Assembly: GCA_017409025.1 (NCBI GenBank)
Contig: JAFQTN010000014.1
Span: forward strand, 46,628-110,627
Length of the DNA stretch: 64,000 nt
Source of the DNA: Bacilli bacterium
Lineage (GTDB): Bacteria; Bacillota_I; Bacilli_A; RF39; UBA660
Direction of reading: 5' to 3'
The notes under the pieces were generated by a model. That model ran no database searches, had not been told where the DNA came from, and worked only from the letters and a program-made list of their open reading frames with translations. Within the stretch, counting starts at the first letter, position 1. Each line of letters begins with the position of its first letter. Positions 1-64,000 of the stretch are shown here, one piece after another. A program made the translations under genes and the position numbers.

Positions 1-125
1 TCTTAATTAGAATTATGGAAGGTATAAGAGAGAGTATTAAAGAAGATAGATTCTTAGAATATAAGAGAGAATTTATTGATAATTATAGTTTAATGGAAAG
101 AAATAAAAAAAAGGTATCTGAATAG
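1..125 (+). CDS. tgt: queuine tRNA-ribosyltransferase, C-terminal fragment (5' end outside window)
   Basis: Frame 3 reads LIRIMEGIRESIKEDRFLEYKREFIDNYSLMERNKKKVSE*. The IRxxIxEDRFxxFxxEF tail resembles the conserved Tgt C-terminus. TAG stop at 123-125. Confidence 0.55.
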   Translation, partial: LIRIMEGIRESIKEDRFLEYKREFIDNYSLMERNKKKVSE

Positions 126-136
126 GTACCTTTTTT
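107..136. terminator. hairpin between convergent tgt and cotZ-like genes
   Basis: AAAAAAGGTA (107-116) pairs with TACCTTTTTT (127-136). A-run and T-run flanks would allow use on both strands. The stem is weak and AU-rich. Confidence 0.45.
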
Positions 137-153
137 CTTATATGGTGTATATA

Positions 154-576
154 TTAGATACAGTCAACGAAAGTATCGTCTAAGCATCTAATTATACATA
201 CACATCCTAAATTAATTGTAAAGAATGAGTTTGTTGCTTCGTATGGGAATGCTGATGCTGTATCTGTGTTAGGAGCTAATACTCTAAAAGTAGCACAGCA
301 GTCATCTAATTTTTCTAATCTAAATACAGTGCTAGTTTCAGTTACTGCAGGATCTCTACTTATAGGCATAGCTAATGGTGTAGAACCACTAGAACATGTA
401 TATAAAGTTACTGGTCTAGTATTACAGAATGTTGCACAGTTTTGTCCTAAGAAACCTCTATCACAAGTTTGTAAGCATGTATCATTTTGGCATACACTTT
501 GTTGAAGTAGTAAGATTACTTTTAGGATATCAGCAATGCAGTTTTCGCAAGTATTTGTTTCATTATTATTACACAT
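154..576 (-). CDS. CotY/CotZ-family cysteine-rich spore coat protein
   Basis: Cys-rich product with NTRPVTLYT and CCATFRVL motifs typical of CotY/CotZ. AAGGAG lies 8 nt upstream of the ATG at 576, so the ORF-track start at 636 is probably too long. Confidence 0.7.
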   Translation of the reverse strand: MCNNNETNTCENCIADILKVILLLQQSVCQNDTCLQTCDRGFLGQNCATFCNTRPVTLYTCSSGSTPLAMPISRDPAVTETSTVFRLEKLDDCCATFRVLAPNTDTASAFPYEATNSFFTINLGCVCIIRCLDDTFVDCI

Positions 577-666
577 ATAATCCACTCCTTTATTTATATT
601 CATTATAAGATATGTTAAAACTCCAAAAAAATTCATTATTTACACCTAGTTAGAATATAATTTAAT

Positions 667-1965
667 ATGAAAATGTTTATTACAATGATTGGATTAATAA
701 TAGTAGCCATAATATTAAATATATTTGATTATAATTCTTTTTTAGATTTATTATCTATTACTTGGTATATTGCTAGTATACTTATTATTTATTCAGGTAT
801 CAAATATTCTTTTAAATATAAATTTATTCAGTTTAAAATTAAAGAATTTATTAAGGCAATTAAGTCTAAGAGTAAAAACAATATAAGTCCATTATCTAGT
901 TTAAGTATGTCTTTAGCTGCTAAGATTGGGGTGGGTTCATTATCTGGAGTAGCACTTTGTTTATATTTTGGAGGAATTGGTAGCATATTTTGGATGTGTA
1001 TAATATCTTTAATAGTATCTATTAATACTTATGTAGAATGTATATTGGGAATTAAATATAGGGATAAAGTAGGAAATAGTTTAATAGGTGGGCCTAGTTT
1101 TTATATTAAGAAATGTTTAAATAATAAGTGTTTGTCTATTTTATATGGAATCCTTATTATTATTACATATAGTGGATTATTCTTGTCTATTCAGTCAAAT
1201 ACCATAGTAAGTGTTATTAGTGATTTTGATATTAATATTACTTTAATAGTAATAGTTTTATCATTAGTTACTTTTATAATAATAAAAAAAGAATCTAAAA
1301 ATATCTTTTTAGTAGATAGTATATTAGTTCCTTTTATGTTAATATTTTATTTATTAATGGGTTTATATGTATTGTTTAATAGTAGCAATATTTTAGATAT
1401 ATTAAAATTAATGGTAAGGGATGCATTTAAAATAAAAAGTATTATTCCATTATTTTTAGTTGGAATGCAAAGAGCAATCTTTATTAGTGAATCTGGTATA
1501 GGTACTAGTGCAATATCAGCAAGTGCTTGTGATAATGATCCAGATAAACAAGGAAAGTTAGAAATATTAGGAATACATATTACAACTTTTTTAGTGTGTT
1601 TTATTACTTTTTTAATAATAGTTACTAGTAATTATAATATTGTAGATTTTGGTAATATTAATGGTATAGAAATAGTAATGTATGCATTTAATTATCATTT
1701 TGGTAATTTTGGTAAAATAATTTTGGCTATTATTACTACGATGTTTGCTTTTTCAACGATTATTTCTGGTTATTTTTTTGGAGAGAATAATGTTAGGATA
1801 TTTACTAATAATAAAAAAGTAATAAAGATGTTTAAAATATTTGTAATAGTTATAATTTTTATATCTGGATACATTAGTCCTAATATTTTATGGAATTTAA
1901 CAGATTATTTTATAGCAATATTAGCTATTATAAATATATCTTCAATAATTAGAATTAATAGATGA
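667..1965 (+). CDS. alanine/glycine:cation symporter (AGCS family)
   Basis: Polytopic membrane protein. GGIGSIFWMCIISL...YRDKVGNSLIGGPSFYIKK matches the AGCS N-terminal signature. Confidence 0.75.
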   Translation: MKMFITMIGLIIVAIILNIFDYNSFLDLLSITWYIASILIIYSGIKYSFKYKFIQFKIKEFIKAIKSKSKNNISPLSSLSMSLAAKIGVGSLSGVALCLYFGGIGSIFWMCIISLIVSINTYVECILGIKYRDKVGNSLIGGPSFYIKKCLNNKCLSILYGILIIITYSGLFLSIQSNTIVSVISDFDINITLIVIVLSLVTFIIIKKESKNIFLVDSILVPFMLIFYLLMGLYVLFNSSNILDILKLMVRDAFKIKSIIPLFLVGMQRAIFISESGIGTSAISASACDNDPDKQGKLEILGIHITTFLVCFITFLIIVTSNYNIVDFGNINGIEIVMYAFNYHFGNFGKIILAIITTMFAFSTIISGYFFGENNVRIFTNNKKVIKMFKIFVIVIIFISGYISPNILWNLTDYFIAILAIINISSIIRINR

Positions 1966-1971
1966 TATGTA

Positions 1972-2000
1972 TTGTTAAAAATAAATATTTATGATATTAT
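1972..2000 (+). promoter_or_regulatory. candidate sigma-A promoter for a short convergent transcript
   Basis: TTGTTA (1972-1977), 17-nt spacer, TGaTATTAT (1992-2000). It would give a ~110-nt RNA ending at the 2079-2120 terminator. It could be a chance match in AT-rich DNA. Confidence 0.3.
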
Positions 2001-2078
2001 GTATTTAGTGAGGAAACTTCATATAATAAAAAAGGAACATTTAATAGTCGCATGTTAAGTGTTGCCAATTGTTTGGGT

Positions 2079-2120
2079 TCACCTAATTCAATACGATTGA
2101 GTTAGGTGATTTTCTTTTTA
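2079..2120 (+). terminator. rho-independent terminator
   Basis: 14-bp stem TCACCTAATTCAAT / ATTGAGTTAGGTGA with loop ACG, followed by TTTTCTTTTT. Confidence 0.7.
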
Positions 2121-2201
2121 TATTAAAACTATAAACAGTAATAATACTAATAGGAAGACAAGTATAATTAAGGAAAAGATTAAAAAATCTTTTTTAGTCA
2201 T
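2118..2201 (-). CDS. 27-aa hydrophobic peptide (MTKKDFLIFSLIILVFLLVLLLFIVLI)
   Basis: Too short for the ORF track. GGAAGGAGG Shine-Dalgarno ~7 nt upstream of the ATG at 2201. It has its own extended -10 promoter and a single predicted TM helix after a KKD N-terminus. Confidence 0.45.
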   Translation of the reverse strand: MTKKDFLIFSLIILVFLLVLLLFIVLI

Positions 2202-2263
2202 AATATCGCCTCCTTCCTTTTGGAAATTTGGCAATCACCCAACTTATTAAATGTTGCGTATAG

Positions 2264-2292
2264 ATTATAGCAAGTATATTTATGTGAATCAA
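2264..2292 (-). promoter_or_regulatory. sigma-A promoter of the 27-aa ORF
   Basis: On the minus strand: TTGATT (2292-2287), 17-nt spacer, TGcTATAAT (-10 hexamer at 2269-2264). Confidence 0.5.
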
Positions 2293-2394
2293 TAGATTTT
2301 ATAAATGTTCAACAAAGGGTTAACTAAAATATAGGAATGTATATATCATAAGTATATACTTCTTTTTTTTGTTAATAATATTACTGGTGATATT

Positions 2395-2832
2395 ATGGAT
2401 GATAAATATTTAGATATAGTAGATAAACATTCTCCAAAAGAAGATAGATTAAAAAATGCGATAGTTAGTTTTATAGCTGGTGGTATGCTTGGAAGTTTAT
2501 CAGAATTACTTCTTAGAGGGTATATGATATGGTTTAATCTACCTCGAAAAGAAGCTGGAGTAGTGGTTATTCTTACTTTAATTATATTAGCTTCGGTTCT
2601 TACTGCATTTGGGGTATTTGATGTGTGTGTTTCTAAATTTAAAAGTGCATTAATTATTCCTATAACTGGTTTTGCTCATTCGATGACTGCAGCAGCGTTA
2701 GAATATAGAAAAGAAGGTTTAGTATTAGGAATAGGTGCTAATATCTTTAAGTTAGCTGGGACAGTTATTTTGTATGGGATAGTATCAGTATATATCTTTG
2801 GACTAATTAGAATGTTAGTGATGGGAGGATAA
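2395..2832 (+). CDS. spoVAC: stage V sporulation protein AC
   Basis: 145-aa four-TM protein with the N-terminal ...HSPKE...NAIVSFIAGG pattern of SpoVAC. First gene of a spoVAC-AD-AE arrangement. Confidence 0.9.
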   Translation: MDDKYLDIVDKHSPKEDRLKNAIVSFIAGGMLGSLSELLLRGYMIWFNLPRKEAGVVVILTLIILASVLTAFGVFDVCVSKFKSALIIPITGFAHSMTAAALEYRKEGLVLGIGANIFKLAGTVILYGIVSVYIFGLIRMLVMGG

Positions 2833-2833
2833 T

Positions 2834-3826
2834 ATGACTAATAAATTTAATAATGTTTATGTAGGTGATAGTTATACGATAGCATCAGTGTATGAAAAAG
2901 ATGGTCCAATTGCAGATTATTTTGATAAAGTATATGACAAAGATTTATATTATGGATGTGATACTTTTGAAAAAGCTGAAGAAAAGATGCTTTCTGATAG
3001 TATAGAGAATTTAATAGATAAAGTAGAATATAAAGATAGTGATATTGATTATGTTATTTCAGGTGATTTAGAAAATCAAATTGCAGCATCTGATTATGCT
3101 TTAAGACATTTTGATATTCCTTTTTTAGGAATATTTAGCGCTTGTGCTACTTTTGGTGAAGGATTATTAATTGGTGCTAATTTAATTGAAGGGAAAAGAG
3201 CTAAGAATATTATTGTTAGTACTAGTAGTCATAATATGATGGCAGAAAAACAATTTAGAAATCCGACTGAGTATGGTGCTCCTAAGAAAAAGACTACTAC
3301 TTGGACATCTACGGGGGCTGCATGTATGTTACTTACTAATAAAAAGGGAAAGATTAAAATTACATCTGCTACTTGTGGTAAAGTACAAGATAAGAATGTT
3401 ACTGATGTTAATAATATGGGTGCTGTTATGGCAATTGCTGCAGCTGACACGATAGAAAGACATTTAGTTGACTTAAATATTAAACCTAATTATTATGATT
3501 TAATATTGACAGGTGATTTAGGTTGTTATGGTAAAGAAATATTAATAGATTATTTAAAAACTAAGAATATAGATATATCTAAAAATTATGAAGATTGTGG
3601 TTTAATTTTATATGACATAAAGAAACAGAATGTTTTTGCTGGAGCGTCAGGACCTGCATCAAGTGCTTTAGTACTTTGTTCTTACTTATTAAAAGAAATG
3701 GAAAGAGGAAAATATAAGAAAATATTATTAGTTCCTACGGGAGCAATATTTAGTCCTACGCGAACTTTTCAAAAGGATAGTATTCCATCAATTGCACATG
3801 CTATTTCATTTGAGGTGAGTGAATAA
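2834..3826 (+). CDS. spoVAD: stage V sporulation protein AD
   Basis: 330-aa thiolase-like-fold protein between spoVAC and spoVAE. Length and conserved order fit SpoVAD. Confidence 0.9.
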   Translation: MTNKFNNVYVGDSYTIASVYEKDGPIADYFDKVYDKDLYYGCDTFEKAEEKMLSDSIENLIDKVEYKDSDIDYVISGDLENQIAASDYALRHFDIPFLGIFSACATFGEGLLIGANLIEGKRAKNIIVSTSSHNMMAEKQFRNPTEYGAPKKKTTTWTSTGAACMLLTNKKGKIKITSATCGKVQDKNVTDVNNMGAVMAIAAADTIERHLVDLNIKPNYYDLILTGDLGCYGKEILIDYLKTKNIDISKNYEDCGLILYDIKKQNVFAGASGPASSALVLCSYLLKEMERGKYKKILLVPTGAIFSPTRTFQKDSIPSIAHAISFEVSE

Positions 3827-4179
3827 TGGAGACATATGTATATGCATTTTTATTCTGTGGTTTTGTATGTATGATAAGTCAAGTTATTTTGGATAATACA
3901 AAACTTACTCCCGGTCATGTAACTAGTTTATTTGTAGTAATTGGTGCATTTTTAGACTTAGCTGGTATTTATGATAAGATAGTACTATATTGTGGTGCTG
4001 GAGCAATTATTCCAATTACTTCTTTTGGACATTTACTTATTCATGGAGCAATGGATGTGGCGGCAGAAAATGGAATAATGGGTCTTGCACTTGGAATATT
4101 TGATTTAACTTCGGCAGGTATTAGTGTAGCAGTAGTATGTGCATTTATATTAGCATTAATTTTTAAACCTAAACATTAG
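3826..4179 (+). CDS. spoVAE: stage V sporulation protein AE (AEb-type)
   Basis: 117-aa membrane protein, start overlaps the spoVAD stop (ATAATG). Sequence is similar to the SpoVAC/AEb family. Confidence 0.85.
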   Translation: METYVYAFLFCGFVCMISQVILDNTKLTPGHVTSLFVVIGAFLDLAGIYDKIVLYCGAGAIIPITSFGHLLIHGAMDVAAENGIMGLALGIFDLTSAGISVAVVCAFILALIFKPKH

Positions 4180-4247
4180 TGTAAAGTAAGTATTTGATAA
4201 TTGTACATTTATCTATTTATATGTTATTATATTTATAGGTGATGTGT

Positions 4248-4844
4248 ATGAAAAATAAACTTAGTTTTTATGGAATAATAATACTTATTGGTTTATTTGT
4301 TGCTTTTTATTTTATTGCTTCATTATTTTTAGAACATATGAGACATGATGAAGAAATTAATGAAGAGAATATGGCTATAACAGAAAATGATAAAAATTAT
4401 AATGATGAGATTGAGATAGTTAACAATTTATATCAAAACGTTAGAATACTATATGATGTTGTTAATAGTAAGTTTAAAGTAGATCAAGATGACATTATAG
4501 TAATTAATGATATTACTTATAAAAAAATAACTAATTTTGATGAAGTTACTAGTAATTTGTTTACTTTAAATGGTCTTAATAAATACATAAGTGATTTAGG
4601 CAGTTATTTTGCAATAACAAATGATTTATATTATTTAGCAGGTAATTTAGTAAGTTATCAAACTTATTATTTTAGGGGAGATGATACTAAAATATATATA
4701 TTAGATGTTAGTGACAATGTGATAAATGCTATAATATATGAGAAATGGACTAGTAATAATAAGAATACTTTGGCTACGATAAGAGTAATTAAAGAAGAAA
4801 AAAGTTGGTTAATAGATGATATATCAATATTAGTTAGTGAATAG
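4248..4844 (+). CDS. membrane-anchored hypothetical protein
   Basis: N-terminal TM helix. AGGTGA RBS favours the ATG at 4248 over the GTG at 4239. No recognisable motif. Confidence 0.55.
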   Translation: MKNKLSFYGIIILIGLFVAFYFIASLFLEHMRHDEEINEENMAITENDKNYNDEIEIVNNLYQNVRILYDVVNSKFKVDQDDIIVINDITYKKITNFDEVTSNLFTLNGLNKYISDLGSYFAITNDLYYLAGNLVSYQTYYFRGDDTKIYILDVSDNVINAIIYEKWTSNNKNTLATIRVIKEEKSWLIDDISILVSE

Positions 4845-4891
4845 ATATTTTAAAGAACGCTTAGGTGTTCTTTTTAAATGTATATATAAAT

Positions 4892-4920
4892 TTGACAAAA
4901 ACAAACAAATGTGCTATTAT
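4892..4920 (+). promoter_or_regulatory. sigma-A promoter (extended -10) of the mTERF-like gene array
   Basis: TTGACA (4892-4897), 17-nt spacer, TGcTATTAT (4912-4920). Confidence 0.6.
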
Positions 4921-4947
4921 ATTTAGCCGATTAAGGGGATGGTTTGG

Positions 4948-5742
4948 ATGATAGTAGAAAAAATGCTAAAACTAGGTTTTACTGAAGAACAGATTAATAC
5001 GATTTTAACTAATTATGCTATTTTAAGGTTGAGAAAGAGTAATGTTTCAAAGTTGGTAGGTGAAATGTTAGATTTTTTTAAAAACTATGGATATAGTGAT
5101 GAAGATATAGTTAAAATGAGTAAATTACATCCACAAATATACGGTTATAGTGCTACTAATATAAGTCAAAAAATACTATTTTTAGAGAATCTTGGATATG
5201 CAAAAGTAGAAATAATTAAAATGACAAAAAGTTGTCCTCAAATATTTAGTTTGTCTACAGAAAATATTATAAATAAGTTAGAGGTTATGAAAGGATTAGG
5301 ATATAAAATTTCTAATTTATTAAATATGATTTCTAGATTTCCTCAAATATTAACATTATCTAATGAGTATATAGTAAATAAATTTAATGATTTGATAGGA
5401 TTAGGTTATACGAATAAAGAGGTAATTAAGATAACAATTAAACTGCCACAAATTTGGAGTTTAACAATGGAAAATATTACTACTAAGAAAGAATTTTATG
5501 ATTCTATAGGAATATCTAGTTTTATATTAGTTAAAGCTAATTTACTTATGCAAAGTGTAGAATTATCATATGCAAGATATATGTTTTATATGTCTATAGG
5601 TAAAACAATAGATAGTAATAATTATATGGATATTTTTTGTGGTCAAAAAAGATTTGAAACATTATATGGTAAAACTAATAAAGATTTAATAGAATTATAC
5701 CCATATGATAAAGAAGAAATTCTAAAAAGAATAAAGAAGTAG
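4948..5742 (+). CDS. mTERF-like repeat protein, paralog 1
   Basis: Tandem ~35-aa units LGY[ST]xxE[IV]xKMxxxxPQI[FW]xLSxENI. AAGGGGA RBS favours the ATG at 4948 (track start 4939). C-terminal KKEFYDSIG...SYARYMF module shared with paralogs 2 and 3. Confidence 0.6.
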   Translation: MIVEKMLKLGFTEEQINTILTNYAILRLRKSNVSKLVGEMLDFFKNYGYSDEDIVKMSKLHPQIYGYSATNISQKILFLENLGYAKVEIIKMTKSCPQIFSLSTENIINKLEVMKGLGYKISNLLNMISRFPQILTLSNEYIVNKFNDLIGLGYTNKEVIKITIKLPQIWSLTMENITTKKEFYDSIGISSFILVKANLLMQSVELSYARYMFYMSIGKTIDSNNYMDIFCGQKRFETLYGKTNKDLIELYPYDKEEILKRIKK

Positions 5743-5751
5743 GTGGTTATG

Positions 5752-6960
5752 ATGTTATATGAATATATGTATAGTTTAGGTTATAAGAAAGAGCAAATTG
5801 ATAAAATATTAAATTATTGTGTTAATGTTAGAAGATATCGTATAGATGGATTATATGAAAAGGCAAAAGTAATATTTCCTTATTTTATTAGTTTAGGTTA
5901 TACGAATAAAGAGGTTATTAAAATATCTTTAGAGTGTATATCATTATATACTCGTAGTTTAGATATTATTAAGAGAAAATTTGATTGTCTGTATGAACTT
6001 GGTTATACTAAAGAAGAAGTTATTAGAATGATATATTCATTTCCGAGAATATTTAATTTAAAGAAGGAAACTATTAATAATAAAATATTATTAATTATGA
6101 ATTTAGGTTTTAGTAGAAAAGAAACATTAGACATTATAAAGACAGATCCTGGTATATTGGGATATAGTTTTATTAATCTTAAAAATAAATTTAATTATTT
6201 ATTATCCTTAGGTTATTCTCAAAAAGAATTAATTAAAATGATTAATCAAAATCCAATAATACTGGTTTCTAATAAACCTTCAAAAAGTATAGATGTTATT
6301 TGTAAATTTGGATTTACTCGTGAGAAAGCAATTAAGATGTGTAAAAAGTGTCCTAATCTTATGGTAATAACTGAAGAATATATAAATGAGAAAATTAAGA
6401 ATATGATGGACTTAGGTTATACTTATCCTCAGGTTATTAAAATGCATAATAAGTTTTCTAAGCTTTTTACTTATGGTATAGATAATATTATAGAAAGATT
6501 TAATAAACTTATAGAATTAGGATATAGTAAAAAACAAGTTATTATAATGACGGTAGTTTCACCTGCTATATTTAGTTATAGTATATCTAGTATAGTGAAA
6601 AGAATTGATGATTTAATTAGTTTAGGATTTACAAAGGAAGAAGTAATTAATATGACTGTATCACTTCCGTCATTATATGGATTTAGTATAGATAATATTC
6701 GTGAGAAAAAAGAATTTTATGATTCAATAGGATTAAGTAGATTATTTGTAGTAGATCCTAAACAACTTATTCAAGGTATAAAATTAACTTATGCTAGATA
6801 CATGTTTTTAAAATCAATAGGAATGGATATTGATATGAATAATTATATATTATTATTTTGGGGACAAAAAGCATTTAAATGTATGTTTGGAATAGATAAT
6901 GAGGAAGTTATTCAGCAGTATGGTAATAAAGAAATAGATATTAAAGTTAGGACTAAATAG
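5752..6960 (+). CDS. mTERF-like repeat protein, paralog 2
   Basis: About 9 repeat units, e.g. LGYTKEEVIRMIYSFPRIFNLKKETINNKILLIMN and LGFSRKETLDIIKTDPGILGYSFINLKNKFNYLLS. Start is uncertain (GTG 5743, ATG 5749 or 5752). Confidence 0.6.
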   Translation: MLYEYMYSLGYKKEQIDKILNYCVNVRRYRIDGLYEKAKVIFPYFISLGYTNKEVIKISLECISLYTRSLDIIKRKFDCLYELGYTKEEVIRMIYSFPRIFNLKKETINNKILLIMNLGFSRKETLDIIKTDPGILGYSFINLKNKFNYLLSLGYSQKELIKMINQNPIILVSNKPSKSIDVICKFGFTREKAIKMCKKCPNLMVITEEYINEKIKNMMDLGYTYPQVIKMHNKFSKLFTYGIDNIIERFNKLIELGYSKKQVIIMTVVSPAIFSYSISSIVKRIDDLISLGFTKEEVINMTVSLPSLYGFSIDNIREKKEFYDSIGLSRLFVVDPKQLIQGIKLTYARYMFLKSIGMDIDMNNYILLFWGQKAFKCMFGIDNEEVIQQYGNKEIDIKVRTK

Positions 6961-6969
6961 GTGATATGT

Positions 6970-8079
6970 ATGTTAGTAGAAAAAATGAAAGAATTAGGTT
7001 ATACTGATAGTGATATTGAGAAAATAATTAATCAATATACGGCTGCAAATAATACTAAAAATAATTTGTTTAAGAGACTTGAAGGAAATTATAAAATGCT
7101 TATATCTTTAGGTTTAAGTAGAAATGAAGCTATTAAAATAACTAAAGAATTTCCGTTACTTTTGGCATATTTAGATACTTCTATTGAAAAGAAAATATAT
7201 AATATAAAAGAATTAGGGTATGAAATGAGTGCTATTAAAAAAATGATAATAGCATTTCCTCAAATTTTAAGTTTAGATATTGCTAATATGGAAAAGAAAA
7301 TAGAAGATATGAAAAAAATAGGTTATAGCAATAAGGCGGTATTAAAAATAACTACTGCCTGTCCACATGTATTTGGGTTAAATATTAATAATATTAAAAA
7401 TATGCTAATTAAATTAACAGAATTAGGTTTTAAATATGAAGAGGTATTAAAAATAACTACAAAATATCCTGAAATATTTGGTTTATCTATCGAAAATATC
7501 AGTAAGAAAATAGATGATATGATTACTTTGGGATATAATAGATTATTAGTTATAAAAATGATAAAGATTTATCCTAATATACTAGGTTTAAATATTAATA
7601 ATATGAAAAAGAAATTAAAAGATATGAAAAAATTAGAGTATACTAATAAGGATTTGTTAATTATAACTAGTACATGTCCACAATTATTTGGATATACTAT
7701 TGAAAGAATAAAAAAGAGAATAAACGATATTATGGATTTGGGGTATTCTTATCAAGAAGTAATTAATATGTCTAAAAAATTTCCTCAAATATTTGGTCTT
7801 AGTATTGATGCTATTAAAGTAAAGAAAGAATTTTATGATTCAATTGGGTTAGAAAGGCTGTTTATTGATTATCCAAGAAATTTAATGCAAAGTGTAGAAT
7901 TATCATATGCAAGATATATGTTTTATAAATCTATAGGGATAGAAATAAATAAAGATAATTTTAGAATGTTATTTGAAGATCAAAAAAGATTTAAAAAAAG
8001 GTATAATTATTCTAATGATGATTTAATTAAAATGTATAATTATAATGAAGAAAAAGCTAAAAGTAGGACGTTAGATTAA
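6970..8079 (+). CDS. mTERF-like repeat protein, paralog 3
   Basis: Same repeat (LGYEMSAIKKMIIAFPQILSLDIANMEKKIEDMKK...). AGGTGA RBS favours the ATG at 6970 (track GTG 6961). Confidence 0.6.
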   Translation: MLVEKMKELGYTDSDIEKIINQYTAANNTKNNLFKRLEGNYKMLISLGLSRNEAIKITKEFPLLLAYLDTSIEKKIYNIKELGYEMSAIKKMIIAFPQILSLDIANMEKKIEDMKKIGYSNKAVLKITTACPHVFGLNINNIKNMLIKLTELGFKYEEVLKITTKYPEIFGLSIENISKKIDDMITLGYNRLLVIKMIKIYPNILGLNINNMKKKLKDMKKLEYTNKDLLIITSTCPQLFGYTIERIKKRINDIMDLGYSYQEVINMSKKFPQIFGLSIDAIKVKKEFYDSIGLERLFIDYPRNLMQSVELSYARYMFYKSIGIEINKDNFRMLFEDQKRFKKRYNYSNDDLIKMYNYNEEKAKSRTLD

Positions 8080-8096
8080 TAATATATTATTTAAAT

Positions 8097-8504
8097 GTGG
8101 GTGAAAATGTGGAAGAATTATTTAGTTTAGGTATTAGTGAAGAAGATATGAAAAATATTTTAGAACAAAATTCAAATTTGTTTAATATATCTAGTGATTT
8201 AGTGAAAGAAAAGATAGATATACTTAAATATGTTAATTGCGATCAAAGACATATAAAGAACATTATTGTTAGTAATCCAGAATATTTAGAAAGAGAATCT
8301 AGTGATATACTTAAATTAATTAAATATTTAAAGGATAATGGATTTACACTTTTAAATTTATTGTTTGATTCTAATCCTTATTTTTTAAATTATGATGTTT
8401 TTGAGATAAGAGATTATGTAAATAAAAGAATAGATGATGGATTAGAGTTAGATGATATAGTGGATGAAGTAGAAAATAATCCATATATCATAGATGAAGT
8501 TTAG
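8097..8504 (+). CDS. short mTERF-like repeat protein, paralog 4
   Basis: 135 aa with 3-4 degenerate units (LGISEEDMKNILEQNSNLFNISSDLVKEKIDILK...). Start codon is uncertain. Confidence 0.45.
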   Translation: MGENVEELFSLGISEEDMKNILEQNSNLFNISSDLVKEKIDILKYVNCDQRHIKNIIVSNPEYLERESSDILKLIKYLKDNGFTLLNLLFDSNPYFLNYDVFEIRDYVNKRIDDGLELDDIVDEVENNPYIIDEV

Positions 8505-8516
8505 ATATAGACTAGT

Positions 8517-8546
8517 GGAACTACTAAAAAATGTAGTTCTTTTTCT
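8517..8546 (+). terminator. rho-independent terminator
   Basis: GAACTAC / GTAGTTC stem followed by TTTTTC. Confidence 0.6.
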
Positions 8547-8609
8547 TTATAAATATATAGGTTTATGCTATTATATATGTAAGAGATGTTATAATTCTGG
8601 AGGATAAAA

Positions 8610-9839
8610 ATGAAAAAATGGTATAAATTAGATAATGTTGGTAAATTTTATGCATCTATTGCGAATGCAAAAGTACCTAAAGTATTTAGATATTCCGTTA
8701 ATTTATTTGAAAATGTTGATGAAAATATATTACAATTAGCATTAAATAAAACAATAGAAATATATCCTAATTTTAATGTTAATTTAAAAAAGGGAATGTT
8801 TTGGTATTATCTAGATGAGACGAATAAGAAAAATAAAGTAACAAAAGAAAATTTACCTATTTGTTTTAAAATATATAATAATTCAGATGATTTTTTATAT
8901 AGGGTTTCATACTATAAAAGAAAAATTAATTTTGAGGTATCTCATATATTATCTGATGGTAGAGGTAGTGTAGAGTTTTTTAAACTATTATTAACAAATT
9001 ATATATCAATTAAATATGATCTTAAAATAGATACTAGTAAGGATAATAAGAGTCAATTAGAGAAAGCAGAAGATAGTTTTGATAAATACTATAAGAAAAT
9101 GAAATTATCTAAAAATAAAAAGACAGAAACATATATATATAAGGGAAAAAAATATCGTAATCAAACAAGATATTTAGAAGCATATATGAATGTATCGGAT
9201 GTTTTAAGTTTAGCACATAAATATAAAACAACTCTAACAGCTTTTTTAGTATCTATATTAATTTATGCACATAGAGATGAATTAAAACTATCAGAATTAA
9301 ATAAAAGTATTAAGATAGATTTGCCGGTAGATTTAAGACCTTATTTTAAATCATATTCATCGATGAATTTTTTTGGTGTAACTACGATTTCTTATAAATT
9401 TAAGAGTAAAGAAGATACATTAGAAGATATTATAAAAGAAGTAAATTTACAGTTTAAAGAACAAATAAATGCTAAGAAAATAGCTGAGAGAGTAAATTTA
9501 ATGGTTTCATTTGAGAAGAATTGGTTTTGTAGATTTGTTCCTATTAATATTAAAAATATCTTTTTAAATATAGCTGATAAAATTGCATCTCAACAAAGTA
9601 CAACTTGTTTATCTAATATTGGAATAATTAAATTAGATAAAGAATTAGAAGATAAAATAGATTCTATTAGTGTTTTAACATCTACGTATGGTTTTCGATT
9701 TACAACATGTACATTTAAAGATAAATTATGTATAGGAATATCAAATAATTATATTAATAATGATATTATTAAGAATTTATGTTGTTATTTATCAGAACAG
9801 GGTATTCAGATAAAAATGAATGTAAGTGAGGTTGGATAA
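8610..9839 (+). CDS. condensation/acyltransferase-like protein with HxxxDG motif
   Basis: EVSHILSDGRGSVEFF contains the H-x3-D-G catalytic motif of the condensation, WS/DGAT and PapA5 acyltransferase superfamily. Size (~410 aa) fits. GGAGGA RBS. Confidence 0.55.
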   Translation: MKKWYKLDNVGKFYASIANAKVPKVFRYSVNLFENVDENILQLALNKTIEIYPNFNVNLKKGMFWYYLDETNKKNKVTKENLPICFKIYNNSDDFLYRVSYYKRKINFEVSHILSDGRGSVEFFKLLLTNYISIKYDLKIDTSKDNKSQLEKAEDSFDKYYKKMKLSKNKKTETYIYKGKKYRNQTRYLEAYMNVSDVLSLAHKYKTTLTAFLVSILIYAHRDELKLSELNKSIKIDLPVDLRPYFKSYSSMNFFGVTTISYKFKSKEDTLEDIIKEVNLQFKEQINAKKIAERVNLMVSFEKNWFCRFVPINIKNIFLNIADKIASQQSTTCLSNIGIIKLDKELEDKIDSISVLTSTYGFRFTTCTFKDKLCIGISNNYINNDIIKNLCCYLSEQGIQIKMNVSEVG

Positions 9840-10495
9840 TGAAAAAGTGTAATAGTTGTAACATAGAATTTAATATTAATGATAAAATATGTCCGTTATG
9901 TCAAAATATATTAATAGGTGAATGTAATGATTTAATGTTTCCTACGAATGCTAGATATAAAACAAATTCATTAATAAAGAAAATAGTTTTGTTTTCGTCA
10001 ATAACAATATTTTTAATATTTGCTTTTATTGAATTTCTTGTAGTTAATAATTTAACAATATCATCATATATAGGAGTTGGATTAATAACTAATTATGTAA
10101 TAATGTCTTTAATATTAAAGAATTATCATAATATATATAAGGTATTTGGGAAATATGGATTAACAATAATAGTGTTATTAATAATATGGTATCTTTTGAT
10201 AAAGAGTCCAGTAATTACTAATTATATAATCCCATCAGTATGTATATTTGAATTATTATTTAATTTTATTGTTGCTTTAATACTTAGAAAGAATTATTCA
10301 ATAAAGTATTCAAGTCAAATAATTATGAATATTTTTTTATTGATTTTACCAATTATATTTGTTTGGTTAAAATTAACTACTAATAATATAATGTCATATA
10401 TATGTTGTTTATTATCAGTAATATCAATAACTGGTTTATTAATATTTTCATATAATGATATTAAGGAAGAATTAAGTAAATTATTTAATGTATAG
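9839..10495 (+). CDS. zinc-ribbon membrane protein
   Basis: N-terminal CNSC...CPLC ribbon followed by ~5 TM helices. Start overlaps the upstream stop (TAATG). Confidence 0.6.
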   Translation: MKKCNSCNIEFNINDKICPLCQNILIGECNDLMFPTNARYKTNSLIKKIVLFSSITIFLIFAFIEFLVVNNLTISSYIGVGLITNYVIMSLILKNYHNIYKVFGKYGLTIIVLLIIWYLLIKSPVITNYIIPSVCIFELLFNFIVALILRKNYSIKYSSQIIMNIFLLILPIIFVWLKLTTNNIMSYICCLLSVISITGLLIFSYNDIKEELSKLFNV

Positions 10496-10517
10496 CCCCA
10501 ATTAAGTTTGGGGTTTT
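10496..10517 (+). terminator. rho-independent terminator
   Basis: CCCCAA / TTGGGG stem followed by TTTT. Confidence 0.65.
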
Positions 10518-10580
10518 AAAATGTTAAAAAATGTGATAAAATATACATCACTCCGAAAAAATATATAAAAGGGTGATAAA

Positions 10581-11909
10581 ATGGAAGAAAAATTAATAGG
10601 AAAATTATATCAAATGGTTATTGAAAAGAAAGAACTTACATATGAGAATTTAATAGAAGAAGGTTTTAGTAATGAAGATATATCTTTGTTAATTTCTAAT
10701 AGGATTATTAGATTAATTGGTGATAATTTGTATCAATTATATAAGGTAGATAGATTTCATCAATATGGAATAAAATTGCTTATTCAAGGAAAAAATATAG
10801 AAGCTACTAAATGTTTTAAAATATGTCATAAATTAATGCCAAATGGAAGAAGAATAAATCTTCAAATGTTAATTTTAGAAGTAATATATGAAAACTATGA
10901 AGGAGCATATCGTATTTATGAGACTATTGAAAATAATAGTATTCCTAAGAATACTTTAGATAATAATTTATATTTATATTTATTAAATTTATTATGTCCT
11001 ATTAAAAAGTATTCTGATAGAGTAAGAGATTTTATGCATGGAGATATTGTATTTGAAAGTGCTACTTGTAATAAAGATGAAAATCAAATAAGAGAGGCTA
11101 TATTTAAAAGTAAATTTGTATATGCTCGTAAATTAGTTAATGATTTAATTTCTAAAAAAATACCAGAATATTCAATTAAAAATGAATTAATAAAAGTATT
11201 ATTAAATAAAGTAATTGAACATGAAAGAAATTATAAAAATAAATTATTAAAATTAGCTCAAGAAGAACAATATAGTGTAATTAATAAAATGCTTTTAGAA
11301 AGAGCAAATACTAAAAGATTAAGTAAATTAGAAAATTATATTTTATTAGTTTCTGGGACAATCATTGAAATATTAAAAACTAAAAAGATTCCAGAGAAAA
11401 GAGAAATAGTTACATATGATATGTACAAAGCATTAATATCTAATAATTTTAAACTTGCACAAGAAATAAACGATGATCATCATACTATATTGGGAACAAA
11501 TAAAGAAGATGATGTTTTACATATTTTATTAATAAAGATTAATGAGATAATTAAGCAAATTGAATTATCTTATGAAGAAGAGAGGAAAATAGAATTAGAT
11601 AAGCAAATAATGTCTTCTGAAGAATTAGCGTACTATATAAAGAGTGAAAATATTTCTTTAGAAGATGCTAGTAAAAAATTAGGAATAATAAAAGAACAAA
11701 TGATTATGATTAGATTGGTGTATATAAGAGATTATTATGTTCTAGGTGATATAGAGTTAGCTGATAAGTTGCTAGAGGAAATAGAGACTAAAGAAAAAAT
11801 AACACCACTAATTAGACTGTTTATTGATAAAATTAAAACTTATAAAGAAATTAAAACTGAAATTAAAGTAAGGAAAAGAATAAAAGAAAATAATGAAGGA
11901 GAAAACTAA
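10581..11909 (+). CDS. wHTH/helical-repeat paralog A (short form)
   Basis: N-terminal EEGFSNEDISLLISNRIIRLIGDNLYQL (AbiEi-like winged helix). Shared internal motifs NNLYLYLL, IIEILKTKKIP and NNFKLAQEIN. Shared C-terminal module EELAYYIKSENISLEDA...IRLVYIRDYY. Confidence 0.55.
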   Translation: MEEKLIGKLYQMVIEKKELTYENLIEEGFSNEDISLLISNRIIRLIGDNLYQLYKVDRFHQYGIKLLIQGKNIEATKCFKICHKLMPNGRRINLQMLILEVIYENYEGAYRIYETIENNSIPKNTLDNNLYLYLLNLLCPIKKYSDRVRDFMHGDIVFESATCNKDENQIREAIFKSKFVYARKLVNDLISKKIPEYSIKNELIKVLLNKVIEHERNYKNKLLKLAQEEQYSVINKMLLERANTKRLSKLENYILLVSGTIIEILKTKKIPEKREIVTYDMYKALISNNFKLAQEINDDHHTILGTNKEDDVLHILLIKINEIIKQIELSYEEERKIELDKQIMSSEELAYYIKSENISLEDASKKLGIIKEQMIMIRLVYIRDYYVLGDIELADKLLEEIETKEKITPLIRLFIDKIKTYKEIKTEIKVRKRIKENNEGEN

Positions 11910-14314
11910 TGGTAACTAGTGAACATTTAGATAAGATTTGTGAATACACATTAAAAGATAGAATAATCACTACTAAAGTATTACATAGTTTTGGATTAAA
12001 TAGTCATGATATAAATAAATTATTAGAACAAAATATATTAAGAAGAGTAAATATAGGTCAATACGAATTAATATCTACTGATACGTTATATGAATATGCG
12101 AATAAGATTCGTAAGGAAAACCCTTATGATTCAATTAAAGGTAATTTATTGGTTTATGAAATGGAACCTAATCATGAATATAATAATTTAAGATTATTAA
12201 CTTTTTATACTAGAAAAAGAAATTATGAAAAGGCTTTCCAGATATTAGACATATTATATCTAAATAATGAAAATGATAAATATAATGATATATACTTATA
12301 TATATTAAGTGCTATGACAGTAGTTCCAGAAAGATATAAAGATAAAGTAAAGAAATTAACTGAAGTTAATTTAAAAACTAAATATTATAGTAGTAATGAA
12401 GACGAAAATGCGATGTTATTTAGAATAACTATTGGTAAATACGTACCGGCAATTTATTCATTAAATAAAACAAAACAATATATTTTAAATGAACATGATG
12501 TAGCACTAAGATTATTGTTATCTGAAGCAATAGAATTAGATAATGAAAATAGTGAATTATTACTTAGATATGCTAAAGAAGAAAGATTTAATGATATTAA
12601 GGAATTATTAACAAGTAAAACTACTGTTAATAAGCAAATGGATTTATATATGTTATATGTAGTAAATACTATTTTGAGTATATTAAAAACAAAAAAATTA
12701 CCTATACAAACTACTCAAAATACGAATAATTTACATAGCGCTATTTATACAAATAATTTTGAATTAGCATATAAACTGAATACAGAATATTTAACAAAAT
12801 ATAATCTTAATCTAGTAAATCCATTAACTATTTTATTAAATAAGGTTAATGAACTTATAAATAAAATAAGAAAAGAACAAAGTATAGAATCAAATAAAGA
12901 AGAAAGTATAAATATAGAAGATGAGAATGTTACATTATCTAGTTTAATTATTGAATTATTACATAATAATATTGAAATTTTTACTGGGTTATTAAAAAAA
13001 TATTTAAAAGAAAAACAATTAGAAGAATATGAATTTCTAATAATGAAATTAGTAAAAATAGATATAATAAACAATGATAGTAGTTATTTAAAGACAATAA
13101 GTGTTTTAAGCAAATTAGATAATTCTGTATATAATTTTGATGTATCTTATTATGTTAGACAATTCTATCAAGAATTATCAAATATAGAAATAGCTAAGAT
13201 TTATTTTGAAATAATATCTAAATATTATCCAGAATCTACGGTTATTATAGCTAATTTAAAAAATACTTTAGAAAATGAGATTGCTAAGAATAATATTTCT
13301 AATGAGGAAACTGAAAATGTAGTTTCTTTAGAAAATAAAGAACAAGATGAAAAAGAAATTAATGAGTTAAATGAATTAGTATTAAGAAGAATACATGAAG
13401 CTAAGAGTAATAATCAAACTATAGTTATTTTTGAAAATCAATCAGTAAACATGAGGAGAATAATTTATTCAATATTGGGTAGTAGTCATGGTTTGGATAT
13501 GTTTACTATAGGAGAAGAGCCTAAAACAGTTGTAGTAAGAATTTTAAATATTAAACAAGAAGAAATAATATATAAAGAATATCTTCAAGATTTATTTATA
13601 AATGCAAAAATAAAAAATTATCAAGAATGTATTCGTATAGGGAATATATTATTAAAATCTAAAGGATTTAAACCTTTAGGTGCAAAAGATCCAAGACCGG
13701 TATTTGATATTGTTGGACAATCTTATTTAAAATTAAATAAAATAGAAGAAGCAATTATATTTTTGACTATTGTAACTGAATTAAGTAAAACGATGGGAGA
13801 TTCTAAGAAAGATCGTAGTGTTTTAATTAATATGTTAAAAGAAAGATTGAATAAGACTACTGAGAAAAATTCTAGTGAAAATGAATTTAAAGAAGATATA
13901 GTAGTTAATGAAATAGTTTCTGAAAAGGTAGAACCTATTGCTGAGGGATCAATTGAAGAAGCAAAACCAGTAGAAAATATTCAGATAACTGAAATAGAAC
14001 AAGAAGAAAATAAACCTAGGGAAATAAAAGATTTAGAAGAAATTGCTTACTTTATAAAAGAGACTAATATATCTTTAGAAGATGCTAAGAATAGTTATAA
14101 TTTAACTGATGAAGATATCTTAATGATTAGATTAATATATGTAAGAGATTATTATGTAGATGGAATGTATTCTTTAGGTGATTCTAAATTAAAAGAAATA
14201 GAAAAAATTCAAAATAAGACACCAAGAGTAATCATATTTATTAAAGAATTAAAGATTAATAAAAGATTTTATAAAGATAGATTAGAATTCCATACTAAAA
14301 AAAGACAAAAATAA
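11909..14314 (+). CDS. wHTH/helical-repeat/TPR paralog B
   Basis: 801 aa, start overlaps the upstream stop. Same N- and C-terminal modules plus a central insert and a TPR-like segment (YQECIRIGNILL...GQSYLKLNKIEEAI). Confidence 0.55.
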   Translation: MVTSEHLDKICEYTLKDRIITTKVLHSFGLNSHDINKLLEQNILRRVNIGQYELISTDTLYEYANKIRKENPYDSIKGNLLVYEMEPNHEYNNLRLLTFYTRKRNYEKAFQILDILYLNNENDKYNDIYLYILSAMTVVPERYKDKVKKLTEVNLKTKYYSSNEDENAMLFRITIGKYVPAIYSLNKTKQYILNEHDVALRLLLSEAIELDNENSELLLRYAKEERFNDIKELLTSKTTVNKQMDLYMLYVVNTILSILKTKKLPIQTTQNTNNLHSAIYTNNFELAYKLNTEYLTKYNLNLVNPLTILLNKVNELINKIRKEQSIESNKEESINIEDENVTLSSLIIELLHNNIEIFTGLLKKYLKEKQLEEYEFLIMKLVKIDIINNDSSYLKTISVLSKLDNSVYNFDVSYYVRQFYQELSNIEIAKIYFEIISKYYPESTVIIANLKNTLENEIAKNNISNEETENVVSLENKEQDEKEINELNELVLRRIHEAKSNNQTIVIFENQSVNMRRIIYSILGSSHGLDMFTIGEEPKTVVVRILNIKQEEIIYKEYLQDLFINAKIKNYQECIRIGNILLKSKGFKPLGAKDPRPVFDIVGQSYLKLNKIEEAIIFLTIVTELSKTMGDSKKDRSVLINMLKERLNKTTEKNSSENEFKEDIVVNEIVSEKVEPIAEGSIEEAKPVENIQITEIEQEENKPREIKDLEEIAYFIKETNISLEDAKNSYNLTDEDILMIRLIYVRDYYVDGMYSLGDSKLKEIEKIQNKTPRVIIFIKELKINKRFYKDRLEFHTKKRQK

Positions 14315-14333
14315 AATAATTTAAGGGGAATTT

Positions 14334-16313
14334 ATGGAAGAAAGGGAAAAATTACTAGAATTATTAAATAGTTTTCTTTTAGAAAATAATATTCAAAAAG
14401 TATATGAAATATTTAAATTGTTAGATCAAACTGATAATTTAGAATTAAAAAAAGAAAATAATTTATATTTATATTTGTTAAGTTTTATAGATGAAGTGCC
14501 AAGTGAATATATAAATAGAGTACGTAGTATTAAATATGAAGATTTACTTATAAATTCTGATAGTTGTAGATATACAGAAATAAGCGTGCAAAATAGAATT
14601 AGAATGAGTATTTTTAGAGCAAAATTTCATCAAACAAAAGAAATGATTGAAAATACTTCAAAAGATGATTTTGTAAATGGAATAGAAAGAGAACTAATTC
14701 TGACGTTAGTAAGAATGGCAAATGAAAAAGAAATTATTTTAAGAAAACGTATTGAATATTTAACTAAAAATAAAAAGTATGAAGAACTAGTATCATATTT
14801 AGAAAATCGAAATAGAATAAGAAAATTAAATTTATATGAAGCATATATTTATGCTATAACAGCATCAATAATAAGGATAATGAAAACTAATAAAATTCCT
14901 AAAGTGTTAGATCAAAATCCAGATGATATAAAAAAAGCAATAATGGGATATAACTTTCAGATGGCATTAATTTTTAATAGAAGAGATATAGCATTAAAAT
15001 ATGAAGATAGTAAGTATGTTATAAATTTATTATTAGTTGAAATAAATAAATTAATAGATAATATAATAAGAGATGCTAAACAAAAAATAGAAGCTGAAAA
15101 GTCGAAAATAACAACTATCTTAAAAAAAATTGATGAAGAATTATTAAAAGGAAATATAGAAGAAGCAACTGATAGAATTAAAGAATACTTAAAGTATATA
15201 AATAAAGAAAATTATCTTTATTTAATAGAAAATTTAATTAAAGTATCTATATTAAATAATGATTCATCATATCATGAAACTATTTCTTTTCTAAATTCAA
15301 TGAATAGTTCAAATTATCAATTTGATATGAAATATTTCTATAGTCAATTTCATAATAGTATAAATAGAAATAAATTAGATATAGCAGAAATATATTTAAA
15401 TATAATAAAGCATTATCAACCAGAATTTAAAGAAGACATGACTTTAGAACAGTTAGAAAAAATATCATCTGATTTAGAACATAATAAAGAGGAATTATCA
15501 TATTTAATGAATGAATTAAATGTCTTAAAAGATGGAAACGAATATATGAAAATTATAAAGGGAATTCCACAAAAGAGAAGAAAGATTTTAATAAGATTAG
15601 CTGGTAGTATCGAAGAATTGTCTGTTGGTAGTGCTGGGGTAAAAGAACCTAAAAATTTAGTAATAAGACGTATAAATAAAGAATTAAAAACAGATAATGA
15701 AAGAAAATTAATAGATGATGCCTTAAAACTATATCTTAGTAAAGAATACAATATTGCTCTTATGATATATTTAAGATTATTAACTAGTATGGAATTAGCA
15801 AATAGCAAAATATGTGAAATGATAGGTTTATGTTATCTTCATTTAAATGAATTAGATGAATCTTTAAAATATTTAAGATATTCTAAACAATTACAGAAAA
15901 AGTTTTTAACAAATAGATTTGGTATTGATAAAATAATAGATTTATTAGAACAAGAACCTAATGATGGTGTAAAACAAAAAATAGATACATTATTAACTAA
16001 GTATGATGATGAAGTAATTAATTTTAATATTCAAAAATTAGAAGAAATAGCATCTTATATGAAAGAGAATAATATGACTTTTGAAGAAGGTATAGAAAAG
16101 TTTGAGTTAGTACCAATGCAAGTATTGATAATAAAATTAATTTATGCTAAATATTACTATATGGAGGGTATGACATTAAGTGCTGATAAATTATTACAGG
16201 AAGTAGAAAAAACTAAAAATAAATCACAGCCAGTAGTTACACTTTTAAATGAAGTAAGAGAAAAGAAAATCTTTTATCAAAATCAAAAAGATGGATATAC
16301 ACGTAAAAGATAA
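14334..16313 (+). CDS. helical-repeat/TPR paralog C
   Basis: 659 aa. It shares NNLYLYLLS, IIRIMKTNKIP, the NNDSSY module, the TPR-like segment and the C-terminal module. The N-terminal wHTH is not evident. Confidence 0.55.
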   Translation: MEEREKLLELLNSFLLENNIQKVYEIFKLLDQTDNLELKKENNLYLYLLSFIDEVPSEYINRVRSIKYEDLLINSDSCRYTEISVQNRIRMSIFRAKFHQTKEMIENTSKDDFVNGIERELILTLVRMANEKEIILRKRIEYLTKNKKYEELVSYLENRNRIRKLNLYEAYIYAITASIIRIMKTNKIPKVLDQNPDDIKKAIMGYNFQMALIFNRRDIALKYEDSKYVINLLLVEINKLIDNIIRDAKQKIEAEKSKITTILKKIDEELLKGNIEEATDRIKEYLKYINKENYLYLIENLIKVSILNNDSSYHETISFLNSMNSSNYQFDMKYFYSQFHNSINRNKLDIAEIYLNIIKHYQPEFKEDMTLEQLEKISSDLEHNKEELSYLMNELNVLKDGNEYMKIIKGIPQKRRKILIRLAGSIEELSVGSAGVKEPKNLVIRRINKELKTDNERKLIDDALKLYLSKEYNIALMIYLRLLTSMELANSKICEMIGLCYLHLNELDESLKYLRYSKQLQKKFLTNRFGIDKIIDLLEQEPNDGVKQKIDTLLTKYDDEVINFNIQKLEEIASYMKENNMTFEEGIEKFELVPMQVLIIKLIYAKYYYMEGMTLSADKLLQEVEKTKNKSQPVVTLLNEVREKKIFYQNQKDGYTRKR

Positions 16314-16355
16314 AAACAATAGTAAGAAAATTATAATTTAATCTAGGAGGAATAT

Positions 16356-18650
16356 ATGATAACGAATGAATTATTAGATTTCATTTATGCTAAAAATCTA
16401 AATAGGGAAACAATTACAGCTAAAGAACTACTAAAACTAGGTTTAAATTATAGTGATATAAGCAAATTAGTAGAGAATAATGTGATAAAAAGAATAAAAA
16501 GAGGAATATATGGATTAGATACATATGATGATTTATTTAATTATGTAATATATTTAATAAATCAAGAAAAATATTATAAAGCATATAAAATATTATTAAA
16601 ATGTCATGAAGAAAATCCCGATAACTTAACAGTTTTAGAATATTTATTTTTATGTAGTATTAATACAAAAACAAGTACTGAAATAAAATGGAATATATTA
16701 GAAAAAATAATTAAAATAAGTACAGATAAAAGAAAAAATCTAAATAATGTGTATTTATATTTTTTAACATATAAATATCTTGGTGTTAAAAAAGAATATA
16801 TTGAAATTATTAAATCATTGAAATATGGAGATTTAAAATTGTTTGATGATACTTCAATTAATTTACAAAATTCAACAGCTTATAATATAGAAAAAGTAAT
16901 AGATATCATTGGGAATATTGAAGAAAATGAGTATTTAACAACTTATCAGAAAAAAATTATTAAAGAACTTATGCAGAGGTCTTTAAAAGTAAAAGAAATA
17001 CTTAATAAAAAACTTTTACAATTAGTAGAAGAAGAAAATTATCAAAAAATAATAGATATTTTAAAGCCAAGAAAAGGATATATTCATTTAGATTTTGAAC
17101 ACGAGGTAATTTTATTGTTAGCAAACAAAATAATCGAAATAATATCTAAAGATCAAATACCTAGTCCAATTGTTAAAGAAAATTGTAGAAAAAATATGCT
17201 TGCAATGATAGAAAATAATTATTTTGAAAAAGCCTATAGTTTTAGTTCTCAGTGCTTAAAAACAAGTAATAAAGTAGAGGATATAATAATAAATTTAATG
17301 TTAAACAAAATCATAAAAATTACATCAAAAGAAAGTCAAAGTAAAAGAATTAACGAAGTATTTAGATTTTCTCTTCGTAACCCTAATGTCGAAAATATTA
17401 TTTTAAATTTAATAGATCAAAATATAGAAGGTGCAATAACAGAAACGAAAAACTATTTAAGACAATTAGGTGAAGAACAATATGAATATTTAGTACTTAA
17501 TTTATTTGATATATATTATAAAGATGGTGAAAATAATTATCAAAACTTAATTATAATATTAACAGAAATTAGTCAACATGAATATGTTTATAATATAACA
17601 ACATTTTTAGAATTATTTTATAAAAGTCTAAATTCAAATAAAATAGAAGAAGCAGAAACATATATGAAGATAATAGAAAAATATACTCCTAAGGTAGTTA
17701 ATATTATTGGTAGTCTAGAAAAAGATATCGAAAAAGCAAAAAATAGAACAAATGAAGAAAAACAATTTATCAAAAATTATTTATTAGCTAAAGTATCAAA
17801 GATGAAAGAAAATAACATATCAGCAATCATTCTTGATCCGGTTATGCCACATAGTTTAAGGACTACTATATATAAAACTATAAAATGTAGTCCAATTAAA
17901 GAATTAAGAGCCTTTAGTATTGGTGAAGAACCAAAATATATAGTATTAAGATATTTAAATCCAAATAATAATGATAAATTATATCAACAACCTGATTATC
18001 AAGAATTATATGTAAAGAAACAATATCAAGAATGTATAGATATAATTAAAAGTTTATTAGAAAATCCTCGATACGGTGGTTATAATGCAGCGATATATGC
18101 TTATTTAGGATTATCATATTATCATACTAATAATTTAGAAGAAGCTATTAAATATATAAGAATTGCCAATGGGTTAAACAAAGAAACTAATCTTATATAT
18201 GAAGAGGCATATGATTTTGAAGAGTTACTATCACAAATGAATATACAATTTAAAAATACGGAAGTTAGTCCTGAAGACGAAACATTTCAAATGTTAGTAA
18301 CTAATGCGTTAAGAAGAAGTTCAATAAATATAACTTCTAGAAAAGAAAAAAATATATATCAAGAATTAGAAGAATTTGCTTATTATCTAAAAGAAGAAAA
18401 GATTAATTTAAGTGAAGCTTATTCTAAATACTATCTTTCTGAAGAGGATATTCAAATAATAACTTTAATATATGTAAAAGATTATTATACAGTAGGTATG
18501 TATAAAGAAGGGGATTCGTTATTACATCAAGTAGAAAAGAATAAAAATAAAACAGCATATGTAAGGGAATTAATTGATGAAACAAGAAAAAATAAACTAT
18601 TTTATAAGCATAGAATAGGAATATATACACGTAAGAAAATACTAAATTAA
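16356..18650 (+). CDS. wHTH/helical-repeat/TPR paralog D
   Basis: 764 aa. ITAKELLKLGLNYSDISKLVENNVIKRIKRGIYGL wHTH. TPR-like YQECIDIIKSLL...LGLSYYHTNNLEEAI. C-terminal EEFAYYLKEEKINLSEA...ITLIYVKDYY. Confidence 0.55.
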   Translation: MITNELLDFIYAKNLNRETITAKELLKLGLNYSDISKLVENNVIKRIKRGIYGLDTYDDLFNYVIYLINQEKYYKAYKILLKCHEENPDNLTVLEYLFLCSINTKTSTEIKWNILEKIIKISTDKRKNLNNVYLYFLTYKYLGVKKEYIEIIKSLKYGDLKLFDDTSINLQNSTAYNIEKVIDIIGNIEENEYLTTYQKKIIKELMQRSLKVKEILNKKLLQLVEEENYQKIIDILKPRKGYIHLDFEHEVILLLANKIIEIISKDQIPSPIVKENCRKNMLAMIENNYFEKAYSFSSQCLKTSNKVEDIIINLMLNKIIKITSKESQSKRINEVFRFSLRNPNVENIILNLIDQNIEGAITETKNYLRQLGEEQYEYLVLNLFDIYYKDGENNYQNLIIILTEISQHEYVYNITTFLELFYKSLNSNKIEEAETYMKIIEKYTPKVVNIIGSLEKDIEKAKNRTNEEKQFIKNYLLAKVSKMKENNISAIILDPVMPHSLRTTIYKTIKCSPIKELRAFSIGEEPKYIVLRYLNPNNNDKLYQQPDYQELYVKKQYQECIDIIKSLLENPRYGGYNAAIYAYLGLSYYHTNNLEEAIKYIRIANGLNKETNLIYEEAYDFEELLSQMNIQFKNTEVSPEDETFQMLVTNALRRSSINITSRKEKNIYQELEEFAYYLKEEKINLSEAYSKYYLSEEDIQIITLIYVKDYYTVGMYKEGDSLLHQVEKNKNKTAYVRELIDETRKNKLFYKHRIGIYTRKKILN

Positions 18651-18680
18651 ATGTAAATATTTAGTATTTTTTCTTTTTTC
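18637..18680 (+). terminator. weak AU-rich hairpin plus T-run
   Basis: AAATACTAAAT (18637-18647) pairs with ATTTAGTATTT (18659-18669), then a T-rich tract. It overlaps the stop codon. Confidence 0.35.
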
Positions 18681-18738
18681 TTGACACCACAATTAATATA
18701 AGAGTATAATTAATATATAAAATAGGATGGTGTATCAA

Positions 18739-20568
18739 ATGTTTGCTAATATAAAAAAGAAGAAACTATTTCTTATAGTATCAATTTTAACCTTGGTATT
18801 TATGATATCTGGTGGAACATATGCTTATTGGTATTGGTCTAATATTGGTGATGCTAAAAACTTAGTAATTGATGTTGCAGGTTTAAGAGATAGTGATATT
18901 ATGTATAAAGAAGGAGATTCTTACTTTGTTGGTGATTTTCAACCTACGAATTCTTTTTGTGAGAGTATAAATACTACGATTTCATTTAAGAAAGCAGACC
19001 GTGTAAAAGATTATCCGTTATATGCTACAATCCACATGGATATTAATTCTATTGGTAGTAATATAACTGCATCAGATGATGTTTATTGGATTGTTACAAA
19101 AGGTGATAATACTATAACTTGTGATAATGGTTTATCTTCTGATTCAGTATTAAACTATGGAATATTTCAAGGAATTGAGTCGGGCGATGCATTGAATATA
19201 TTAGAAAATATTGAAGTTACTACTGAAGAACAAACATTTACTATATGGATATGGATTGATTATATGGGTGATACGATATCTTCTATATCAGGTGAGATTA
19301 TTGATTCAAACATATGGACCGAAATTACAATGTATAATGTAATTGACACTGGTAATCCACCTGCTCTTGATAAAGGTATGATACCGGTAACAATAGCAAA
19401 TGATGGAAAAGTAACGACAGTATCTGCTAGTGATCCTAGTTGGTATAATTATAATAATAAAGAATGGGCTAATGTGGTATTAGTAAATGAGAATGCTACA
19501 TCTGGTGTAGCAAAATCACATTCAAGAAGTTATTATTTATCTAACTTATCTGATAATGTAGAAGTAGCAGAAGAAGATATACTAGCATATTATGTATGGA
19601 TTCCTAGGTATAAATATAGAATATCATCTTCAACAGCAACTTCAATTGATATTGAGTTTGAAAATTCATTTGATGCTAGAAATTTAGGAAATGCAACTAC
19701 AACGTATTATACGCATCCAGCATTTTGGTGGGATGATGATAATGATGGTGTAACCGATATTGGAGAAATGTTGTCAGGAATTTGGGTTGCAAAATTTAAA
19801 GAAAGTGGAACAAGTAGTCAACCATTAGTTTTACCTAATAAACAATTTTTAGATAGTAAAAATGTTGGAGATAGTTTTAGTACTTCTTTAATGTATGCTG
19901 GCGGAACTTTAACTGGAAAAGATGTTAATTTTGTTGGTAATAGTTTTTATGGATTAAGTTCAAGAGTTGATAGTCATTTAACGAAAAATAGTGAATGGGG
20001 AGCTATTGCATATTTAACTCGTTCTGAGTATGGAATAAATAAAGCGCTTATCTCTAATGGTACTGTTGGCGATTTAAGTGGAGAACGTGATTTTGCTAAT
20101 TCTCTAACTGGTTGTGGTGAAGTGAATGAAGAAAACAATTGTTCGAAAATATATGGACAATTATCATCTTATCCACAAAGTACAACAGGAAATATAAGTG
20201 GCATATTTGATATGTCTGGGGTTTGGGAAATTGTAATGGGAAATTATAATAATATGATTATTGATAGCATTAATATGTCATCTAATTTTGAACAAATGCC
20301 TGAGATAAAATATTATGATTTATATACTTCTAAAAGCATGGAAACTGCATGTAATGGTGGAATATGTTATGGACATGCATTATCAGAAACACTTCATTTT
20401 ACTGATGGAGATAATTATTTCTTCGATGATAATTATGGGGATGATACTTATTATACTCCATGGTTAGTTCGTAGTGATTTGTTTGATGTTTTTAGTGTTG
20501 CTAATGATGTTATTGATAATTGGTTTACTAGTGGTGTCTCTTCCCGTTCTATTTTGATTACTAGATAG
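18739..20568 (+). CDS. secreted protein with TasA/SipW-type signal peptide
   Basis: KKKKLFLIVSILTLVFMISGGTYAYW resembles the SipW-cognate signal class (..GGT.AYF/W). The RBS favours the ATG at 18739 (track start 18727). The mature protein has no recognised enzymatic motif. Confidence 0.55.
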   Translation: MFANIKKKKLFLIVSILTLVFMISGGTYAYWYWSNIGDAKNLVIDVAGLRDSDIMYKEGDSYFVGDFQPTNSFCESINTTISFKKADRVKDYPLYATIHMDINSIGSNITASDDVYWIVTKGDNTITCDNGLSSDSVLNYGIFQGIESGDALNILENIEVTTEEQTFTIWIWIDYMGDTISSISGEIIDSNIWTEITMYNVIDTGNPPALDKGMIPVTIANDGKVTTVSASDPSWYNYNNKEWANVVLVNENATSGVAKSHSRSYYLSNLSDNVEVAEEDILAYYVWIPRYKYRISSSTATSIDIEFENSFDARNLGNATTTYYTHPAFWWDDDNDGVTDIGEMLSGIWVAKFKESGTSSQPLVLPNKQFLDSKNVGDSFSTSLMYAGGTLTGKDVNFVGNSFYGLSSRVDSHLTKNSEWGAIAYLTRSEYGINKALISNGTVGDLSGERDFANSLTGCGEVNEENNCSKIYGQLSSYPQSTTGNISGIFDMSGVWEIVMGNYNNMIIDSINMSSNFEQMPEIKYYDLYTSKSMETACNGGICYGHALSETLHFTDGDNYFFDDNYGDDTYYTPWLVRSDLFDVFSVANDVIDNWFTSGVSSRSILITR

Positions 20569-20588
20569 TGTATATGTAGTATTGTTAT

Positions 20589-20624
20589 AAACAAATAGTT
20601 AATTTTAACTGTTTGTTTTTTTTT
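20589..20624 (+). terminator. rho-independent terminator
   Basis: 12-bp stem AAACAAATAGTT / AACTGTTTGTTT followed by a T-run. Confidence 0.7.
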
Positions 20625-20695
20625 ATAAATATATTAATTAATTTACATATATTTAATAATTTGTTATAATCTTATTATAGGAAGGATAGAATAGG

Positions 20696-22825
20696 ATGGA
20701 ACAAGAAATATTAAAATTATTAAGTAAAAAGAAAAATATATCGTTAACTAGTATTGAAATAAATGATTATTTAAATTTAGATACTGTAGATGAATATTCT
20801 AAATTAGAAAAGGTATTAGAGAAGTTATGTCAAGATGGGAAAATTTATTATAGTGAAAAGAAGAAGAGATATACTCTAATAGAAAATACTAATTTTAAAA
20901 CAGGAAGATTATTAGTTAATCCTAAAGGGTATGGTTTTGTAGTATTAGATAAAAGTTTTAATGAGGATGATATTTATATTCATGGATCTAATTTAGCGGA
21001 AGCTAGAAATAATGATATTGTAATTATTGAAATAATTAATAAGAATTCTCGTGAAGGGAAAGTAGTAAGAGTATTAAAAAGAGACGATTCTACTTTGGTT
21101 GGTGAAGTATATCTTAAAGATAATATGTATTATGTACATCCGGATAGACAGGGATACCTTGATATGTTAATTCCAGAAGATAAACTTAAGGGTGCTGTTC
21201 CTGGACATAAAGTATTAATTAGACCAATAACTAAAGGCCGTGAATTTATTTGTGAAGTATTAAGAATAATTGGTCATAAAAATGATGTTGGTGTTGATAT
21301 CTTATCGTATGTGTATCAATATGAATTTGATCCTATTTATTCTGATAAAGTGATGGATGAAGTAGAAACATTACCTACTGAAGTAATGCCATCTGATATA
21401 GAAGGTAGAGTAGATTTACGTGATGAAATGATATTTACTATTGATGGGGATGATACTAAAGATATAGATGATGCTATTAGTATTAAGAAATTATCTCCTG
21501 ATACTTATGAATTAGGTGTTCATATTGCTGATGTATCTCATTATGTTAAAAAAGATGGGGTAATTGATAGAGATGCTTATGATAGGGGTACTAGTGTATA
21601 TCTGGTAGATAGAGTAATTCCAATGTTACCTCATAAGTTATCTAATGGAATATGTTCACTTAATCCTAATGTAGATAGATTAGCGTTATCATGTGTTATG
21701 AATATTAATACTAAAGGGCATGTTACTAGTTATAAGATATTTAAATCAGTAATAAGAAGTAGAAAGCAAATGACTTATAACTGTGTAAATGAAATATTAG
21801 AAAATGGAAATATTCCAGAAGGTTATCATGAATATGTCAATGACTTAAATTTAATGAATGAGTTATCTAATATCTTAAGAAAGAAAATGGTAAGTCATGG
21901 ATACTTAGAATTTAATAGACCTGAGGCTAAAATCTTAGTAGATGAGAATTGCCATCCATATAAAATAGAATTAAGAAGTCAAAGAACTGGAGAAAAATTA
22001 ATTGAGAACTTTATGATTGCTGCGAATGTTACTGTAGCTGGATATATTGAAGATATGAAAGTACCAGGGATATATCGTGTACATGATAAACCTAATAAAG
22101 AAAAACTACAAGTATTCTTAAAATTTTTGAATCATAAAGGATATAATGTTAAAGCAGATATTAATAAATTTAAAGTAACTGATTATCAAAGATTACTAAA
22201 ATTATTTGATGGTAAAGACGATGAAGTAATGCTAAATACTATGGCTATTCAAACAATGGCTAAAGCAAAATATTCTGATACCAATATTGGACATTTTGGT
22301 ATTGCTAATAAGAGATATGCTCACTTTACTTCACCTATAAGAAGATATCCTGATTTAACATTACATAGATTAGTTAAAGAATATACTGAAAATAATACTC
22401 CTCAAACTGTATCTTATTGGCAAAAGAAATTATTTGATATAGCTAATCAATCGTCTAAAAAAGAACAAGATGCTATTGACTGTGAAAGAGATGTAGAAAA
22501 AATGAAAAAAGCCGAATATATGGAAGATCATATTGGTGAAATATATGAAGGTGTAATTAGTGGTGTATGTGAATTTGGAGTGTTTGTAGAACTTGAAAAT
22601 ACAGTTGAAGGATTAGTAAGAATTGAAGAATTACCAGGAGATCATTACTTATATAGTAAAGAATTAAATGCGATGTTAGGTAGAAAAAACAAAAACAAAT
22701 TTGTCTATGGTGATAGAGTTACTGTAGAAGTAGTGAAAGCATCAAGAGAGACTTCTCAAGTAGATTTTATAATAGTAAAAGGTGATAATATTGAAAAAAA
22801 GGAGAAAGAAACTAAAGAAAAATAA
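20696..22825 (+). CDS. rnr: ribonuclease R
   Basis: RNB-domain motifs (IDGDDTKDIDDAISI, HFGIA..YAHFTSPIRRYPDLTLHR), N-terminal cold-shock-like region and C-terminal S1 domain (EGVISGVCEFGVFVEL). Confidence 0.92.
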   Translation: MEQEILKLLSKKKNISLTSIEINDYLNLDTVDEYSKLEKVLEKLCQDGKIYYSEKKKRYTLIENTNFKTGRLLVNPKGYGFVVLDKSFNEDDIYIHGSNLAEARNNDIVIIEIINKNSREGKVVRVLKRDDSTLVGEVYLKDNMYYVHPDRQGYLDMLIPEDKLKGAVPGHKVLIRPITKGREFICEVLRIIGHKNDVGVDILSYVYQYEFDPIYSDKVMDEVETLPTEVMPSDIEGRVDLRDEMIFTIDGDDTKDIDDAISIKKLSPDTYELGVHIADVSHYVKKDGVIDRDAYDRGTSVYLVDRVIPMLPHKLSNGICSLNPNVDRLALSCVMNINTKGHVTSYKIFKSVIRSRKQMTYNCVNEILENGNIPEGYHEYVNDLNLMNELSNILRKKMVSHGYLEFNRPEAKILVDENCHPYKIELRSQRTGEKLIENFMIAANVTVAGYIEDMKVPGIYRVHDKPNKEKLQVFLKFLNHKGYNVKADINKFKVTDYQRLLKLFDGKDDEVMLNTMAIQTMAKAKYSDTNIGHFGIANKRYAHFTSPIRRYPDLTLHRLVKEYTENNTPQTVSYWQKKLFDIANQSSKKEQDAIDCERDVEKMKKAEYMEDHIGEIYEGVISGVCEFGVFVELENTVEGLVRIEELPGDHYLYSKELNAMLGRKNKNKFVYGDRVTVEVVKASRETSQVDFIIVKGDNIEKKEKETKEK

Positions 22826-24008
22826 TATACTTTTATTTCTTTTAGCATTAATATTAATTCCAATATCAATAACTAGTGTATTTCAATATTTTAAATCTGA
22901 AAGTGGGAATAGTTTAGAATTAAATATTATAGAAACACCTGAAGAAAAAATATATGAAGCAAGTTTAATTATGGTAGGAGATGCTTTAGTTCATAATAGT
23001 TTATATAATGATGCGAATAGATTAGCTAATTATGATGGATATGATTTTAAACCTCACTTAAAGTTAATTAAAGAAGAAGTATCAAACTATGATATAGCTT
23101 ATTATAATCAAGAAACAATTTTAGGAGGAACTAGTGTTGGATTATCTAGTTATCCTTCTTTTAATTCACCACAAGAACTTGGAGATGCGATGATAGATGC
23201 CGGATTTAATTTAGTAAGTTTAGCTACAAATCATACTTTAGATAGAGGAGAAAAGGCCGTTAAATTATCAAGAGAATATTGGAATAAACAAGAAGGTGTT
23301 CATGCTGTAGGAAGTTATCTTAGTTATGAAGAAAAAGAAACCTTAGAAACCAAAATTTTAGAAGTTAATAATATTACATATGCAATGTTAAATTATACTT
23401 ATGGAACTAATGGGATACCAGTTCCTAGTGGTAAAGAATATTTAGTGAATTTATGGAATGATACTTATAATTACGAAGGATATAAAGAGAAAGTAAAATC
23501 GGATATTTTAGCTATGAGAGATAAAGTAGATATCCTAATTGTGGCTATGCACTGGGGGAGAGAATATACTCATAAACCTACTGATTTAGAAATAAAAACT
23601 GCTAAGTTTTTAGCTGGTTTAGATGTAGATATTATAATAGGGACACATCCTCATGTAATACAACCTGTTGAATGGATTGACGATACACTAGTATTCTATT
23701 CCCTAGGAAACTTTATATCAGCGCAAACTAGTAGTTCATGTTCTAATTATAAATGTAATATTGGTTTAATGAGTTCTATGACTATTAAAAAGACGATTAA
23801 AGAAGGGGATACTAAAATAGAAATAAATAATATTAATAATAATTTAATATATACATATCATAAAAATTATACTAATTTCTTAGTTATACCATTTTCTAAT
23901 CCTAAAATAAAAGAATATTTAGTAAATTATGAGGATGTATTTAACCAATATAGTGGTATAATAGAAACAGATGACGAAAGTATAAAATTAGTTCCGTTAG
24001 CTAAATAG
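22791..24008 (+). CDS. CapA/PGA_cap family metallophosphatase-like protein
   Basis: N-terminal TM helix. [22 protein letters not shown] and GTHPHV motifs of CapA (poly-gamma-glutamate capsule synthesis family). Start is uncertain (TTG 22791 with AAAGGTGA RBS, or GTG 22782). It overlaps the rnr 3' end. Confidence 0.75.
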
Positions 24009-24018
24009 GGAGGTAATT

Positions 24019-24456
24019 ATGGAAATAGTAAATAGGCAAGCAACATTTAACTACTTTGTAGAAGATACGTATGAGGCTGGAATTGTATTAAAAGGAACAG
24101 AAATAAAATCTATTAGAGCGGGAAAATGTAATATAAAAGATAGTTATGCTATTATTAAAAATAATGAAGTATATTTACTAAATACACATATTTCTCCATA
24201 CGAAAAAGGTAATATTTTTAATCATGATGAAACCAGAACTAGAAAATTACTTCTAAATAAAAAAGAAATTCTAAAGTTAAATAATAAACTTACTTTAGAA
24301 GGTTATACTTTAATTCCTTTAAAAATATATTTTGTTAAAGGTAGAGCTAAGGTATTACTAGGGGTATGTAAGGGTAAGAAAAATTATGATAAACGTGAAT
24401 CTATTAAAGAAAAGGATTTACAAAGAGAAATGAGTAAAAACACTAAATATAGATAA
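24019..24456 (+). CDS. smpB: SsrA-binding protein
   Basis: 145 aa. [23 protein letters not shown]...[13 protein letters not shown] is typical SmpB. Confidence 0.92.
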
Positions 24457-24483
24457 TTTTGTCTATATTTAGTTTTATTTTAC

Positions 24484-24512
24484 TTGAATTCTATATAAAA
24501 CTTTGATATAAT
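24484..24512 (+). promoter_or_regulatory. sigma-A promoter of rpsU-yqeY
   Basis: TTGAAT (24484-24489), 17-nt spacer, TGaTATAAT (24504-24512). Confidence 0.55.
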
Positions 24513-24541
24513 CATACTTGAGTTGAAGGGAGGGAATAGAA

Positions 24542-24733
24542 GTGACAGTAAGCGTTAAAAATAATAATGTAGAATTAGCTATTAGAAAATTTAAAACTGA
24601 AATAGCTAGAAGTGGGACCCTTTCTAAAGCTAGAGAAAGAGCTGACGGTTATAAAAAACCAGGAGTAAGACTTAGAGAAGAAAAGAAAATCAATACAATG
24701 AATTCAAGAAAAAACAATAAAAATAAATACTAA
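24542..24733 (+). CDS. rpsU: 30S ribosomal protein S21
   Basis: 63 aa, basic. ...LAIRKFKTEIARSGTLSKARE...YKKPG. GTG start after AGGGAGGG. Confidence 0.88.
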   Translation: MTVSVKNNNVELAIRKFKTEIARSGTLSKARERADGYKKPGVRLREEKKINTMNSRKNNKNKY

Positions 24734-24744
24734 GAGGTGTTAAT

Positions 24745-25194
24745 ATGACTTTATTAGAACTATTAAATAAAGATATGATTACTAGTATGAAAAATAAAGA
24801 TAGTTTTACACTTGGAGTAATTAGAATGGCTAAAGGAGCTATTCAACTAGAATCAATCAATAAAAAGAAAGAATTAACTGATGATGAGATTATATCTGTT
24901 CTTTCTAAACAAATAAAAATTAGAAATGATTCTATCGAAGAATTTGCTAAAGCTAATAGATTAGATTTAGTAGAACAAAATAAAAAAGAAATCGAAATAT
25001 TAAATAAATATATGCCGGAACAATTATCTTTGGAAGAAGTAATTAAAATTATTGATGAAGCAATATCTTTAATAAAACCTACTAGTTCAAAGGATATGGG
25101 GTTAATAATGAAAGAAGTAACTCCTAAAGTAAAAGGCAAGGCCAATATGGCAGAAGTAAGTTCTTTAATTAAAGAAAAACTTACAAACATTTAG
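24745..25194 (+). CDS. yqeY: GatB/YqeY domain protein
   Basis: 149 aa. MKNKD...LGVIRMAKGAIQ...ELTDDEIISVLSKQIK pattern. The rpsU-yqeY order is conserved in Firmicutes. Confidence 0.85.
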   Translation: MTLLELLNKDMITSMKNKDSFTLGVIRMAKGAIQLESINKKKELTDDEIISVLSKQIKIRNDSIEEFAKANRLDLVEQNKKEIEILNKYMPEQLSLEEVIKIIDEAISLIKPTSSKDMGLIMKEVTPKVKGKANMAEVSSLIKEKLTNI

Positions 25195-25303
25195 TAGTGG
25201 TATCAACTATGCGATATATCTAGTAATCACTTACATATACGAGATAAATATGTATACCATACATAAGCATAGCTGATATATGTGTTAATAATATTAACAC
25301 ATC

Positions 25304-25340
25304 AAAAAGTGATGTTTAAACCACGCATCACTTTTTCTAT
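25304..25340 (+). terminator. rho-independent terminator of rpsU-yqeY
   Basis: AAAAGTGATG (25305-25314) pairs with CATCACTTTT (25326-25335), followed by a T-rich tail. Confidence 0.7.
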
Positions 25341-25350
25341 TTTCTAATAT

Positions 25351-25379
25351 TTGATATTTATTTAATTTTATAGTATAAT
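25351..25379 (+). promoter_or_regulatory. sigma-A promoter of hisS
   Basis: TTGATA (25351-25356), 17-nt spacer, TATAAT (25374-25379). Confidence 0.55.
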
Positions 25380-25403
25380 TTCATTGTGAAAGAGGTAATA
25401 AGT

Positions 25404-26681
25404 ATGAAAATAATTAATACTCAAAATTTAAAAGGTGTATCTGATTTTTATGGAAAAGAACAAATAATAAGAAATAAAATAATAAACATATTAAGAAGTA
25501 CTTTTGAGAATTATGGATATTCTCCATTAGATTCATCTATTTTATATAATTATGATATTTTAGCATATAAATATCAAGATGGAGCAGAAATATTAAATGA
25601 AATATATACTCTAAAAGATCAAGGAAATAGAAATTTAGGGCTTAGATACGATTTAACTATTCCTTTTTGTAAAGTTATATCTAATGAAAAAGATTTAAGA
25701 TTACCATTTCGTAGATATGAAATAGGGAAAGTATTTAGAAATGGTCCTGTTAAATTAGGAAGATGTCGTGAATTTTATCAGTGTGATATAGATGTTGTGG
25801 GAATAGATGGAAGAGATATTGAAATAGAACAAATCTTATTGGTATTAAATGCTTTCCAGAAATTAGGAATAAATATTGTTATTAAGTGGAATAATCGCAA
25901 GTTAATGTCTAGTTTAATTAAATATATTGGAATAGAAGAAGAAAAGATAGATTTAGTTATTGGTACTATAGATAAATTAGAAAAATTATCTAAAGAAGAA
26001 TTAGTTAAAGAATTTAATAAGATTAATATTGATGAAAATACTGTATACAAATTATTAGATATATTTACTAAAGATATTAATTACTATAATAGTTTAAGTA
26101 TTTCAGATACTTTATTTACTGAAGCATTATCTGAAATAAATGAGTTAAATGATAAATTAGAAAAACTAAATATTAAAAATAAAACTAAATTTACACCAAC
26201 TTTAGCTAGAGGATTAAGTATCTATACTGGTACTGTATTTGAATTTTATGATATAGAAGAAAGATTAACGTGTTCACTTGGTGGTGGAGGAAGATATAAT
26301 AAAATTATTACTGATTTTATTAGTGATGGAAATACTTATCCGGCAGTGGGACTTTCTTTCGGATTAGAACCAATATATACTATATTAAAAGAAGAATTAG
26401 ATGATACTAATCTAGTAGATATTTATATTGTACCAATGGATACTGAAACTGAATGTTTAAATTTAGCAGATAAATTAAGAAAGAACAATTTAAATGTTTT
26501 AGTAGAATTAAATAAAAGAAAAGTTAAGAAATGTTTTGAATTTGCTAATAAAGAAAATATTAAATATGTTATAGTCGTAGGAAGTAATGAAATAGAGAAT
26601 AATAGTTATACGATAAAAGATATGACTGAAGGTATGCAATATACGATGACTGAAGAAGAATTATTAAATTTTTTAAAGTAA
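25404..26681 (+). CDS. hisS: histidine--tRNA ligase
   Basis: Class II motifs LRYDLTIPFCK, FRRYEIGKVFRNGP and GRCREFYQCDIDVVG, plus a C-terminal anticodon-binding domain. AGAGG RBS favours the ATG at 25404 (track GTG 25386). Confidence 0.88.
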   Translation: MKIINTQNLKGVSDFYGKEQIIRNKIINILRSTFENYGYSPLDSSILYNYDILAYKYQDGAEILNEIYTLKDQGNRNLGLRYDLTIPFCKVISNEKDLRLPFRRYEIGKVFRNGPVKLGRCREFYQCDIDVVGIDGRDIEIEQILLVLNAFQKLGINIVIKWNNRKLMSSLIKYIGIEEEKIDLVIGTIDKLEKLSKEELVKEFNKINIDENTVYKLLDIFTKDINYYNSLSISDTLFTEALSEINELNDKLEKLNIKNKTKFTPTLARGLSIYTGTVFEFYDIEERLTCSLGGGGRYNKIITDFISDGNTYPAVGLSFGLEPIYTILKEELDDTNLVDIYIVPMDTETECLNLADKLRKNNLNVLVELNKRKVKKCFEFANKENIKYVIVVGSNEIENNSYTIKDMTEGMQYTMTEEELLNFLK

Positions 26682-26687
26682 AAAAAA

Positions 26688-26722
26688 TGCTAAATACATA
26701 TATATGTGTTTAGTATTTTTTA
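26688..26722 (+). terminator. rho-independent terminator of hisS
   Basis: CTAAATACAT (26690-26699) pairs with ATGTGTTTAG (26704-26713), then TATTTTTT. Confidence 0.65.
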
Positions 26723-26795
26723 TTTTCTCTTGACATCCTAAATATTTTTTATTTTAGCGGTATAATCAATATATATAATAGAGTGGTGTGATAAG

Positions 26796-28598
26796 ATGAA
26801 TGATAAAAATAAAAGAATAATAACAATATTAAGTATATTTACTATAATATTTACATTAATGGGAGGAACACTCGCATATTGGGTATGGGATTCAACTACA
26901 AATACTGGATTAGCTTTTACAATAACTAAAGACTTCTCATGTTATGCAGATGGTGGAGAAGGTATAAGTAATGAAATAGTAGAATTAATACCAATATATG
27001 AAAAAAATTGTGCTACTAGTCCACATGTACTTAAAAGAACTATAACTCTTTCAGCAGATATAGAAAGAAATGATATGACTCTAGGAATGGACATATGGTT
27101 AAAAGTAAATTCTATAGATCCGACACTAGCTAATAATAAAAATTTAAGATATGCAATATCATCTTCTTCAATTAGTGGTTGTATTGCAACGGAAGAAGGA
27201 TATATTGCTAGTGGAAACTTTGCTGAATTAACAACAGGTAGTCAAGCACTTTTATTAAATAATGTAGAATTTATAAAAACGGACTTAACACCTAAAACAT
27301 ATTATTTATATATATGGTTAGATTCAGAAGAAACAAATAATGAAACTCAAGATGCTACATTCGATCTTTCACTAGGAGGTGAGTGTACTGAAACTACACC
27401 TGAAACACTAAGTAATAAAATAATATCTTTAGCAGAACTTGGCAGTAATAATGTATATCGTGAAATTACAAGTGCTTCAGTGGATTATGAAATAATTCCG
27501 GCTAATTCAACATATTGGAATACAATGAATATAGGTTCTGGTACTGTGATAGAAGATGAATTAGATGGATGGTTTTCTGTAAATGTATTGTGTTATGAAG
27601 TAGGGGAGTTATGGAAATGTGGAAGTGGAGAAATGACATTAATTCCTAAAGAAGCTGGATATTATCGTGTTGTTTTGGAAAGTGATGATTATTTTGAAAC
27701 GATAATAATAAATGGAAGAAATATTTATTACTATGACCCAGTATTAGGGAGTGGTGCTGGAAGTACTACGTTCTATTTAACTCCTGAAGATACGATTGAA
27801 CTTTCTTTTTCTGGTTGTGAAGTAACGACCGGCGCGACTTATGGAAAATTTAGAATTGAAAAATCAAAAAAAACGGGTTTACATACATACAGATATGAAG
27901 GTAAAGATGTTGATAATTATATAATTTTTAATGATGAAATGTGGCGAATAATTGGTTTGGAACATGGAAGTGTTATTGGTTTGGAAACAGGAAAATATTA
28001 TCCGAAAATAATAAGAAGTGAATTCCTTTCTAATTCTGTTTCTTATGGTGGTGATGATATAATAACTGATTGGGAATTTAGTCATATAAATGGGGGGTTA
28101 TACGCTTATTATCGTAGTAGTTCATCTGGTGTTATTGATTATTCAACTGAAGGGATAAGCGATGAATCTAGGATGTTAATTGAACATCCAACGTGGGAAG
28201 GATTAGGTTTGAGTAATATTTCGAATACAAAAGATACTTATATAAATGAAAGTTCAAAATTTGATAAAAGCAATTTTTATAGAAATTATGTAGGTTTGTT
28301 AAGCCCAAGTGATTATGGCTTTGCTGCATCACAAAAGATATGTGGCGATACATTGTTAACATCATATAGCAGTTGTATTAATAACAATTGGTTATATTCT
28401 GGAAAAAAAGAATGGTTGATAAGTGATTCGGAAGCTTATCAAGCTCTTATAATAAATGAAGCTGGTGATATAACTGTGTATAATACTCTTTCATATTTAT
28501 CTATCAGACCTGTGGTATATCTAAATCCAGATGTATTAATAACTGGTGGTACTGGTAAAATAGATGATCCATATAAAATAGAATTAAAGGAATCATAA
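26796..28598 (+). CDS. secreted protein with TasA/SipW-type signal peptide (paralog of 18739-20568 at the N-terminus)
   Basis: NKRIITILSIFTIIFTLMGGTLAYW signal. The N-terminal domain shares the ...YYLYIWLD / TFTIWIWID beta-rich pattern with the 18.7-kb gene. The C-terminal ...GLLSPSDYGFA...IRPVVYLNPDV...GTGKIDDPYKI module is seen in many uncharacterised Firmicute surface proteins. Confidence 0.55.
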   Translation: MNDKNKRIITILSIFTIIFTLMGGTLAYWVWDSTTNTGLAFTITKDFSCYADGGEGISNEIVELIPIYEKNCATSPHVLKRTITLSADIERNDMTLGMDIWLKVNSIDPTLANNKNLRYAISSSSISGCIATEEGYIASGNFAELTTGSQALLLNNVEFIKTDLTPKTYYLYIWLDSEETNNETQDATFDLSLGGECTETTPETLSNKIISLAELGSNNVYREITSASVDYEIIPANSTYWNTMNIGSGTVIEDELDGWFSVNVLCYEVGELWKCGSGEMTLIPKEAGYYRVVLESDDYFETIIINGRNIYYYDPVLGSGAGSTTFYLTPEDTIELSFSGCEVTTGATYGKFRIEKSKKTGLHTYRYEGKDVDNYIIFNDEMWRIIGLEHGSVIGLETGKYYPKIIRSEFLSNSVSYGGDDIITDWEFSHINGGLYAYYRSSSSGVIDYSTEGISDESRMLIEHPTWEGLGLSNISNTKDTYINESSKFDKSNFYRNYVGLLSPSDYGFAASQKICGDTLLTSYSSCINNNWLYSGKKEWLISDSEAYQALIINEAGDITVYNTLSYLSIRPVVYLNPDVLITGGTGKIDDPYKIELKES

Positions 28599-28602
28599 AA
28601 TA

Positions 28603-28628
28603 AAGGTCAATTTTGGCCTTTTAATTTT
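28603..28628 (+). terminator. rho-independent terminator
   Basis: AAGGTCA / TGGCCTT stem followed by TTAATTTTT. Confidence 0.6.
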
Positions 28629-28720
28629 TGGGTTAAATATTCTTTTTTAATACATTAAATTGTGATATAATATATATTAAGATAAGAAAGATTTTAATAA
28701 TTGGGAAGTAAGGAGAGAAT

Positions 28721-29140
28721 ATGGAAAAGAAGAAAAAAATAATATTAATAATATCGGTTATTGTAATAATTATATCAATTATTATGTCTATACTACTATT
28801 GACAAGTAAAGACAAGGAAGAACCATTTACTATTGATGGGATAGATTTAGTAGAAAATAAAGATATTTTAAAAGATAAGGAAGTTAATAATTTAAATATA
28901 ACTGATGTTTCATTATTAACTAGGGATGGTATATCTACATATAGAGCAATGGTTTCAAATAATACTAATGTAGATATAAAGATAAATAAATTATATGTAA
29001 AATTCTATTTAGATAGTGAAGAGATAGAGATAGTAGTATTAAATAATACGACATTAAAGTCAAATGGTTCTACATATATAAGTGTTACATCAGAAACAGA
29101 TTTATCTAAGGTTAAAAGAATTGAATATGTTATGGAATAA
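28721..29140 (+). CDS. membrane-anchored hypothetical protein
   Basis: 139 aa with an N-terminal TM helix and an AAGGAG RBS. Confidence 0.6.
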   Translation: MEKKKKIILIISVIVIIISIIMSILLLTSKDKEEPFTIDGIDLVENKDILKDKEVNNLNITDVSLLTRDGISTYRAMVSNNTNVDIKINKLYVKFYLDSEEIEIVVLNNTTLKSNGSTYISVTSETDLSKVKRIEYVME

Positions 29141-29146
29141 TTAAGG

Positions 29147-29178
29147 AGTAAGTTTGTAAATAACAAATTTACTTTTTT
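29147..29178 (+). terminator. rho-independent terminator
   Basis: GTAAGTTTGT / ACAAATTTAC stem followed by TTTTTT. Confidence 0.7.
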
Positions 29179-29245
29179 CTTTATTTGAATAGACTTTTTT
29201 AGATAAATTTAGTACAATTATGTTAATATATTAAGGAGAATAGTT

Positions 29246-30481
29246 ATGGTAAGTATTGAAGATAAAAAAATAAGTCCTAGTAAAAAAATAATAGATGATG
29301 TAAAAATTCAGATAATATATATTCCTTTGAAAAGTAAATTAGGATATGTTTATAAACCTACGGTAAAAGTAGGGGACTATGTATGTATAGATGATACACT
29401 TGGAATTAATGTAACTACTGATTTTGCATTAAAATCTAGTGTTAGTGGAACTATTGTAGGAATAGAGAAGAAATATATATCTAATGGTCATTTAGTAGAT
29501 TGTTTGGTAATAGAAAATGATTTTAAAGAGAAATATAGAAATAAACTAGGAAAGAAAAAAGATATTACTAAATATAGTAAAGAATGTTTTCTTTATATGC
29601 TTCAAAATAGTGGAATAACAGGAATGGGAGGGGGAGACTACCCAACATTTATAAAATATTCTACTAATAATAAGATAAATTATTTAATAGTAAATGGGAT
29701 TGAATCTGAAATATATTCTTCATCGGATAATGCTTTAATGTATAACTATGCAGAAGAAATATTAGAATGTATAGATGCTATAACAGAAATAATGGATATA
29801 GATAAAGCATATATTGCTATTAATGAAAATAATAGTGTTATCATAAAGAAATTTTTAAAACATATAAATACTTATCCAAATATTAAGATATATCCTATAA
29901 TTGATGCATATCCTAGTGGATGGGAGAGATATTTAGTAAATGAGATTACTAATCTTAATTATGAAAATAATCCTAGTGAAGTAGGAGTAATAGTAAATAA
30001 TGTATCTACTATATATTCTATTTATGAACTTTTAAAATATAATAGACCAAGTACTGAAAAAATTGTCACTATTGCTGGGGCTGGAGTTAGAAAGCCTGCT
30101 AACTATAAAGTAAAAATAGGTACTAATTTTAGTGAGTTGATGTTAAAAACAGATGGATATTCTAAAATTAATAATCCGGTTTTAGTTGCAGGTGGAGCTA
30201 TGATGGGAAAATCTATTCCTACCGATGAATTAATAATAACTAGGGATTTAAATACTATTTTAGTATTAGAAGAAACTAATCAAAAGAGTGAAAAATGTAT
30301 TAAATGTGGTAAATGTAGTGAAGTATGTCCGGTAGGACTAATGCCAGTAATGATTATAGATAGTAATGATAGAACAAAAAAATTAAGAATTGATAAATGT
30401 ATTGGATGCGGATTATGTTCATATGTTTGTCCATCTAAAATAGAAGTAAGAGAAATATTAGAATCTATGAAGGAGAAATAA
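29246..30481 (+). CDS. RnfC-like NADH-binding iron-sulfur protein
   Basis: RnfC-type N-terminal barrel, GITGMGGGDYPTFIKY (51K-type nucleotide site) and two 4Fe-4S motifs, CIKCGKCSEVCP and CIGCGLCSYVCP. Confidence 0.75.
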   Translation: MVSIEDKKISPSKKIIDDVKIQIIYIPLKSKLGYVYKPTVKVGDYVCIDDTLGINVTTDFALKSSVSGTIVGIEKKYISNGHLVDCLVIENDFKEKYRNKLGKKKDITKYSKECFLYMLQNSGITGMGGGDYPTFIKYSTNNKINYLIVNGIESEIYSSSDNALMYNYAEEILECIDAITEIMDIDKAYIAINENNSVIIKKFLKHINTYPNIKIYPIIDAYPSGWERYLVNEITNLNYENNPSEVGVIVNNVSTIYSIYELLKYNRPSTEKIVTIAGAGVRKPANYKVKIGTNFSELMLKTDGYSKINNPVLVAGGAMMGKSIPTDELIITRDLNTILVLEETNQKSEKCIKCGKCSEVCPVGLMPVMIIDSNDRTKKLRIDKCIGCGLCSYVCPSKIEVREILESMKEK

Positions 30482-31491
30482 TGAGAGAGTTTAAAAAAGA
30501 GAATAAAGTATTTATTAAATCAAATAATAGTACTTCAAAAATATTTAATAGATATTTATATTGTTTAATTCCATTTTTATTATTAATTGTATTTTATAAT
30601 CTAATATGGGGATCAAATATATATGTATTAAATCTCTTCAAATCTATATTTATATCACTACTAATATCAATATTAACTCAATATATATTTAATTTAATAA
30701 AAAAAGAATATAACATAAGTAAAGTATTTCTGCATGATCAAATTTTAACTATATCTATTATTCTTGGTTTGTTTTCTATAAATAGTAATATATTTTTAAT
30801 TATAATTAGTTCACTTGTTACTGTTATTATAAAAAATATTTTTAGAGATATTAATATATCTAGTACTTTATATGGAATGTTAGTAATATTGTTATATTCT
30901 TATTATACTAATGATTTAAATACACCACTTACTAATTTGAAAGAACTATCATATGTTGGCACTTATGAATTAATGGTTACTCCACATGGTGGAATAGTTG
31001 ATTATTTATTTGGTTTAAATAATATATATTTAAGTCCAATATTATCTGTTATAGCATTTATTTATTTGTTTAATAAAAAATCTATTAAATATAATATAGT
31101 ATTTTCTTATATTTTAACTTTCTTTATAATAATGTTATTATTTGGACTTTTTAATAATATGAATATATGGTATTTATTCTTACAGTTAACAACAGGAAAT
31201 ATATTATTTTTAAGTGTTTTTTGTTTAACAGATTATACTAATACACCGACTACTGGCGAAGGACAAATTATATATGGAATTATATTAGGAATATTAACAA
31301 GTGTATTAAGATTTGTAGTGCCAGATTTATCAGTGGTTATATCATTAATATTAGGCCCAATTTTATTAACTAAAATAATTAATAGAATTAGTTTTAAATT
31401 AAAATATGATAAAAAATACTACTATTTAATATTATCTATAAGTATTATATTAGTATTAATAACATTAATACTACTTAATATATTAATATAA
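30481..31491 (+). CDS. RnfD/NqrB-like integral membrane protein
   Basis: 336-aa polytopic protein, start overlaps the rnfC-like stop. The ...CLTDYTNTPTTGEGQIIYGIILG... region resembles the RnfD TDP.TSP..G motif. Confidence 0.6.
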   Translation: MREFKKENKVFIKSNNSTSKIFNRYLYCLIPFLLLIVFYNLIWGSNIYVLNLFKSIFISLLISILTQYIFNLIKKEYNISKVFLHDQILTISIILGLFSINSNIFLIIISSLVTVIIKNIFRDINISSTLYGMLVILLYSYYTNDLNTPLTNLKELSYVGTYELMVTPHGGIVDYLFGLNNIYLSPILSVIAFIYLFNKKSIKYNIVFSYILTFFIIMLLFGLFNNMNIWYLFLQLTTGNILFLSVFCLTDYTNTPTTGEGQIIYGIILGILTSVLRFVVPDLSVVISLILGPILLTKIINRISFKLKYDKKYYYLILSISIILVLITLILLNILI

Positions 31492-31492
31492 A

Positions 31493-31519
31493 AGAATTCG
31501 CTTTAATAACGAATTCTTA
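31493..31519. terminator. bidirectional hairpin between convergent genes
   Basis: AAGAATTCG (31493-31501) pairs with CGAATTCTT (31511-31519). Confidence 0.55.
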
Positions 31520-32245
31520 TTTTATTATCAAATAACTAATTCCAATTCCTAGGATTAATGCTATTGTAAGAGTTATAGTGATAAAGCTGATGTTGCTAAA
31601 TCCAGGAGATGTAGGGGTGTTAGGTTTAACTAGTCTTTTAACTAATCTGTTATTTTTTGTTTGATTTTCATAGGTTCTATCAATTGGGGGTATTCCTTGG
31701 AAACTATACTGTGATGCTGTTTGAATATAAGTTTCATTAACTTCTTTTTCTTTTAACGCTTCTTTTAATTTTTTATATTCTATATCATCAATATAATCAA
31801 AACTTGTAGTCATTAATTTCATATCTAACCAATCAATAAATTTTCTATCTGCATCTGTTTGCTTAATCATTTTAATTACTGCTTCAAGATTTTTGTTTTG
31901 TCTAGATAATCTTTCATAAATATCTCTAGTTATTGGCTTTATTTTAGTTACCATAATTTGATTAAATAATCTATCATCGTTTTCTAGTGCCGCTTGTTCT
32001 AATTCATAGGGAGAAATAATAGGTAATACGTAAATTCCTTTTTGATTAAGTGAATTAATTAAATCACCAATCTTTCTTATTTCGTTTATAATTTCTTCTT
32101 TGGAGAGAGTACTTATATCTTTATCTGAGAATCCTATAATAAGATCATAACTATCTTGTTGTAAATCAGATATACATAAATAATATCCATTATTTTTATA
32201 TATAGTATATTGTTCTGTACTTAGTTTAATATATTCTTCTCCCAT
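31517..32245 (-). CDS. tail-anchored hypothetical protein
   Basis: 242 aa with a C-terminal TM helix. No recognised motif. Confidence 0.55.
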   Translation of the reverse strand: MGEEYIKLSTEQYTIYKNNGYYLCISDLQQDSYDLIIGFSDKDISTLSKEEIINEIRKIGDLINSLNQKGIYVLPIISPYELEQAALENDDRLFNQIMVTKIKPITRDIYERLSRQNKNLEAVIKMIKQTDADRKFIDWLDMKLMTTSFDYIDDIEYKKLKEALKEKEVNETYIQTASQYSFQGIPPIDRTYENQTKNNRLVKRLVKPNTPTSPGFSNISFITITLTIALILGIGISYLIIK

Positions 32246-32352
32246 AGCTACACCTCTTTATTATATAGATATTATATCATAGTAAATAAAAAAATAATAG
32301 TATAAATAGATTTTAATAATAAAAAAACACCATATTGGTGTTAATAACTAAA

Positions 32353-32429
32353 TGGCGTCCTCAAGAGGATTTGAACCTCCGACCCCCGCCTTAGGAGGGC
32401 GGTGCTCTATCCAGCTGAGCTATGAGGAC
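32353..32429 (-). tRNA. tRNA-Arg (anticodon CCU)
   Basis: Reverse complement GTCCTCATAGCTCAGCTGGATAGAGCACCGCCCTCCTAAGGCGGGGGTCGGAGGTTCAAATCCTCTTGAGGACGCCA folds as a cloverleaf. It has a 7-bp acceptor stem, GCTC/GAGC D stem, CCGCC/GGCGG anticodon stem with loop CTCCTAA, a T arm with TTCAAAT and an encoded CCA. Confidence 0.9.
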
Positions 32430-32551
32430 GTCACAAATTAATTATAACATAAATTTATTTAATTTACAGAAAAAATGTCATTTGAAGTTAAAATATTGAT
32501 TATTAAAAAAATATATAATATACTATAAATAAGTAAAATATGGAGGATTAT

Positions 32552-32812
32552 ATGGAGAAAGATATTATAACAATCAAATTAGCTGATGGAACAATAAAAG
32601 ATATGGAAGTAGTGTTGGTTTATTCAGATGATAAGAAACAAACTAATTATATCTTATATAAAGATATTGATTCCATAGATGAATGTTATGCAGCGAAATA
32701 TGTTAAAAATGGTAATTTATTTGAAATAGATAGTAATTTAAGTAAAGAAGAATTAACAATATTAGAATGTGTTTTAGAAAGAGCATTAAAGGAGAATAAT
32801 CATGAAAATTAA
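32552..32812 (+). CDS. DUF1292-like small acidic protein
   Basis: ITIKLADGTIKDMEVVLVYSDDKKQTNYILY pattern. GGAGGA RBS favours the ATG at 32552. Confidence 0.5.
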   Translation: MEKDIITIKLADGTIKDMEVVLVYSDDKKQTNYILYKDIDSIDECYAAKYVKNGNLFEIDSNLSKEELTILECVLERALKENNHEN

Positions 32813-33962
32813 AATGGATTCTTCACATCAAAGTTTTGTTACTAAAAGTACAAAAAATAGTGAAGTTAAAAGAATTGGGATTAAGATAGGGGCTATTTTC
32901 TTAGTTGTTGGTACTTTATTTGTGATGTCTGGGTGTCAATCTCAAAATGAAAAAGTAATGAAATCTAGTCAAGAAAGAAATAAACAAATAATGCAATTGT
33001 ATTATCAAGGAGAATTACCGTCAGCTAAAGGTATAGAAAATTTACAAATATCTTATGCTCCGATAGATAATGATTTTGTAAATCAATTACCAGATAGTGT
33101 TTTTACTCTTTATTTAGAAGAAGATACATATGTAACAGATTTAAGTAATTTGCCTTCAACATGTCCATATTTAGAATCACTTTATATTTCTAATTGTCAT
33201 GGGATTAGTAATTATGAATTTATTAAAGAATTTAAAAATTTAAAAGAATTTGAACTAAGTATTAGTCAAACAGGGGTAGATCAAGAGTTAATAGATTATT
33301 TAAATGCTAATGGTATAAAACACAATTTAACACAGGAACATGTAGAATTAAATAAAAAAGTAGAAGATATTGTTAAATCTATAATTACTGATGATATGAC
33401 TGATGAAGAAAAGTTAAATAAAATAACGTTATATGTTATGAATAATTTAAAATATGATTTAAAAGGTGCATCTGATGTTGAAGTGACAACTAAATATAAC
33501 TTGAATCCTTTAAAATATGCATTAGAAGGAGAAGGTGTATGTATTAATTTTGCTGTTTTAACTGATGCATTGTGCCAAAAAGCAGGTATTGATACTACTG
33601 TTGTAAAAGATTTGGATCATGCATGGAATATGGTGTGTATTGAGGGAAAGTATTATTATGTTGATACTGCTAACATTAATCAATTACCGTTTGTATCTGA
33701 ATTATTATTAAAGCATTTTAATATTGGTTTTAATTATAAAAATGATCCATATGCTACAGGTATGACAGCAATGTCAGATGTAGATAATCTTATGACTCCT
33801 ACTCCTGAGAGAATACTAAAATTAATCGAAGAAACTAACGATCAAAAGAGTTTTATTGAAAAATATGGTAGTAATTTATATGTAGATTTAATTGTTGCAG
33901 TCGGAATAATGATAGGAATGGGGACGTTAGTTAAAGTTAATAAAAATAAAAAAAGAAGATAA
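32802..33962 (+). CDS. lipoprotein with LRR-like region and transglutaminase-like core
   Basis: Signal plus lipobox-like LFVMSGC. GEGVCINFAVL...DHAWNMVCIEGKYYYVDT gives the Cys-His-Asp arrangement of transglutaminase-like proteases. C-terminal TM helix. Confidence 0.55.
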   Translation: MKIKMDSSHQSFVTKSTKNSEVKRIGIKIGAIFLVVGTLFVMSGCQSQNEKVMKSSQERNKQIMQLYYQGELPSAKGIENLQISYAPIDNDFVNQLPDSVFTLYLEEDTYVTDLSNLPSTCPYLESLYISNCHGISNYEFIKEFKNLKEFELSISQTGVDQELIDYLNANGIKHNLTQEHVELNKKVEDIVKSIITDDMTDEEKLNKITLYVMNNLKYDLKGASDVEVTTKYNLNPLKYALEGEGVCINFAVLTDALCQKAGIDTTVVKDLDHAWNMVCIEGKYYYVDTANINQLPFVSELLLKHFNIGFNYKNDPYATGMTAMSDVDNLMTPTPERILKLIEETNDQKSFIEKYGSNLYVDLIVAVGIMIGMGTLVKVNKNKKRR

Positions 33963-33987
33963 AAAACTACTTAAATGTAGTTTTTTA
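33961..33987 (+). terminator. rho-independent terminator
   Basis: AAACTAC / GTAGTTT stem followed by a T-run. Confidence 0.6.
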
Positions 33988-34023
33988 ATTTTGAACAATA
34001 GTTTGCTTTTTAGGTAAAAAATG

Positions 34024-34052
34024 TTGACAAAATATAGCATTTATGCTATTAT
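34024..34052 (+). promoter_or_regulatory. sigma-A promoter (extended -10)
   Basis: TTGACA (34024-34029), 17-nt spacer, TGcTATTAT (34044-34052). Confidence 0.6.
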
Positions 34053-34083
34053 ATTAACCCGACATTGAAAGGGGATATAAAAA

Positions 34084-34839
34084 ATGGATGGAAAATACGC
34101 AAAGTATATTCAAAATTTTATGAAAAATTTTAAGGTAAATGGGGAAAAGGTTGAAATACAAACAGATTCGAATACCAAAAATAAACCACTTACATATGAT
34201 TTAACCGGAGAGGTTATTGAAAAATGTAATGATAAATTAGATACACAATATCAAATTATTACTGATAATGAAGAAGAAATTCAAAATAATCTAACACCTA
34301 TAGCAAACAAATTAGCAGCAGTAATCTGGGGAAGTTTAGGAATTGCCACAGTAGCATTTTTAATGATACCAACATTCGAAGTAACACTAGCAATAATTAT
34401 AAAAGCAATACCATTATTAACAGCAGGATTAGCAGGATTAGGTATGTTAATAATAAGAACTAAAAAAATAAATTTTATGAATTTCGTTCATATTGTTAAA
34501 GACTACAAAAAAAATAGAAAAGCTATTGAAGAATCAATGAGAACTGATGAAAATATAACTAAATATCTAAGTAATGATACTAAAAAAATGCTATCTGATA
34601 AAACAAAACTTATGGAATCTGGAAAAAGTTCAGAAATTCTTGATATGGATTTTATGGATAAACTTTTGGATAAAAAATCTAAAGGAAGAAGAGAATTAAT
34701 TAATTTATTAAATATGTATAAAGCGGTAATTAGTTTAAATAATGAACCTACTTATGTATCACCAAAAAAAGATTCAAATAAGAAAACAAGTAAGAAAAAT
34801 ACTCCTAAAAAGAAAACTAGAAAAAAAGAAGATAAATAA
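34084..34839 (+). CDS. membrane protein with Lys-rich C-terminal tail
   Basis: Two central TM helices. The tail is KKDSNKKTSKKNTPKKKTRKKEDK. Confidence 0.55.
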   Translation: MDGKYAKYIQNFMKNFKVNGEKVEIQTDSNTKNKPLTYDLTGEVIEKCNDKLDTQYQIITDNEEEIQNNLTPIANKLAAVIWGSLGIATVAFLMIPTFEVTLAIIIKAIPLLTAGLAGLGMLIIRTKKINFMNFVHIVKDYKKNRKAIEESMRTDENITKYLSNDTKKMLSDKTKLMESGKSSEILDMDFMDKLLDKKSKGRRELINLLNMYKAVISLNNEPTYVSPKKDSNKKTSKKNTPKKKTRKKEDK

Positions 34840-34864
34840 AAAGGATAATTACAGGGGCTAAAAT

Positions 34865-35284
34865 ATGAATAATAACTATGTTATTGAATATTTAAATGAA
34901 AATGAATTTCGTAAAAAAGAAAGAGCTATTAAAAAATATAATATGTTAGCTTATAAAAAATTAATTTTCGATTTTTATCCATCACTTAGAGATGGTAAGT
35001 TTTTAGGAGTAGAAGTTTCTTTTAATGAAAAAGAAAATATTAGTAAATATGAATTAAAATTACCTACTGATAGTATGTTTAATAAAGTACATGGTGAAAT
35101 ATTATTACATTATTCAGTGTATAAAAATCAAAGAATAGTAATGTTAGATAATTTAACACCAGATGATATTTTAACTGAAGGGCATCAAAAAGAATTAACT
35201 ACGTATAAAGGGGTAATGGTATCTAAAACTCATGCAGATAAAGATATTTTTAAAATAAATTTATTAAACATGATAGAAAAATAA
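34865..35284 (+). CDS. hypothetical protein
   Basis: 139 aa with an RBS. No recognised motif. Confidence 0.5.
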   Translation: MNNNYVIEYLNENEFRKKERAIKKYNMLAYKKLIFDFYPSLRDGKFLGVEVSFNEKENISKYELKLPTDSMFNKVHGEILLHYSVYKNQRIVMLDNLTPDDILTEGHQKELTTYKGVMVSKTHADKDIFKINLLNMIEK

Positions 35285-35287
35285 TAT

Positions 35288-35314
35288 AAGTATTACCATT
35301 GGTAATACTTTTTA
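35288..35314 (+). terminator. rho-independent terminator
   Basis: AAGTATTACC / GGTAATACTT stem followed by TTT. Confidence 0.65.
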
Positions 35315-35330
35315 AGTATAGGATGATAGT

Positions 35331-35723
35331 ATGGAAGAGATAAGAAATAAACGTTTAACATTATTTTTATTAGAAATATTATTAGTGTTAAGATATAGAA
35401 ATGTAACTGAATATTTTGTAGAGGAAATTAATGAATTTATATATCAAAATTATAAAGATAACAAAGAATTATTTTCATTGTTTTTTGATTATAATATATT
35501 AGAACAATTTATAGAACAAAATTATCAAGTGTTACCGAATGAAATTTTAATTGGATTACTACATAAATATCGTGGTTTTGAAGGTTATGAATCTTTAGTT
35601 GATGAAGTAGGGATGGAAGTAGATCAAAAAATTAGTATTTTAGTTATGAAATTTATAGAATATCATAAAGAATTAATAAAATTAAGATTTGCACCGAGTA
35701 ATCATCCAAGAATTCTTCAGTAA
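35331..35723 (+). CDS. hypothetical protein
   Basis: 130 aa. No recognised motif. Confidence 0.45.
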   Translation: MEEIRNKRLTLFLLEILLVLRYRNVTEYFVEEINEFIYQNYKDNKELFSLFFDYNILEQFIEQNYQVLPNEILIGLLHKYRGFEGYESLVDEVGMEVDQKISILVMKFIEYHKELIKLRFAPSNHPRILQ

Positions 35724-35743
35724 GTAAAAATAGGGGGAATAAA

Positions 35744-36640
35744 ATGATTAATCTAACTAAAGAAGAATATCAAAATTCACTAAAGAATAGTATTAATTCA
35801 AATGAAGCACATATTTTTTTAAATCCAAAAAATAAAAGAAAACTAATTAAAATAATTAAAAAAATATCTCGTGAACCAGATTATTTTTCTATTAAAATGT
35901 ATACAATTAGTTTGTTATTAAAACATAGAGATATATTAAGTAGATTAAAAGTAGCTATCCCAGAAGAAATAGTAGCAATAGATGATATAGAAATGGGCTA
36001 TCAAACTAGAAAAATAAATGGTAGATTATTAGAAGATGTCTTAGAAGATCCTAATATTTCATTAGATACTAAAATAGGTTATTTTAAACAAATTGGTGGT
36101 ATTTTAAGAACTATGGGTGAAATAAGAAACAAAACACCACTAAAAAATCTATTTTATGTAGATATTCATGAGGGTAATTTTATTATAGATAAAAATGATA
36201 TTTTATATGGGATAGATCCTGATTCATTTAGCATCGAAGATAACACTCCAACATCAGGTTATTATGCCGGAGAATTATATGATTTAGTTCCACAAGGAAG
36301 TAGAAAATACCAATTTTGTGATATAGTTACAGAAAGTGCAACAGATGTAATACCAGATGAAAATTTAGATTTATACTGTTATATCAGAATGATAATAAAT
36401 TTTATGTATGGTGATTATATTGACAATTTAACTCCAGATTTACTTTTTGATTACCTAGATTTTTTAGAATTTTATGGTGCTAATCTAGATTTTCTATATA
36501 GTTTAGAAAGTATTTATGATGATTCAAAACCAAATATAAATCCAGACTATCTATTAGATTATATAAAAGATATATATGAATATGCTAATATCAATTATGA
36601 TAAATCAGGGCACTTATCAAGAATATTAAAACAAAGGTGA
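35744..36640 (+). CDS. APH/CotS/choline-kinase-like kinase-fold protein, paralog 1
   Basis: YVDIHEGNFII (D-x-H-x-G-N catalytic loop) and YGIDPDS (metal-binding IDxD). GGGGGA RBS. Confidence 0.5.
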   Translation: MINLTKEEYQNSLKNSINSNEAHIFLNPKNKRKLIKIIKKISREPDYFSIKMYTISLLLKHRDILSRLKVAIPEEIVAIDDIEMGYQTRKINGRLLEDVLEDPNISLDTKIGYFKQIGGILRTMGEIRNKTPLKNLFYVDIHEGNFIIDKNDILYGIDPDSFSIEDNTPTSGYYAGELYDLVPQGSRKYQFCDIVTESATDVIPDENLDLYCYIRMIINFMYGDYIDNLTPDLLFDYLDFLEFYGANLDFLYSLESIYDDSKPNINPDYLLDYIKDIYEYANINYDKSGHLSRILKQR

Positions 36641-36644
36641 TTAT

Positions 36645-37535
36645 ATGATTGAATTAACACAAAAAGAATATGAAAAATATAGAAAAAAAGGTATTAGAAC
36701 AAATGAAGGTTATATTTTTCCTAATCCTAAAGATAAAAAGAAAATAATTAAAGTAATTGAACCAGTACCAACAATACCAAAATATTTAGAAATAAAAAAA
36801 CATACAATAGAATTATTATTAGAAAATAAAGATTATTTTGGAAAGTTAAATATAGCTTATCCATGTGAACCAGTTACTATTGATACAGAGCAAAGAGCAT
36901 ACGTAGCAAATAAGATAAAAGGAATAGAATTAAGTCGTGCAGTAATTGATCCAAATATTACATTAGAAACAAAAATATCATATTTTAAACAAGTAGGAAC
37001 ACTGTTAAGACAAATGGGGGAATTAAGAAGAAAATATCCTCATCTAGCAAATTTCTATTATAATGATATTCATGAAAATAATTTTTTAGTAACACTTAAT
37101 GATATAGTATATGGAATAGACTTAGACTCTTGTAGGATAGGCGACAATATTCCAATATGTGGTATGTATCCGACAAGTCTACCAAAAATTAAAAGATTAG
37201 ATCAAAAATATAAAAAATGTATTCAAGTATGTGAAAATAGTACTGAATATATACCAGACAAAAATATTGATTTATATAGTTACATAATAATGATACTAAA
37301 CTTTATGTATGGTTCTCCTTTTACTAGATGGTCTCCAGAAAAACTAGATAAATATTTAAATTATTTAGAATCTAAAGGAGCGAATTTAGAATTATTATAT
37401 GCATTATCATATGTTTTTGATGAATCTAAAGATAATATTAATCCAGATTATTTATTAGATTATATTAAAGAAATATATCAGTACAGCAGTGTAAGATATG
37501 ATGAAGAGGGTAATTTAAGAAGAATATTAAGATAG
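36645..37535 (+). CDS. APH/CotS/choline-kinase-like kinase-fold protein, paralog 2
   Basis: YNDIHENNFLV and YGIDLDS. Collinear with paralog 1 over its full length, including the shared C-terminus NINPDYLLDYIK[DE]IY. Confidence 0.5.
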   Translation: MIELTQKEYEKYRKKGIRTNEGYIFPNPKDKKKIIKVIEPVPTIPKYLEIKKHTIELLLENKDYFGKLNIAYPCEPVTIDTEQRAYVANKIKGIELSRAVIDPNITLETKISYFKQVGTLLRQMGELRRKYPHLANFYYNDIHENNFLVTLNDIVYGIDLDSCRIGDNIPICGMYPTSLPKIKRLDQKYKKCIQVCENSTEYIPDKNIDLYSYIIMILNFMYGSPFTRWSPEKLDKYLNYLESKGANLELLYALSYVFDESKDNINPDYLLDYIKEIYQYSSVRYDEEGNLRRILR

Positions 37536-37551
37536 CTTAGGCTATCTTTTT
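37530..37551 (+). terminator. rho-independent terminator
   Basis: AGATAGC / GCTATCT stem followed by TTTT. Confidence 0.7.
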
Positions 37552-37567
37552 AGTTGATAATAAAATA

Positions 37568-37617
37568 TTGACTTCTAATAATTATAGGAATATAATTTAA
37601 ATGTATGAACATACATT
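37568..37617 (+). promoter_or_regulatory. promoter plus ArsR/SmtB-type operator
   Basis: TTGACT (37568-37573), 17-nt spacer, TATAAT (37591-37596). A perfect inverted repeat AATGTATG-AA-CATACATT (37600-37617) containing TGAACA lies just downstream. Confidence 0.65.
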
Positions 37618-37637
37618 CATATAGGAGGATATAAAAA

Positions 37638-37931
37638 ATGGATTTATTAAATGAAGTAAAAGTAATAGATTTATCTGAATTATTTAAAATATTTGGAGAT
37701 TCAACTAGAATAAAAATAATAAATGTATTACTTTATGAAGAATTATGTGTTAGTGATATATCTAAAAAAATTAATGTTAGCCAATCAGCTGTATCGCATC
37801 AATTAAGAATCTTAAAATCATCTAAATTAGTAAAATATAGAAAAGATGCTAATTTAATCTACTATTCATTAGCAGATGATCACGTAAAAGAAATATTTGA
37901 GTTAGGATGTGAACATATAAATGAAGTATAA
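37638..37931 (+). CDS. ArsR/SmtB-family metalloregulator (CadC-like)
   Basis: ELCVSDISKKINVSQSAVSHQLRILKSSKLV helix-turn-helix. 97 aa, directly upstream of the P-type ATPase gene. Confidence 0.85.
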   Translation: MDLLNEVKVIDLSELFKIFGDSTRIKIINVLLYEELCVSDISKKINVSQSAVSHQLRILKSSKLVKYRKDANLIYYSLADDHVKEIFELGCEHINEV

Positions 37932-39960
37932 ATATAAATTAAATAATTTAGATTGCCCAAATTGTGCAAATAAAATAGAATGTAAATTAAATCAAGAAAA
38001 AGATATAATATCAGCTAAAGTTAATTTTTCTAAATTAGAATTAACTATTGAAACTAATAAAGAGGGTAATATAAAAGAGTTTATATCTTTGATTATTAAA
38101 GATATAGAACCAAATGTTAAAATATCAGATTTAAAAGATAAGATAGATAATTCATATACTATTAAAATTAAAATATTAAGATTAGTTTTAGGGATAATCG
38201 TTTCTATTTTAGGGATATTTGTATTTAAAAATACTATTTCTAATATATTAATTATTTTGGGTTATATTATTCTTTTATCTAAAACAGCTTATACTGCTAT
38301 TAGATTATTATTAAAGTCTCGTACGTTAGATGAGAATCTACTAGTAACTATTTCTTGTATTGGGGCATATTTTACAAATAATATAACTGAAGGATTAATG
38401 GTAATTACTTTGTATGAAATAGGTAAATTATTAGAATTTATTGCTGTAAATAATTCTCGTAAATCAATAACAGAATTAATGGATATTAAGCCAGAATATG
38501 CTAATTTAAAAGTAGATAATGAATTGAATAAAGTATCTCCTGAAATGGTATGTGTAGGAGATATAATAGTTATTTTAGAAGGAGAGAGAGTTCCTTTGGA
38601 TGGAATAGTTTTAAAAGGATCTGCTAAATTAAATATGCAAGCTTTAACTGGTGAGAGTAGGTTAAAAGAAGTAAATATTGATGATATTGTATTATCTGGT
38701 TCAATTAATACTAAAGGATTATTAGAAATAAAAGTAACTAATACTTATGAATCAAGTACTGTATCTAAAATTTTATCTTTAACAGAAACTGCTACTGATA
38801 GAAAAGCTAAAATAGAAACAATGGTAACAAAAGTGGCTAAATATTATACTCCAATAGTATTAATATTAGCCATTATCGTAGCTTTATCATTTCCATTACT
38901 ATTTAATATATCTTTTACTGATTCTATATATAGAGCATTAGTATTTTTAGTAATATCATGTCCTTGTGCTATAGCTATTTCGGTACCACTTAGTTATTTT
39001 TCTGGTATTGGGGCTTCTTCTAAAAAGGGAATTCTTATAAAAGGAAGTGATTACTTAGATTCGATTAGTAGAATTAAAGAAATAATCTTTGATAAAACAG
39101 GAACTCTTACTACTGGTAAATTTCTAGATTATAAATTAGATATTATAGATGATAACTATACTAAAGAAGAAATATTAACTTTTTTAGTATCAGGTGAAAG
39201 TTTATCTAATCATCCAATTGCTAAATCTATTGTTAGTATTTTTAATAATGTAAAAGCTAAGAAAGTTATTAATTTTATGGAAGTATCAGGTAGAGGAATA
39301 TCATATGAAATTAATAATAATAAAATAAAAATAGGGTCATCTTTATTTTGCAAAAATAAAGAAAATGATGGGTTAATTTATATAAATATTAATAATAAGA
39401 ATATTGCTAAATTAGAATTATCAGATCAAATTAGAAAAGATGCAAAAAGTACTATTAATAAATTAAAAAGATTAGGTATTAAAACAAAGATGTATACCGG
39501 TGATGATAAAGAAATAGCTACTAATGTTGCTAATAAATTAGGAATTGATGAAGTTTATTATGAACTATTACCACAAGATAAATATAAATTATTAGAAGAT
39601 ACTTTAGTTAATAAGCATGGTTTGGTAGCCTTTGTGGGGGATGGAATAAATGATGCTCCATCACTTGCTTTAGCAGATATTGGTATATCTATGGGTGGAG
39701 TAGGTAGTGATTCAGCAATTGAATCATCTGATATCGTTATTATGAAGGATGAGCTAAATAAAATAATTGAAGCCATAAATATTTCTAAAAAAACTAATAA
39801 AATAATTAAACAAAATCTAATATTTGCAATTGGTATTAAATTATTAGTATTATTATTAAGTGCTTTAGGTATTTCATCAATGTGGCAAGCAGTATTTGCT
39901 GATACTGGACTTACTTTATTAACTATAATGAATACTACTAGAATATTAAAAACTAAATAA
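37921..39960 (+). CDS. heavy-metal (Cd/Zn/Co-type) translocating P1B-type ATPase
   Basis: N-terminal CPNC metal-binding domain, membrane SCPCAIAIS (CPC), DKTGTLT phosphorylation site and GDGINDAP hinge. Confidence 0.9.
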   Translation: MKYKYKLNNLDCPNCANKIECKLNQEKDIISAKVNFSKLELTIETNKEGNIKEFISLIIKDIEPNVKISDLKDKIDNSYTIKIKILRLVLGIIVSILGIFVFKNTISNILIILGYIILLSKTAYTAIRLLLKSRTLDENLLVTISCIGAYFTNNITEGLMVITLYEIGKLLEFIAVNNSRKSITELMDIKPEYANLKVDNELNKVSPEMVCVGDIIVILEGERVPLDGIVLKGSAKLNMQALTGESRLKEVNIDDIVLSGSINTKGLLEIKVTNTYESSTVSKILSLTETATDRKAKIETMVTKVAKYYTPIVLILAIIVALSFPLLFNISFTDSIYRALVFLVISCPCAIAISVPLSYFSGIGASSKKGILIKGSDYLDSISRIKEIIFDKTGTLTTGKFLDYKLDIIDDNYTKEEILTFLVSGESLSNHPIAKSIVSIFNNVKAKKVINFMEVSGRGISYEINNNKIKIGSSLFCKNKENDGLIYININNKNIAKLELSDQIRKDAKSTINKLKRLGIKTKMYTGDDKEIATNVANKLGIDEVYYELLPQDKYKLLEDTLVNKHGLVAFVGDGINDAPSLALADIGISMGGVGSDSAIESSDIVIMKDELNKIIEAINISKKTNKIIKQNLIFAIGIKLLVLLLSALGISSMWQAVFADTGLTLLTIMNTTRILKTK

Positions 39961-39984
39961 TACATATAATATATTGGTGATTAA

Positions 39985-40575
39985 ATGAAACCAATAATTG
40001 GTATAATTTCAAGAAATTATTATTCTAAAACTAATAAAAAAATAAATATAGTATATGATGATATTATTTCATCAGTTATAAAGAGTAAAGGTATACCAAT
40101 AGGTATACCTTCTAAAGAAGATATATATAAATACTTAGATATATGTAATGGATTTATATTACAAGGTGGAGATGATATTGATAAACATAATTTAAAAACA
40201 TTAAAAATATTAAAAGAAAAAAATATTCCTGTATTAGGAATATGTCTAGGTATGCAAGAAATGTTTTATAAAAATAATTTAATTGATATTCCTAACCATC
40301 ATATTAATAGTCTTCATGAAATTAATATTAATAAAAATTCTTTATTATATAAAATAATAAAGAAAGATAAAATATTAGTTAATTCAAGACATAAGTCTGT
40401 TATTATAAATACTAATAGATTGATAAGTGCTAAGAATAAAGAGATTATCGAAGCTATTGAAGATTCGAGCAAAAAATTCTATCTAGGTGTTCAATGGCAT
40501 CCAGAAAATTTATATAATATTGATATTAATTCTAAAAAAATATTTGACTATTTTATTAAAATATGTAAAAATTAA
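39985..40575 (+). CDS. class I glutamine amidotransferase-like hydrolase (peptidase C26 / PuuD-like)
   Basis: GICLGMQ nucleophile elbow and GVQWHPE. Confidence 0.7.
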   Translation: MKPIIGIISRNYYSKTNKKINIVYDDIISSVIKSKGIPIGIPSKEDIYKYLDICNGFILQGGDDIDKHNLKTLKILKEKNIPVLGICLGMQEMFYKNNLIDIPNHHINSLHEININKNSLLYKIIKKDKILVNSRHKSVIINTNRLISAKNKEIIEAIEDSSKKFYLGVQWHPENLYNIDINSKKIFDYFIKICKN

Positions 40576-40596
40576 TTAGTCAGCAAGGAGGTAATT

Positions 40597-41331
40597 ATGA
40601 GAATTGGAGTATTTGATTCTGGTCTTGGTGGATTAACTGTTTTAAAAAACTTATATAAACATTATCCAAATAATGAATATATATATTACGGGGATACTCT
40701 AAATTTACCATATGGTAGTAAGAGTAAGGAAGAATTAATTGGTTTAGCAAGTAATGATATAGAATTTCTTTTAACTAAACAAGTAGATATTATAATTATT
40801 GCTTGTGGTACAGTATCTTCTAATTGCTTAGAGTATTTAAAGAATAGATATGATATTCCAATATATGATATCATAACTCCTACGATTAATTATTTAAATA
40901 ATAGTAATTATTCTAATGTAGGTATAATAGCTACTGAGAGAACTATAGATAGTGATATATTTAAAAAAAAATTAATAAAAAATGTATATCAAATTAAAAC
41001 ACCTAAATTAGTTCCTATGATAGAAAATAATAATTTATCAGATATAGATAATATTTTAGATACTTACTTAAGTAAATATAAAAATAAAATAGATATCTTA
41101 GTACTAGGATGTACGCATTATCCTATTATTAAAAAACATATTAATAAATATTTTAATAACAAGATAGATTTATTAGATATGAGTGACCCAATATTACCAT
41201 TATTAAAAGAAGATAATACTAGTAATATAACAATCTATTTTAGTAAAAATAGTTCTATTACCATAAAACAAACTAAAAATATTTTAGAATTAGATAATTT
41301 AAATATATTAGAAAAAACTGAATACAAATAA
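40597..41331 (+). CDS. murI: glutamate racemase
   Basis: GVFDSGLGGLTV, IIACGTVS and LGCTHYP catalytic Cys motifs. Confidence 0.9.
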   Translation: MRIGVFDSGLGGLTVLKNLYKHYPNNEYIYYGDTLNLPYGSKSKEELIGLASNDIEFLLTKQVDIIIIACGTVSSNCLEYLKNRYDIPIYDIITPTINYLNNSNYSNVGIIATERTIDSDIFKKKLIKNVYQIKTPKLVPMIENNNLSDIDNILDTYLSKYKNKIDILVLGCTHYPIIKKHINKYFNNKIDLLDMSDPILPLLKEDNTSNITIYFSKNSSITIKQTKNILELDNLNILEKTEYK

Positions 41332-41351
41332 GTGTATTTAGTTTTTAATTT

Positions 41352-43112
41352 TTATTCTACAGTAACAGATTTTGCTAAATTTCTTGGTTTATCAATATCA
41401 CAGTTATTAAGTAATGCTACTTCGTAAGCAAGTAATTGTAGTGGGATAATTGCAAGTATAGGTTTTAATACATCTATATTAGTAGGTACTTGTATTAATA
41501 TATCGTAATAAGATTTATCTATTTTGATATCGTCTGTTGCTACTATAATTGATTTGGCTCCTCTAGATATTACTTCTTTAATATTACTTAATATTTTATC
41601 TTTAATAATATTATTAGTAATGACTGATATTACTGGGGTATCTTTTTCAATTAATGCAATAGTACCATGTTTTAATTCTCCAGCAGGATAGGATTCACTA
41701 TGAATATAAGCAATTTCTTTTAATTTTAAGTTACCTTCCATAGCAATATAATAATCTATTCCTCTACCTAGGAAGAAGATGTCTTTTTCTTTATATATTA
41801 ATTTAGCAACTTCTTTATAAATATTATTTTCAAGTATAGAATCAACTTGATTTGCAAGTAATCTATAATTACTAATAACATCACTATATCTAATATTACT
41901 ATTTTTAATTGCTATTAAACCTAAAGTGTATAATTGCATTACAAAAGCTTTAGTTGTAGCAACTGCAATTTCAATTAATGCATTAGTATAAACTACTATC
42001 GAAGCTTCTCTTGCAATAGAACTACCAAATACATTAACTATTCCTAAAGTAGTAGTTCCGTATTCTTTTGCTACTCTTAAAGAGGCTAGTGTATCAGCGG
42101 TTTCTCCGGATTGGGATATTATTATTACTAAATCTTCTTTATCTAAGAATAATTTTTTATATCTGAATTCAGAAGCAATTTCTACATAAACTGGTTTATT
42201 AATTAATTCTTCAAGCATATTTTTACCAATAAGTCCAGCATGATAAGCACTACCGCAAGCGACAATATAAATATTTTTATATTTTTTTATGTCAGGTATA
42301 TTTCTTAAATTATCTACTAAATTATTTCTAACAAGACTAGATACTTCATGAATTTCTTTTAACATATAATGATTATATCCTTGTTTAGATACAACATCAT
42401 TCTCATATTCAAATTCATTTATGTCTTTTTTTACAATACTACCATTATTATATACAGTAATTTCTTTGTTAGAAATCTTAGCAATATCATAATCATTTAA
42501 TAGTATATACTTATTAGTATATCCTAAAATAGCAGGTACATCTGAAGCAATAAAATTCTCATCATTTCCTATGCCAATGATTAATGGACTATCTTTTCTA
42601 ATAACATATATATTATCATAATCATCATCTACGATAATAGCTGTGGCATAACTTCCTTTTATTTCTTTAATAACTTTTTCTATTGTATGAATTATATTTT
42701 CAGTTTTATTATAATAATAGTCGATAAGAGCACATAATACTTCACTATCTGTTTCACCAATAAATTTATAATCTAAATCAATTAATTTGTTTTTTAATTC
42801 AAGGTAATTTTCAATAATTCCGTTATGAACTAAAGTAATATTCCCAACACGATGAGGATGTGAGTTATTAATAGTAACGCCACCATGAGTAGCCCATCTA
42901 GTATGACCTATACCCATATATGTATTGACTTCCAAATTAATTTTATTTTCTAAAACATTTATTTTTCCTACATCTTTAACAATTTTTATTTCGTTATTAA
43001 TCATATATGCAATACCAGAAGAATCATATCCTCTATATTCTAATGTTTTTAAAGAATTTATTAATATAGGTAAAGCTTTCTTTTTACCTATATATCCGAC
43101 AATTCCGCACAT
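41352..43112 (-). CDS. glmS: glutamine--fructose-6-phosphate aminotransferase
   Basis: MCGIVGYIG N-terminal nucleophile, two SIS domains and C-terminal ...NLAKSVTVE. Confidence 0.95.
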   Translation of the reverse strand: MCGIVGYIGKKKALPILINSLKTLEYRGYDSSGIAYMINNEIKIVKDVGKINVLENKINLEVNTYMGIGHTRWATHGGVTINNSHPHRVGNITLVHNGIIENYLELKNKLIDLDYKFIGETDSEVLCALIDYYYNKTENIIHTIEKVIKEIKGSYATAIIVDDDYDNIYVIRKDSPLIIGIGNDENFIASDVPAILGYTNKYILLNDYDIAKISNKEITVYNNGSIVKKDINEFEYENDVVSKQGYNHYMLKEIHEVSSLVRNNLVDNLRNIPDIKKYKNIYIVACGSAYHAGLIGKNMLEELINKPVYVEIASEFRYKKLFLDKEDLVIIISQSGETADTLASLRVAKEYGTTTLGIVNVFGSSIAREASIVVYTNALIEIAVATTKAFVMQLYTLGLIAIKNSNIRYSDVISNYRLLANQVDSILENNIYKEVAKLIYKEKDIFFLGRGIDYYIAMEGNLKLKEIAYIHSESYPAGELKHGTIALIEKDTPVISVITNNIIKDKILSNIKEVISRGAKSIIVATDDIKIDKSYYDILIQVPTNIDVLKPILAIIPLQLLAYEVALLNNCDIDKPRNLAKSVTVE

Positions 43113-43276
43113 AATATCACTCCTTTATTTTATTATATAATATTTTTATAAAAAATCTATTATTTTACATTTTTAATTTACATTTTAGCAATAAAAAAGA
43201 GATAAAAAATAATATTTTTTTTAATTTCTTGATACTAAAAACTAAATATAATATAATTAACTTAAGGAGTAATGGT

Positions 43277-43978
43277 ATGGATAAACAAATATTAAAAATA
43301 CCTAATCATGTAGCTATTATATTAGATGGTAATGGAAGATGGGCTAAAGATAAAGGAAAAAAAAGAACTGAAGGACATAAAGAGGGTTATAAAAATTTAA
43401 AGAAAATTAGTAAATATATTTTTAGTAAAGGAACAAAAGTTTTAAGTGTTTTTGCTTTCTCAACAGAAAACTTTAAAAGGCCACATGAAGAAGTAGATTA
43501 TTTAATGAATTTATTTATTCAAGGATTTAATAATGATACTGGTTATTTTCAAAAAGAAAATGTAAAAGTAGTATTTTCAGGTAAAAAAGATAACTTACGT
43601 AAAGATGTTGTAGATGCTATGGATAATATGACAGAAACTACTAAAAATAATACCAAAGGAGTACTAAATATATGTCTTAATTATGGTGGAAGATGTGAAA
43701 TAGTAGATGCTGTAAATAAAATTATAGAAAATAATGAAAATAATATTACTGAAGATATATTTCAAAAATATCTATATCAAGATTTAGAAGATATAGATTT
43801 AATGATAAGAACTAGTGGTGAACTTAGAATTAGCAATTTTATGTTATGGCAATTATCATATGCAGAACTATATTTTCCAAATTGTTATTTTCCAGATTTT
43901 AATGAATATGAATATGATAAAGCTTTAATTGAGTATACTAAAAGAGATAGAAGGTTTGGTAGTTTAAATAATGAATAA
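43277..43978 (+). CDS. uppS: undecaprenyl-diphosphate synthase
   Basis: HVAIILDGNGRWA and RTSGELRISNFMLWQ. AAGGAG RBS favours the ATG at 43277 (track start 43229). Confidence 0.9.
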   Translation: MDKQILKIPNHVAIILDGNGRWAKDKGKKRTEGHKEGYKNLKKISKYIFSKGTKVLSVFAFSTENFKRPHEEVDYLMNLFIQGFNNDTGYFQKENVKVVFSGKKDNLRKDVVDAMDNMTETTKNNTKGVLNICLNYGGRCEIVDAVNKIIENNENNITEDIFQKYLYQDLEDIDLMIRTSGELRISNFMLWQLSYAELYFPNCYFPDFNEYEYDKALIEYTKRDRRFGSLNNE

Positions 43979-44846
43979 GATAGAAGTACATAAAGATATT
44001 ATTTATAATAGTAAAATAAATAATGATATAGTAATAATACATATTGGTGATATACATTTTAATAAATATACTAAAGATAGTAGGTTAAATTTAATTAAAG
44101 AAGAGATACATAAAAATAATCCTGACTATATTTTAATAACTGGAGATATACTTGATAATCCAACTGTATCTAAAGATAAAATAAATATAAAAAGATTATT
44201 AATATTCTTAACTGAATTAGCAAAGTTTTCTAAAGTTATAATTTCTTTAGGAAATCATGATGTATTTAGAGATGAAGATTATAAATTCTTTAAGAATTTA
44301 AATGATTTAAAAAATATTTATGTATTAAATAATGAATCATATATGGATGAATTAATATATATATCTGGTTTTACTTTACCTACTAGTTATTATTACAATA
44401 TGAGTAAGAATGAGTCTAAGGAAATGTTAATGGATCATATAAAGAAATATAAAAAGTTAACTACTAATTTGCCTATATCTATACCTAAAATTAGTTTAAT
44501 TCATTCGCCAATAAGATTAACGGATAAAGAGGTATTAATTATTTTAAAAGAATATGATTTATTATTATCAGGACATATGCATAGTGGTATGGTACCTAAA
44601 ATGTTAAATAAATTATTTAATAAAAATGCTGGTTTGATTAGTCCAAATAAAAGATTGTTTCCATCAATAGCTAGAGGAAGAATAGAAAATATTTTATTAA
44701 ATAAGAAAATAACACTTATTATAACTGGCGGTATTACTAAATTAGGTCTTACCAGTTCAAAAATATTAAGTAAGTTAAATTTTGTATATAATACTGATAT
44801 AAATAAAATAATAATTACAAATAAGAAAGGAAGATATTATGAGTAA
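43971..44846 (+). CDS. metallophosphoesterase
   Basis: GDIHF, TGDILD, GNHD and GHMHSG calcineurin-like motifs. Confidence 0.75.
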
Positions 44847-46062
44847 AATTAAAAACGTACATGCAAGAGAAATACTAGATTCAAGAGGGAATCCAACGGT
44901 AGAAGTAGATGTAGAGTTAGTTAGTGGTGTTATAGGAAGAGCAGCAGTTCCTTCGGGGGCATCTACTGGGGAAAGAGAGGCTTTAGAACTTCGTGATAAA
45001 GAAGAAAGATTTCTTGGAAAAGGGGTAACTAAAGCAGTAGATAATGTAAATAATATTATAAGAAATAGATTAATTGGATTAGATGCTAAAGAGCAAGAAT
45101 TAATAGATAATACTATGATTCAATTAGATGGTACTAAAAATAAAAGTAAGTTAGGGGCTAATGCTATGTTAGGGGTATCCTTGGCTGTTTTAAAAGCATC
45201 AGCTAATGAAGCGAAAGTACCATTATATAAATATGTTGGAGATTTTTATACTTTGCCAAGTCCTATGATGAATATTATAAATGGTGGTGCACATGCAGAT
45301 AATCATCTAGATTTTCAGGAATTTATGATTATTCCTAAAAAAACTACGATTAAAGAAAGAATTAGAGTGGGGGCAGAAATATTTCATACATTAAAAAAAG
45401 TATTAAAAGAAAAAGGATATAATACTAATGTAGGAGATGAAGGTGGGTTTGCTCCAGATTTACAAAGTAATGAGGAAGGATTTAAAGTAATAATTGAGGC
45501 TATTGTAAAAGCAGGATATAAACCTGGAATTGATGTTTTTATCGGTATAGATGTTGCGGCTTCGGAATTTTATGATAATGGTAAATATAAGGTAGATGGT
45601 AAGGAATTAACAACTCTAGAACTTATAGAATTTTATATTGAATTAGTTAATAAATATCCAATTATTTCGATTGAAGATCCAGTAGATGAAAATGATTGGG
45701 AAGGATTTAAATTAATAACAGAAAAACTAGGAGATAGAGTTCAATTAGTTGGAGATGATTTGTTTGTAACCAATATTGAATGCTTACAAAAGGGAATTGA
45801 TAATGGGGCTGGTAATGCAATATTACTGAAATTAAATCAAATAGGAACATATACTGAAACATTAAAAACAATTGAATTAGCTAAAAAACATAACTATAAA
45901 ACAATTATTTCACATAGAAGTGGTGAGACTGAAGATACCACAATAGCGGATTTAGCCGTAGGACTTAATTTAGGACAAATTAAGACAGGTTCAATGTCTA
46001 GAACAGATAGAGTATGTAAATATAATCAATTATTAAGAATAGAAGAAGAATTGACAAAATAA
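44839..46062 (+). CDS. eno: enolase
   Basis: [23 protein letters not shown] and [10 protein letters not shown]. At 407 aa it is slightly short for the family. Confidence 0.93.
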
Positions 46063-46098
46063 TTAATAATTATCAAATATAATAAATTTGGTGATTAG

Positions 46099-46269
46099 AT
46101 GAAAATTAAAATATTTGATGAATCTCATGAAAAAGATTTAGAAGAGGCAATTAATAATTTTGTAAAAGAAAAACAAGTAGAAATTATTGATATTAAATTT
46201 TCAGTTGCTGCCTCTTTATATGGAGAAGAACAAATATATTGTTTTTCAGCACTTTTAATGTATAAATAA
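46099..46269 (+). CDS. cse60: sporulation protein Cse60
   Basis: Too short for the ORF track. The 56-aa product MKIKIFDESHEKDLEEAINNFVKEKQVEIIDIKFSVAASLYGEEQIYCFSALLMYK has the FDEEHEKDLE...EQIY.FSAL pattern of Cse60. GGTGA RBS. Confidence 0.7.
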   Translation: MKIKIFDESHEKDLEEAINNFVKEKQVEIIDIKFSVAASLYGEEQIYCFSALLMYK

Positions 46270-46292
46270 AGCAAATGACTTGCTTTATTTTT
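46268..46292 (+). terminator. rho-independent terminator
   Basis: AAAGCAA / TTGCTTT stem followed by ATTTTT. Confidence 0.6.
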
Positions 46293-46328
46293 GTTATTGT
46301 GTTAATATTATAAGACGGAGGCGATAAT

Positions 46329-46892
46329 ATGGCATACTATTTTGCCGTAGCAACATCAGCAGATAATAGTGAATATGTAGGGTTGAATATAAAAAAAACT
46401 AATAGTTTTCAAAAATTATATCCATTTTCTCCTCAAAAACATGAATGTACGTTAGAGGAAATAGATAAATTTACTACTCAATTTAGTGGTGAAAGTCAGT
46501 TGAAATTAGATTTAGATTCTTACAAAATAATACCTTGGTCTTGTCATGAGGGACAATTAGCAATAGTATATATGAATGATTCTGAATTAAGATTGGTAGA
46601 GGGTGGAATATTATTTGATGAAGCAAAGAAATATATAGAAAATCCTTTATTGGTTAAAGAATATATACTTAGTAAAAAACAAGAAAATGATACTTTATTT
46701 TTTGAAAAGTTAATTTCTATTTTAAATTTGGATAAAAGTTTGATTACTTCAAATTTAGATAATTTGGTAGAAATGATTTTAACAAGTAAAATTGGTTATG
46801 AGGGATTTCATAATATTGTTTCTTTAATTTTACAACATGAAAAAACTATGGAAATAGACAGTACATATGCAAGAAAAAGAAAACCACAATAG
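46329..46892 (+). CDS. hypothetical protein
   Basis: 187 aa with a GGAGG RBS. No recognised motif. Confidence 0.55.
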   Translation: MAYYFAVATSADNSEYVGLNIKKTNSFQKLYPFSPQKHECTLEEIDKFTTQFSGESQLKLDLDSYKIIPWSCHEGQLAIVYMNDSELRLVEGGILFDEAKKYIENPLLVKEYILSKKQENDTLFFEKLISILNLDKSLITSNLDNLVEMILTSKIGYEGFHNIVSLILQHEKTMEIDSTYARKRKPQ

Positions 46893-46905
46893 TGTGGTTT
46901 TTTTA
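46880..46905. terminator. bidirectional hairpin between convergent genes
   Basis: AAAACCACA / TGTGGTTTT stem with A-run and T-run flanks. It overlaps both stop codons. Confidence 0.6.
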
Positions 46906-48108
46906 GTATTCAGAAAGTTTATCCATAACTTCTTTAAGAAGTTTTTCATTTTTATTTTTTTTAGGGTAATAAATTTTAACATTTTTAACATTGTCTGGTA
47001 AATATTGCTGTTTTACATAACTATTTTTATAGTCATGTGGATACTTATATTCCGGGTTTCCATTTTTTATATGATTTGGAACATTTCCACTATTAGTTTT
47101 ACTAATAATATCTAAGGCTCTATCAATGGCTGCTTCCGCACTATTGGATTTAGGGGATAAAGCCATTTCTATGACTACTGCTGATAGAGGAATTCTTGCT
47201 TCAGGAAAACCTAACATTAGTGCACTATTGATTGCTGCCATTACTTTAGGACCAAGTGAAGGATTGGCAAGACCAATGTCTTCATATACTATAACAGCCA
47301 TTCTTCTACAAATTGAATCAAGTTCATCTCCTTCGATTAGTCTAGCTAAATAGTATAATGCGGCATGAACATCACTACCACGAATAGATTTTTGAAAAGC
47401 ACTAAGCAAGTCATAATAACCATCTTGATCTTTATCATGAAATATATTAGGTTTATTGCAGATATTGATAAGACTATCGACGGTAATATGTTTATCACTA
47501 CTAGCAAAGTAAGCTACTTCAAGTAAATTGTAGGCATATCTTAAATCGTTTTTAGCCATACCAACAATATAGTCATATGCATCATCATCAATAATAATAC
47601 CTTCTAAATATTCACTATTACTAGCTCTATCGATGGCTAATTTTATATCATCATCAGATAATTCTTCTAATTTAAATAATTGACATCTACTTCTGATGGC
47701 AGGATTAATACTATGATATGGATTAGATGTAGTCATACCGATTAAAGTAATAAGACCACTTTCAAGTACTGGAAGTAATAGGTCTTGTTTATCTTTATTC
47801 ATTCTGTGAATTTCATCCATAATTAAAACTAAACCATTATACATCTTAGCTTCATTAACTACTGTATCAAAATCTTTTTTATTATTAATAACAGCATTTA
47901 ACATTCTATATCTAACACCTAGTTCATTAACTATAGCCATTGCGATTGAAGTTTTACCAATGCCAGGTTTACCATATAATATCATTGAAAATAATTTCTT
48001 ATTGTTAATTAAATTACTTAGAATTTTGTTTTCTCCGATTAGATGGCTTTGGCCAATTACATCACTCAATTTATTAGGTCTCATTTTAATTGATAATAAT
48101 TCTTCCAT
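46903..48108 (-). CDS. rarA: replication-associated recombination protein A (AAA+ ATPase)
   Basis: Walker A GKPGIGKTS, Walker B LIMDEIHR and the MgsA C-terminal helical domain. AGGTGA RBS favours the ATG at 48108 (track GTG 48117). Confidence 0.88.
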   Translation of the reverse strand: MEELLSIKMRPNKLSDVIGQSHLIGENKILSNLINNKKLFSMILYGKPGIGKTSIAMAIVNELGVRYRMLNAVINNKKDFDTVVNEAKMYNGLVLIMDEIHRMNKDKQDLLLPVLESGLITLIGMTTSNPYHSINPAIRSRCQLFKLEELSDDDIKLAIDRASNSEYLEGIIIDDDAYDYIVGMAKNDLRYAYNLLEVAYFASSDKHITVDSLINICNKPNIFHDKDQDGYYDLLSAFQKSIRGSDVHAALYYLARLIEGDELDSICRRMAVIVYEDIGLANPSLGPKVMAAINSALMLGFPEARIPLSAVVIEMALSPKSNSAEAAIDRALDIISKTNSGNVPNHIKNGNPEYKYPHDYKNSYVKQQYLPDNVKNVKIYYPKKNKNEKLLKEVMDKLSEY

Positions 48109-48221
48109 ATATATCACCTATATCCATATTTTACAATAAAATGTAAATTTAGTAAATCAAAATATATTTAGTTGTAATTAATAATTATAAGTATTAAACT
48201 TAAATAAAGGAGAGAAGTAAA

Positions 48222-48746
48222 ATGAAAAAGAATTTAATATTTATTTTAATTATAACTATATTATTAGTATTAGTAATTTTTATTAGAAATAGAGAAAATA
48301 ATACATTATTAACTGAAGAAGAAATCAAGGAAAAACTACTTGAAGATTTTACTAGTGAAACGGTAACAATAAACGATATAGGAAGAGCATCAGATATTCT
48401 TAAAGTAAATAATAATATTTTTAAAATAGAAGATGGTGTTCTTAATATTAATGGGAATAATAAAGAAATTAATATAGTAGAAATAAAAAGTATAACAGGT
48501 TATTATAATCAACCATCTGATACATATAATCTATATCTTTTAACAGAAAAGGGAAGCGTATATAAGGCTACTGATGTATCTTCTGAAAGCATTAGTAATC
48601 CAGTCTTTAATGAAACTGAATTAAAGAAAGTTGACAGTTTATTGCTAATTGATTTAGTAATTATTGATGAAATGATTGGTCAAACGCCAGAAAGAAATAG
48701 AGTTTATGCAGAAATAGAAGAAGATATTACTCAAATTAAAGGGTAA
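48222..48746 (+). CDS. membrane-anchored hypothetical protein
   Basis: N-terminal TM helix, AAGGAG RBS. Confidence 0.55.
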   Translation: MKKNLIFILIITILLVLVIFIRNRENNTLLTEEEIKEKLLEDFTSETVTINDIGRASDILKVNNNIFKIEDGVLNINGNNKEINIVEIKSITGYYNQPSDTYNLYLLTEKGSVYKATDVSSESISNPVFNETELKKVDSLLLIDLVIIDEMIGQTPERNRVYAEIEEDITQIKG

Positions 48747-48782
48747 TTCTTTTTTTATTAAATCTTTTATGAAAAAGAAAAA

Positions 48783-48802
48783 AAGTATCTATAAAGATAC
48801 TT
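48783..48802 (-). terminator. rho-independent terminator of the 48802-49344 gene
   Basis: AAGTATCT / AGATACTT stem. The T-run is on the minus strand (complement of the A-rich 48769-48782). Confidence 0.6.
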
Positions 48803-49344
48803 TAAAAATTTAATCTTATTCTTCTTTTGCTTTGTTTTTTGTGCCATTCTAGTTCATCTGCCAAATGATAAAATTCAATCATAAAATCACTTGCTAGTCT
48901 ATTTTGCATTTCATCGGCAATTTCTAGTGATGAAGTTTTTAATTTTTCATGGTATGTGCAAATTGCAATATAATGAGTTAGCCAAATGTGTATTTTGAAA
49001 AGCAGATTGATTCCGTCTTCTTCCAATAAGAAATCATCATAGTTATTTTTTTCGTATTCAATTTCTTCAAAATCATACTTTAATATATCATCTGGATCAT
49101 CACCATCAATTTCACAATTATGTAAAAATCTTTTGTATGGGTCAGTTAATGTTAAAAAAGCATCTATTAAAGTTAATAAATTATTTATATAGTATGTATT
49201 TGATTTATGGTCACTTACAAACAATGCCATAAATTCATCCCATTTTGAATAAAATGCCTCACAAATTATAGAAATAGGTGAATTCATAGGAATGTTTAAA
49301 AATTTCCAATAATTAATAAAAACATCTTTTTTGTTTTTAGTCAT
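48802..49344 (-). CDS. hypothetical protein
   Basis: 180 aa. No recognised motif. Confidence 0.5.
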   Translation of the reverse strand: MTKNKKDVFINYWKFLNIPMNSPISIICEAFYSKWDEFMALFVSDHKSNTYYINNLLTLIDAFLTLTDPYKRFLHNCEIDGDDPDDILKYDFEEIEYEKNNYDDFLLEEDGINLLFKIHIWLTHYIAICTYHEKLKTSSLEIADEMQNRLASDFMIEFYHLADELEWHKKQSKRRIRLNF

Positions 49345-49433
49345 ATGTATTCTTCCTCAAAATAATTATAAGTATTATATAACTTTATTATTTAAAAGTC
49401 AAGGTACGCATACAAACATTTGTTTAATTAAAC

Positions 49434-49462
49434 TTGACTATTAAAAAAATAAGTAATATAAT
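49434..49462 (+). promoter_or_regulatory. sigma-A promoter of xerD-like gene
   Basis: TTGACT (49434-49439), 17-nt spacer, TATAAT (49457-49462). Confidence 0.55.
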
Positions 49463-49486
49463 TATATTGATAGAAGGTAGGAAAGT

Positions 49487-50392
49487 ATGATAGATATAAA
49501 TAAATTAAAACTATCTGATAAAAATAAAGAAATATTATCTAGTTATCAGACATATTTAATAACTGTTAAGTTTTTAAATGTTGATACTACGATTAATTCA
49601 TATATATTAGATATATATAAATATTTAGAATATATTAATAAAGAGTATAATAAGACTGATAATAAAGATATATATAATTATTTAAAATATTTATCAGATA
49701 ATTCTTATAGTATTTATTCAGTAGTTAGGAAAATATCTTCAATTAAAGCTTTCTATAATTACTTATCTGAAGAATCTATATATGAAATAAATTTAAATAT
49801 TGAAAGACCTAGATTTTATAAAAAATTACCTCATGTATTAAGTATTGATGAAGTAGATAAATTATTGGATATAGATTTAGATACACCATTTGATTATAGA
49901 AATAAAGCTATGTTAGAATTAATGTATGCTACTGGTCTTCGTGTTAGTGAATTAATAAATTTAACATATCAAAATATTGACTTAGACCAAAAGATAGTTA
50001 GATGTTTTGGAAAGGGTAATAAGGAAAGAATAGTACCTATTGGTGATACTGCCATTAAATATTTAAAAATATATTTAGAAGAATATAGACATGTTCTTAC
50101 AAAAAGAACGTTGTGTGATAATTTGTTTTTAAATAATCATGGTAAGAAATTAACAAGACAGGGATTTTTCAAAATGTTAAAGAAACAAGCTGATATAAAA
50201 GGTATTAAGGAAAATATAACACCACATATGTTAAGACATTCGTTTGCAACTCATTTACTTAATAATGGAGCGGATTTAAGAAGTATTCAACTAATGTTAG
50301 GACATGAAAATATATCTACTACTGGTATATATACTAATGTAGGTATTGAAAAAATAAAAGAAAATTATGATTTATATTATCCAAAGGGATAA
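49487..50392 (+). CDS. xerD: tyrosine recombinase XerC/XerD family
   Basis: RNKAMLELMYATGLRVSEL, HMLRHSFATHLL and LGHENISTTGIYTNV supply the R-H-R-Y catalytic residues. The XerC versus XerD assignment is not certain. Confidence 0.8.
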   Translation: MIDINKLKLSDKNKEILSSYQTYLITVKFLNVDTTINSYILDIYKYLEYINKEYNKTDNKDIYNYLKYLSDNSYSIYSVVRKISSIKAFYNYLSEESIYEINLNIERPRFYKKLPHVLSIDEVDKLLDIDLDTPFDYRNKAMLELMYATGLRVSELINLTYQNIDLDQKIVRCFGKGNKERIVPIGDTAIKYLKIYLEEYRHVLTKRTLCDNLFLNNHGKKLTRQGFFKMLKKQADIKGIKENITPHMLRHSFATHLLNNGADLRSIQLMLGHENISTTGIYTNVGIEKIKENYDLYYPKG

Positions 50393-50406
50393 AAGAAAGG
50401 AAAAAT

Positions 50407-51777
50407 ATGGAATTAAAAAAAGAAATATTTAGAGAATATGATATAAGAGGAGTTTATGGACAAGAATTAGATGAGGGTACTGCATATTTGATTGGAAAAG
50501 CGTATGGTACAAAATTAAGAGAATTAAACAAGAAAGAAACAGTAGTAGCTTATGATAATAGATTGTCATCACCTATATTAGAAGAAAATTTAGTAAAAGG
50601 TTTATTAGAAACTGGAATAGATGTTTTAAGAATGGGATTAGCTACTACACCAATGTGTTATTTTGCAGCTAATTATTATGGAACAAATGCTAGTATGATG
50701 ATAACAGCATCTCATAATCCTAAGGAATATAATGGTTTTAAATTTTCTTATAATGGGATTCATAATGCATATGGAGCAGCTGTTAAAGAAATATATGAAA
50801 TTATTACAAAAGGAGAATTTGCAACTGGTGAAGGTACTGTAAAAGAAGTAGATATTACAAAACCATATATAGATTTAATATTAAATAAAATTGAATTAGG
50901 GGATAGACCTATAAAGGTAGTATATGATTGTGGAAATGGTACAACTAGTGTTATTGCTGATCAAATTTTTGCTAACTTAAATGTTGAATCTATACCATTA
51001 TTTAACGTATCAGATGGAACATTTCCTAATCACCATCCTGATCCATGTGTATATGATAATTTAACTAAATTAAAAGAAAAAGTTTTAGAAGTTAATGCTG
51101 ATTTAGGTATCGGGTATGATGGTGATGGTGATAGAGTAGGATTTATTGATAACAATGGTAATATGATTGAAACTGATAAATTTATGATTATCATGTGGAG
51201 ATATTTATATAATAAAGTAGAAAATAAAAAAGCTTTATTTGATGTTAAATGTACTAAAGCATTAGAGGATGAACTTCTAAAATTAGGAATAACACCAATT
51301 GAATATAGAACAGGTAATTCATATACAAGAGCTGCAACTGCTGAACATGAAACTCCTCTTGGAGGTGAATTATCAGGCCACGTTTACTTTAGAGATAAAT
51401 TTCCAGGATATGATGATGGGATATATGCTGGAATGCGTTTAATTGAACTATTATCTCATACTGATAAACCGCTAAGTAGTATGTTAGATGGAATAAATAA
51501 ATATTACTCTACTGAAGAATTAAAAATTCGTGTTGAAGATAAAATAAAATTTGAAGTAATTGAAAAAATGAAACAATATTGTTTAAGCAAAAAATATAAT
51601 TTCTTAACAATAGATGGAGTAAAAGCTAAATTTGATGATGGTTTTGCTCTAGTAAGAGCATCAAATACTGGGCCAAATATTACTATGCGTTTTGAAGCAA
51701 CAACAGAGGAAAGACTTAAGGAATTACAAGATAAATTTACTGCTGAGTTACATAGATGTATAGAAGAAACAAAATAA
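50407..51777 (+). CDS. phosphomannomutase/phosphoglucomutase
   Basis: FREYDIRG, TASHNPKEYNGFKF (active-site Ser), GYDGDGDR and GGELSGH. Confidence 0.85.
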   Translation: MELKKEIFREYDIRGVYGQELDEGTAYLIGKAYGTKLRELNKKETVVAYDNRLSSPILEENLVKGLLETGIDVLRMGLATTPMCYFAANYYGTNASMMITASHNPKEYNGFKFSYNGIHNAYGAAVKEIYEIITKGEFATGEGTVKEVDITKPYIDLILNKIELGDRPIKVVYDCGNGTTSVIADQIFANLNVESIPLFNVSDGTFPNHHPDPCVYDNLTKLKEKVLEVNADLGIGYDGDGDRVGFIDNNGNMIETDKFMIIMWRYLYNKVENKKALFDVKCTKALEDELLKLGITPIEYRTGNSYTRAATAEHETPLGGELSGHVYFRDKFPGYDDGIYAGMRLIELLSHTDKPLSSMLDGINKYYSTEELKIRVEDKIKFEVIEKMKQYCLSKKYNFLTIDGVKAKFDDGFALVRASNTGPNITMRFEATTEERLKELQDKFTAELHRCIEETK

Positions 51778-51798
51778 TGTAAAGTTTTGTTAAAACTA

Positions 51799-51826
51799 TT
51801 GATTTCGACTATAGATATGATATAAT
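51799..51826 (+). promoter_or_regulatory. sigma-A promoter (extended -10) of candidate 6S RNA
   Basis: TTGATT (51799-51804), 16-nt spacer, TGaTATAAT (51818-51826). Confidence 0.5.
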
Positions 51827-51831
51827 TAAAA

Positions 51832-52009
51832 TACCTGAAGGATGCGACAGCTATAATTTAAAACCGACAAAGATATATTTAGGGAGTCTAAAATTTTGTA
51901 TGTGTTGAATGCTTAATCATTTTATTAAGAATCCTGATTACAAAATGGTGATTACCCACCTGTGTGTTAACGCGCGGGTTTTATCTACTTAGTATCGGTT
52001 CTTTGGGTA
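51832..52009 (+). ncRNA. ssrS: candidate 6S RNA (SsrS)
   Basis: ~180-nt non-coding interval with its own promoter. The ends pair, TACCTGAAGGAT (51832-51843) with GTTCTTTGGGTA (51998-52009, including G-U pairs). Internal helices are TAAAACC/GGTTTTA and ATTTTGTA/TACAAAAT, with an apical hairpin CTTAAT/ATTAAG, giving a rod with internal loops. It lies directly upstream of a tcdA/yrvM-like gene. Confidence 0.45.
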
Positions 52010-52021
52010 ACATTTAGGCAA

Positions 52022-52048
52022 AAAGAGATAATTTTATATTATCTCTTT
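52022..52048 (+). terminator. hairpin after the candidate 6S RNA
   Basis: 11-bp stem AAAGAGATAAT / ATTATCTCTTT. The U-tract is poor, so read-through into tcdA is possible. Confidence 0.4.
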
Positions 52049-52068
52049 AATTATATATGGAGGTTTTT

Positions 52069-52740
52069 ATGTTTGAAAGAACTATTTCTTTAGTAGGAGA
52101 AGAAAACTTTGAAAAAATAAAAGAAAAGACAGTCTTAATTGTAGGATTAGGTGGAGTAGGCGGTTATGCTACTGAAGCGTTAGTGAGAACGGGTGTTCAT
52201 AATCTTATTTTAATAGATCACGATACGATAGATATTACTAATTTGAATAGACAAATTATATCTACATCTAAGAATATAGGTAATGATAAAGTAGAAGAAT
52301 TTAAAAAAAGAATCTTTGAAATAAATCCTAGTTGTAATGTAATTATTCATAAATTATTCTTAGATAGAACTAATAGTAATATACTTGATAATTATCAAAT
52401 AGATTATATTATTGATTGTTGTGATAGTGTAGATACTAAGAAATTATTAATAGATTATTCTATAGATAAGAATGTTAAATTAATATCTTCAATGGGGACT
52501 GCTAATAAAATGGATCCTACTAAATTAGAGATTATAGATATTAGAAAAACTTCTTATGATCCGTTGGCTAAGATACTAAGAAAATATGTAAATGATTTAA
52601 AAACAAATAAAAAAATAATGGTCGTATCATCTACTGAAGAACCATTACAAAAAGAAGGACTAACAACACTAGTATTTGTACCGGCTACTGCAGGAATACT
52701 TTGTGCTAATTATGTTATAAATAATATTATTAATTCTTAA
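52069..52740 (+). CDS. tcdA: ThiF/MoeB-fold protein, tRNA threonylcarbamoyladenosine dehydratase-like
   Basis: VLIVGLGGVGGYATEAL nucleotide loop and NLNRQ. About 225 aa, as for TcdA/YrvM. GGAGG RBS favours the ATG at 52069. Confidence 0.7.
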   Translation: MFERTISLVGEENFEKIKEKTVLIVGLGGVGGYATEALVRTGVHNLILIDHDTIDITNLNRQIISTSKNIGNDKVEEFKKRIFEINPSCNVIIHKLFLDRTNSNILDNYQIDYIIDCCDSVDTKKLLIDYSIDKNVKLISSMGTANKMDPTKLEIIDIRKTSYDPLAKILRKYVNDLKTNKKIMVVSSTEEPLQKEGLTTLVFVPATAGILCANYVINNIINS

Positions 52741-52803
52741 ATATTAGATAAATTCTAATATTTTTTTAATTATGTGATATAATATACTGCCAAGGGGATT
52801 TTT

Positions 52804-54255
52804 ATGTCTAATAGTAATATGATATCAATATTAAAGAAAATGGTAAATTTTATAAAAAAAACTTCTTCGGAAATTAAAAAATCAATGGAACAAAGAGAAT
52901 ATAATAAATTTTTGAAAGTTTATTATAAAAACGAATTTCAAAATAAAAAAGAATTACATGTATATGATAATATTTCACATGAGAGAGTAAGTTATTTTTA
53001 TTTATTGCCGTCTGATGCTAAAATAAAATTTCATTTAAAATTTACGTGTTCTAATACTGATGAACCGGAATCTTATAAGAAAATATTAGAAATATTTAAA
53101 ATATTAGAAACACATAATAGAAAGTACAATATAGAAATAGAAGTCAATAATAGAGAATATTTTAGAAAAAGCACTATTTTAGAACACTCATCTAATATTA
53201 ATTTAACTATTTTTAATGATTTATATAGATATACAAAAGAAAAATATTTAGAAGAAGAAAAAGTATTAGAAGAATTAATATTTCCAATTAGAAATTCTAG
53301 TTTATCTCCCTATGAAAAATATTTGGCAGTATACAATATAGTGAAACAATATAATGTTTATAATGAAGATCCTATAAATTCATCTGAATCAAGATATTTA
53401 AGATATATTTTAAAAGGAGATTATATTGTATGTGTTGGTTTTTCTCATTTGTTGGAAACTTTATTAGATAAAGTATCTATTCCTTGTATGACTTTATCTG
53501 CTGTTGTAAAAGAATATTATGATACTGAAGATGGTGTATTTTACATATGTGGGGGTCATCAAAGAAATGTTGTAAAAATAGATGATGATAAATATAATAT
53601 TCATGGTATTTATGTGGTGGATTCTACATGGGATAATGATATAGAATTAGATTTATATAATCATGCTAATATGACATTTGATAGAACAAAGGAATTAGAA
53701 AATTTAGAGGTTTTGAAAAAAGAAGATTTTCTTTTGGATTTTCATGATTTTGATGAATATAATCATAAGATTAATTTTTATCTTAAAAGAAAAATAAAGG
53801 AAATAAATTTAAAAATTAATGATTTGGAAAAAATAATATATGCTTATGAAGATATTTGTAGAGAAATTATGAAAATACTATATAGATTAGATTATAATAA
53901 ATGGAAAGAATTTTTACAAAAATATGAGAAAATATTTAAAGGGGTGGAATATAAAGAGAAAAAAGAATCTTCACATTTTTCAGAATTTGAAACTATTTAT
54001 AAAGAATTTTTAACTGAATATGGTCATTATATAATAAATTTATCAAATAATAAAATCTCTCAAGAAGTTACTTATGATGCGGCAAAGATAGTGAAAGAAG
54101 TAATTGAACAATATAGTGATGAAGAAATGATAGAATGGGAATTGCAAGTAAAAGAAATTAATGATTTTAAAGAACAAGATAATTTTCCTTACATATATGA
54201 CTATTCACAAAAAAGAAAGAATTATTTAAGAGTAAGAAAAAAACGTGTTAGATAA
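52804..54255 (+). CDS. hypothetical protein with possible transglutaminase-like core
   Basis: YIVCVGFSHLLETLL...GGHQRNVV...VVDSTWDND gives a plausible Cys/His/Asp order. Assignment is weak. Confidence 0.35.
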   Translation: MSNSNMISILKKMVNFIKKTSSEIKKSMEQREYNKFLKVYYKNEFQNKKELHVYDNISHERVSYFYLLPSDAKIKFHLKFTCSNTDEPESYKKILEIFKILETHNRKYNIEIEVNNREYFRKSTILEHSSNINLTIFNDLYRYTKEKYLEEEKVLEELIFPIRNSSLSPYEKYLAVYNIVKQYNVYNEDPINSSESRYLRYILKGDYIVCVGFSHLLETLLDKVSIPCMTLSAVVKEYYDTEDGVFYICGGHQRNVVKIDDDKYNIHGIYVVDSTWDNDIELDLYNHANMTFDRTKELENLEVLKKEDFLLDFHDFDEYNHKINFYLKRKIKEINLKINDLEKIIYAYEDICREIMKILYRLDYNKWKEFLQKYEKIFKGVEYKEKKESSHFSEFETIYKEFLTEYGHYIINLSNNKISQEVTYDAAKIVKEVIEQYSDEEMIEWELQVKEINDFKEQDNFPYIYDYSQKRKNYLRVRKKRVR

Positions 54256-54286
54256 AACTAATACGTTTTTAAAATCTTAATAACAA

Positions 54287-54312
54287 AAAAAGTAAATATT
54301 ATTATTTACTTT
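54287..54312 (-). terminator. rho-independent terminator of rpsT
   Basis: AGTAAATA / TATTTACT stem with a T-run on the minus strand. Confidence 0.6.
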
Positions 54313-54571
54313 CCATTTTATTTACTTTTAAAGTTAATCTTGATTTTTCTCTATCAACTTTGTTTCTATGTACTAAGCCTTTAGATTTAGCATTATCTAA
54401 ACTTTTAATAGCTAATTTTAGATTTTTTTCTGCATCTTCTTTATTACCTGCTAATACTGCTTTATCAGTTCTTCTGATAGCATTTTTAACAGTAGACTTT
54501 AATTGTTCGTGAGCCTTTGTAACTTTTTCGATTTGTTTGATTTTTTTCTTTGCATTTTTAACATTTGCCAT
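54302..54571 (-). CDS. rpsT: 30S ribosomal protein S20
   Basis: MANVKNAKKKIKQ... basic 89-aa protein with HRNKVDREKSRL. Confidence 0.92.
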   Translation of the reverse strand: MANVKNAKKKIKQIEKVTKAHEQLKSTVKNAIRRTDKAVLAGNKEDAEKNLKLAIKSLDNAKSKGLVHRNKVDREKSRLTLKVNKMESK

Positions 54572-54677
54572 TTTTTCTTCATCTCCTTCCGATAACTAAT
54601 TACAATTTTACCAAAAAACATTTAAAAAAGCAAATAAAATTAACTATTTTTGTAAAAAATATAAATAGGTGATAAAT

Positions 54678-55658
54678 TTGGGAAATATTGATTTAGGTAA
54701 GTTTAAATTAAGAACAGATTTAATTATTGAAAATAATGAAGCAAATCATAAAAAAGAAACAATAGATGGTATTGAGATAACATCATCATATAAAGATGGT
54801 AATTATGTTACAATTTCATTTGAAGATATAACTAATTTTGAATCAAGAGAAAAAGTTGGAAAAGTATTAGAAAAGGTTCTAGGTAAAATATTAGTTCAAA
54901 ATAATATATCTGAAGAAGATGAATGTTTAATTGTGGGACTTGGTAATATTAAATCAACACCTGATAGTTTAGGTGTAAAAGTAATAAATGATATTCTTAT
55001 TACTAAACATTTATTTAAATTTGGTAATGTAGAAGAAGGTATTAGGATGGTATCATCGTTTACACCTGGAGTAATGGCTAATACTGGATTAGAATCATCA
55101 AATATAATTAAAGCGATTATTAAAGAAGAAAAACCAAAATTTGTAATTGTTATAGACGCACTTGCTAGTCTATCAATAGATAGAATTAATAAAACAATTC
55201 AAATAACAGATACGGGAATTCATCCTGGTAGTGGAATAGGTAATAATAGAAAAGAAATAAGTAAAAATACTATAGGTATACCTGTTATAGCTATTGGAGT
55301 TCCTACAGTAGTAACTTCTACGACTATTGTATATGATACGATTAAATATTTATTTAAACATATTTCTTATATTAAAGATAATGAAGAATTAAATAAATTA
55401 ACGTTTTTTAAGTCTAAATCATATAAGAATAAAATTAAAGATAAAAAATTAACCGAAGAAGAAGAAAATACTTTACTTGGGTTATTTGGATCTTTAGATG
55501 ATACTGAGAAAAGATCTTTAATAAATGAAGTATTAACAGATATAGATTTAGATTTAATTGTAACTCCATCAGAAATAGATTTCTTAATAGATAAATTAAG
55601 TAATTTAATAGCAAGTGCTATTAATAATTCTTTGCATCGACAAATATCTCACTACTAA
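54678..55658 (+). CDS. gpr: germination protease (GPR endopeptidase)
   Basis: VGLGNIKSTPDSLG, VIVIDALAS and TDTGIHPGSG. Position between rpsT and spoIIP as in Bacillus. TTG 54678 after AGGTGA is the likely start (track GTG 54669). Confidence 0.88.
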   Translation: MGNIDLGKFKLRTDLIIENNEANHKKETIDGIEITSSYKDGNYVTISFEDITNFESREKVGKVLEKVLGKILVQNNISEEDECLIVGLGNIKSTPDSLGVKVINDILITKHLFKFGNVEEGIRMVSSFTPGVMANTGLESSNIIKAIIKEEKPKFVIVIDALASLSIDRINKTIQITDTGIHPGSGIGNNRKEISKNTIGIPVIAIGVPTVVTSTTIVYDTIKYLFKHISYIKDNEELNKLTFFKSKSYKNKIKDKKLTEEEENTLLGLFGSLDDTEKRSLINEVLTDIDLDLIVTPSEIDFLIDKLSNLIASAINNSLHRQISHY

Positions 55659-55685
55659 AAGTATATACTTATAGTAGGTGATACT

Positions 55686-56684
55686 ATGTCTCATATGAAA
55701 TTAAAAAATAATAAAAAGAAAAAGAAAAAATTTAAATATTTATTTCTAATAATATTTATTTATTTTATATTTTCATATACATTTTATAATTCATTTAAAA
55801 ATAATAAAAATATTTCTAATGAGAAATTTATTAATTTCTTATTAAATAATGGTAATTCAAATTTTACAAATGAGTATAAGTTTCCAACAATAATTAATAA
55901 TACGATGTCATATTTATTGAAAATAGATTTTACTAATCCAGAGACATTATTTAATGAAAGTATATTAGGTTATAATAACGAATTAGAAGAAACAAATGAA
56001 TATAGTAATTTAGATAAATTAAAAGAAGTAAGTTATTATATGTCTGATCCTAATAAAGTAGATATTGATAATCCAGTAGTATATATTTATAATTCTCATC
56101 AATTAGAAAATTATGATAATTCTAATTTAGAAATATATGGAATAACACCAAATGTATTAATGGCAAGTTATTTGTTAAAAGAAAAATTAAATGAAAAAGG
56201 AATATCTACGGTAGTTGAAGATACCAATTTAACAGAGTTTTTAGAACTTAATAATTGGGATTATTCTGGTTCTTATAAAGCTAGTAGAATATTTATGTTA
56301 GATAAACAAAATACTTATAAATCATTAAAATATTATATTGATATTCATAGAGATTCAGTTAATAAAAAATTAAGTACTGTAACAATTGGTGATAAATCAT
56401 ATGCTAGAATCTTATTTGTTGTGGGTCTAGAACATAAAAATTATCAAAAAAATTTAGATTTAGCTAATAAAATAAATTCTTTATTTGAAAAACATTATAA
56501 AGGATTAAGTAGAGGAGTATTAAAAAAAGAAGGGAAAAATGTAAATGGTATTTATAATCAAGACATATCAGAAAATGCTATGTTAATTGAAGTAGGTGGA
56601 GTAGATAATAATATTGATGAAGTGTTAAATACTATAAATGCTATTAGTGATATTTTAAGTATTTATATTGGAGATAGTAAGTGA
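55686..56684 (+). CDS. spoIIP: stage II sporulation protein P
   Basis: N-terminal TM helix, VVYIYNSHQLENY and YIDIHRDS motifs. Follows gpr. Confidence 0.88.
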   Translation: MSHMKLKNNKKKKKKFKYLFLIIFIYFIFSYTFYNSFKNNKNISNEKFINFLLNNGNSNFTNEYKFPTIINNTMSYLLKIDFTNPETLFNESILGYNNELEETNEYSNLDKLKEVSYYMSDPNKVDIDNPVVYIYNSHQLENYDNSNLEIYGITPNVLMASYLLKEKLNEKGISTVVEDTNLTEFLELNNWDYSGSYKASRIFMLDKQNTYKSLKYYIDIHRDSVNKKLSTVTIGDKSYARILFVVGLEHKNYQKNLDLANKINSLFEKHYKGLSRGVLKKEGKNVNGIYNQDISENAMLIEVGGVDNNIDEVLNTINAISDILSIYIGDSK

Positions 56685-57004
56685 TGAATAAAAAAATATC
56701 TAAATTAATTATAATAATAATTATTATTGTTTTTATATCATCATATTTAATTTCTGAATCTGGTTATTATGAATATACAATGCAACAAAGGACCATAATA
56801 ACTAATGAAAAGATAAAAGAATTTGAAGAAGATATAAAAAATAATAAAGATATTGATTTAAAAGAATATCTAGATAAAGAAGAAATTGATTATTCTAATG
56901 CCTTTACTAATTTAGTATATAACATAAGTGATAATTCCAATAAATTAGCTAGAAAAGCCATTAAATATCTTTTTAAAAAATTAGGTTCATTAGTTGAAGA
57001 TTAA
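56684..57004 (+). CDS. small membrane protein in the YqxA position
   Basis: About 106 aa with an N-terminal TM helix, immediately after spoIIP as yqxA is in B. subtilis. The homology itself was not verified. Confidence 0.45.
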   Translation: MNKKISKLIIIIIIIVFISSYLISESGYYEYTMQQRTIITNEKIKEFEEDIKNNKDIDLKEYLDKEEIDYSNAFTNLVYNISDNSNKLARKAIKYLFKKLGSLVED

Positions 57005-57759
57005 CCAAGAATATTTTCTAATTGTAAACTAAATAACATTACTATGAAACCTACGATAAAGAATATTATAGTCATCTTTTTGTCATAACCATTTCCAGTT
57101 GGCAATAATTTACCACTAGATATCTGTATCATAACACCAGCAATAAAAGCAAACAATAACCCTAATACTATATCATTAACATAATTAACTAAGAATAGTC
57201 CCGTTAAGATAGCTCCAAGTGGTTCAGATAATCCTGCTAAGAATGTATAAAGAATAGCTTTCTTTTTACTTTTAGTTGAATAATATATAGGAATTGCTAT
57301 ACTAATTCCTTCTGGTATATTATGAAGTGCTATCGCAATACATATAGAAATTCCTAACATAATATTTTTATTACTTACGATAAAAGTTACTATTCCTTCT
57401 GGTACATTGTGTAAAATAATTGCTATCATTGATAATATTCCTACTTTAAATAAAGAACCACTATTGCTAATTCTATCTATATAATGATCTAATATCATAG
57501 AAAGGATTATTCCAATAACAATAAATATAAAACATAAACTAATAATCCAAAAAGGATTAAAATTACTACTTAAATATCTTAATGATTCAGGAATTAAATC
57601 AAAAATAGAAATACATATCATAACACCTGAAGCGAAAGCACATGCTGAAGCTATAATTTTATCTTTGTTTTTAATTTTAATAAATATAGGGATTACTCCA
57701 ATTAGAGTAGCTAATCCAGCTAAAAAAGTAAGAATTAATGGATATAACATATTAATCAC
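57001..57759 (-). CDS. zupT: ZIP-family zinc transporter
   Basis: HNVPEG and HNIPEG metal-site motifs in an 8-TM protein. GTG start after AGGTGA. Confidence 0.85.
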   Translation of the reverse strand: MINMLYPLILTFLAGLATLIGVIPIFIKIKNKDKIIASACAFASGVMICISIFDLIPESLRYLSSNFNPFWIISLCFIFIVIGIILSMILDHYIDRISNSGSLFKVGILSMIAIILHNVPEGIVTFIVSNKNIMLGISICIAIALHNIPEGISIAIPIYYSTKSKKKAILYTFLAGLSEPLGAILTGLFLVNYVNDIVLGLLFAFIAGVMIQISSGKLLPTGNGYDKKMTIIFFIVGFIVMLFSLQLENILG

Positions 57760-57760
57760 C

Positions 57761-57788
57761 TAATTAATAATATGCATTTTATTAATTA
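57761..57788. promoter_or_regulatory. 28-bp near-perfect palindrome upstream of zupT (candidate metalloregulator operator)
   Basis: TAATTAATAATATGCATTTTATTAATTA has 26 of 28 positions self-complementary and is centred on ATGCAT. It abuts the zupT RBS. Confidence 0.3.
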
Positions 57789-57791
57789 TTT

Positions 57792-58642
57792 TTAAATATT
57801 TAATTCATTTATTAATTCATTTATCCAATCTTGCTTATTTATTTTGCTTATGGCAAACATTTTTTACCTAAATCTTTTAAGGAAGCACCACAATGGTATA
57901 AAATGGCTCTATCTATTATAATAAATCTATCGTGGATATTGTTATTAATTTTTAAAGTTATATTTTTATATTGTGATTTATATTTGCTGTAATCGTCATT
58001 ATTATATTTATTTGTAATAACTACAATTTTTTTATTAATTTTTCTAAGTATATCAAGTAAACTTTTGTCTAAGTAATTATCAATTATAATTATTTATTTT
58101 TCGGCCATATTAAAAATATCTAATAAAAGTGAATAAGAATCATATATTTGATCTTTGAAAAATAATCCATCTGTATCTTTGATTTTGTTAAAAGATTCTT
58201 GTAGTATTTTTATATCTTCGGTGTTTTTTAATACCTGATTATTAATATATTTTTGTTCTAATAAATCGGATGAAATATATTTTTTCATAGCTACAAATGC
58301 ATCCATTATGTTAATGCTTATTTCTGTGGCTATTTTAGATTTTATAATGGTAGCAAGCATAGCGACTCCTTGTTCTGTAAATACTCTAGGTGTACTTCTA
58401 GATTTGTTGCTAAAAGTTGTGGTCAATTTTTTTGACCGCAAAAATTTAACATCTTCTTCTGTAAGTCTCCAAGAAAATCTTTCTGGGAATTTTTCTATAT
58501 TATTTTTCACGGCTTGATTTATTTCTTTGGTTCCATTTTTACATTGGTATAATCTTGCTAAATCACAATCAAACATTACTTGCTTTCCTCTTATTTCGTA
58601 AATTATATTTTCGATATGTTCTATTTCTTTAATCTCGTTCAT
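57792..58642 (-). pseudogene. ORF6N-domain (KilA-N-like) protein gene disrupted by an in-frame TAA and a probable C-terminal frameshift
   Basis: The 182-aa ORF (58094-58642) carries the ORF6N motif (RGKQVMFDCDLARLY...FPERFSWRLT...RVFTEQGVAMLA). After the TAA at 58094-58096 the same frame continues stop-free as IIIIDNYLDKSLLDIL...HDRFIIIDRAILYHCGASLKDLGKKC. That sequence is the C-terminal half of long-form family members. Confidence 0.6.
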
Positions 58643-58703
58643 TTGTTACCTCCAGTAATATTAAAAATATTATAACAAACATTTGTTTATTTTACAATTT
58701 AAA

Positions 58704-58787
58704 AAACCAAATTTTACTATTAAATTATTATGAAAACTAAAAAACAAAAGATATTATTAATATGTAGTTAATAAACCAAATTTTACT
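58704..58787. repeat. 15-nt direct repeat AAACCAAATTTTACT x2
   Basis: Copies at 58704-58718 and 58773-58787, in the intergenic region between the ORF6N pseudogene and spoIVB. Confidence 0.6.
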
Positions 58788-58848
58788 CATCATATTTAGT
58801 TGTTTTTTGTTAAATTTAATAATGTAGTCTTAAAGGAGATGAAAGACT

Positions 58849-59823
58849 ATGAAGAAATTTATTTTATCTCTGCTGACTATCTATTTATTTATTCCAATAT
58901 CTGTTTTTGCTTATTCAGATTATATTATGGCAAGTGGGCAAAACATCGGTATAGAGTTAAAATCAGACTATGTTTTAGTTGTGGGTTCTTATAAAATTAA
59001 AAATTATAATGTACTAGTAGATACTGATTTAAAAATTGGTGATAAAATAACTAAGATTAATAATGAAAAAGTAACTTCTATAGAGGAAATGCAAAAAATC
59101 ATTAATGAAATAAATGAAGATGAAGTAGAAGTAACTTATATAAGAGGAAAAAAAGAATATACTGAACAAATAACTCTATATAAAGAAAATGGTGAATATA
59201 AGACTGGATTATATGTAAGAGATATGATACGAGGAGTAGCAACATTAACTTTTGTTGACGTTGCAAATAATAATACATTCGGTGCTCTAGGACATGAGAT
59301 TATAGAAAAGTCTACTAAAAGCAAATTTGATTCAAAAAATGGAACAATCTTCTCTTCAACAGTTACAAGTATCACAAAAAGCAGTAATGGTGATCCTGGT
59401 GAAAAAAATGCTCGTAGCGACTCTTCTTCTATCTATGGTAAAGTATCTGAAAATACATCTTCAGGAATATTTGGCACATACACATCATCACTTCCTAATT
59501 CCAAACTATATAAAGTCGCAACTCCTAATGAAATTAAGCAAGGTAAAGCTAAAATATTAACAGTTATAACTGAAAACAAAGTAGAAGAATTTGATATAAA
59601 CATCATAAGAATTAATGAAAACTCCAATTCAAAAAATATATTATTTGAAGTAACTGATGAACGCCTATTAGAAAAAACTGGTGGTATTGTTCAAGGAATG
59701 AGCGGTAGTCCAATTGTTCAAGGAGAAAATATCATCGGAGCAGTAAATTTCGTTTTAGTAGATTCTCCAGAAAAAGGATATGGAATATTTATTACAAATA
59801 TGTTAGAAGAAGCAGAAAACTAG
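58849..59823 (+). CDS. spoIVB: SpoIVB peptidase (S55)
   Basis: Signal/TM, PDZ-like segment (LKIGDKITKINNEKV) and GGIVQGMSGSPIV catalytic serine motif. AAGGAG RBS. Confidence 0.88.
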   Translation: MKKFILSLLTIYLFIPISVFAYSDYIMASGQNIGIELKSDYVLVVGSYKIKNYNVLVDTDLKIGDKITKINNEKVTSIEEMQKIINEINEDEVEVTYIRGKKEYTEQITLYKENGEYKTGLYVRDMIRGVATLTFVDVANNNTFGALGHEIIEKSTKSKFDSKNGTIFSSTVTSITKSSNGDPGEKNARSDSSSIYGKVSENTSSGIFGTYTSSLPNSKLYKVATPNEIKQGKAKILTVITENKVEEFDINIIRINENSNSKNILFEVTDERLLEKTGGIVQGMSGSPIVQGENIIGAVNFVLVDSPEKGYGIFITNMLEEAEN

Positions 59824-59850
59824 GAAGGATTAAACTTCCTAGTGTTTTTA
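59820..59850 (+). terminator. rho-independent terminator of spoIVB
   Basis: CTAGGAAG / CTTCCTAG stem followed by TGTTTTT. Confidence 0.7.
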
Positions 59851-59968
59851 TTAAAATTTATTTAATTAACTAAAAATTAATTAAATTGACATAAATAAAA
59901 TGCTTGTTATAATTATAGTGTCTAACTTTTATATTTAAAATAGTAATATAGTTTAAAGAAAGGAAAAT

Positions 59969-60858
59969 ATGGATTATTATAATGAGATAAAACAAGAGTT
60001 AATATCAAATGAAATTAACAAAAAAATAAAAGATTATTCTAAAAATAAATATGAATTAAATAAATATTACAATGTTGGCAAATTACTTTCAAAAGCAGGT
60101 AATCAGTACGGGGAAAATATAATAGAAAAATTTTCAAAAAAATTAATAATTGAGGTTGGAAAAAAGTATGATAAAAGTACATTATTTAAAATTAGAAAAT
60201 TTTATTTAGTGTTTTCTGATCAAAAAGTGGCGCCACTGGTGCCACAATTAAGTTGGAGTCATTGTTTAATTTTATTACCATTAAAAGATGTAAATAAAAT
60301 CAATTATTATATGAATCAAATATCCAAAAGAAATCTTTCCAAAAGACAATTACAGGAAATAATAAAAAACAAGAATATGAAAGATTACCAGAAAATACTA
60401 AAAACAATTTAATTAAAAAATCAAAATCAAATGTAGTAGATTTTGTAAAAAATCCGATATTAATTAAAAATAATAACAACCATGAAATTATATCTGAAAA
60501 GTTTTTACAAAAATTAATTCTTGAAGATATAGAATCATTTATGAAAGAATTAGGAAATTCTTTTTGTTTTGTTGGTAGTGAATATAAAATTTTATTAGAT
60601 AATACATTTAATTATATAGATTTATTATTATTTAATATTGAGTTTAATTGTTATGTAGTTATTGAACTTAAAATAACGGAACTTAAGAAAGAACATATTG
60701 GACAAATTCAAGTATATATGAATTATATAGATGAAAATCTAAAGAATTTTAATCAGAATAAAACAATAGGTTTAATCATATGTAAACAAGATAATAAATA
60801 TGTAATTAAATATTGTTCAGATGATAGAATAATTTCAAGAGTTTATGAATTAGTATAA
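59969..60858 (+). pseudogene. DUF1016/YhcG PD-(D/E)xK nuclease gene split by a frameshift
   Basis: ORF 59969-60412 (frame 2) holds the N-terminal part (..LSWSHCLILLPL..RNLSKRQLQEII). Frame 1 is open from at least 60301 and reads ..EYERLPENTKNNL...FLQKLILEDIESFMKELGNSFCFVGSEYKI...IELK (nuclease core) to 60858. The shift is near the A-run at 60364-60369. Confidence 0.65.
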
Positions 60859-61002
60859 TTTGTTATATAAAAATGTGATAGAAATAGGAAGAATAAATTT
60901 TCTATTTTTAATATAATTTTTATAGGATAAATTTTTATAATCTTGAAAATTTATTAAAACAATTATATAATATTAATGTATGAAAGTAGTAATGGTGATT
61001 AT

Positions 61003-63420
61003 ATGTCAAAAAGAAAGATAAAGACCAATTTTATAATAGTATTACTTTTTATATTACTAATATTATTTGTATTGTTAATAAATACTAGGCGTTTTAATAT
61101 TACATCAACTACAGATAGTAAATTATATATAAATGAAATTATGGCTATTAATAAAAACACTATTAAAGATTCTTATAATGAATATAGTGACTATATAGAA
61201 ATATATAATGGTTATGATTATGAAATAAATTTAAAGGGGTATTTTTTATCAGATGAAGTAACTAGTGATAAAAAATGGATGTTTCCTAATATCATAATTA
61301 AACCTAAAGAATATTTAGTTATATATGCATCAGAAAAAGATATGTGTGATTTAACTATAAGAGAGTGTCATACTAACTTTAAATTAGGTAGTAAAGGAGA
61401 AACATTATCTCTTCTTAATAATAAGGGCAAAGTGATAAGTAAGGTTAAATATCCAGAATTAACTGAAGATATATCCTATAGTTTAATAGATAATAATTAT
61501 AAATTAACTATAGGTACTCCTTATAAGACAAATGAAGATATAGAGTTAAATTTTGATGATACTATAGATGTAATTATTAATGAAGTAACAATTAAGTCAC
61601 CTGAAGCTATTGAACTTAAAAATTTAACTGATAAAGATATAGATTTATCTAATTATTATATTCAAGATAAAAGTGGAATTAAATATGAATTTAAAAATAT
61701 AAAAATTAAGGCTAATTCATATTTAGTTTTATATGGAAGTGATACTCCAAGTATTACAAATAATAAAATATATTTAGGTTTTAAAATAAATAATAGTAAT
61801 GAGATATTATATTTATATAAAAATAATAAATTAATAGATAAATTTGATGTAGGAAAACTAAATGAAAATATTAGTAAAGGTAGAAATGAAGAGTTAGAAG
61901 AAGTTATTTATAAAAAAGTGACTATAGGTTCTAATAATAGTAAAGTATATTATAAAGGTTTTTCTCAGATACCAGTATTTTCAAATAATGATGTATATGT
62001 AGAAAAAGGAATTAAAGTAAGCCTTACTGTTGGTGATAATAGTACGATATATTATACTTTAGATGGTTCTATTCCTAATAAGAATTCTAAAAAGTATGAT
62101 GGAGATATAACTATAAATAAAAATACTGTTATAAAAGCAATATCATATAAAGATGGATATATAGAATCGGATATAGAGTCTAGGACATATTTAGTTGGAA
62201 GACAACATGATTTACCAGTAATATCGATATCTACTAATAATAGTTATTTGTTTGGTAATGATGGAATATTTACAACTGGCTATAATGCAAGTTCATATTA
62301 TCCATATCAAGGGGCAAATTTTTGGAAGGATGTAGAGGTACCAATAACTTTTGAATTTTATGAAGAAGGACAATTAGCATTAAACTTTAATGGTGGCATG
62401 AAAATTTTTGGCGGATGGTCAAGAGGTGAGGCTCAGAAGAGTGTAGCAATCTATTTAAGAAAAAAATATGGAATACAAGAAATAACTTATCCATTTTTTG
62501 AAGATAATATAAATACTTTTTCTAAATTTATACTTCGTTCTGGTGGACAAGATTTTGGTAAATTAAAAATTAAGGATGCTTTCTTACAAGAAACTCTTGA
62601 TGGGCAAATGGATATTGACAAACAAGATTATCGTCCTGTTGTAGTATATATAAATGGCGAATATTATGGATTATATAATATAAGAGAGAAAACTGATACT
62701 TCATATGTAGAAAGACATTATGGATTAGATGAATCTGAGTTTGATTTTATCGAAAAGAATAGTGATGTTAAATCAGGAACAATAGATGAATACAATAAAT
62801 TATTAAATTATGTTAAAAACAATGATATAACTACTGATGAAGCGTATGAATATTTGGATAGTCAGGTGGATTTACAAGAGTTAGCTAATTACTGGGTGGT
62901 AGAAACATATTATGGTCAATTTGATCCAATGAATATAAAATTCTTTAAACCTGAAAATGGTAAATGGAGATGGATTTTGTTTGATTTAGATCAAACGTTA
63001 TTCTCATATTCATATAGAACAATTAATTGGAAGTTACCTTTTGAACCTTATGCTCATGGGAATAGTTATTATTTTAATACTACTCTTATGAATAGATTGA
63101 TTAAAAATCCTAAATTTAGGAGTTTATATATAAAAACATTTGCATATCACTTAAATAATACTTTTAAACCTGATAGAATGAATCAAATATTAGATAGAAT
63201 GGTTAATGAAATAAAGAGCGAAATGCCATATCACATTGATAGATGGTATAATGAAAGTATCAGAGTAAGTTCTTATACTCTAGATAATATGGATGAATGG
63301 TATAGTAATATTAATTATTTAAAAAAGCAATTAAAAGAAAGACATCAAATAGCTTTAAATACTATTAAAGAAGGATTGGGATTAACTAATGAAGAATATC
63401 AAAAATATTTTAAAAACTAA
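61003..63420 (+). CDS. cotH: CotH-family protein with lamin-tail (LTD) domains
   Basis: N-terminal TM helix, two LTD-like segments (LYINEIMA...SDYIEIYN and VIINEV...IELKNL), a chitobiase-C-like IYYTLDGSIPN segment and a CotH kinase-like C-terminal region (..LRSGGQDF..YYGLYNIREK..). GGTGA RBS favours the ATG at 61003. Confidence 0.75.
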   Translation: MSKRKIKTNFIIVLLFILLILFVLLINTRRFNITSTTDSKLYINEIMAINKNTIKDSYNEYSDYIEIYNGYDYEINLKGYFLSDEVTSDKKWMFPNIIIKPKEYLVIYASEKDMCDLTIRECHTNFKLGSKGETLSLLNNKGKVISKVKYPELTEDISYSLIDNNYKLTIGTPYKTNEDIELNFDDTIDVIINEVTIKSPEAIELKNLTDKDIDLSNYYIQDKSGIKYEFKNIKIKANSYLVLYGSDTPSITNNKIYLGFKINNSNEILYLYKNNKLIDKFDVGKLNENISKGRNEELEEVIYKKVTIGSNNSKVYYKGFSQIPVFSNNDVYVEKGIKVSLTVGDNSTIYYTLDGSIPNKNSKKYDGDITINKNTVIKAISYKDGYIESDIESRTYLVGRQHDLPVISISTNNSYLFGNDGIFTTGYNASSYYPYQGANFWKDVEVPITFEFYEEGQLALNFNGGMKIFGGWSRGEAQKSVAIYLRKKYGIQEITYPFFEDNINTFSKFILRSGGQDFGKLKIKDAFLQETLDGQMDIDKQDYRPVVVYINGEYYGLYNIREKTDTSYVERHYGLDESEFDFIEKNSDVKSGTIDEYNKLLNYVKNNDITTDEAYEYLDSQVDLQELANYWVVETYYGQFDPMNIKFFKPENGKWRWILFDLDQTLFSYSYRTINWKLPFEPYAHGNSYYFNTTLMNRLIKNPKFRSLYIKTFAYHLNNTFKPDRMNQILDRMVNEIKSEMPYHIDRWYNESIRVSSYTLDNMDEWYSNINYLKKQLKERHQIALNTIKEGLGLTNEEYQKYFKN

Positions 63421-64000
63421 TGAATACTTGATAATAATTATTCTTTTTGTAGTTATTACATTATTAATATTAATATTTCCTAATCTGGATAATTCGTATG
63501 TAATATCTAGTAAACTATATATAAATGAAATAATGGTAAATAATACGTATACCCATAAAGATAATTATAGTGATTTTAGTGATTATATAGAAATATACAA
63601 TAACTATAATTATAGTATCAATCTAGATGGCTATCACTTATCAGATAGTGAATTTGAAACTAAGAAATGGACATTCCCTAATATAACAATAGAACCAAAT
63701 GAATATTTAATTATATATGCATCAGGAAAAGATACTTGTGATATAGATAATAAAATATGTCATACTAATTTTAAATTAAGTAGTAAAGGAGAGACTATTA
63801 CACTGTCTGATAAAACAAATAATATAATTAATAAATTTACTTATCCTGCTTTGGCAAATGATACTGCTTATGGTTATGTATCTAGAAAATATACATATCT
63901 AAATAATCCATCTCCTGGGAACAAAAATGATAGTAAAATGAAGTATCTTAAACTATCTAATAAAGATATTTATATAAATGAATATATGTCTCACAATCAA
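63389..64000 (+). CDS. second CotH/LTD paralog, 5' part (runs off the window)
   Basis: Not in the ORF track because no stop is reached. MKNIKNILKTNEYLIIIILFVVITLLILIF...KLYINEIMVNN...SDYIEIYNN...CHTNFKLSSKGETITL is collinear with the N-terminus of 61003-63420. It overlaps the upstream gene by 32 nt. Confidence 0.65.
   Translation, partial: MKNIKNILKTNEYLIIIILFVVITLLILIFPNLDNSYVISSKLYINEIMVNNTYTHKDNYSDFSDYIEIYNNYNYSINLDGYHLSDSEFETKKWTFPNITIEPNEYLIIYASGKDTCDIDNKICHTNFKLSSKGETITLSDKTNNIINKFTYPALANDTAYGYVSRKYTYLNNPSPGNKNDSKMKYLKLSNKDIYINEYMSHNQ

What the first reader, a model, noticed from the sequence alone, without database searches (positions are those of the whole stretch)
4939..8504. Tandem array of four bacterial genes built from mTERF-like repeats
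Four consecutive same-strand genes behind one strong promoter consist almost entirely of a ~33-36-aa unit. Examples are LGYTKEEVIRMIYSFPRIFNLKKETINNKILLIMN, LGFSRKETLDIIKTDPGILGYSFINLKNKFNYLLS, LGYSKKQVIIMTVVSPAIFSYSISSIVKRIDDLIS and LGYSYQEVINMSKKFPQIFGLSIDAIKVKKEFYDS. The consensus is LG[YF][ST]-x2-[EQ]-[VI]-x-K-[MI]-x4-P-x-[IL]-[FL]-x-[LY]-S-x2-N-[IL]-x2-K. To my eye this is the mTERF motif (mitochondrial transcription termination factor repeat, Pfam PF02536 / SMART SM00733). Plant mTERF proteins have units such as LGFSxxxIxxIVxxxPQLLxxSxExxLxPKxxFL. That family is characterised as nucleic-acid-binding solenoids of mitochondria and chloroplasts, and I know of no characterised bacterial member. 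Three paralogs also share a ~70-aa C-terminal module (KKEFYDSIG...L.YARYMF..SIG...N...F..QK.F). Four-fold amplification next to a sporulation operon suggests a lineage-specific nucleic-acid-binding function.
Basis: partly seen in the sequence, partly recalled or inferred. Interest (0 to 1): 0.75.

Follow-up and report, generated by a model that had tools for sequence, protein, structure and literature searches.

The report
Bacterial mTERF-repeat (pTERF-type) gene operon
An uncultured low-GC gut bacterium carries one operon with three DNA-binding-type mTERF repeat proteins and a small acidic mTERF-like partner; this bacterial branch of a "mitochondrial" family was first described in 2024, so the find is real but not a first.

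Summary
Four abutting + strand genes (4948-8504) lie between a near-consensus sigma-A-type promoter and a hairpin terminator. All four hit Pfam mTERF PF02536 (E 1e-25, 7e-41, 5e-39, 2e-9). Units are strictly 35 aa (5, 9, 8 and about 3.5 per protein). AlphaFold models (pLDDT 95) match DNA-bound human MTERF1 best.

The shared ~78-aa C-terminal module is the mTERF family's own C-terminal cap. It aligns with the C-terminus of MTERF1.

The claim of no characterised bacterial member is outdated. A 2024 NAR paper named such proteins pTERF: 35-aa tandem units, Bacillota gut MAGs, nanomolar sequence-specific dsDNA binding.

The array is not four equal paralogs. It holds three basic, capped, divergent "L" proteins and one acidic, capless 131-aa "S" protein. 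S-like genes adjoin L genes in 32 of the 37 fetched loci (one a second copy of this scaffold). There is exactly one S per array of 1-5 L, and S is better conserved than L. That pairing is not mentioned in the paper.

The family is restricted to gut and rumen low-GC Bacillota MAGs. Its nearest outside relatives look plant-type. The link to sporulation genes is not conserved.

Most likely function is sequence-specific DNA binding modulated by S. The in vivo role is unknown.

The parts
4892..4920 (+). Promoter-like site: -35 TTGACA, 17-nt spacer, TG-extended -10 TATTAT (sigma-A type)
   Evidence: 11 of 12 matches with TG, the best site in 4100-9000. Sequence. It is preceded by a weak hairpin AAAGAAC/GTTCTTT at about 4852-4873, just after the upstream gene's stop codon (read; not called by the scan).
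4948..5742 (+). L1 (T1): 264-aa basic mTERF-repeat protein, N-terminal cap unit plus 4 canonical 35-aa units plus C-terminal cap
   Evidence: PF02536 E 1.3e-25. Units at nt 4972-5505. pI 9.2, net charge +8. Gene call of 264 aa. Mechanical ORF starts at 4939.
5506..5742 (+). C-terminal cap of L1 (IGISS...LSYARYMF...NYMDIF...KRFETLYG...)
   Evidence: A profile of this module aligns with MTERF1 residues 226-320.
5749..6960 (+). L2 (T2): 403-aa basic mTERF-repeat protein, 9 units plus C-terminal cap (cap at nt 6727-6960)
   Evidence: PF02536 E 7.3e-41. Units. pI 9.3, net +19. Its ORF abuts L1 with no gap. Mechanical ORF starts at 5743.
6970..8079 (+). L3 (T3): 369-aa basic mTERF-repeat protein, 8 units plus C-terminal cap (cap at nt 7843-8079); contains an internal 3-unit (315-nt) block duplication
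   Evidence: PF02536 E 4.5e-39. AF2 pLDDT 95.4, pTM 0.87. Foldseek top hit is MTERF1-DNA, E 3.9e-9, TM 0.60/0.68. Self-match of nt 148-522 to 463-837 at 69%. Mechanical ORF starts at 6961.
8109..8504 (+). S (T4): 131-aa acidic, capless mTERF-like protein; 3 full units plus the first two helices of a fourth; lacks the basic ladder
   Evidence: PF02536 E 1.7e-9. pI 4.2, net -17. AF2 pLDDT 95.0. Foldseek hits MTERF3 and MTERF1 at TMq 0.80-0.83. Its family is uniformly about 131 aa and 45-81% identical. It adjoins L genes in 32 of 37 loci. Mechanical ORF starts at 8097.
8517..8550 (+). Intrinsic-terminator-like hairpin plus T-run that closes the operon
   Evidence: 8-pair stem, the only terminator-like site in 4100-9000 (0.3 expected from shuffles). 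Sequence.

Best explanation
This is a four-gene operon of a bacterial branch of the mTERF superfamily, very probably the family published in 2024 as pTERF. L1, L2 and L3 are basic superhelical solenoids. Each is built from an N-terminal cap unit, 4-8 canonical 35-aa three-helix units and a conserved C-terminal cap. Most likely each wraps double-stranded DNA. A ladder of recurring lysines (unit positions 5, 10, 13, 27, 29) would contact the backbone. The variable residues flanking the invariant proline (positions 14, 15, 17) and the order of units would set a different target sequence for each paralog. Bound at their sites they would act as repressors, activators or transcription roadblocks. 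The fourth product, S, is a conserved acidic mTERF-like mini-solenoid that has lost the basic ladder. It most likely binds a conserved part of every L protein (the cap is the obvious candidate) and modulates or couples their activity. Shown here: homology, fold, repeat architecture, cap homology, operon structure, L-S linkage, distribution. Inferred: DNA as the ligand (by analogy to pTERF1/2 and MTERF1), the specificity positions, the L-S contact and the regulatory outcome.
For: Homology and fold: PF02536 hits of E 1e-25 to 7e-41. phmmer to MTERF1 chains gives E 6e-8. The T3 model has pLDDT 95.4 and its top 16 PDB fold hits are all mTERF proteins, best to DNA-bound MTERF1. The cap profile aligns with the MTERF1 C-terminus at E 2.4e-10. 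Charge: L proteins have pI 9.2-9.4 and S has pI 4.2. Unit logo from 753 units: P16 in 92%, K29 in 97%, basic ladder, highest entropy at positions 14, 15 and 17. Published biochemistry: pTERF1 binds ACTNNNAGTC with Kd 1.87 nM. pTERF2 binds a different motif. Both have tandem 35-aa units, 3-11 per protein, and come from Bacillota MAGs from gut and rumen. Those are the same sources as our relatives, including RGIG MAGs. Paralogs are 34-39% identical, which fits diverged specificities. L-S linkage: S is present in 32 of 37 loci, one per array of 1-5 L genes, often overlapping by 4 or 17 nt. It persists although the array's chromosomal position changes. S is far better conserved than L.
Against: No binding data exist for these proteins, and their target sites are unknown. 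The pTERF1 and pTERF2 sequences could not be obtained, so family identity rests on shared features. The paper states that pTERF1 lacks the conserved mTERF proline and shows no obvious sequence similarity to mTERFs. These proteins keep the proline and are detectably similar to MTERF1, so they may form a different subgroup. Several eukaryotic mTERFs bind RNA or ribosomal particles rather than DNA (fold hits to mitoribosome-bound MTERF4). No L-S fusion protein was found to support a physical contact. No repeated candidate target motif was seen in the 64-kb window.
Confidence: 0.6

Rival explanations
1. The L proteins are RNA-binding factors for rRNA or ribosome biogenesis, RNA processing or intron splicing. 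This would parallel MTERF3, MTERF4 and plant mTERF4/mTERF15. S would be an assembly partner.
For: Fold hits include MTERF4 bound to mitoribosome assembly intermediates and ciliate and algal mitoribosome mTERFs. Some related arrays lie near der/engA (6 loci) or a SpoU-type methyltransferase (4 loci), and one is fused to cmk. Plant mTERFs acting in group II intron splicing are documented (PMC4005652, listed).
Against: The only biochemically tested bacterial mTERF-like proteins bind dsDNA with nanomolar Kd. The best structural match is DNA-bound MTERF1. Apart from S, no neighbour is conserved; each neighbour family occurs in 7 loci or fewer of 37 and reflects local synteny.
Confidence: 0.2
2. These are protein-protein scaffolds that bind no nucleic acid. 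L and S solenoids would assemble with each other or with other proteins.
For: S is acidic and lacks the basic ladder. Helical repeat folds often mediate protein binding. Weak sub-threshold UBA-like matches occur.
Against: L proteins carry net +8 to +19 with lysines recurring at fixed unit positions. Every characterised mTERF-fold protein binds nucleic acid. The UBA and RuvA_C hits mostly have no stretch passing on its own, and look like generic short three-helix similarity.
Confidence: 0.08
3. The operon has a sporulation-specific role, as its position beside spoVA suggested to the first reader.
For: spoVAC-spoVAD-spoVAEB and cotZ lie immediately upstream. Other arrays lie in regions containing spoIIP, spoIVB-like, spoIIM or spo0A genes.
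Against: The operon has its own sigma-A-type promoter and is separated from spoVA by another gene and a hairpin. The location varies: after a pyr operon, between xseA and xseB, or fused to cmk. Relatives occur in MAGs labelled Tenericutes or Bacilli; it was not checked whether these can sporulate.
Confidence: 0.05
4. Artefact: eukaryotic (plant or host) DNA mis-assembled or mis-binned into a bacterial contig.
For: mTERF is regarded as eukaryote-only in most literature (PMC12977773). The closest outside relatives are plant-type.
Against: The genes sit inside a 140-178-kb scaffold of uniform 21-29% GC with spoVA, RNase R, 6S RNA and a tRNA. They have bacterial promoter, ribosome-binding and terminator signals and abutting ORFs. 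The same arrangement recurs in 36 independent MAG species representatives.
Confidence: 0.01

Closest known systems
pTERF family (pTERF1 = GenBank MBQ3414883.1, and pTERF2); PMC11417379, Nucleic Acids Res 2024
   Same: Prokaryotic, from gut and rumen Bacillota MAGs. Head-to-tail 35-aa units annotated as mTERF motifs. Three to eleven units per protein. Three-helix unit in AlphaFold models. This window's L proteins have 5, 9 and 8 units and come from the same kind of source.
   Different: Sequence identity to pTERF1/2 could not be checked. The paper reports no conserved proline and no obvious similarity to mTERFs for pTERF1. Here the proline is kept in 92% of units and MTERF1 is found by plain phmmer. 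The paper's text contains none of the words operon, paralog, gene cluster or genomic context, and never uses 'C-terminal' about pTERF. So paralog arrays, the S partner and the cap appear undescribed.
Human MTERF1 (PDB 3MVA, 3N6S, 5CO0), mitochondrial transcription termination factor
   Same: Same Pfam family and same fold (TM 0.60/0.68 over 318 columns). The C-terminal cap is homologous. Basic solenoid of comparable length.
   Different: Only 17-18% identity. MTERF1 repeats are irregular and interspersed, whereas these are strictly 35 aa. MTERF1 is nuclear-encoded and imported into mitochondria. No acidic mini-mTERF partner is known for it (my own knowledge).
Plant/algal-type mTERF proteins
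   Same: These are the nearest relatives outside bacteria. P0278 is 31% identical at E 2.9e-63. Turnera and Rhamnella proteins and eukaryote-like contigs are among the top 150 representatives. They share the C-terminal pattern P..L..S...L..R...L......F..RF.
   Different: They have organelle transit peptides, longer and less regular repeats, 47-49% GC contigs with sparse coding, and no S-type partner in the two loci inspected.
MTERF4-NSUN4 heterodimer (PDB 4FP9, 4FZV)
   Same: It is a precedent for an mTERF solenoid working as an obligate pair with a partner bound at its C-terminal end (established knowledge of the published structures; the chains appear as fold hits).
   Different: The partner there is an rRNA methyltransferase and the ligand is rRNA. 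Here the partner is itself a small acidic mTERF-like protein, and the contact is only inferred.
TALE, BurrH/Bat and STAR modular DNA-binding repeat proteins
   Same: This is a functional analogy: tandem 33-35-aa helical units forming a superhelix whose unit order sets DNA specificity.
   Different: Not homologous. Only weak fold matches were found (BurrH E 1.6e-3, TM 0.33/0.20; TALE 4hpz E 5.9e-3). No RVD-type code is known.

Membership tests
mTERF superfamily (Pfam PF02536) | Significant match to the family HMM above the curated gathering score | tested here: met
   90.4, 140.5, 134.6 and 37.5 bits against a cutoff of 23.1.
mTERF superfamily (Pfam PF02536) | Repeated motif of about 30-35 aa formed by two alpha-helices plus a short proline-initiated helix, stacked into a superhelical solenoid | tested here: met
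   DSSP on the models shows helices of about 10, 5 and 13 residues in every unit. Top fold hits are MTERF1, MTERF3 and MTERF4. Handedness was not computed separately.
mTERF superfamily (Pfam PF02536) | Conserved proline and hydrophobic heptad positions within the motif | tested here: met
   P16 in 92% of 753 units. Conserved L1, V8, I9, M11, I18, I23, I26 and I30.
mTERF superfamily (Pfam PF02536) | Family-type C-terminal capping region | tested here: met
   The cap profile aligns with MTERF1 residues 226-320 at E 2.4e-10. S lacks it.
mTERF superfamily (Pfam PF02536) | Nuclear-encoded and targeted to mitochondria or plastids | tested here: not met
   Encoded on a bacterial scaffold with no transit peptide. 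This is a feature of the eukaryotic members, not of the fold.
mTERF superfamily (Pfam PF02536) | Binds nucleic acid | not testable with these tools
   There is only indirect support: the basic ladder and pI.
pTERF (prokaryotic mTERF-like proteins, PMC11417379) | Prokaryotic origin, mostly Bacillota MAGs from gut or rumen | tested here: met
   The window is a metagenome scaffold with Bacillota sporulation genes. All 36 related loci are gut or rumen MAGs, several from the RGIG set that yielded pTERF1.
pTERF (prokaryotic mTERF-like proteins, PMC11417379) | Head-to-tail tandem units of 35 aa, 3-11 per protein, annotated as mTERF motifs | tested here: met
   Period of 35 aa; 5, 9 and 8 units. pTERF1 is in the paper's period-35 class TR_35_C32_2.
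pTERF (prokaryotic mTERF-like proteins, PMC11417379) | Significant sequence similarity to pTERF1 (MBQ3414883.1), pTERF2 or the Table S11 homologs | not testable with these tools
   The sequences and Table S11 are not in the held supplement. Accession numbers are not exposed by the protein collection.
pTERF (prokaryotic mTERF-like proteins, PMC11417379) | Sequence-specific dsDNA binding with nanomolar affinity | not testable with these tools
   This needs SELEX, EMSA or BLI. pTERF1's own motif is not enriched in the window (2 matches against 4.2 expected), which says nothing about L1-L3.
TALE-like repeat proteins | 33-35-aa two-helix units with repeat-variable diresidues; TALE HMM or fold match | tested here: not met
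   There is no TALE Pfam hit. Only weak fold matches were found: TM 0.33/0.20 for BurrH and 0.35/0.31 for TALE 4hpz.

The most novel reading that the evidence does not exclude
The conserved unit is a two-part system not described for any mTERF. One invariant acidic mini-mTERF (S) docks onto the conserved cap of a variable set of 1-5 DNA-reading mTERF solenoids (L). It acts as a common switch or adaptor, for example a DNA-mimicking anti-factor or a bridge to RNA polymerase. On this reading these uncultured gut Bacillota run a small, expandable, programmable DNA-binding regulator family, probably acquired from a plant-type eukaryotic mTERF.
Probability: 0.3. Interest if true: 0.7.

Novelty: new member of a known kind. 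Interest (0 to 1): 0.5.

Why it matters
mTERF proteins are still widely described as absent from prokaryotes (for example PMC12977773, 2026). This window gives a clean, fully bacterial example whose similarity to eukaryotic mTERFs runs from the repeat units through to the C-terminal cap. That makes the origin of the family (bacterium to eukaryote, or plant to gut bacterium) testable by phylogeny.

The strictly regular 35-aa units, the divergent paralogs and the published nanomolar DNA binding of pTERF1/2 make these proteins candidates for a new programmable DNA-binding scaffold. The conserved acidic S partner, if it controls binding, would be a built-in regulator that the published work did not consider.

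For the biology of the uncultured low-GC gut Bacillota that carry them, these are likely lineage-specific regulators with unknown targets.

Tried and rejected
- **NCBIfam:** no family for any of the four proteins.
- **PADLOC defence models:** no hit for L3, S or the flanking genes, apart from an AbiEi-type HTH in a downstream ORF.
- **Mobile elements:** no relatives in phage records, plasmids or IMG/VR viral contigs, so this is not a mobile-element or phage-conflict gene as far as these collections show.
- **Genome scans:** the single-protein scan of GTDB genomes found nothing. Alignment A1 was too diverse for pattern extraction. The tighter A2 worked.
- **pTERF sequences:** I tried to obtain pTERF1/2 from the paper's supplements and from cluster accessions without success.
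- **Target sites:** I looked for dispersed repeated DNA motifs and for pTERF1's motif. Neither was found or enriched.
- **L-S fusions:** none convincing.
- **Other Pfam matches:** the UBA_6, UBA, RuvA_C and CDT1 matches to the L proteins cover only short single-helix-bundle stretches, and most have no stretch passing on its own. I treated them as generic similarity.
- **Long capless hits:** I considered that these might be other bacterial phyla. Their contigs look eukaryotic instead: 47-49% GC, sparse ORFs, plant names.
- **S as a trans N-terminal cap:** I considered that S ends mid-unit in order to complete the N-terminal helix of L. L proteins already have a conserved N-terminal cap unit of their own, so this stays only a weak possibility.
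Full report
**1. What is in the sequence**

Four + strand ORFs occupy 4939-8504 exactly as reported. The metagenome gene calls for the same scaffold are 264, 403, 369 and 135 aa. Together with the Shine-Dalgarno-like sequences at the junctions, they place the likely starts at 4948, 5749 and 6970. For the fourth gene the start is probably 8109, since its family is uniformly about 131 aa.

The ORFs abut with gaps of 0, 0 and 17 nt. The best promoter-like site in 4100-9000 is TTGACA-17-TATTAT with an upstream TG at 4892-4920. The only terminator-like hairpin is at 8517-8540. A gene of unknown function and a weak hairpin separate the operon from the spoVAC-AD-AEB genes upstream.

The window is a 21-29% GC bacterial scaffold. 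It comes from an ENA metagenome assembly and also carries RNase R, a 6S RNA and a tRNA.

**2. The repeat and the mTERF claim**

All four proteins hit Pfam mTERF PF02536 well above the gathering score of 23.1 bits. The E-values are 1.3e-25, 7.3e-41, 4.5e-39 and 1.7e-9. NCBIfam has no model for them.

The unit is strictly 35 aa. L1 has a 38-aa N-terminal cap unit and 4 canonical units. L2 has 9 units and L3 has 8. The 105-nt period is also visible in the DNA at 60-71% identity.

Plain phmmer finds human MTERF1 chains at E 6e-8. The AlphaFold2 model of L3 is very confident (pLDDT 95.4, pTM 0.87). Every unit forms three helices of about 10, 5 and 13 residues. Its top 16 PDB fold matches are all mTERF proteins. 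They are led by DNA-bound MTERF1 (E 3.9e-9, TM 0.60/0.68 over 318 columns), then MTERF3, MTERF4 and mitoribosome-bound mTERFs.

**3. The C-terminal module**

The shared module of about 78 aa has the consensus K..FYDSIG...LMQSV.LSYARYMF...NY..LF...K.F.K.YG...L..KY.Y. It is present in about 170 of the 178 homologs then in hand, and in 115 of the 135 newly fetched representatives among the top 150.

A profile of the last unit plus this module aligns end to end with residues 226-320 of human MTERF1, that is its last repeats and C-terminal tail, at E 2.4e-10. Plant-type relatives end with the same pattern. The module is therefore the family's own C-terminal cap, not an added domain. Homology with eukaryotic mTERFs covers the whole architecture.

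**4. The array is 3 L + 1 S**

L1-L3 are basic (pI 9.2-9.4, net +8 to +19). They are only 34-39% identical to one another, so they are old paralogs. L3 also contains an internal 3-unit block duplication.

The fourth protein, S, is acidic (pI 4.2, net -17), lacks the cap and is only 21% identical to the L proteins. Its model (pLDDT 95.0) shows three full units followed by only the first two helices of a fourth. It also has the mTERF fold, with TMq 0.80-0.83 and rmsd 2.3-2.9 A against MTERF1 and MTERF3.

A logo from 753 units of the family shows several features:
- an almost invariant G2;
- P16 in 92% of units and K29 in 97%;
- recurring lysines at positions 5, 10, 13 and 27;
- the highest variability at positions 14, 15 and 17, around the proline.

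S has lost most of the lysine ladder.

**5. Relatives and genomic context**

A word-indexed search found 117 L-type clusters. All are at most 51% identical to L3, and almost all are unnamed metagenome proteins. An exhaustive HMMER scan of 1.84 billion representatives gave 143 hits at E up to 1e-30, 595 at up to 1e-10 and 1566 at up to 1e-3.

Among GTDB species representatives, 36 loci carry the cap motifs. All are gut or rumen MAGs from rabbit, goat, buffalo, deer, human and other sources. They are labelled Clostridia, Bacilli, Clostridium sp. CAG:433, Firmicutes, Tenericutes or, probably through mis-binning, Muribaculaceae. Locus GC is 22-31%.

Arrays of 2-5 L genes are common, and unit counts range from about 3 to 15.

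The only conserved neighbour is S. It is present in 32 of the 37 fetched loci (L001 is the same scaffold as the window). It always lies on the same strand, exactly once per array, and often overlaps an L gene by 4 or 17 nt. Of the seven loci without a detected S gene, five have the array at a contig end. The other two carry a different small ORF instead. S proteins are 45-81% identical to one another, so they are far better conserved than L proteins.

The array's chromosomal position is not conserved. It lies after spoVA here, after a pyr operon and an ABC transporter in L039, between xseA and xseB in L040, and fused to cmk in L038. The sporulation adjacency therefore carries no functional weight. 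No relatives were found in phage, plasmid or viral collections, and there were no defence-system hits.

**6. Relation to eukaryotic mTERFs**

About ten of the top 150 representatives lack the bacterial-type cap, are 500-2000 aa long and have ordinary amino-acid composition. Two are plant proteins from Turnera and Rhamnella. Two others that I inspected lie on 47-49% GC contigs with sparse tiny ORF calls. One of these contigs has three tandem mTERF ORFs, and P0278 has a transit-peptide-like N-terminus. These look eukaryotic.

P0278 is 31% identical to L3 at E 2.9e-63, against 17-18% for human MTERF1. The bacterial family occupies a narrow range of herbivore and omnivore gut Bacillota. Its nearest outside relatives are plant-type. 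Together these facts suggest a eukaryote-to-bacterium transfer. That is an inference only, and no phylogeny was made.

**7. Comparison with what is known**

Most of the mTERF literature still states that the family is absent from prokaryotes (PMC12977773). PMC11417379 (Nucleic Acids Res 2024) is the exception. It screened tandem-repeat proteins and named the 'pTERF' family, for prokaryotic mTERF-like proteins.

According to that paper:
- pTERF1 is GenBank MBQ3414883.1, in the paper's period-35 class, from a rumen 'Clostridia bacterium' MAG.
- pTERF1 binds dsDNA at ACTNNNAGTC with Kd 1.87 nM.
- pTERF2 binds a different motif.
- Members have 3-11 tandem units, and all come from MAGs, mostly Bacillota.

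Every defining feature I could test matches, so L1-L3 are very probably new members of this family. I put that at about 0.85.

Two caveats remain. The pTERF sequences were not obtainable. The paper also says that pTERF1 lacks the conserved proline and any obvious similarity to mTERFs, which is not true of the proteins here.

The paper's text contains none of the words operon, paralog, gene cluster or genomic context. It never uses 'C-terminal' about pTERF. No follow-up paper on pTERF was found. The paralog arrays, the homology of the cap to MTERF1's C-terminus and the conserved S partner therefore appear to be new observations.

**8. Mechanism**

My best reading has a confidence of about 0.6.

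Each L protein would be a sequence-specific dsDNA-binding solenoid. The lysine ladder would contact the backbone. The variable positions around the proline, together with unit order, would set specificity. The three diverged paralogs would read three different sites. They would act as repressors, activators or transcription roadblocks.

S is invariant, acidic and present once per array. It most likely binds a part shared by all L proteins. The cap is the most conserved segment, and MTERF4 binds NSUN4 at its C-terminal end (established knowledge). S would then modulate or couple L activity.

The main rival, at about 0.2, is RNA or ribosome binding, as in MTERF3, MTERF4 and plant splicing mTERFs. 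A pure protein scaffold, a sporulation-specific role and an assembly artefact are all unlikely.

**9. Verdict**

This is a real and cleanly delimited feature, and the mTERF identification is correct. It is a new member of a kind that was named and biochemically characterised in 2024, not a first bacterial mTERF. What remains interesting is the undescribed L+S architecture, the unknown in vivo role and the evolutionary origin. I score interest at 0.5.

Noticed in passing
L031:6869-7321, L039:6075-6533, L025:5968-6408, L005:8543-8986 and 11 further related loci: A third recurrent small ORF of about 146-165 aa, with no Pfam family, sits inside or next to the L/S arrays in 15 related loci. It is the only small partner in the two uncut loci that lack S. 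It is absent from this window.
   Followed up: partly
window 10581-18650: Four consecutive large ORFs (442, 801, 659 and 764 aa) just downstream are paralogs of one another (27-29% identity, E down to 1e-58). They have no Pfam or PADLOC family except an AbiEi-type HTH at the N-terminus of the 764-aa one. This is a second tandem paralog array of unknown function.
   Followed up: partly
L038:57-1823 (protein P0005, 588 aa): A full-length cytidylate kinase (PF02224, E 3e-71) is fused in frame to an L-type mTERF-repeat protein, and an S gene follows that overlaps it by 17 nt. The same protein occurs on contigs up to 296 kb, so the fusion is probably real.
   Followed up: partly
L040:5862-8298: Here two genes sit between xseA and xseB, the exonuclease VII subunits. 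One is an mTERF gene and the other is an adjacent 131-aa S-length gene with no family hit on record. An unannotated 375-aa gene precedes them. The cassette can evidently sit inside housekeeping operons.
   Followed up: no
proteins P0008, P0017, P0018, P0021 (481 aa); L027:9521-11053; L036:5855-8071: Some family members carry two C-terminal caps (for example at residues 120-200 and 395-475). They are head-to-tail fusions of two complete L proteins. The P0017 cluster has 777 member sequences, so this form is abundant.
   Followed up: partly
window 4883-4930 and 34015-34062: The operon's promoter region is 73% identical over 48 nt to another intergenic promoter-like region. Both share TTGACA, TGCTATTATAT and a downstream CCGA. 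This may be just two strong sigma-A promoters, or a shared regulatory element (family D16).
   Followed up: no
window 51829-52013 (+) and 32356-32429 (-): A 6S RNA (69.7 bits) and a single tRNA gene are present.
   Followed up: no
window 8610-10495: Immediately downstream of the terminator lie a 409-aa protein with a weak sub-threshold PapA_C (acyltransferase C-terminus) match and a DUF6320 membrane protein. They overlap by one base, so they are probably a separate two-gene unit.
   Followed up: no
proteins P0319, P0378, P0358, P0387: These are further mTERF-like subgroups with divergent or different C-termini. P0358 and P0387 have low-GC-type composition and a variant cap. P0319 and P0378 end in ...RYxRGY.... 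More than one prokaryotic mTERF lineage may exist.
   Followed up: no

Follow-up and report, generated by a model that had tools for sequence, protein, structure and literature searches.

Four tandem genes within the window (the whole 64,000-nucleotide stretch of DNA analysed) are shown by their layout and similarity to form one predicted operon of their own, made up of anciently diverged paralogs, and the family to which they belong is shown to be uncharacterised and restricted to a single lineage. The full architecture of these proteins comprises, in order, an AbiEi-type winged helix (wHTH), two TPRs, a helical solenoid of ~300 aa, an R3H domain, two further TPRs, and a C-terminal module. 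The R3H domain, as judged from profile matches and a predicted model, is the element previously described as a small alpha/beta insert.

A predicted operon of four anciently diverged paralogs

The four same-strand ORFs, encoding proteins of 442, 801, 659, and 764 aa, lie precisely where a sequence-only reading of this DNA had placed them (Table 1) and are separated by gaps of 0 (overlap), 19, and 42 nt. The start/stop overlap reported at position 11909 corresponds to TAATG at 11907-11911, where the stop of gene 1 meets the start of gene 2 downstream of a GAAGGAG ribosome-binding site, an arrangement by which paralog 2 is predicted to be translationally coupled to paralog 1. The operon occupies 8.07 kb, i.e., 0.63% of the reduced 1.28-Mb genome, in agreement with the earlier statement that some 8 kb of a probably small genome is devoted to this family, and its four genes are the sole copies in that genome.

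Table 1. Features of the paralog operon and its boundaries (window coordinates).
Feature	Position	Strand	Details
Terminator-like hairpin	10497..10521	+	CCCCAA-ttaagt-TTGGGG, then TTTT; read from sequence; ends upstream condensation-like/DUF6320 gene pair
Candidate operon promoter	10515..10542	+	TTTAAA, 16 nt, TGATAAAAT extended -10; consensus scan and sequence
Paralog 1, 442 aa, short form	10581..11909	+	Winged helix 10581-10745, TPR-A, helical region B, C-terminal module 11613-11846
Paralog 2, 801 aa, full architecture	11909..14314	+	Winged helix 11909-12076, R3H 13412-13549 (R-x-x-x-Y), TPR-D 13613-13792, C-terminal module 14030-14281
Paralog 3, 659 aa	14334..16313	+	R3H-like module 15537-15677, TPR-D 15741-15902, C-terminal module 16035-16286
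Paralog 4, 764 aa, full architecture	16356..18650	+	Winged helix 16356-16523, TPR-A ~16521-16835, helical B/C ~16941-17690
Paralog 4 (764 aa), second half		+	R3H 17814-17960 (R502...Y506), TPR-D 18018-18185, C-terminal module 18363-18614
AT-rich terminator-like hairpin	18641..18680	+	AAATACTAAAT...ATTTAGTATTT, then TTTTCTTTTTT; read from sequence; marks operon end

All six paralog pairs aligned with scores of 61 to 202 bits, compared to at most 28 bits for 100 residue shuffles. Real pairs thus far outscore shuffled ones, which rules out a K/E/N composition artefact as the source of the similarity and bears out the description of four tandem paralogs with collinear modules. The 801- and 764-aa proteins match over their full length (BLASTP E=3e-59, 29% identity), and the 442- and 659-aa proteins match with E=9e-19 along with a separate C-terminal match (4e-11). 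The NNDSSY motif attributed to the three long forms is exact in the 801- and 659-aa copies, but the 764-aa copy reads KDGENNY there. Paralog 1 carries neither helical region C nor the R3H domain and TPR-D. Paralog 3 begins at family position ~90, without the winged helix and the first TPR; in its sister P0085 (754 aa), the match to the family profile starts at position 1, so this N-terminal loss is lineage-specific. The duplications are older than this species. At a related locus, L046, a 461-aa ortholog of paralog 1 with the same architecture occupies the same position ahead of an 845-aa gene, and the order of short form then long form is conserved.

The 5' end of the array also has a counterpart at L046, where the hairpin-plus-TTTTAAAATGT layout seen at 10497..10521 is kept upstream of the orthologous genes. 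A dyad, GTGAT-n11-ATCAC, at 10533-10553 overlaps the -10 box of the candidate operon promoter. This promoter region aligns with that upstream of the L046 ortholog, in which the dyad arms are TGGT/ACCA with complementarity kept, and both promoter and dyad are retained although the encoded proteins are just 36% identical. In two sequences (n=2) of AT-rich DNA, this is a hint that the dyad is conserved.

At the 3' end, adjacency to a secreted gene with a TasA-type signal, on which the sequence-only reading had remarked, is coincidental. This 613-aa gene is preceded by a perfect TTGACA-18-TATAAT promoter of its own at 18681-18710, straight after the terminator-like hairpin that closes the operon, and its family was carried by 16 of the 31 genomes positive for the paralog family versus 97 of 201 overall, i.e., without co-occurrence. 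A functional link between the two was therefore rejected.

The N terminus carries an AbiEi-type winged helix

The claim that three of the four proteins begin with an AbiEi-type wHTH was upheld for the 442-, 801-, and 764-aa proteins, the 659-aa protein having none. Pfam AbiEi_4 (PF13338) matched the 764-aa copy with E=1.8e-5 (25.1 bits versus a cut-off of 25) and 19 of 60 family members at E<=1e-3, and the PADLOC AbiEi models matched the N terminus only, over model positions ~1-75 (or the first ~60-75) of ~200. Beyond the winged helix, nothing was found with NCBIfam, PHROGs, or PADLOC. Residues 4 to 54 of the 764-aa copy adopt a winged-helix topology in the predicted model, with three helices followed by two strands. 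The winged helix is not basic, its net charge having a family median of +0.5 and reaching -4 in the 442-aa copy. Winged helices of AbiEi bind inverted repeats in their own promoter and autoregulate (PMC3985639, PMC7319586).

A predicted R3H domain lies between the TPR arrays

The R3H identity of the element described as a small, probably alpha/beta insert had been missed. In the model of the 764-aa copy, it folds as strand-helix-strand-strand (strands 490-492, 517-522, and 528-533; helix 499-511; block-mean pLDDT about 85-94 over residues 481 to 540). Among 60 family members, 16 were matched by Pfam R3H (PF01424), with a best E of 2e-11. The relative P0002 gave E=1.6e-10, and its match falls at the position homologous to the window insert. 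The window copies alone gave no Pfam R3H match. An R3H-only HMM built from family members outside the window subclade matched the 764-aa (E=1.1e-5) and 801-aa (E=5.6e-5) copies and scored E=0.42 in the 659-aa copy, whose R3H-like module is assigned by collinearity alone.

All three window copies that contain the module retain the arginine of the R-x-x-x-H motif but have tyrosine (764 and 801 aa) or isoleucine (659 aa) in place of the histidine. Among 102 members, 24 have R...H, 13 have R...Y/F, and 45 have neither residue; 37 members have the arginine together with H/Y, 9 have the arginine but not H/Y, and 11 have H/Y but not the arginine. Judged from the aligned residues, the motif is degenerate across much of the family. 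In KhpB, the R3H arginine contacts the phosphate and the histidine stacks on the base; the domain holds one nucleotide only, and a second nucleic-acid-binding domain is required (PMC12408800). By analogy, such a mode would fit the R...Y of two window copies, as well as the presence of a winged helix in the same proteins. The host genome has one canonical R3H gene, a 203-aa frame on contig C30 (Pfam R3H E=8.5e-20), which is probably khpB/jag.

TPR arrays, C-terminal module, and overall fold

Canonical 34-aa TPR pairs are present: consensus TPR structures matched the family profile over positions ~55-126 and again over ~578-650 (E as low as 1e-59), and Pfam TPR_2 matched 43 of 60 members, which substantiates the TPR-like helices noticed in the initial reading. 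The C-terminal module, likewise recognised there as common to all four paralogs, is a family-specific helical stretch of ~85 aa and the best-conserved part at the DNA level (repeat families D1, D6, and D8). A profile of this module alone retrieved just one weak TPR-like match from the PDB, and its second half is weakly TPR-like. Mean conservation scores were highest for the winged helix (0.51) and the C-terminal module (0.50), followed by helical-C (0.47) and TPR-A (0.46).

An AlphaFold2 model of the 764-aa copy, built with a 60-sequence alignment, reached a mean pLDDT of 85.3. Whole-model Foldseek searches of the PDB returned generic TPR scaffolds only (APC/C subunits, Ski3, Ctr9, Naa15, and IFT-A), with TM-scores of 0.10-0.17 for the best matches, and no structural relative among viral structures. 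The eukaryotic members of this list (Ski3, Ctr9, Naa15, and APC/C TPR subunits) are long solenoids organising RNA- or ribosome-associated complexes; at such TM-scores the resemblance is generic and says nothing on functional homology. No enzymatic domain was detected with Pfam even in relatives of 1000-1350 aa, consistent with the earlier failure to recognise an enzymatic motif. The proteins have no signal peptide or hydrophobic segment and are therefore considered cytoplasmic.

A dispensable family confined to uncultured gut Bacilli

A word-index homolog search gave just two relatives and a related-locus scan with the 764-aa protein none, whereas an exhaustive HMMER search recovered 738 clusters at E<=1e-30 from gut and rumen metagenomes. 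The whole protein is matched by none of the characterised families, and we found no Pfam family, structure, or studied member. The sole database name found, given by NCBI to a relative, reflects the winged helix alone, i.e., the first 55 residues. Among the sampled genomes, for which taxon labels were obtained through RNase R, the proteins are confined to a single family of uncultured gut Bacilli, in which ~16% of genomes encode them; with about 84% of related genomes lacking them, they are dispensable.

Full-length members have 750-860 aa, and relatives carry separate genes for the N-terminal half alone (457-500 aa), the C-terminal half alone (282-416 aa; R3H-TPR-C-terminal module without any HTH), or the short form (437-461 aa). 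Comparing neighbourhoods across genomes yielded no shared partner: neighbour clustering over 19 loci detected no conserved or recurrent neighbour, and no synteny with the window was seen at relatives' loci. The function of the family therefore looks autonomous. Most neighbours of relatives are housekeeping genes. Single-copy members lie beside miaA/rsmE (L041) and rpsL-rpsG-fusA-tuf (L043), and the L039 relative adjoins an integrase and a weak Tad4-like gene.

Possible functions of the family

Our tentatively preferred reading, which we consider quite possible, is that these proteins are modular TPR regulators or scaffolds that bind nucleic acids, with long and short paralogs perhaps assembling with each other. 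The N-terminal half, with its winged helix and TPRs, would act like a one-component regulator and bind double-stranded DNA, possibly including the dyad over the operon's own -10 box. In the C-terminal half, the R3H domain would clamp one nucleotide of single-stranded RNA or DNA, with the retained arginine touching the phosphate and tyrosine, in place of histidine, stacking on the base. The TPR solenoids would bind a protein partner or ligand. The C-terminal module, which is kept in all four proteins, even the truncated paralog, would probably mediate assembly; full-length copies could then form mixed complexes with the short form, which has no R3H, and with the paralog that has no winged helix. 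In favour of this reading are the domain matches, the occurrence of the two halves and the short form as separate genes, the autonomous look of the loci, and the promoter and dyad shared with L046. Speaking against it are the non-basic winged helix, the degenerate R3H motif, the lack of a Pfam R3H match in the window copies alone, the comparison of the dyad in just two AT-rich sequences, the weakly TPR-like second half of the C-terminal module, and the dispensability of the family. Large regulators of the SARP/AfsR and MalT types are similarly big, multidomain, cytoplasmic proteins in which an HTH is combined with long arrays of TPRs, but the window family has a different winged helix and no ATPase module, no NB-ARC, AAA, or other NTPase being present among the Pfam matches of 60 members or of eight long members (1053-1346 aa).

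Two other readings are each rather unlikely, the first slightly less so. The proteins could be pure protein-protein scaffolds or adaptors, e.g., in complex assembly or chaperoning, with a winged helix and R3H domain that are vestigial or repurposed for protein binding. Most of the protein is a TPR-like solenoid whose Foldseek matches are generic TPR scaffolds alone, the winged helix is near neutral in charge, and 45 of 102 members lack both R3H motif residues; however, the winged helix is, with the C-terminal module, the most conserved part of the protein, the co-variation of R and H/Y (37 vs 9 and 11) points to a functional motif being under selection in a sizeable share of members, and no conserved neighbour suggests a client complex. 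Alternatively, they could be RNA-binding post-transcriptional regulators that operate in the manner of KhpB/Jag. Transcripts would then be held by the R3H domain together with the helical repeats, and the target of the winged helix would be RNA or a partner instead of promoter DNA. Global RNA binding is the role of those bacterial R3H proteins that have been characterised (KhpB; PMC12408800, PMC10117727). KhpB/Jag/EloR, a cytoplasmic bacterial protein of Jag_N-KH-R3H architecture, has an R3H domain that must cooperate with a second nucleic-acid-binding domain (PMC12408800), and the window proteins are predicted to resemble it in this. The proteins comprising only the C-terminal half exist without an HTH, and some single-copy members adjoin translation or RNA-modification genes (L041 and L043), yet these neighbourhoods are not conserved. 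The window proteins further differ in that their R3H domain is placed between TPR arrays with tyrosine or isoleucine for histidine and that no Jag_N, KH, or other RNA-binding domain is present (Jag_N and KH matched none of 60 members). The AbiEi-type winged helices characterised so far in the literature found bind DNA, and the genome already has its canonical R3H gene on contig C30, both of which speak against this reading.

The analogy with RRNPP-type peptide-sensing regulators drawn by the sequence-only reading fared poorly. A quorum-sensing role, in which the HTH would bind DNA and a TPR groove would take up a re-imported secreted peptide, is in our view improbable. RRNPP regulators (Rap, Rgg, NprR, PlcR, and PrgX) do place an N-terminal HTH before a TPR-type helical sensor, the relatives consisting of the N-terminal half alone are comparable to them in size and layout, and the paralog expansion resembles the Rap/Rgg expansions of RRNPP systems. 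The DNA-binding domain of the window proteins is nevertheless a winged helix and not of the XRE/HTH_3 type, and in size they exceed RRNPP members (total ~280-450 aa) two- to threefold, with an extra R3H-TPR-C-terminal half. No RRNPP model of Pfam or NCBIfam matched. A search for short secreted-peptide genes nearby gave no free ORF, as the gaps between the four genes are short (0 to 42 nt) and every 20-60-aa ORF of the region, including all 20-44-aa ATG ORFs in 10400-18800, lies within a large gene. RRNPP membership is thus largely refuted by the non-XRE HTH, the larger multimodule proteins, and the lack of a local peptide gene. A role in AbiE-type toxin-antitoxin activity, anti-phage defence, or mobile elements, as the NCBI name of a relative implies, is more improbable still. 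AbiEi shares with the window proteins an N-terminal wHTH of ~55 aa of the same Pfam family, to which the PADLOC AbiEi models respond, and the L039 relative has the integrase and Tad4-like neighbours mentioned above; however, these models match over only their first ~60-75 of ~200 positions, and beyond the winged helix the window proteins continue for another 700 aa with their TPR, R3H, and C-terminal modules. Pfam matched no antitoxicity domain of the AbiEi C terminus (AbiEi_1 or AbiEi_3) in the window copies or 60 members, and no AbiEii (DUF1814 nucleotidyltransferase) occurs in or near the window locus or relatives' loci. The genome's only AbiEii match (PF08843) is on contig C1, paired with its own 201-aa AbiEi-like gene in a normal 201/275-aa bicistron. 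With no other PADLOC or PHROG match, no viral structural relative, and mostly housekeeping neighbours, AbiE membership is refuted by the partial model match and the missing C-terminal domain and adjacent AbiEii.

A bolder reading, which we regard as speculative and rather doubtful, is a bacterial regulator class that couples promoter recognition by a winged helix to single-strand capture by R3H, either in one polypeptide or in a long/short heteromer held by the C-terminal module, with the TPR solenoids as signal or partner input. The strand captured by R3H could be that of an open complex or a nascent transcript.

Those bacterial R3H proteins that we found to be well characterised in the literature are of the KhpB/Jag type. 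The placement of the domain between TPR arrays, on one chain with a winged helix, would be new for bacteria. The sole database name found misleadingly suggests a toxin-antitoxin system, and the architecture described here now allows correct annotation. The family also provides a concrete entry point to how genes are regulated in this uncultured lineage, whose members abound in the guts of humans and animals. If the coupling of winged-helix promoter recognition to R3H capture were true, these proteins would represent an unrecognised regulator class specific to a reduced-genome lineage of gut Bacilli.

A paralogous family of winged-helix, TPR, and R3H proteins

The four same-strand ORFs of 442, 801, 659, and 764 residues (genes 1 to 4) were found exactly where the sequence-only reading had placed them, and their products align collinearly, in keeping with the shared modules that it described. 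By BLASTP with compositional adjustment, the 801- and 764-aa proteins matched over their full length (E = 3e-59, 29% identity) and the 442- and 659-aa proteins at E = 9e-19; the C-terminal modules of the latter pair gave a separate BLASTP match (4e-11). Since all six pairs scored 61 to 202 bits and shuffled-residue controls (n = 100) never rose above 28 bits, a low-complexity artefact is ruled out. The genes are paralogs, and a profile built from the four revealed no fifth copy in the genome (1.28 Mb, 96% complete).

Pfam searches of the window proteins returned a borderline AbiEi_4 match in the 764-aa copy only, plus weak TPRs. The relative P0002 carries a solid R3H match (E = 1.6e-10), which falls on the homolog of the insert that had been described as small and probably alpha/beta; the insert is best read as an R3H domain, an identity that had been missed. 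Among 60 family members, 43 matched TPR_2, 19 AbiEi_4, and 16 R3H (best, 2e-11), and none matched an enzymatic Pfam family, as the lack of recognizable enzymatic motifs had suggested. In members of 1000 to 1350 aa, these same modules are duplicated internally. The 764-aa protein was modeled with AlphaFold2 (60-sequence alignment; mean pLDDT, 85.3), and the model shows a winged helix, helical repeats, R3H, further helices, and the C-terminal module; PDB profile searches confirmed canonical TPR pairs behind both the winged helix and R3H. Apart from a weak TPR-like match in its second half, the C-terminal module found no counterpart in Pfam or the PDB. The whole model retrieved only generic TPR scaffolds (TM ≤0.17) and no viral structural relatives.

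When 1.84 billion cluster representatives were searched exhaustively with HMMER, 1770 family proteins were obtained at E ≤1e-3 (738 at E ≤1e-30), most of them full-length at 750 to 860 aa; a single source-database name was found among the relatives. By its RNase R neighbors, the lineage is labelled as uncultured gut "Bacilli/Tenericutes" MAGs, recovered from human, rumen, rabbit, and mouse and lying close to Clostridium sp. CAG:914, CAG:302, and Ca. Faecisoma; it is probably of the RF39 type. The family is lineage restricted: in whole-genome searches, 31 of the 201 genomes from the host's GTDB family carried it (27/172 high-quality genomes, 29/196 genera), and it turned up nowhere outside that GTDB family in class- and phylum-level samples of ~400 genomes each, a figure that is a floor since two candidates were scored per genome. 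The C-terminal module, sought as an independent domain, was likewise absent outside the host family in 299 phylum genomes.

Modular forms and age of the duplications

In relatives, separate genes encode the N-half alone (positions 1 to 480; 457 to 500 aa), the C-half alone (R3H, TPR, and C-terminal module; 282 to 416 aa), and a short form joining positions 1 to 340 to the C-terminal module (437 to 461 aa). A tree of 102 members groups the window's four paralogs with four proteins of other samples in one clade (support, 100), where three of the four paralogs have a foreign ortholog: the 764-aa protein pairs with P0046 (99), the 659-aa protein with P0085 (95), and the 801-aa protein with P0020/P0040 (88). 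The 442-aa protein is sister to the 659-P0085 pair (93), its own ortholog, a 461-aa gene at a relative's locus (L046), having been left out of the tree. The duplications are therefore older than this species. At L046, the 461-aa short form precedes an 845-aa long form, the order of genes 1 and 2, and at another locus (L045) short forms flank the 764-aa ortholog. The loss of the winged helix from the 659-aa protein is lineage specific, since P0085 is covered by the family profile starting at position 1.

Operon layout, candidate operator, and neighbors

The four genes are laid out as an operon. They look like a transcription unit of their own because hairpins and promoters bound them, a TAATG overlap preceded by a GAAGGAG ribosome-binding site joins genes 1 and 2, and gaps of only 19 nt (genes 2/3) and 42 nt (genes 3/4), each with a ribosome-binding site, separate the others. 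The 90 nt 5′ of gene 1 can be aligned well with the stretch preceding the L046 ortholog, and long runs are identical, for example GGGTTTTAAAATGT, although the proteins share only 36% identity. A dyad over the −10 box stays complementary despite changed arms (GTGAT/ATCAC in the window, TGGT/ACCA at L046), which, for a comparison of two AT-rich sequences, hints at an autoregulatory operator of the kind expected for AbiEi-type winged helices (PMC3985639, PMC7319586). Two copies of the 10-mer GTGATAAAAT lie within 50 nt of each other here; the window holds 3 copies (0.86 expected), a count reached in 9 of 100 shuffles.

Coordinates of features at the locus, elsewhere, and in the model of the 764-aa protein
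Feature	Location	Strand	Remark
mTERF-repeat genes	6961-8079, 8097-8504 (within 4939-8504)		Pfam mTERF E = 4.5e-39, 1.7e-9
Condensation-like/DUF6320 pair	8610-10495		Translationally coupled
Hairpin CCCCAA-ttaagt-TTGGGG + TTTT	10497-10521		Terminator-like, at end of DUF6320 gene, closing the pair; upstream of gene 1
Candidate extended −10 promoter	10515-10542		After hairpin, upstream of gene 1
10-mer, copy at −10 box	10533-10542
10-mer, copy at RBS/start of gene 1	10573-10582
AT-rich hairpin + T-run			Downstream of gene 4
Perfect TTGACA-18-TATAAT	18681-18710		Promoter for 613-aa secreted-protein gene
613-aa secreted-protein gene	18727-20568
tRNA	32356-32429	−	Rfam
6S RNA	51829-52013	+	Rfam, 69.7 bits
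abiEi (201 aa) + abiEii (275 aa)	G000 (window's genome) contig C1:115698-117130 (L140 698-2130)	−	Bicistron; PF08843 E = 3.3e-16 (abiEii)
333-aa TPR-only gene	L039 9006-10007 (GCA_022800535.1)		Overlaps start of 851-aa family member
Winged helix	residues 4-54
Helical repeats	residues 57-485
R3H	residues 490-533		Strand-helix-strand-strand unit
Helices	residues 548-633
C-terminal module	residues 663-745		Five helices

Across 19 family loci, no neighbor is conserved, and most are housekeeping genes. The suspected link to the downstream secreted gene dissolved: its multicopy family occurs in 16 of 31 genomes with the wHTH-TPR-R3H family versus 97 of 201 related genomes overall, and there is therefore no association. 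The 613-aa protein has a SipW/TasA-class signal (…GGTYAYW) and no Pfam family; its family gives 10 matches in the window's genome (also on contigs C1, C22, C33, and C35) and up to ~9 to 10 per genome in the host family. On contigs C1 and C3 of a congeneric genome (G010), each of the six copies listed is reported with a single in-frame TAG within the match, which may be a trivial N-terminal alignment overrun or a recurrent feature. Upstream of gene 1, the condensation-like protein shows a weak PapA_C match, and the DUF6320 product is a zinc-ribbon polytopic membrane protein (Pfam E = 5.9e-19). At L039, a relative's locus, the 333-aa TPR protein, undetected by the family HMM, sits behind a phage-type integrase; a weak Tad4-like gene follows. 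The 6S RNA and the tRNA are the only Rfam gathering-level RNAs within the window.

Possible functions

Our preferred reading, put forward tentatively, is that these proteins are modular nucleic acid-binding TPR regulators or scaffolds. On this reading, duplex DNA would be recognized by the winged helix and single-stranded nucleic acid by R3H, the TPRs would engage a partner or ligand, and the C-terminal module would bring the paralogs together. In KhpB, the R3H motif arginine binds phosphate and the histidine stacks on a base, and the domain accommodates one nucleotide and depends on a partner domain (PMC12408800). The 764-, 801-, and 659-aa copies retain the arginine; the histidine is replaced by isoleucine in the 659-aa copy and by tyrosine in the other two, a change compatible with stacking. 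As 24 of 102 members carry R...H, 13 carry R...Y/F, and 45 carry neither, a subset retains the motif and many members have lost it. When an R3H-only HMM was trained on members all from outside the window's subclade, it recognized the 764- and 801-aa modules at ~1e-5 and left the 659-aa module unrecognized. A scaffold acting on proteins only is an unlikely alternative, and a KhpB-like RNA-binding role is unlikely as well.

RRNPP-like peptide sensing, an analogy drawn in the sequence-only reading, is improbable, as no free small ORF for a secreted peptide lies nearby. An AbiE or defense role is hardly credible: the genome's sole AbiEii gene adjoins its own AbiEi gene on another contig, stop against start, as a canonical pair. 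Tests for membership among RRNPP, AbiE, KhpB, and STAND regulators all failed. Every part is a known domain type; what is uncharacterized is their combination, the C-terminal module, and the family as such. The family is real, sizeable, and currently misannotated.
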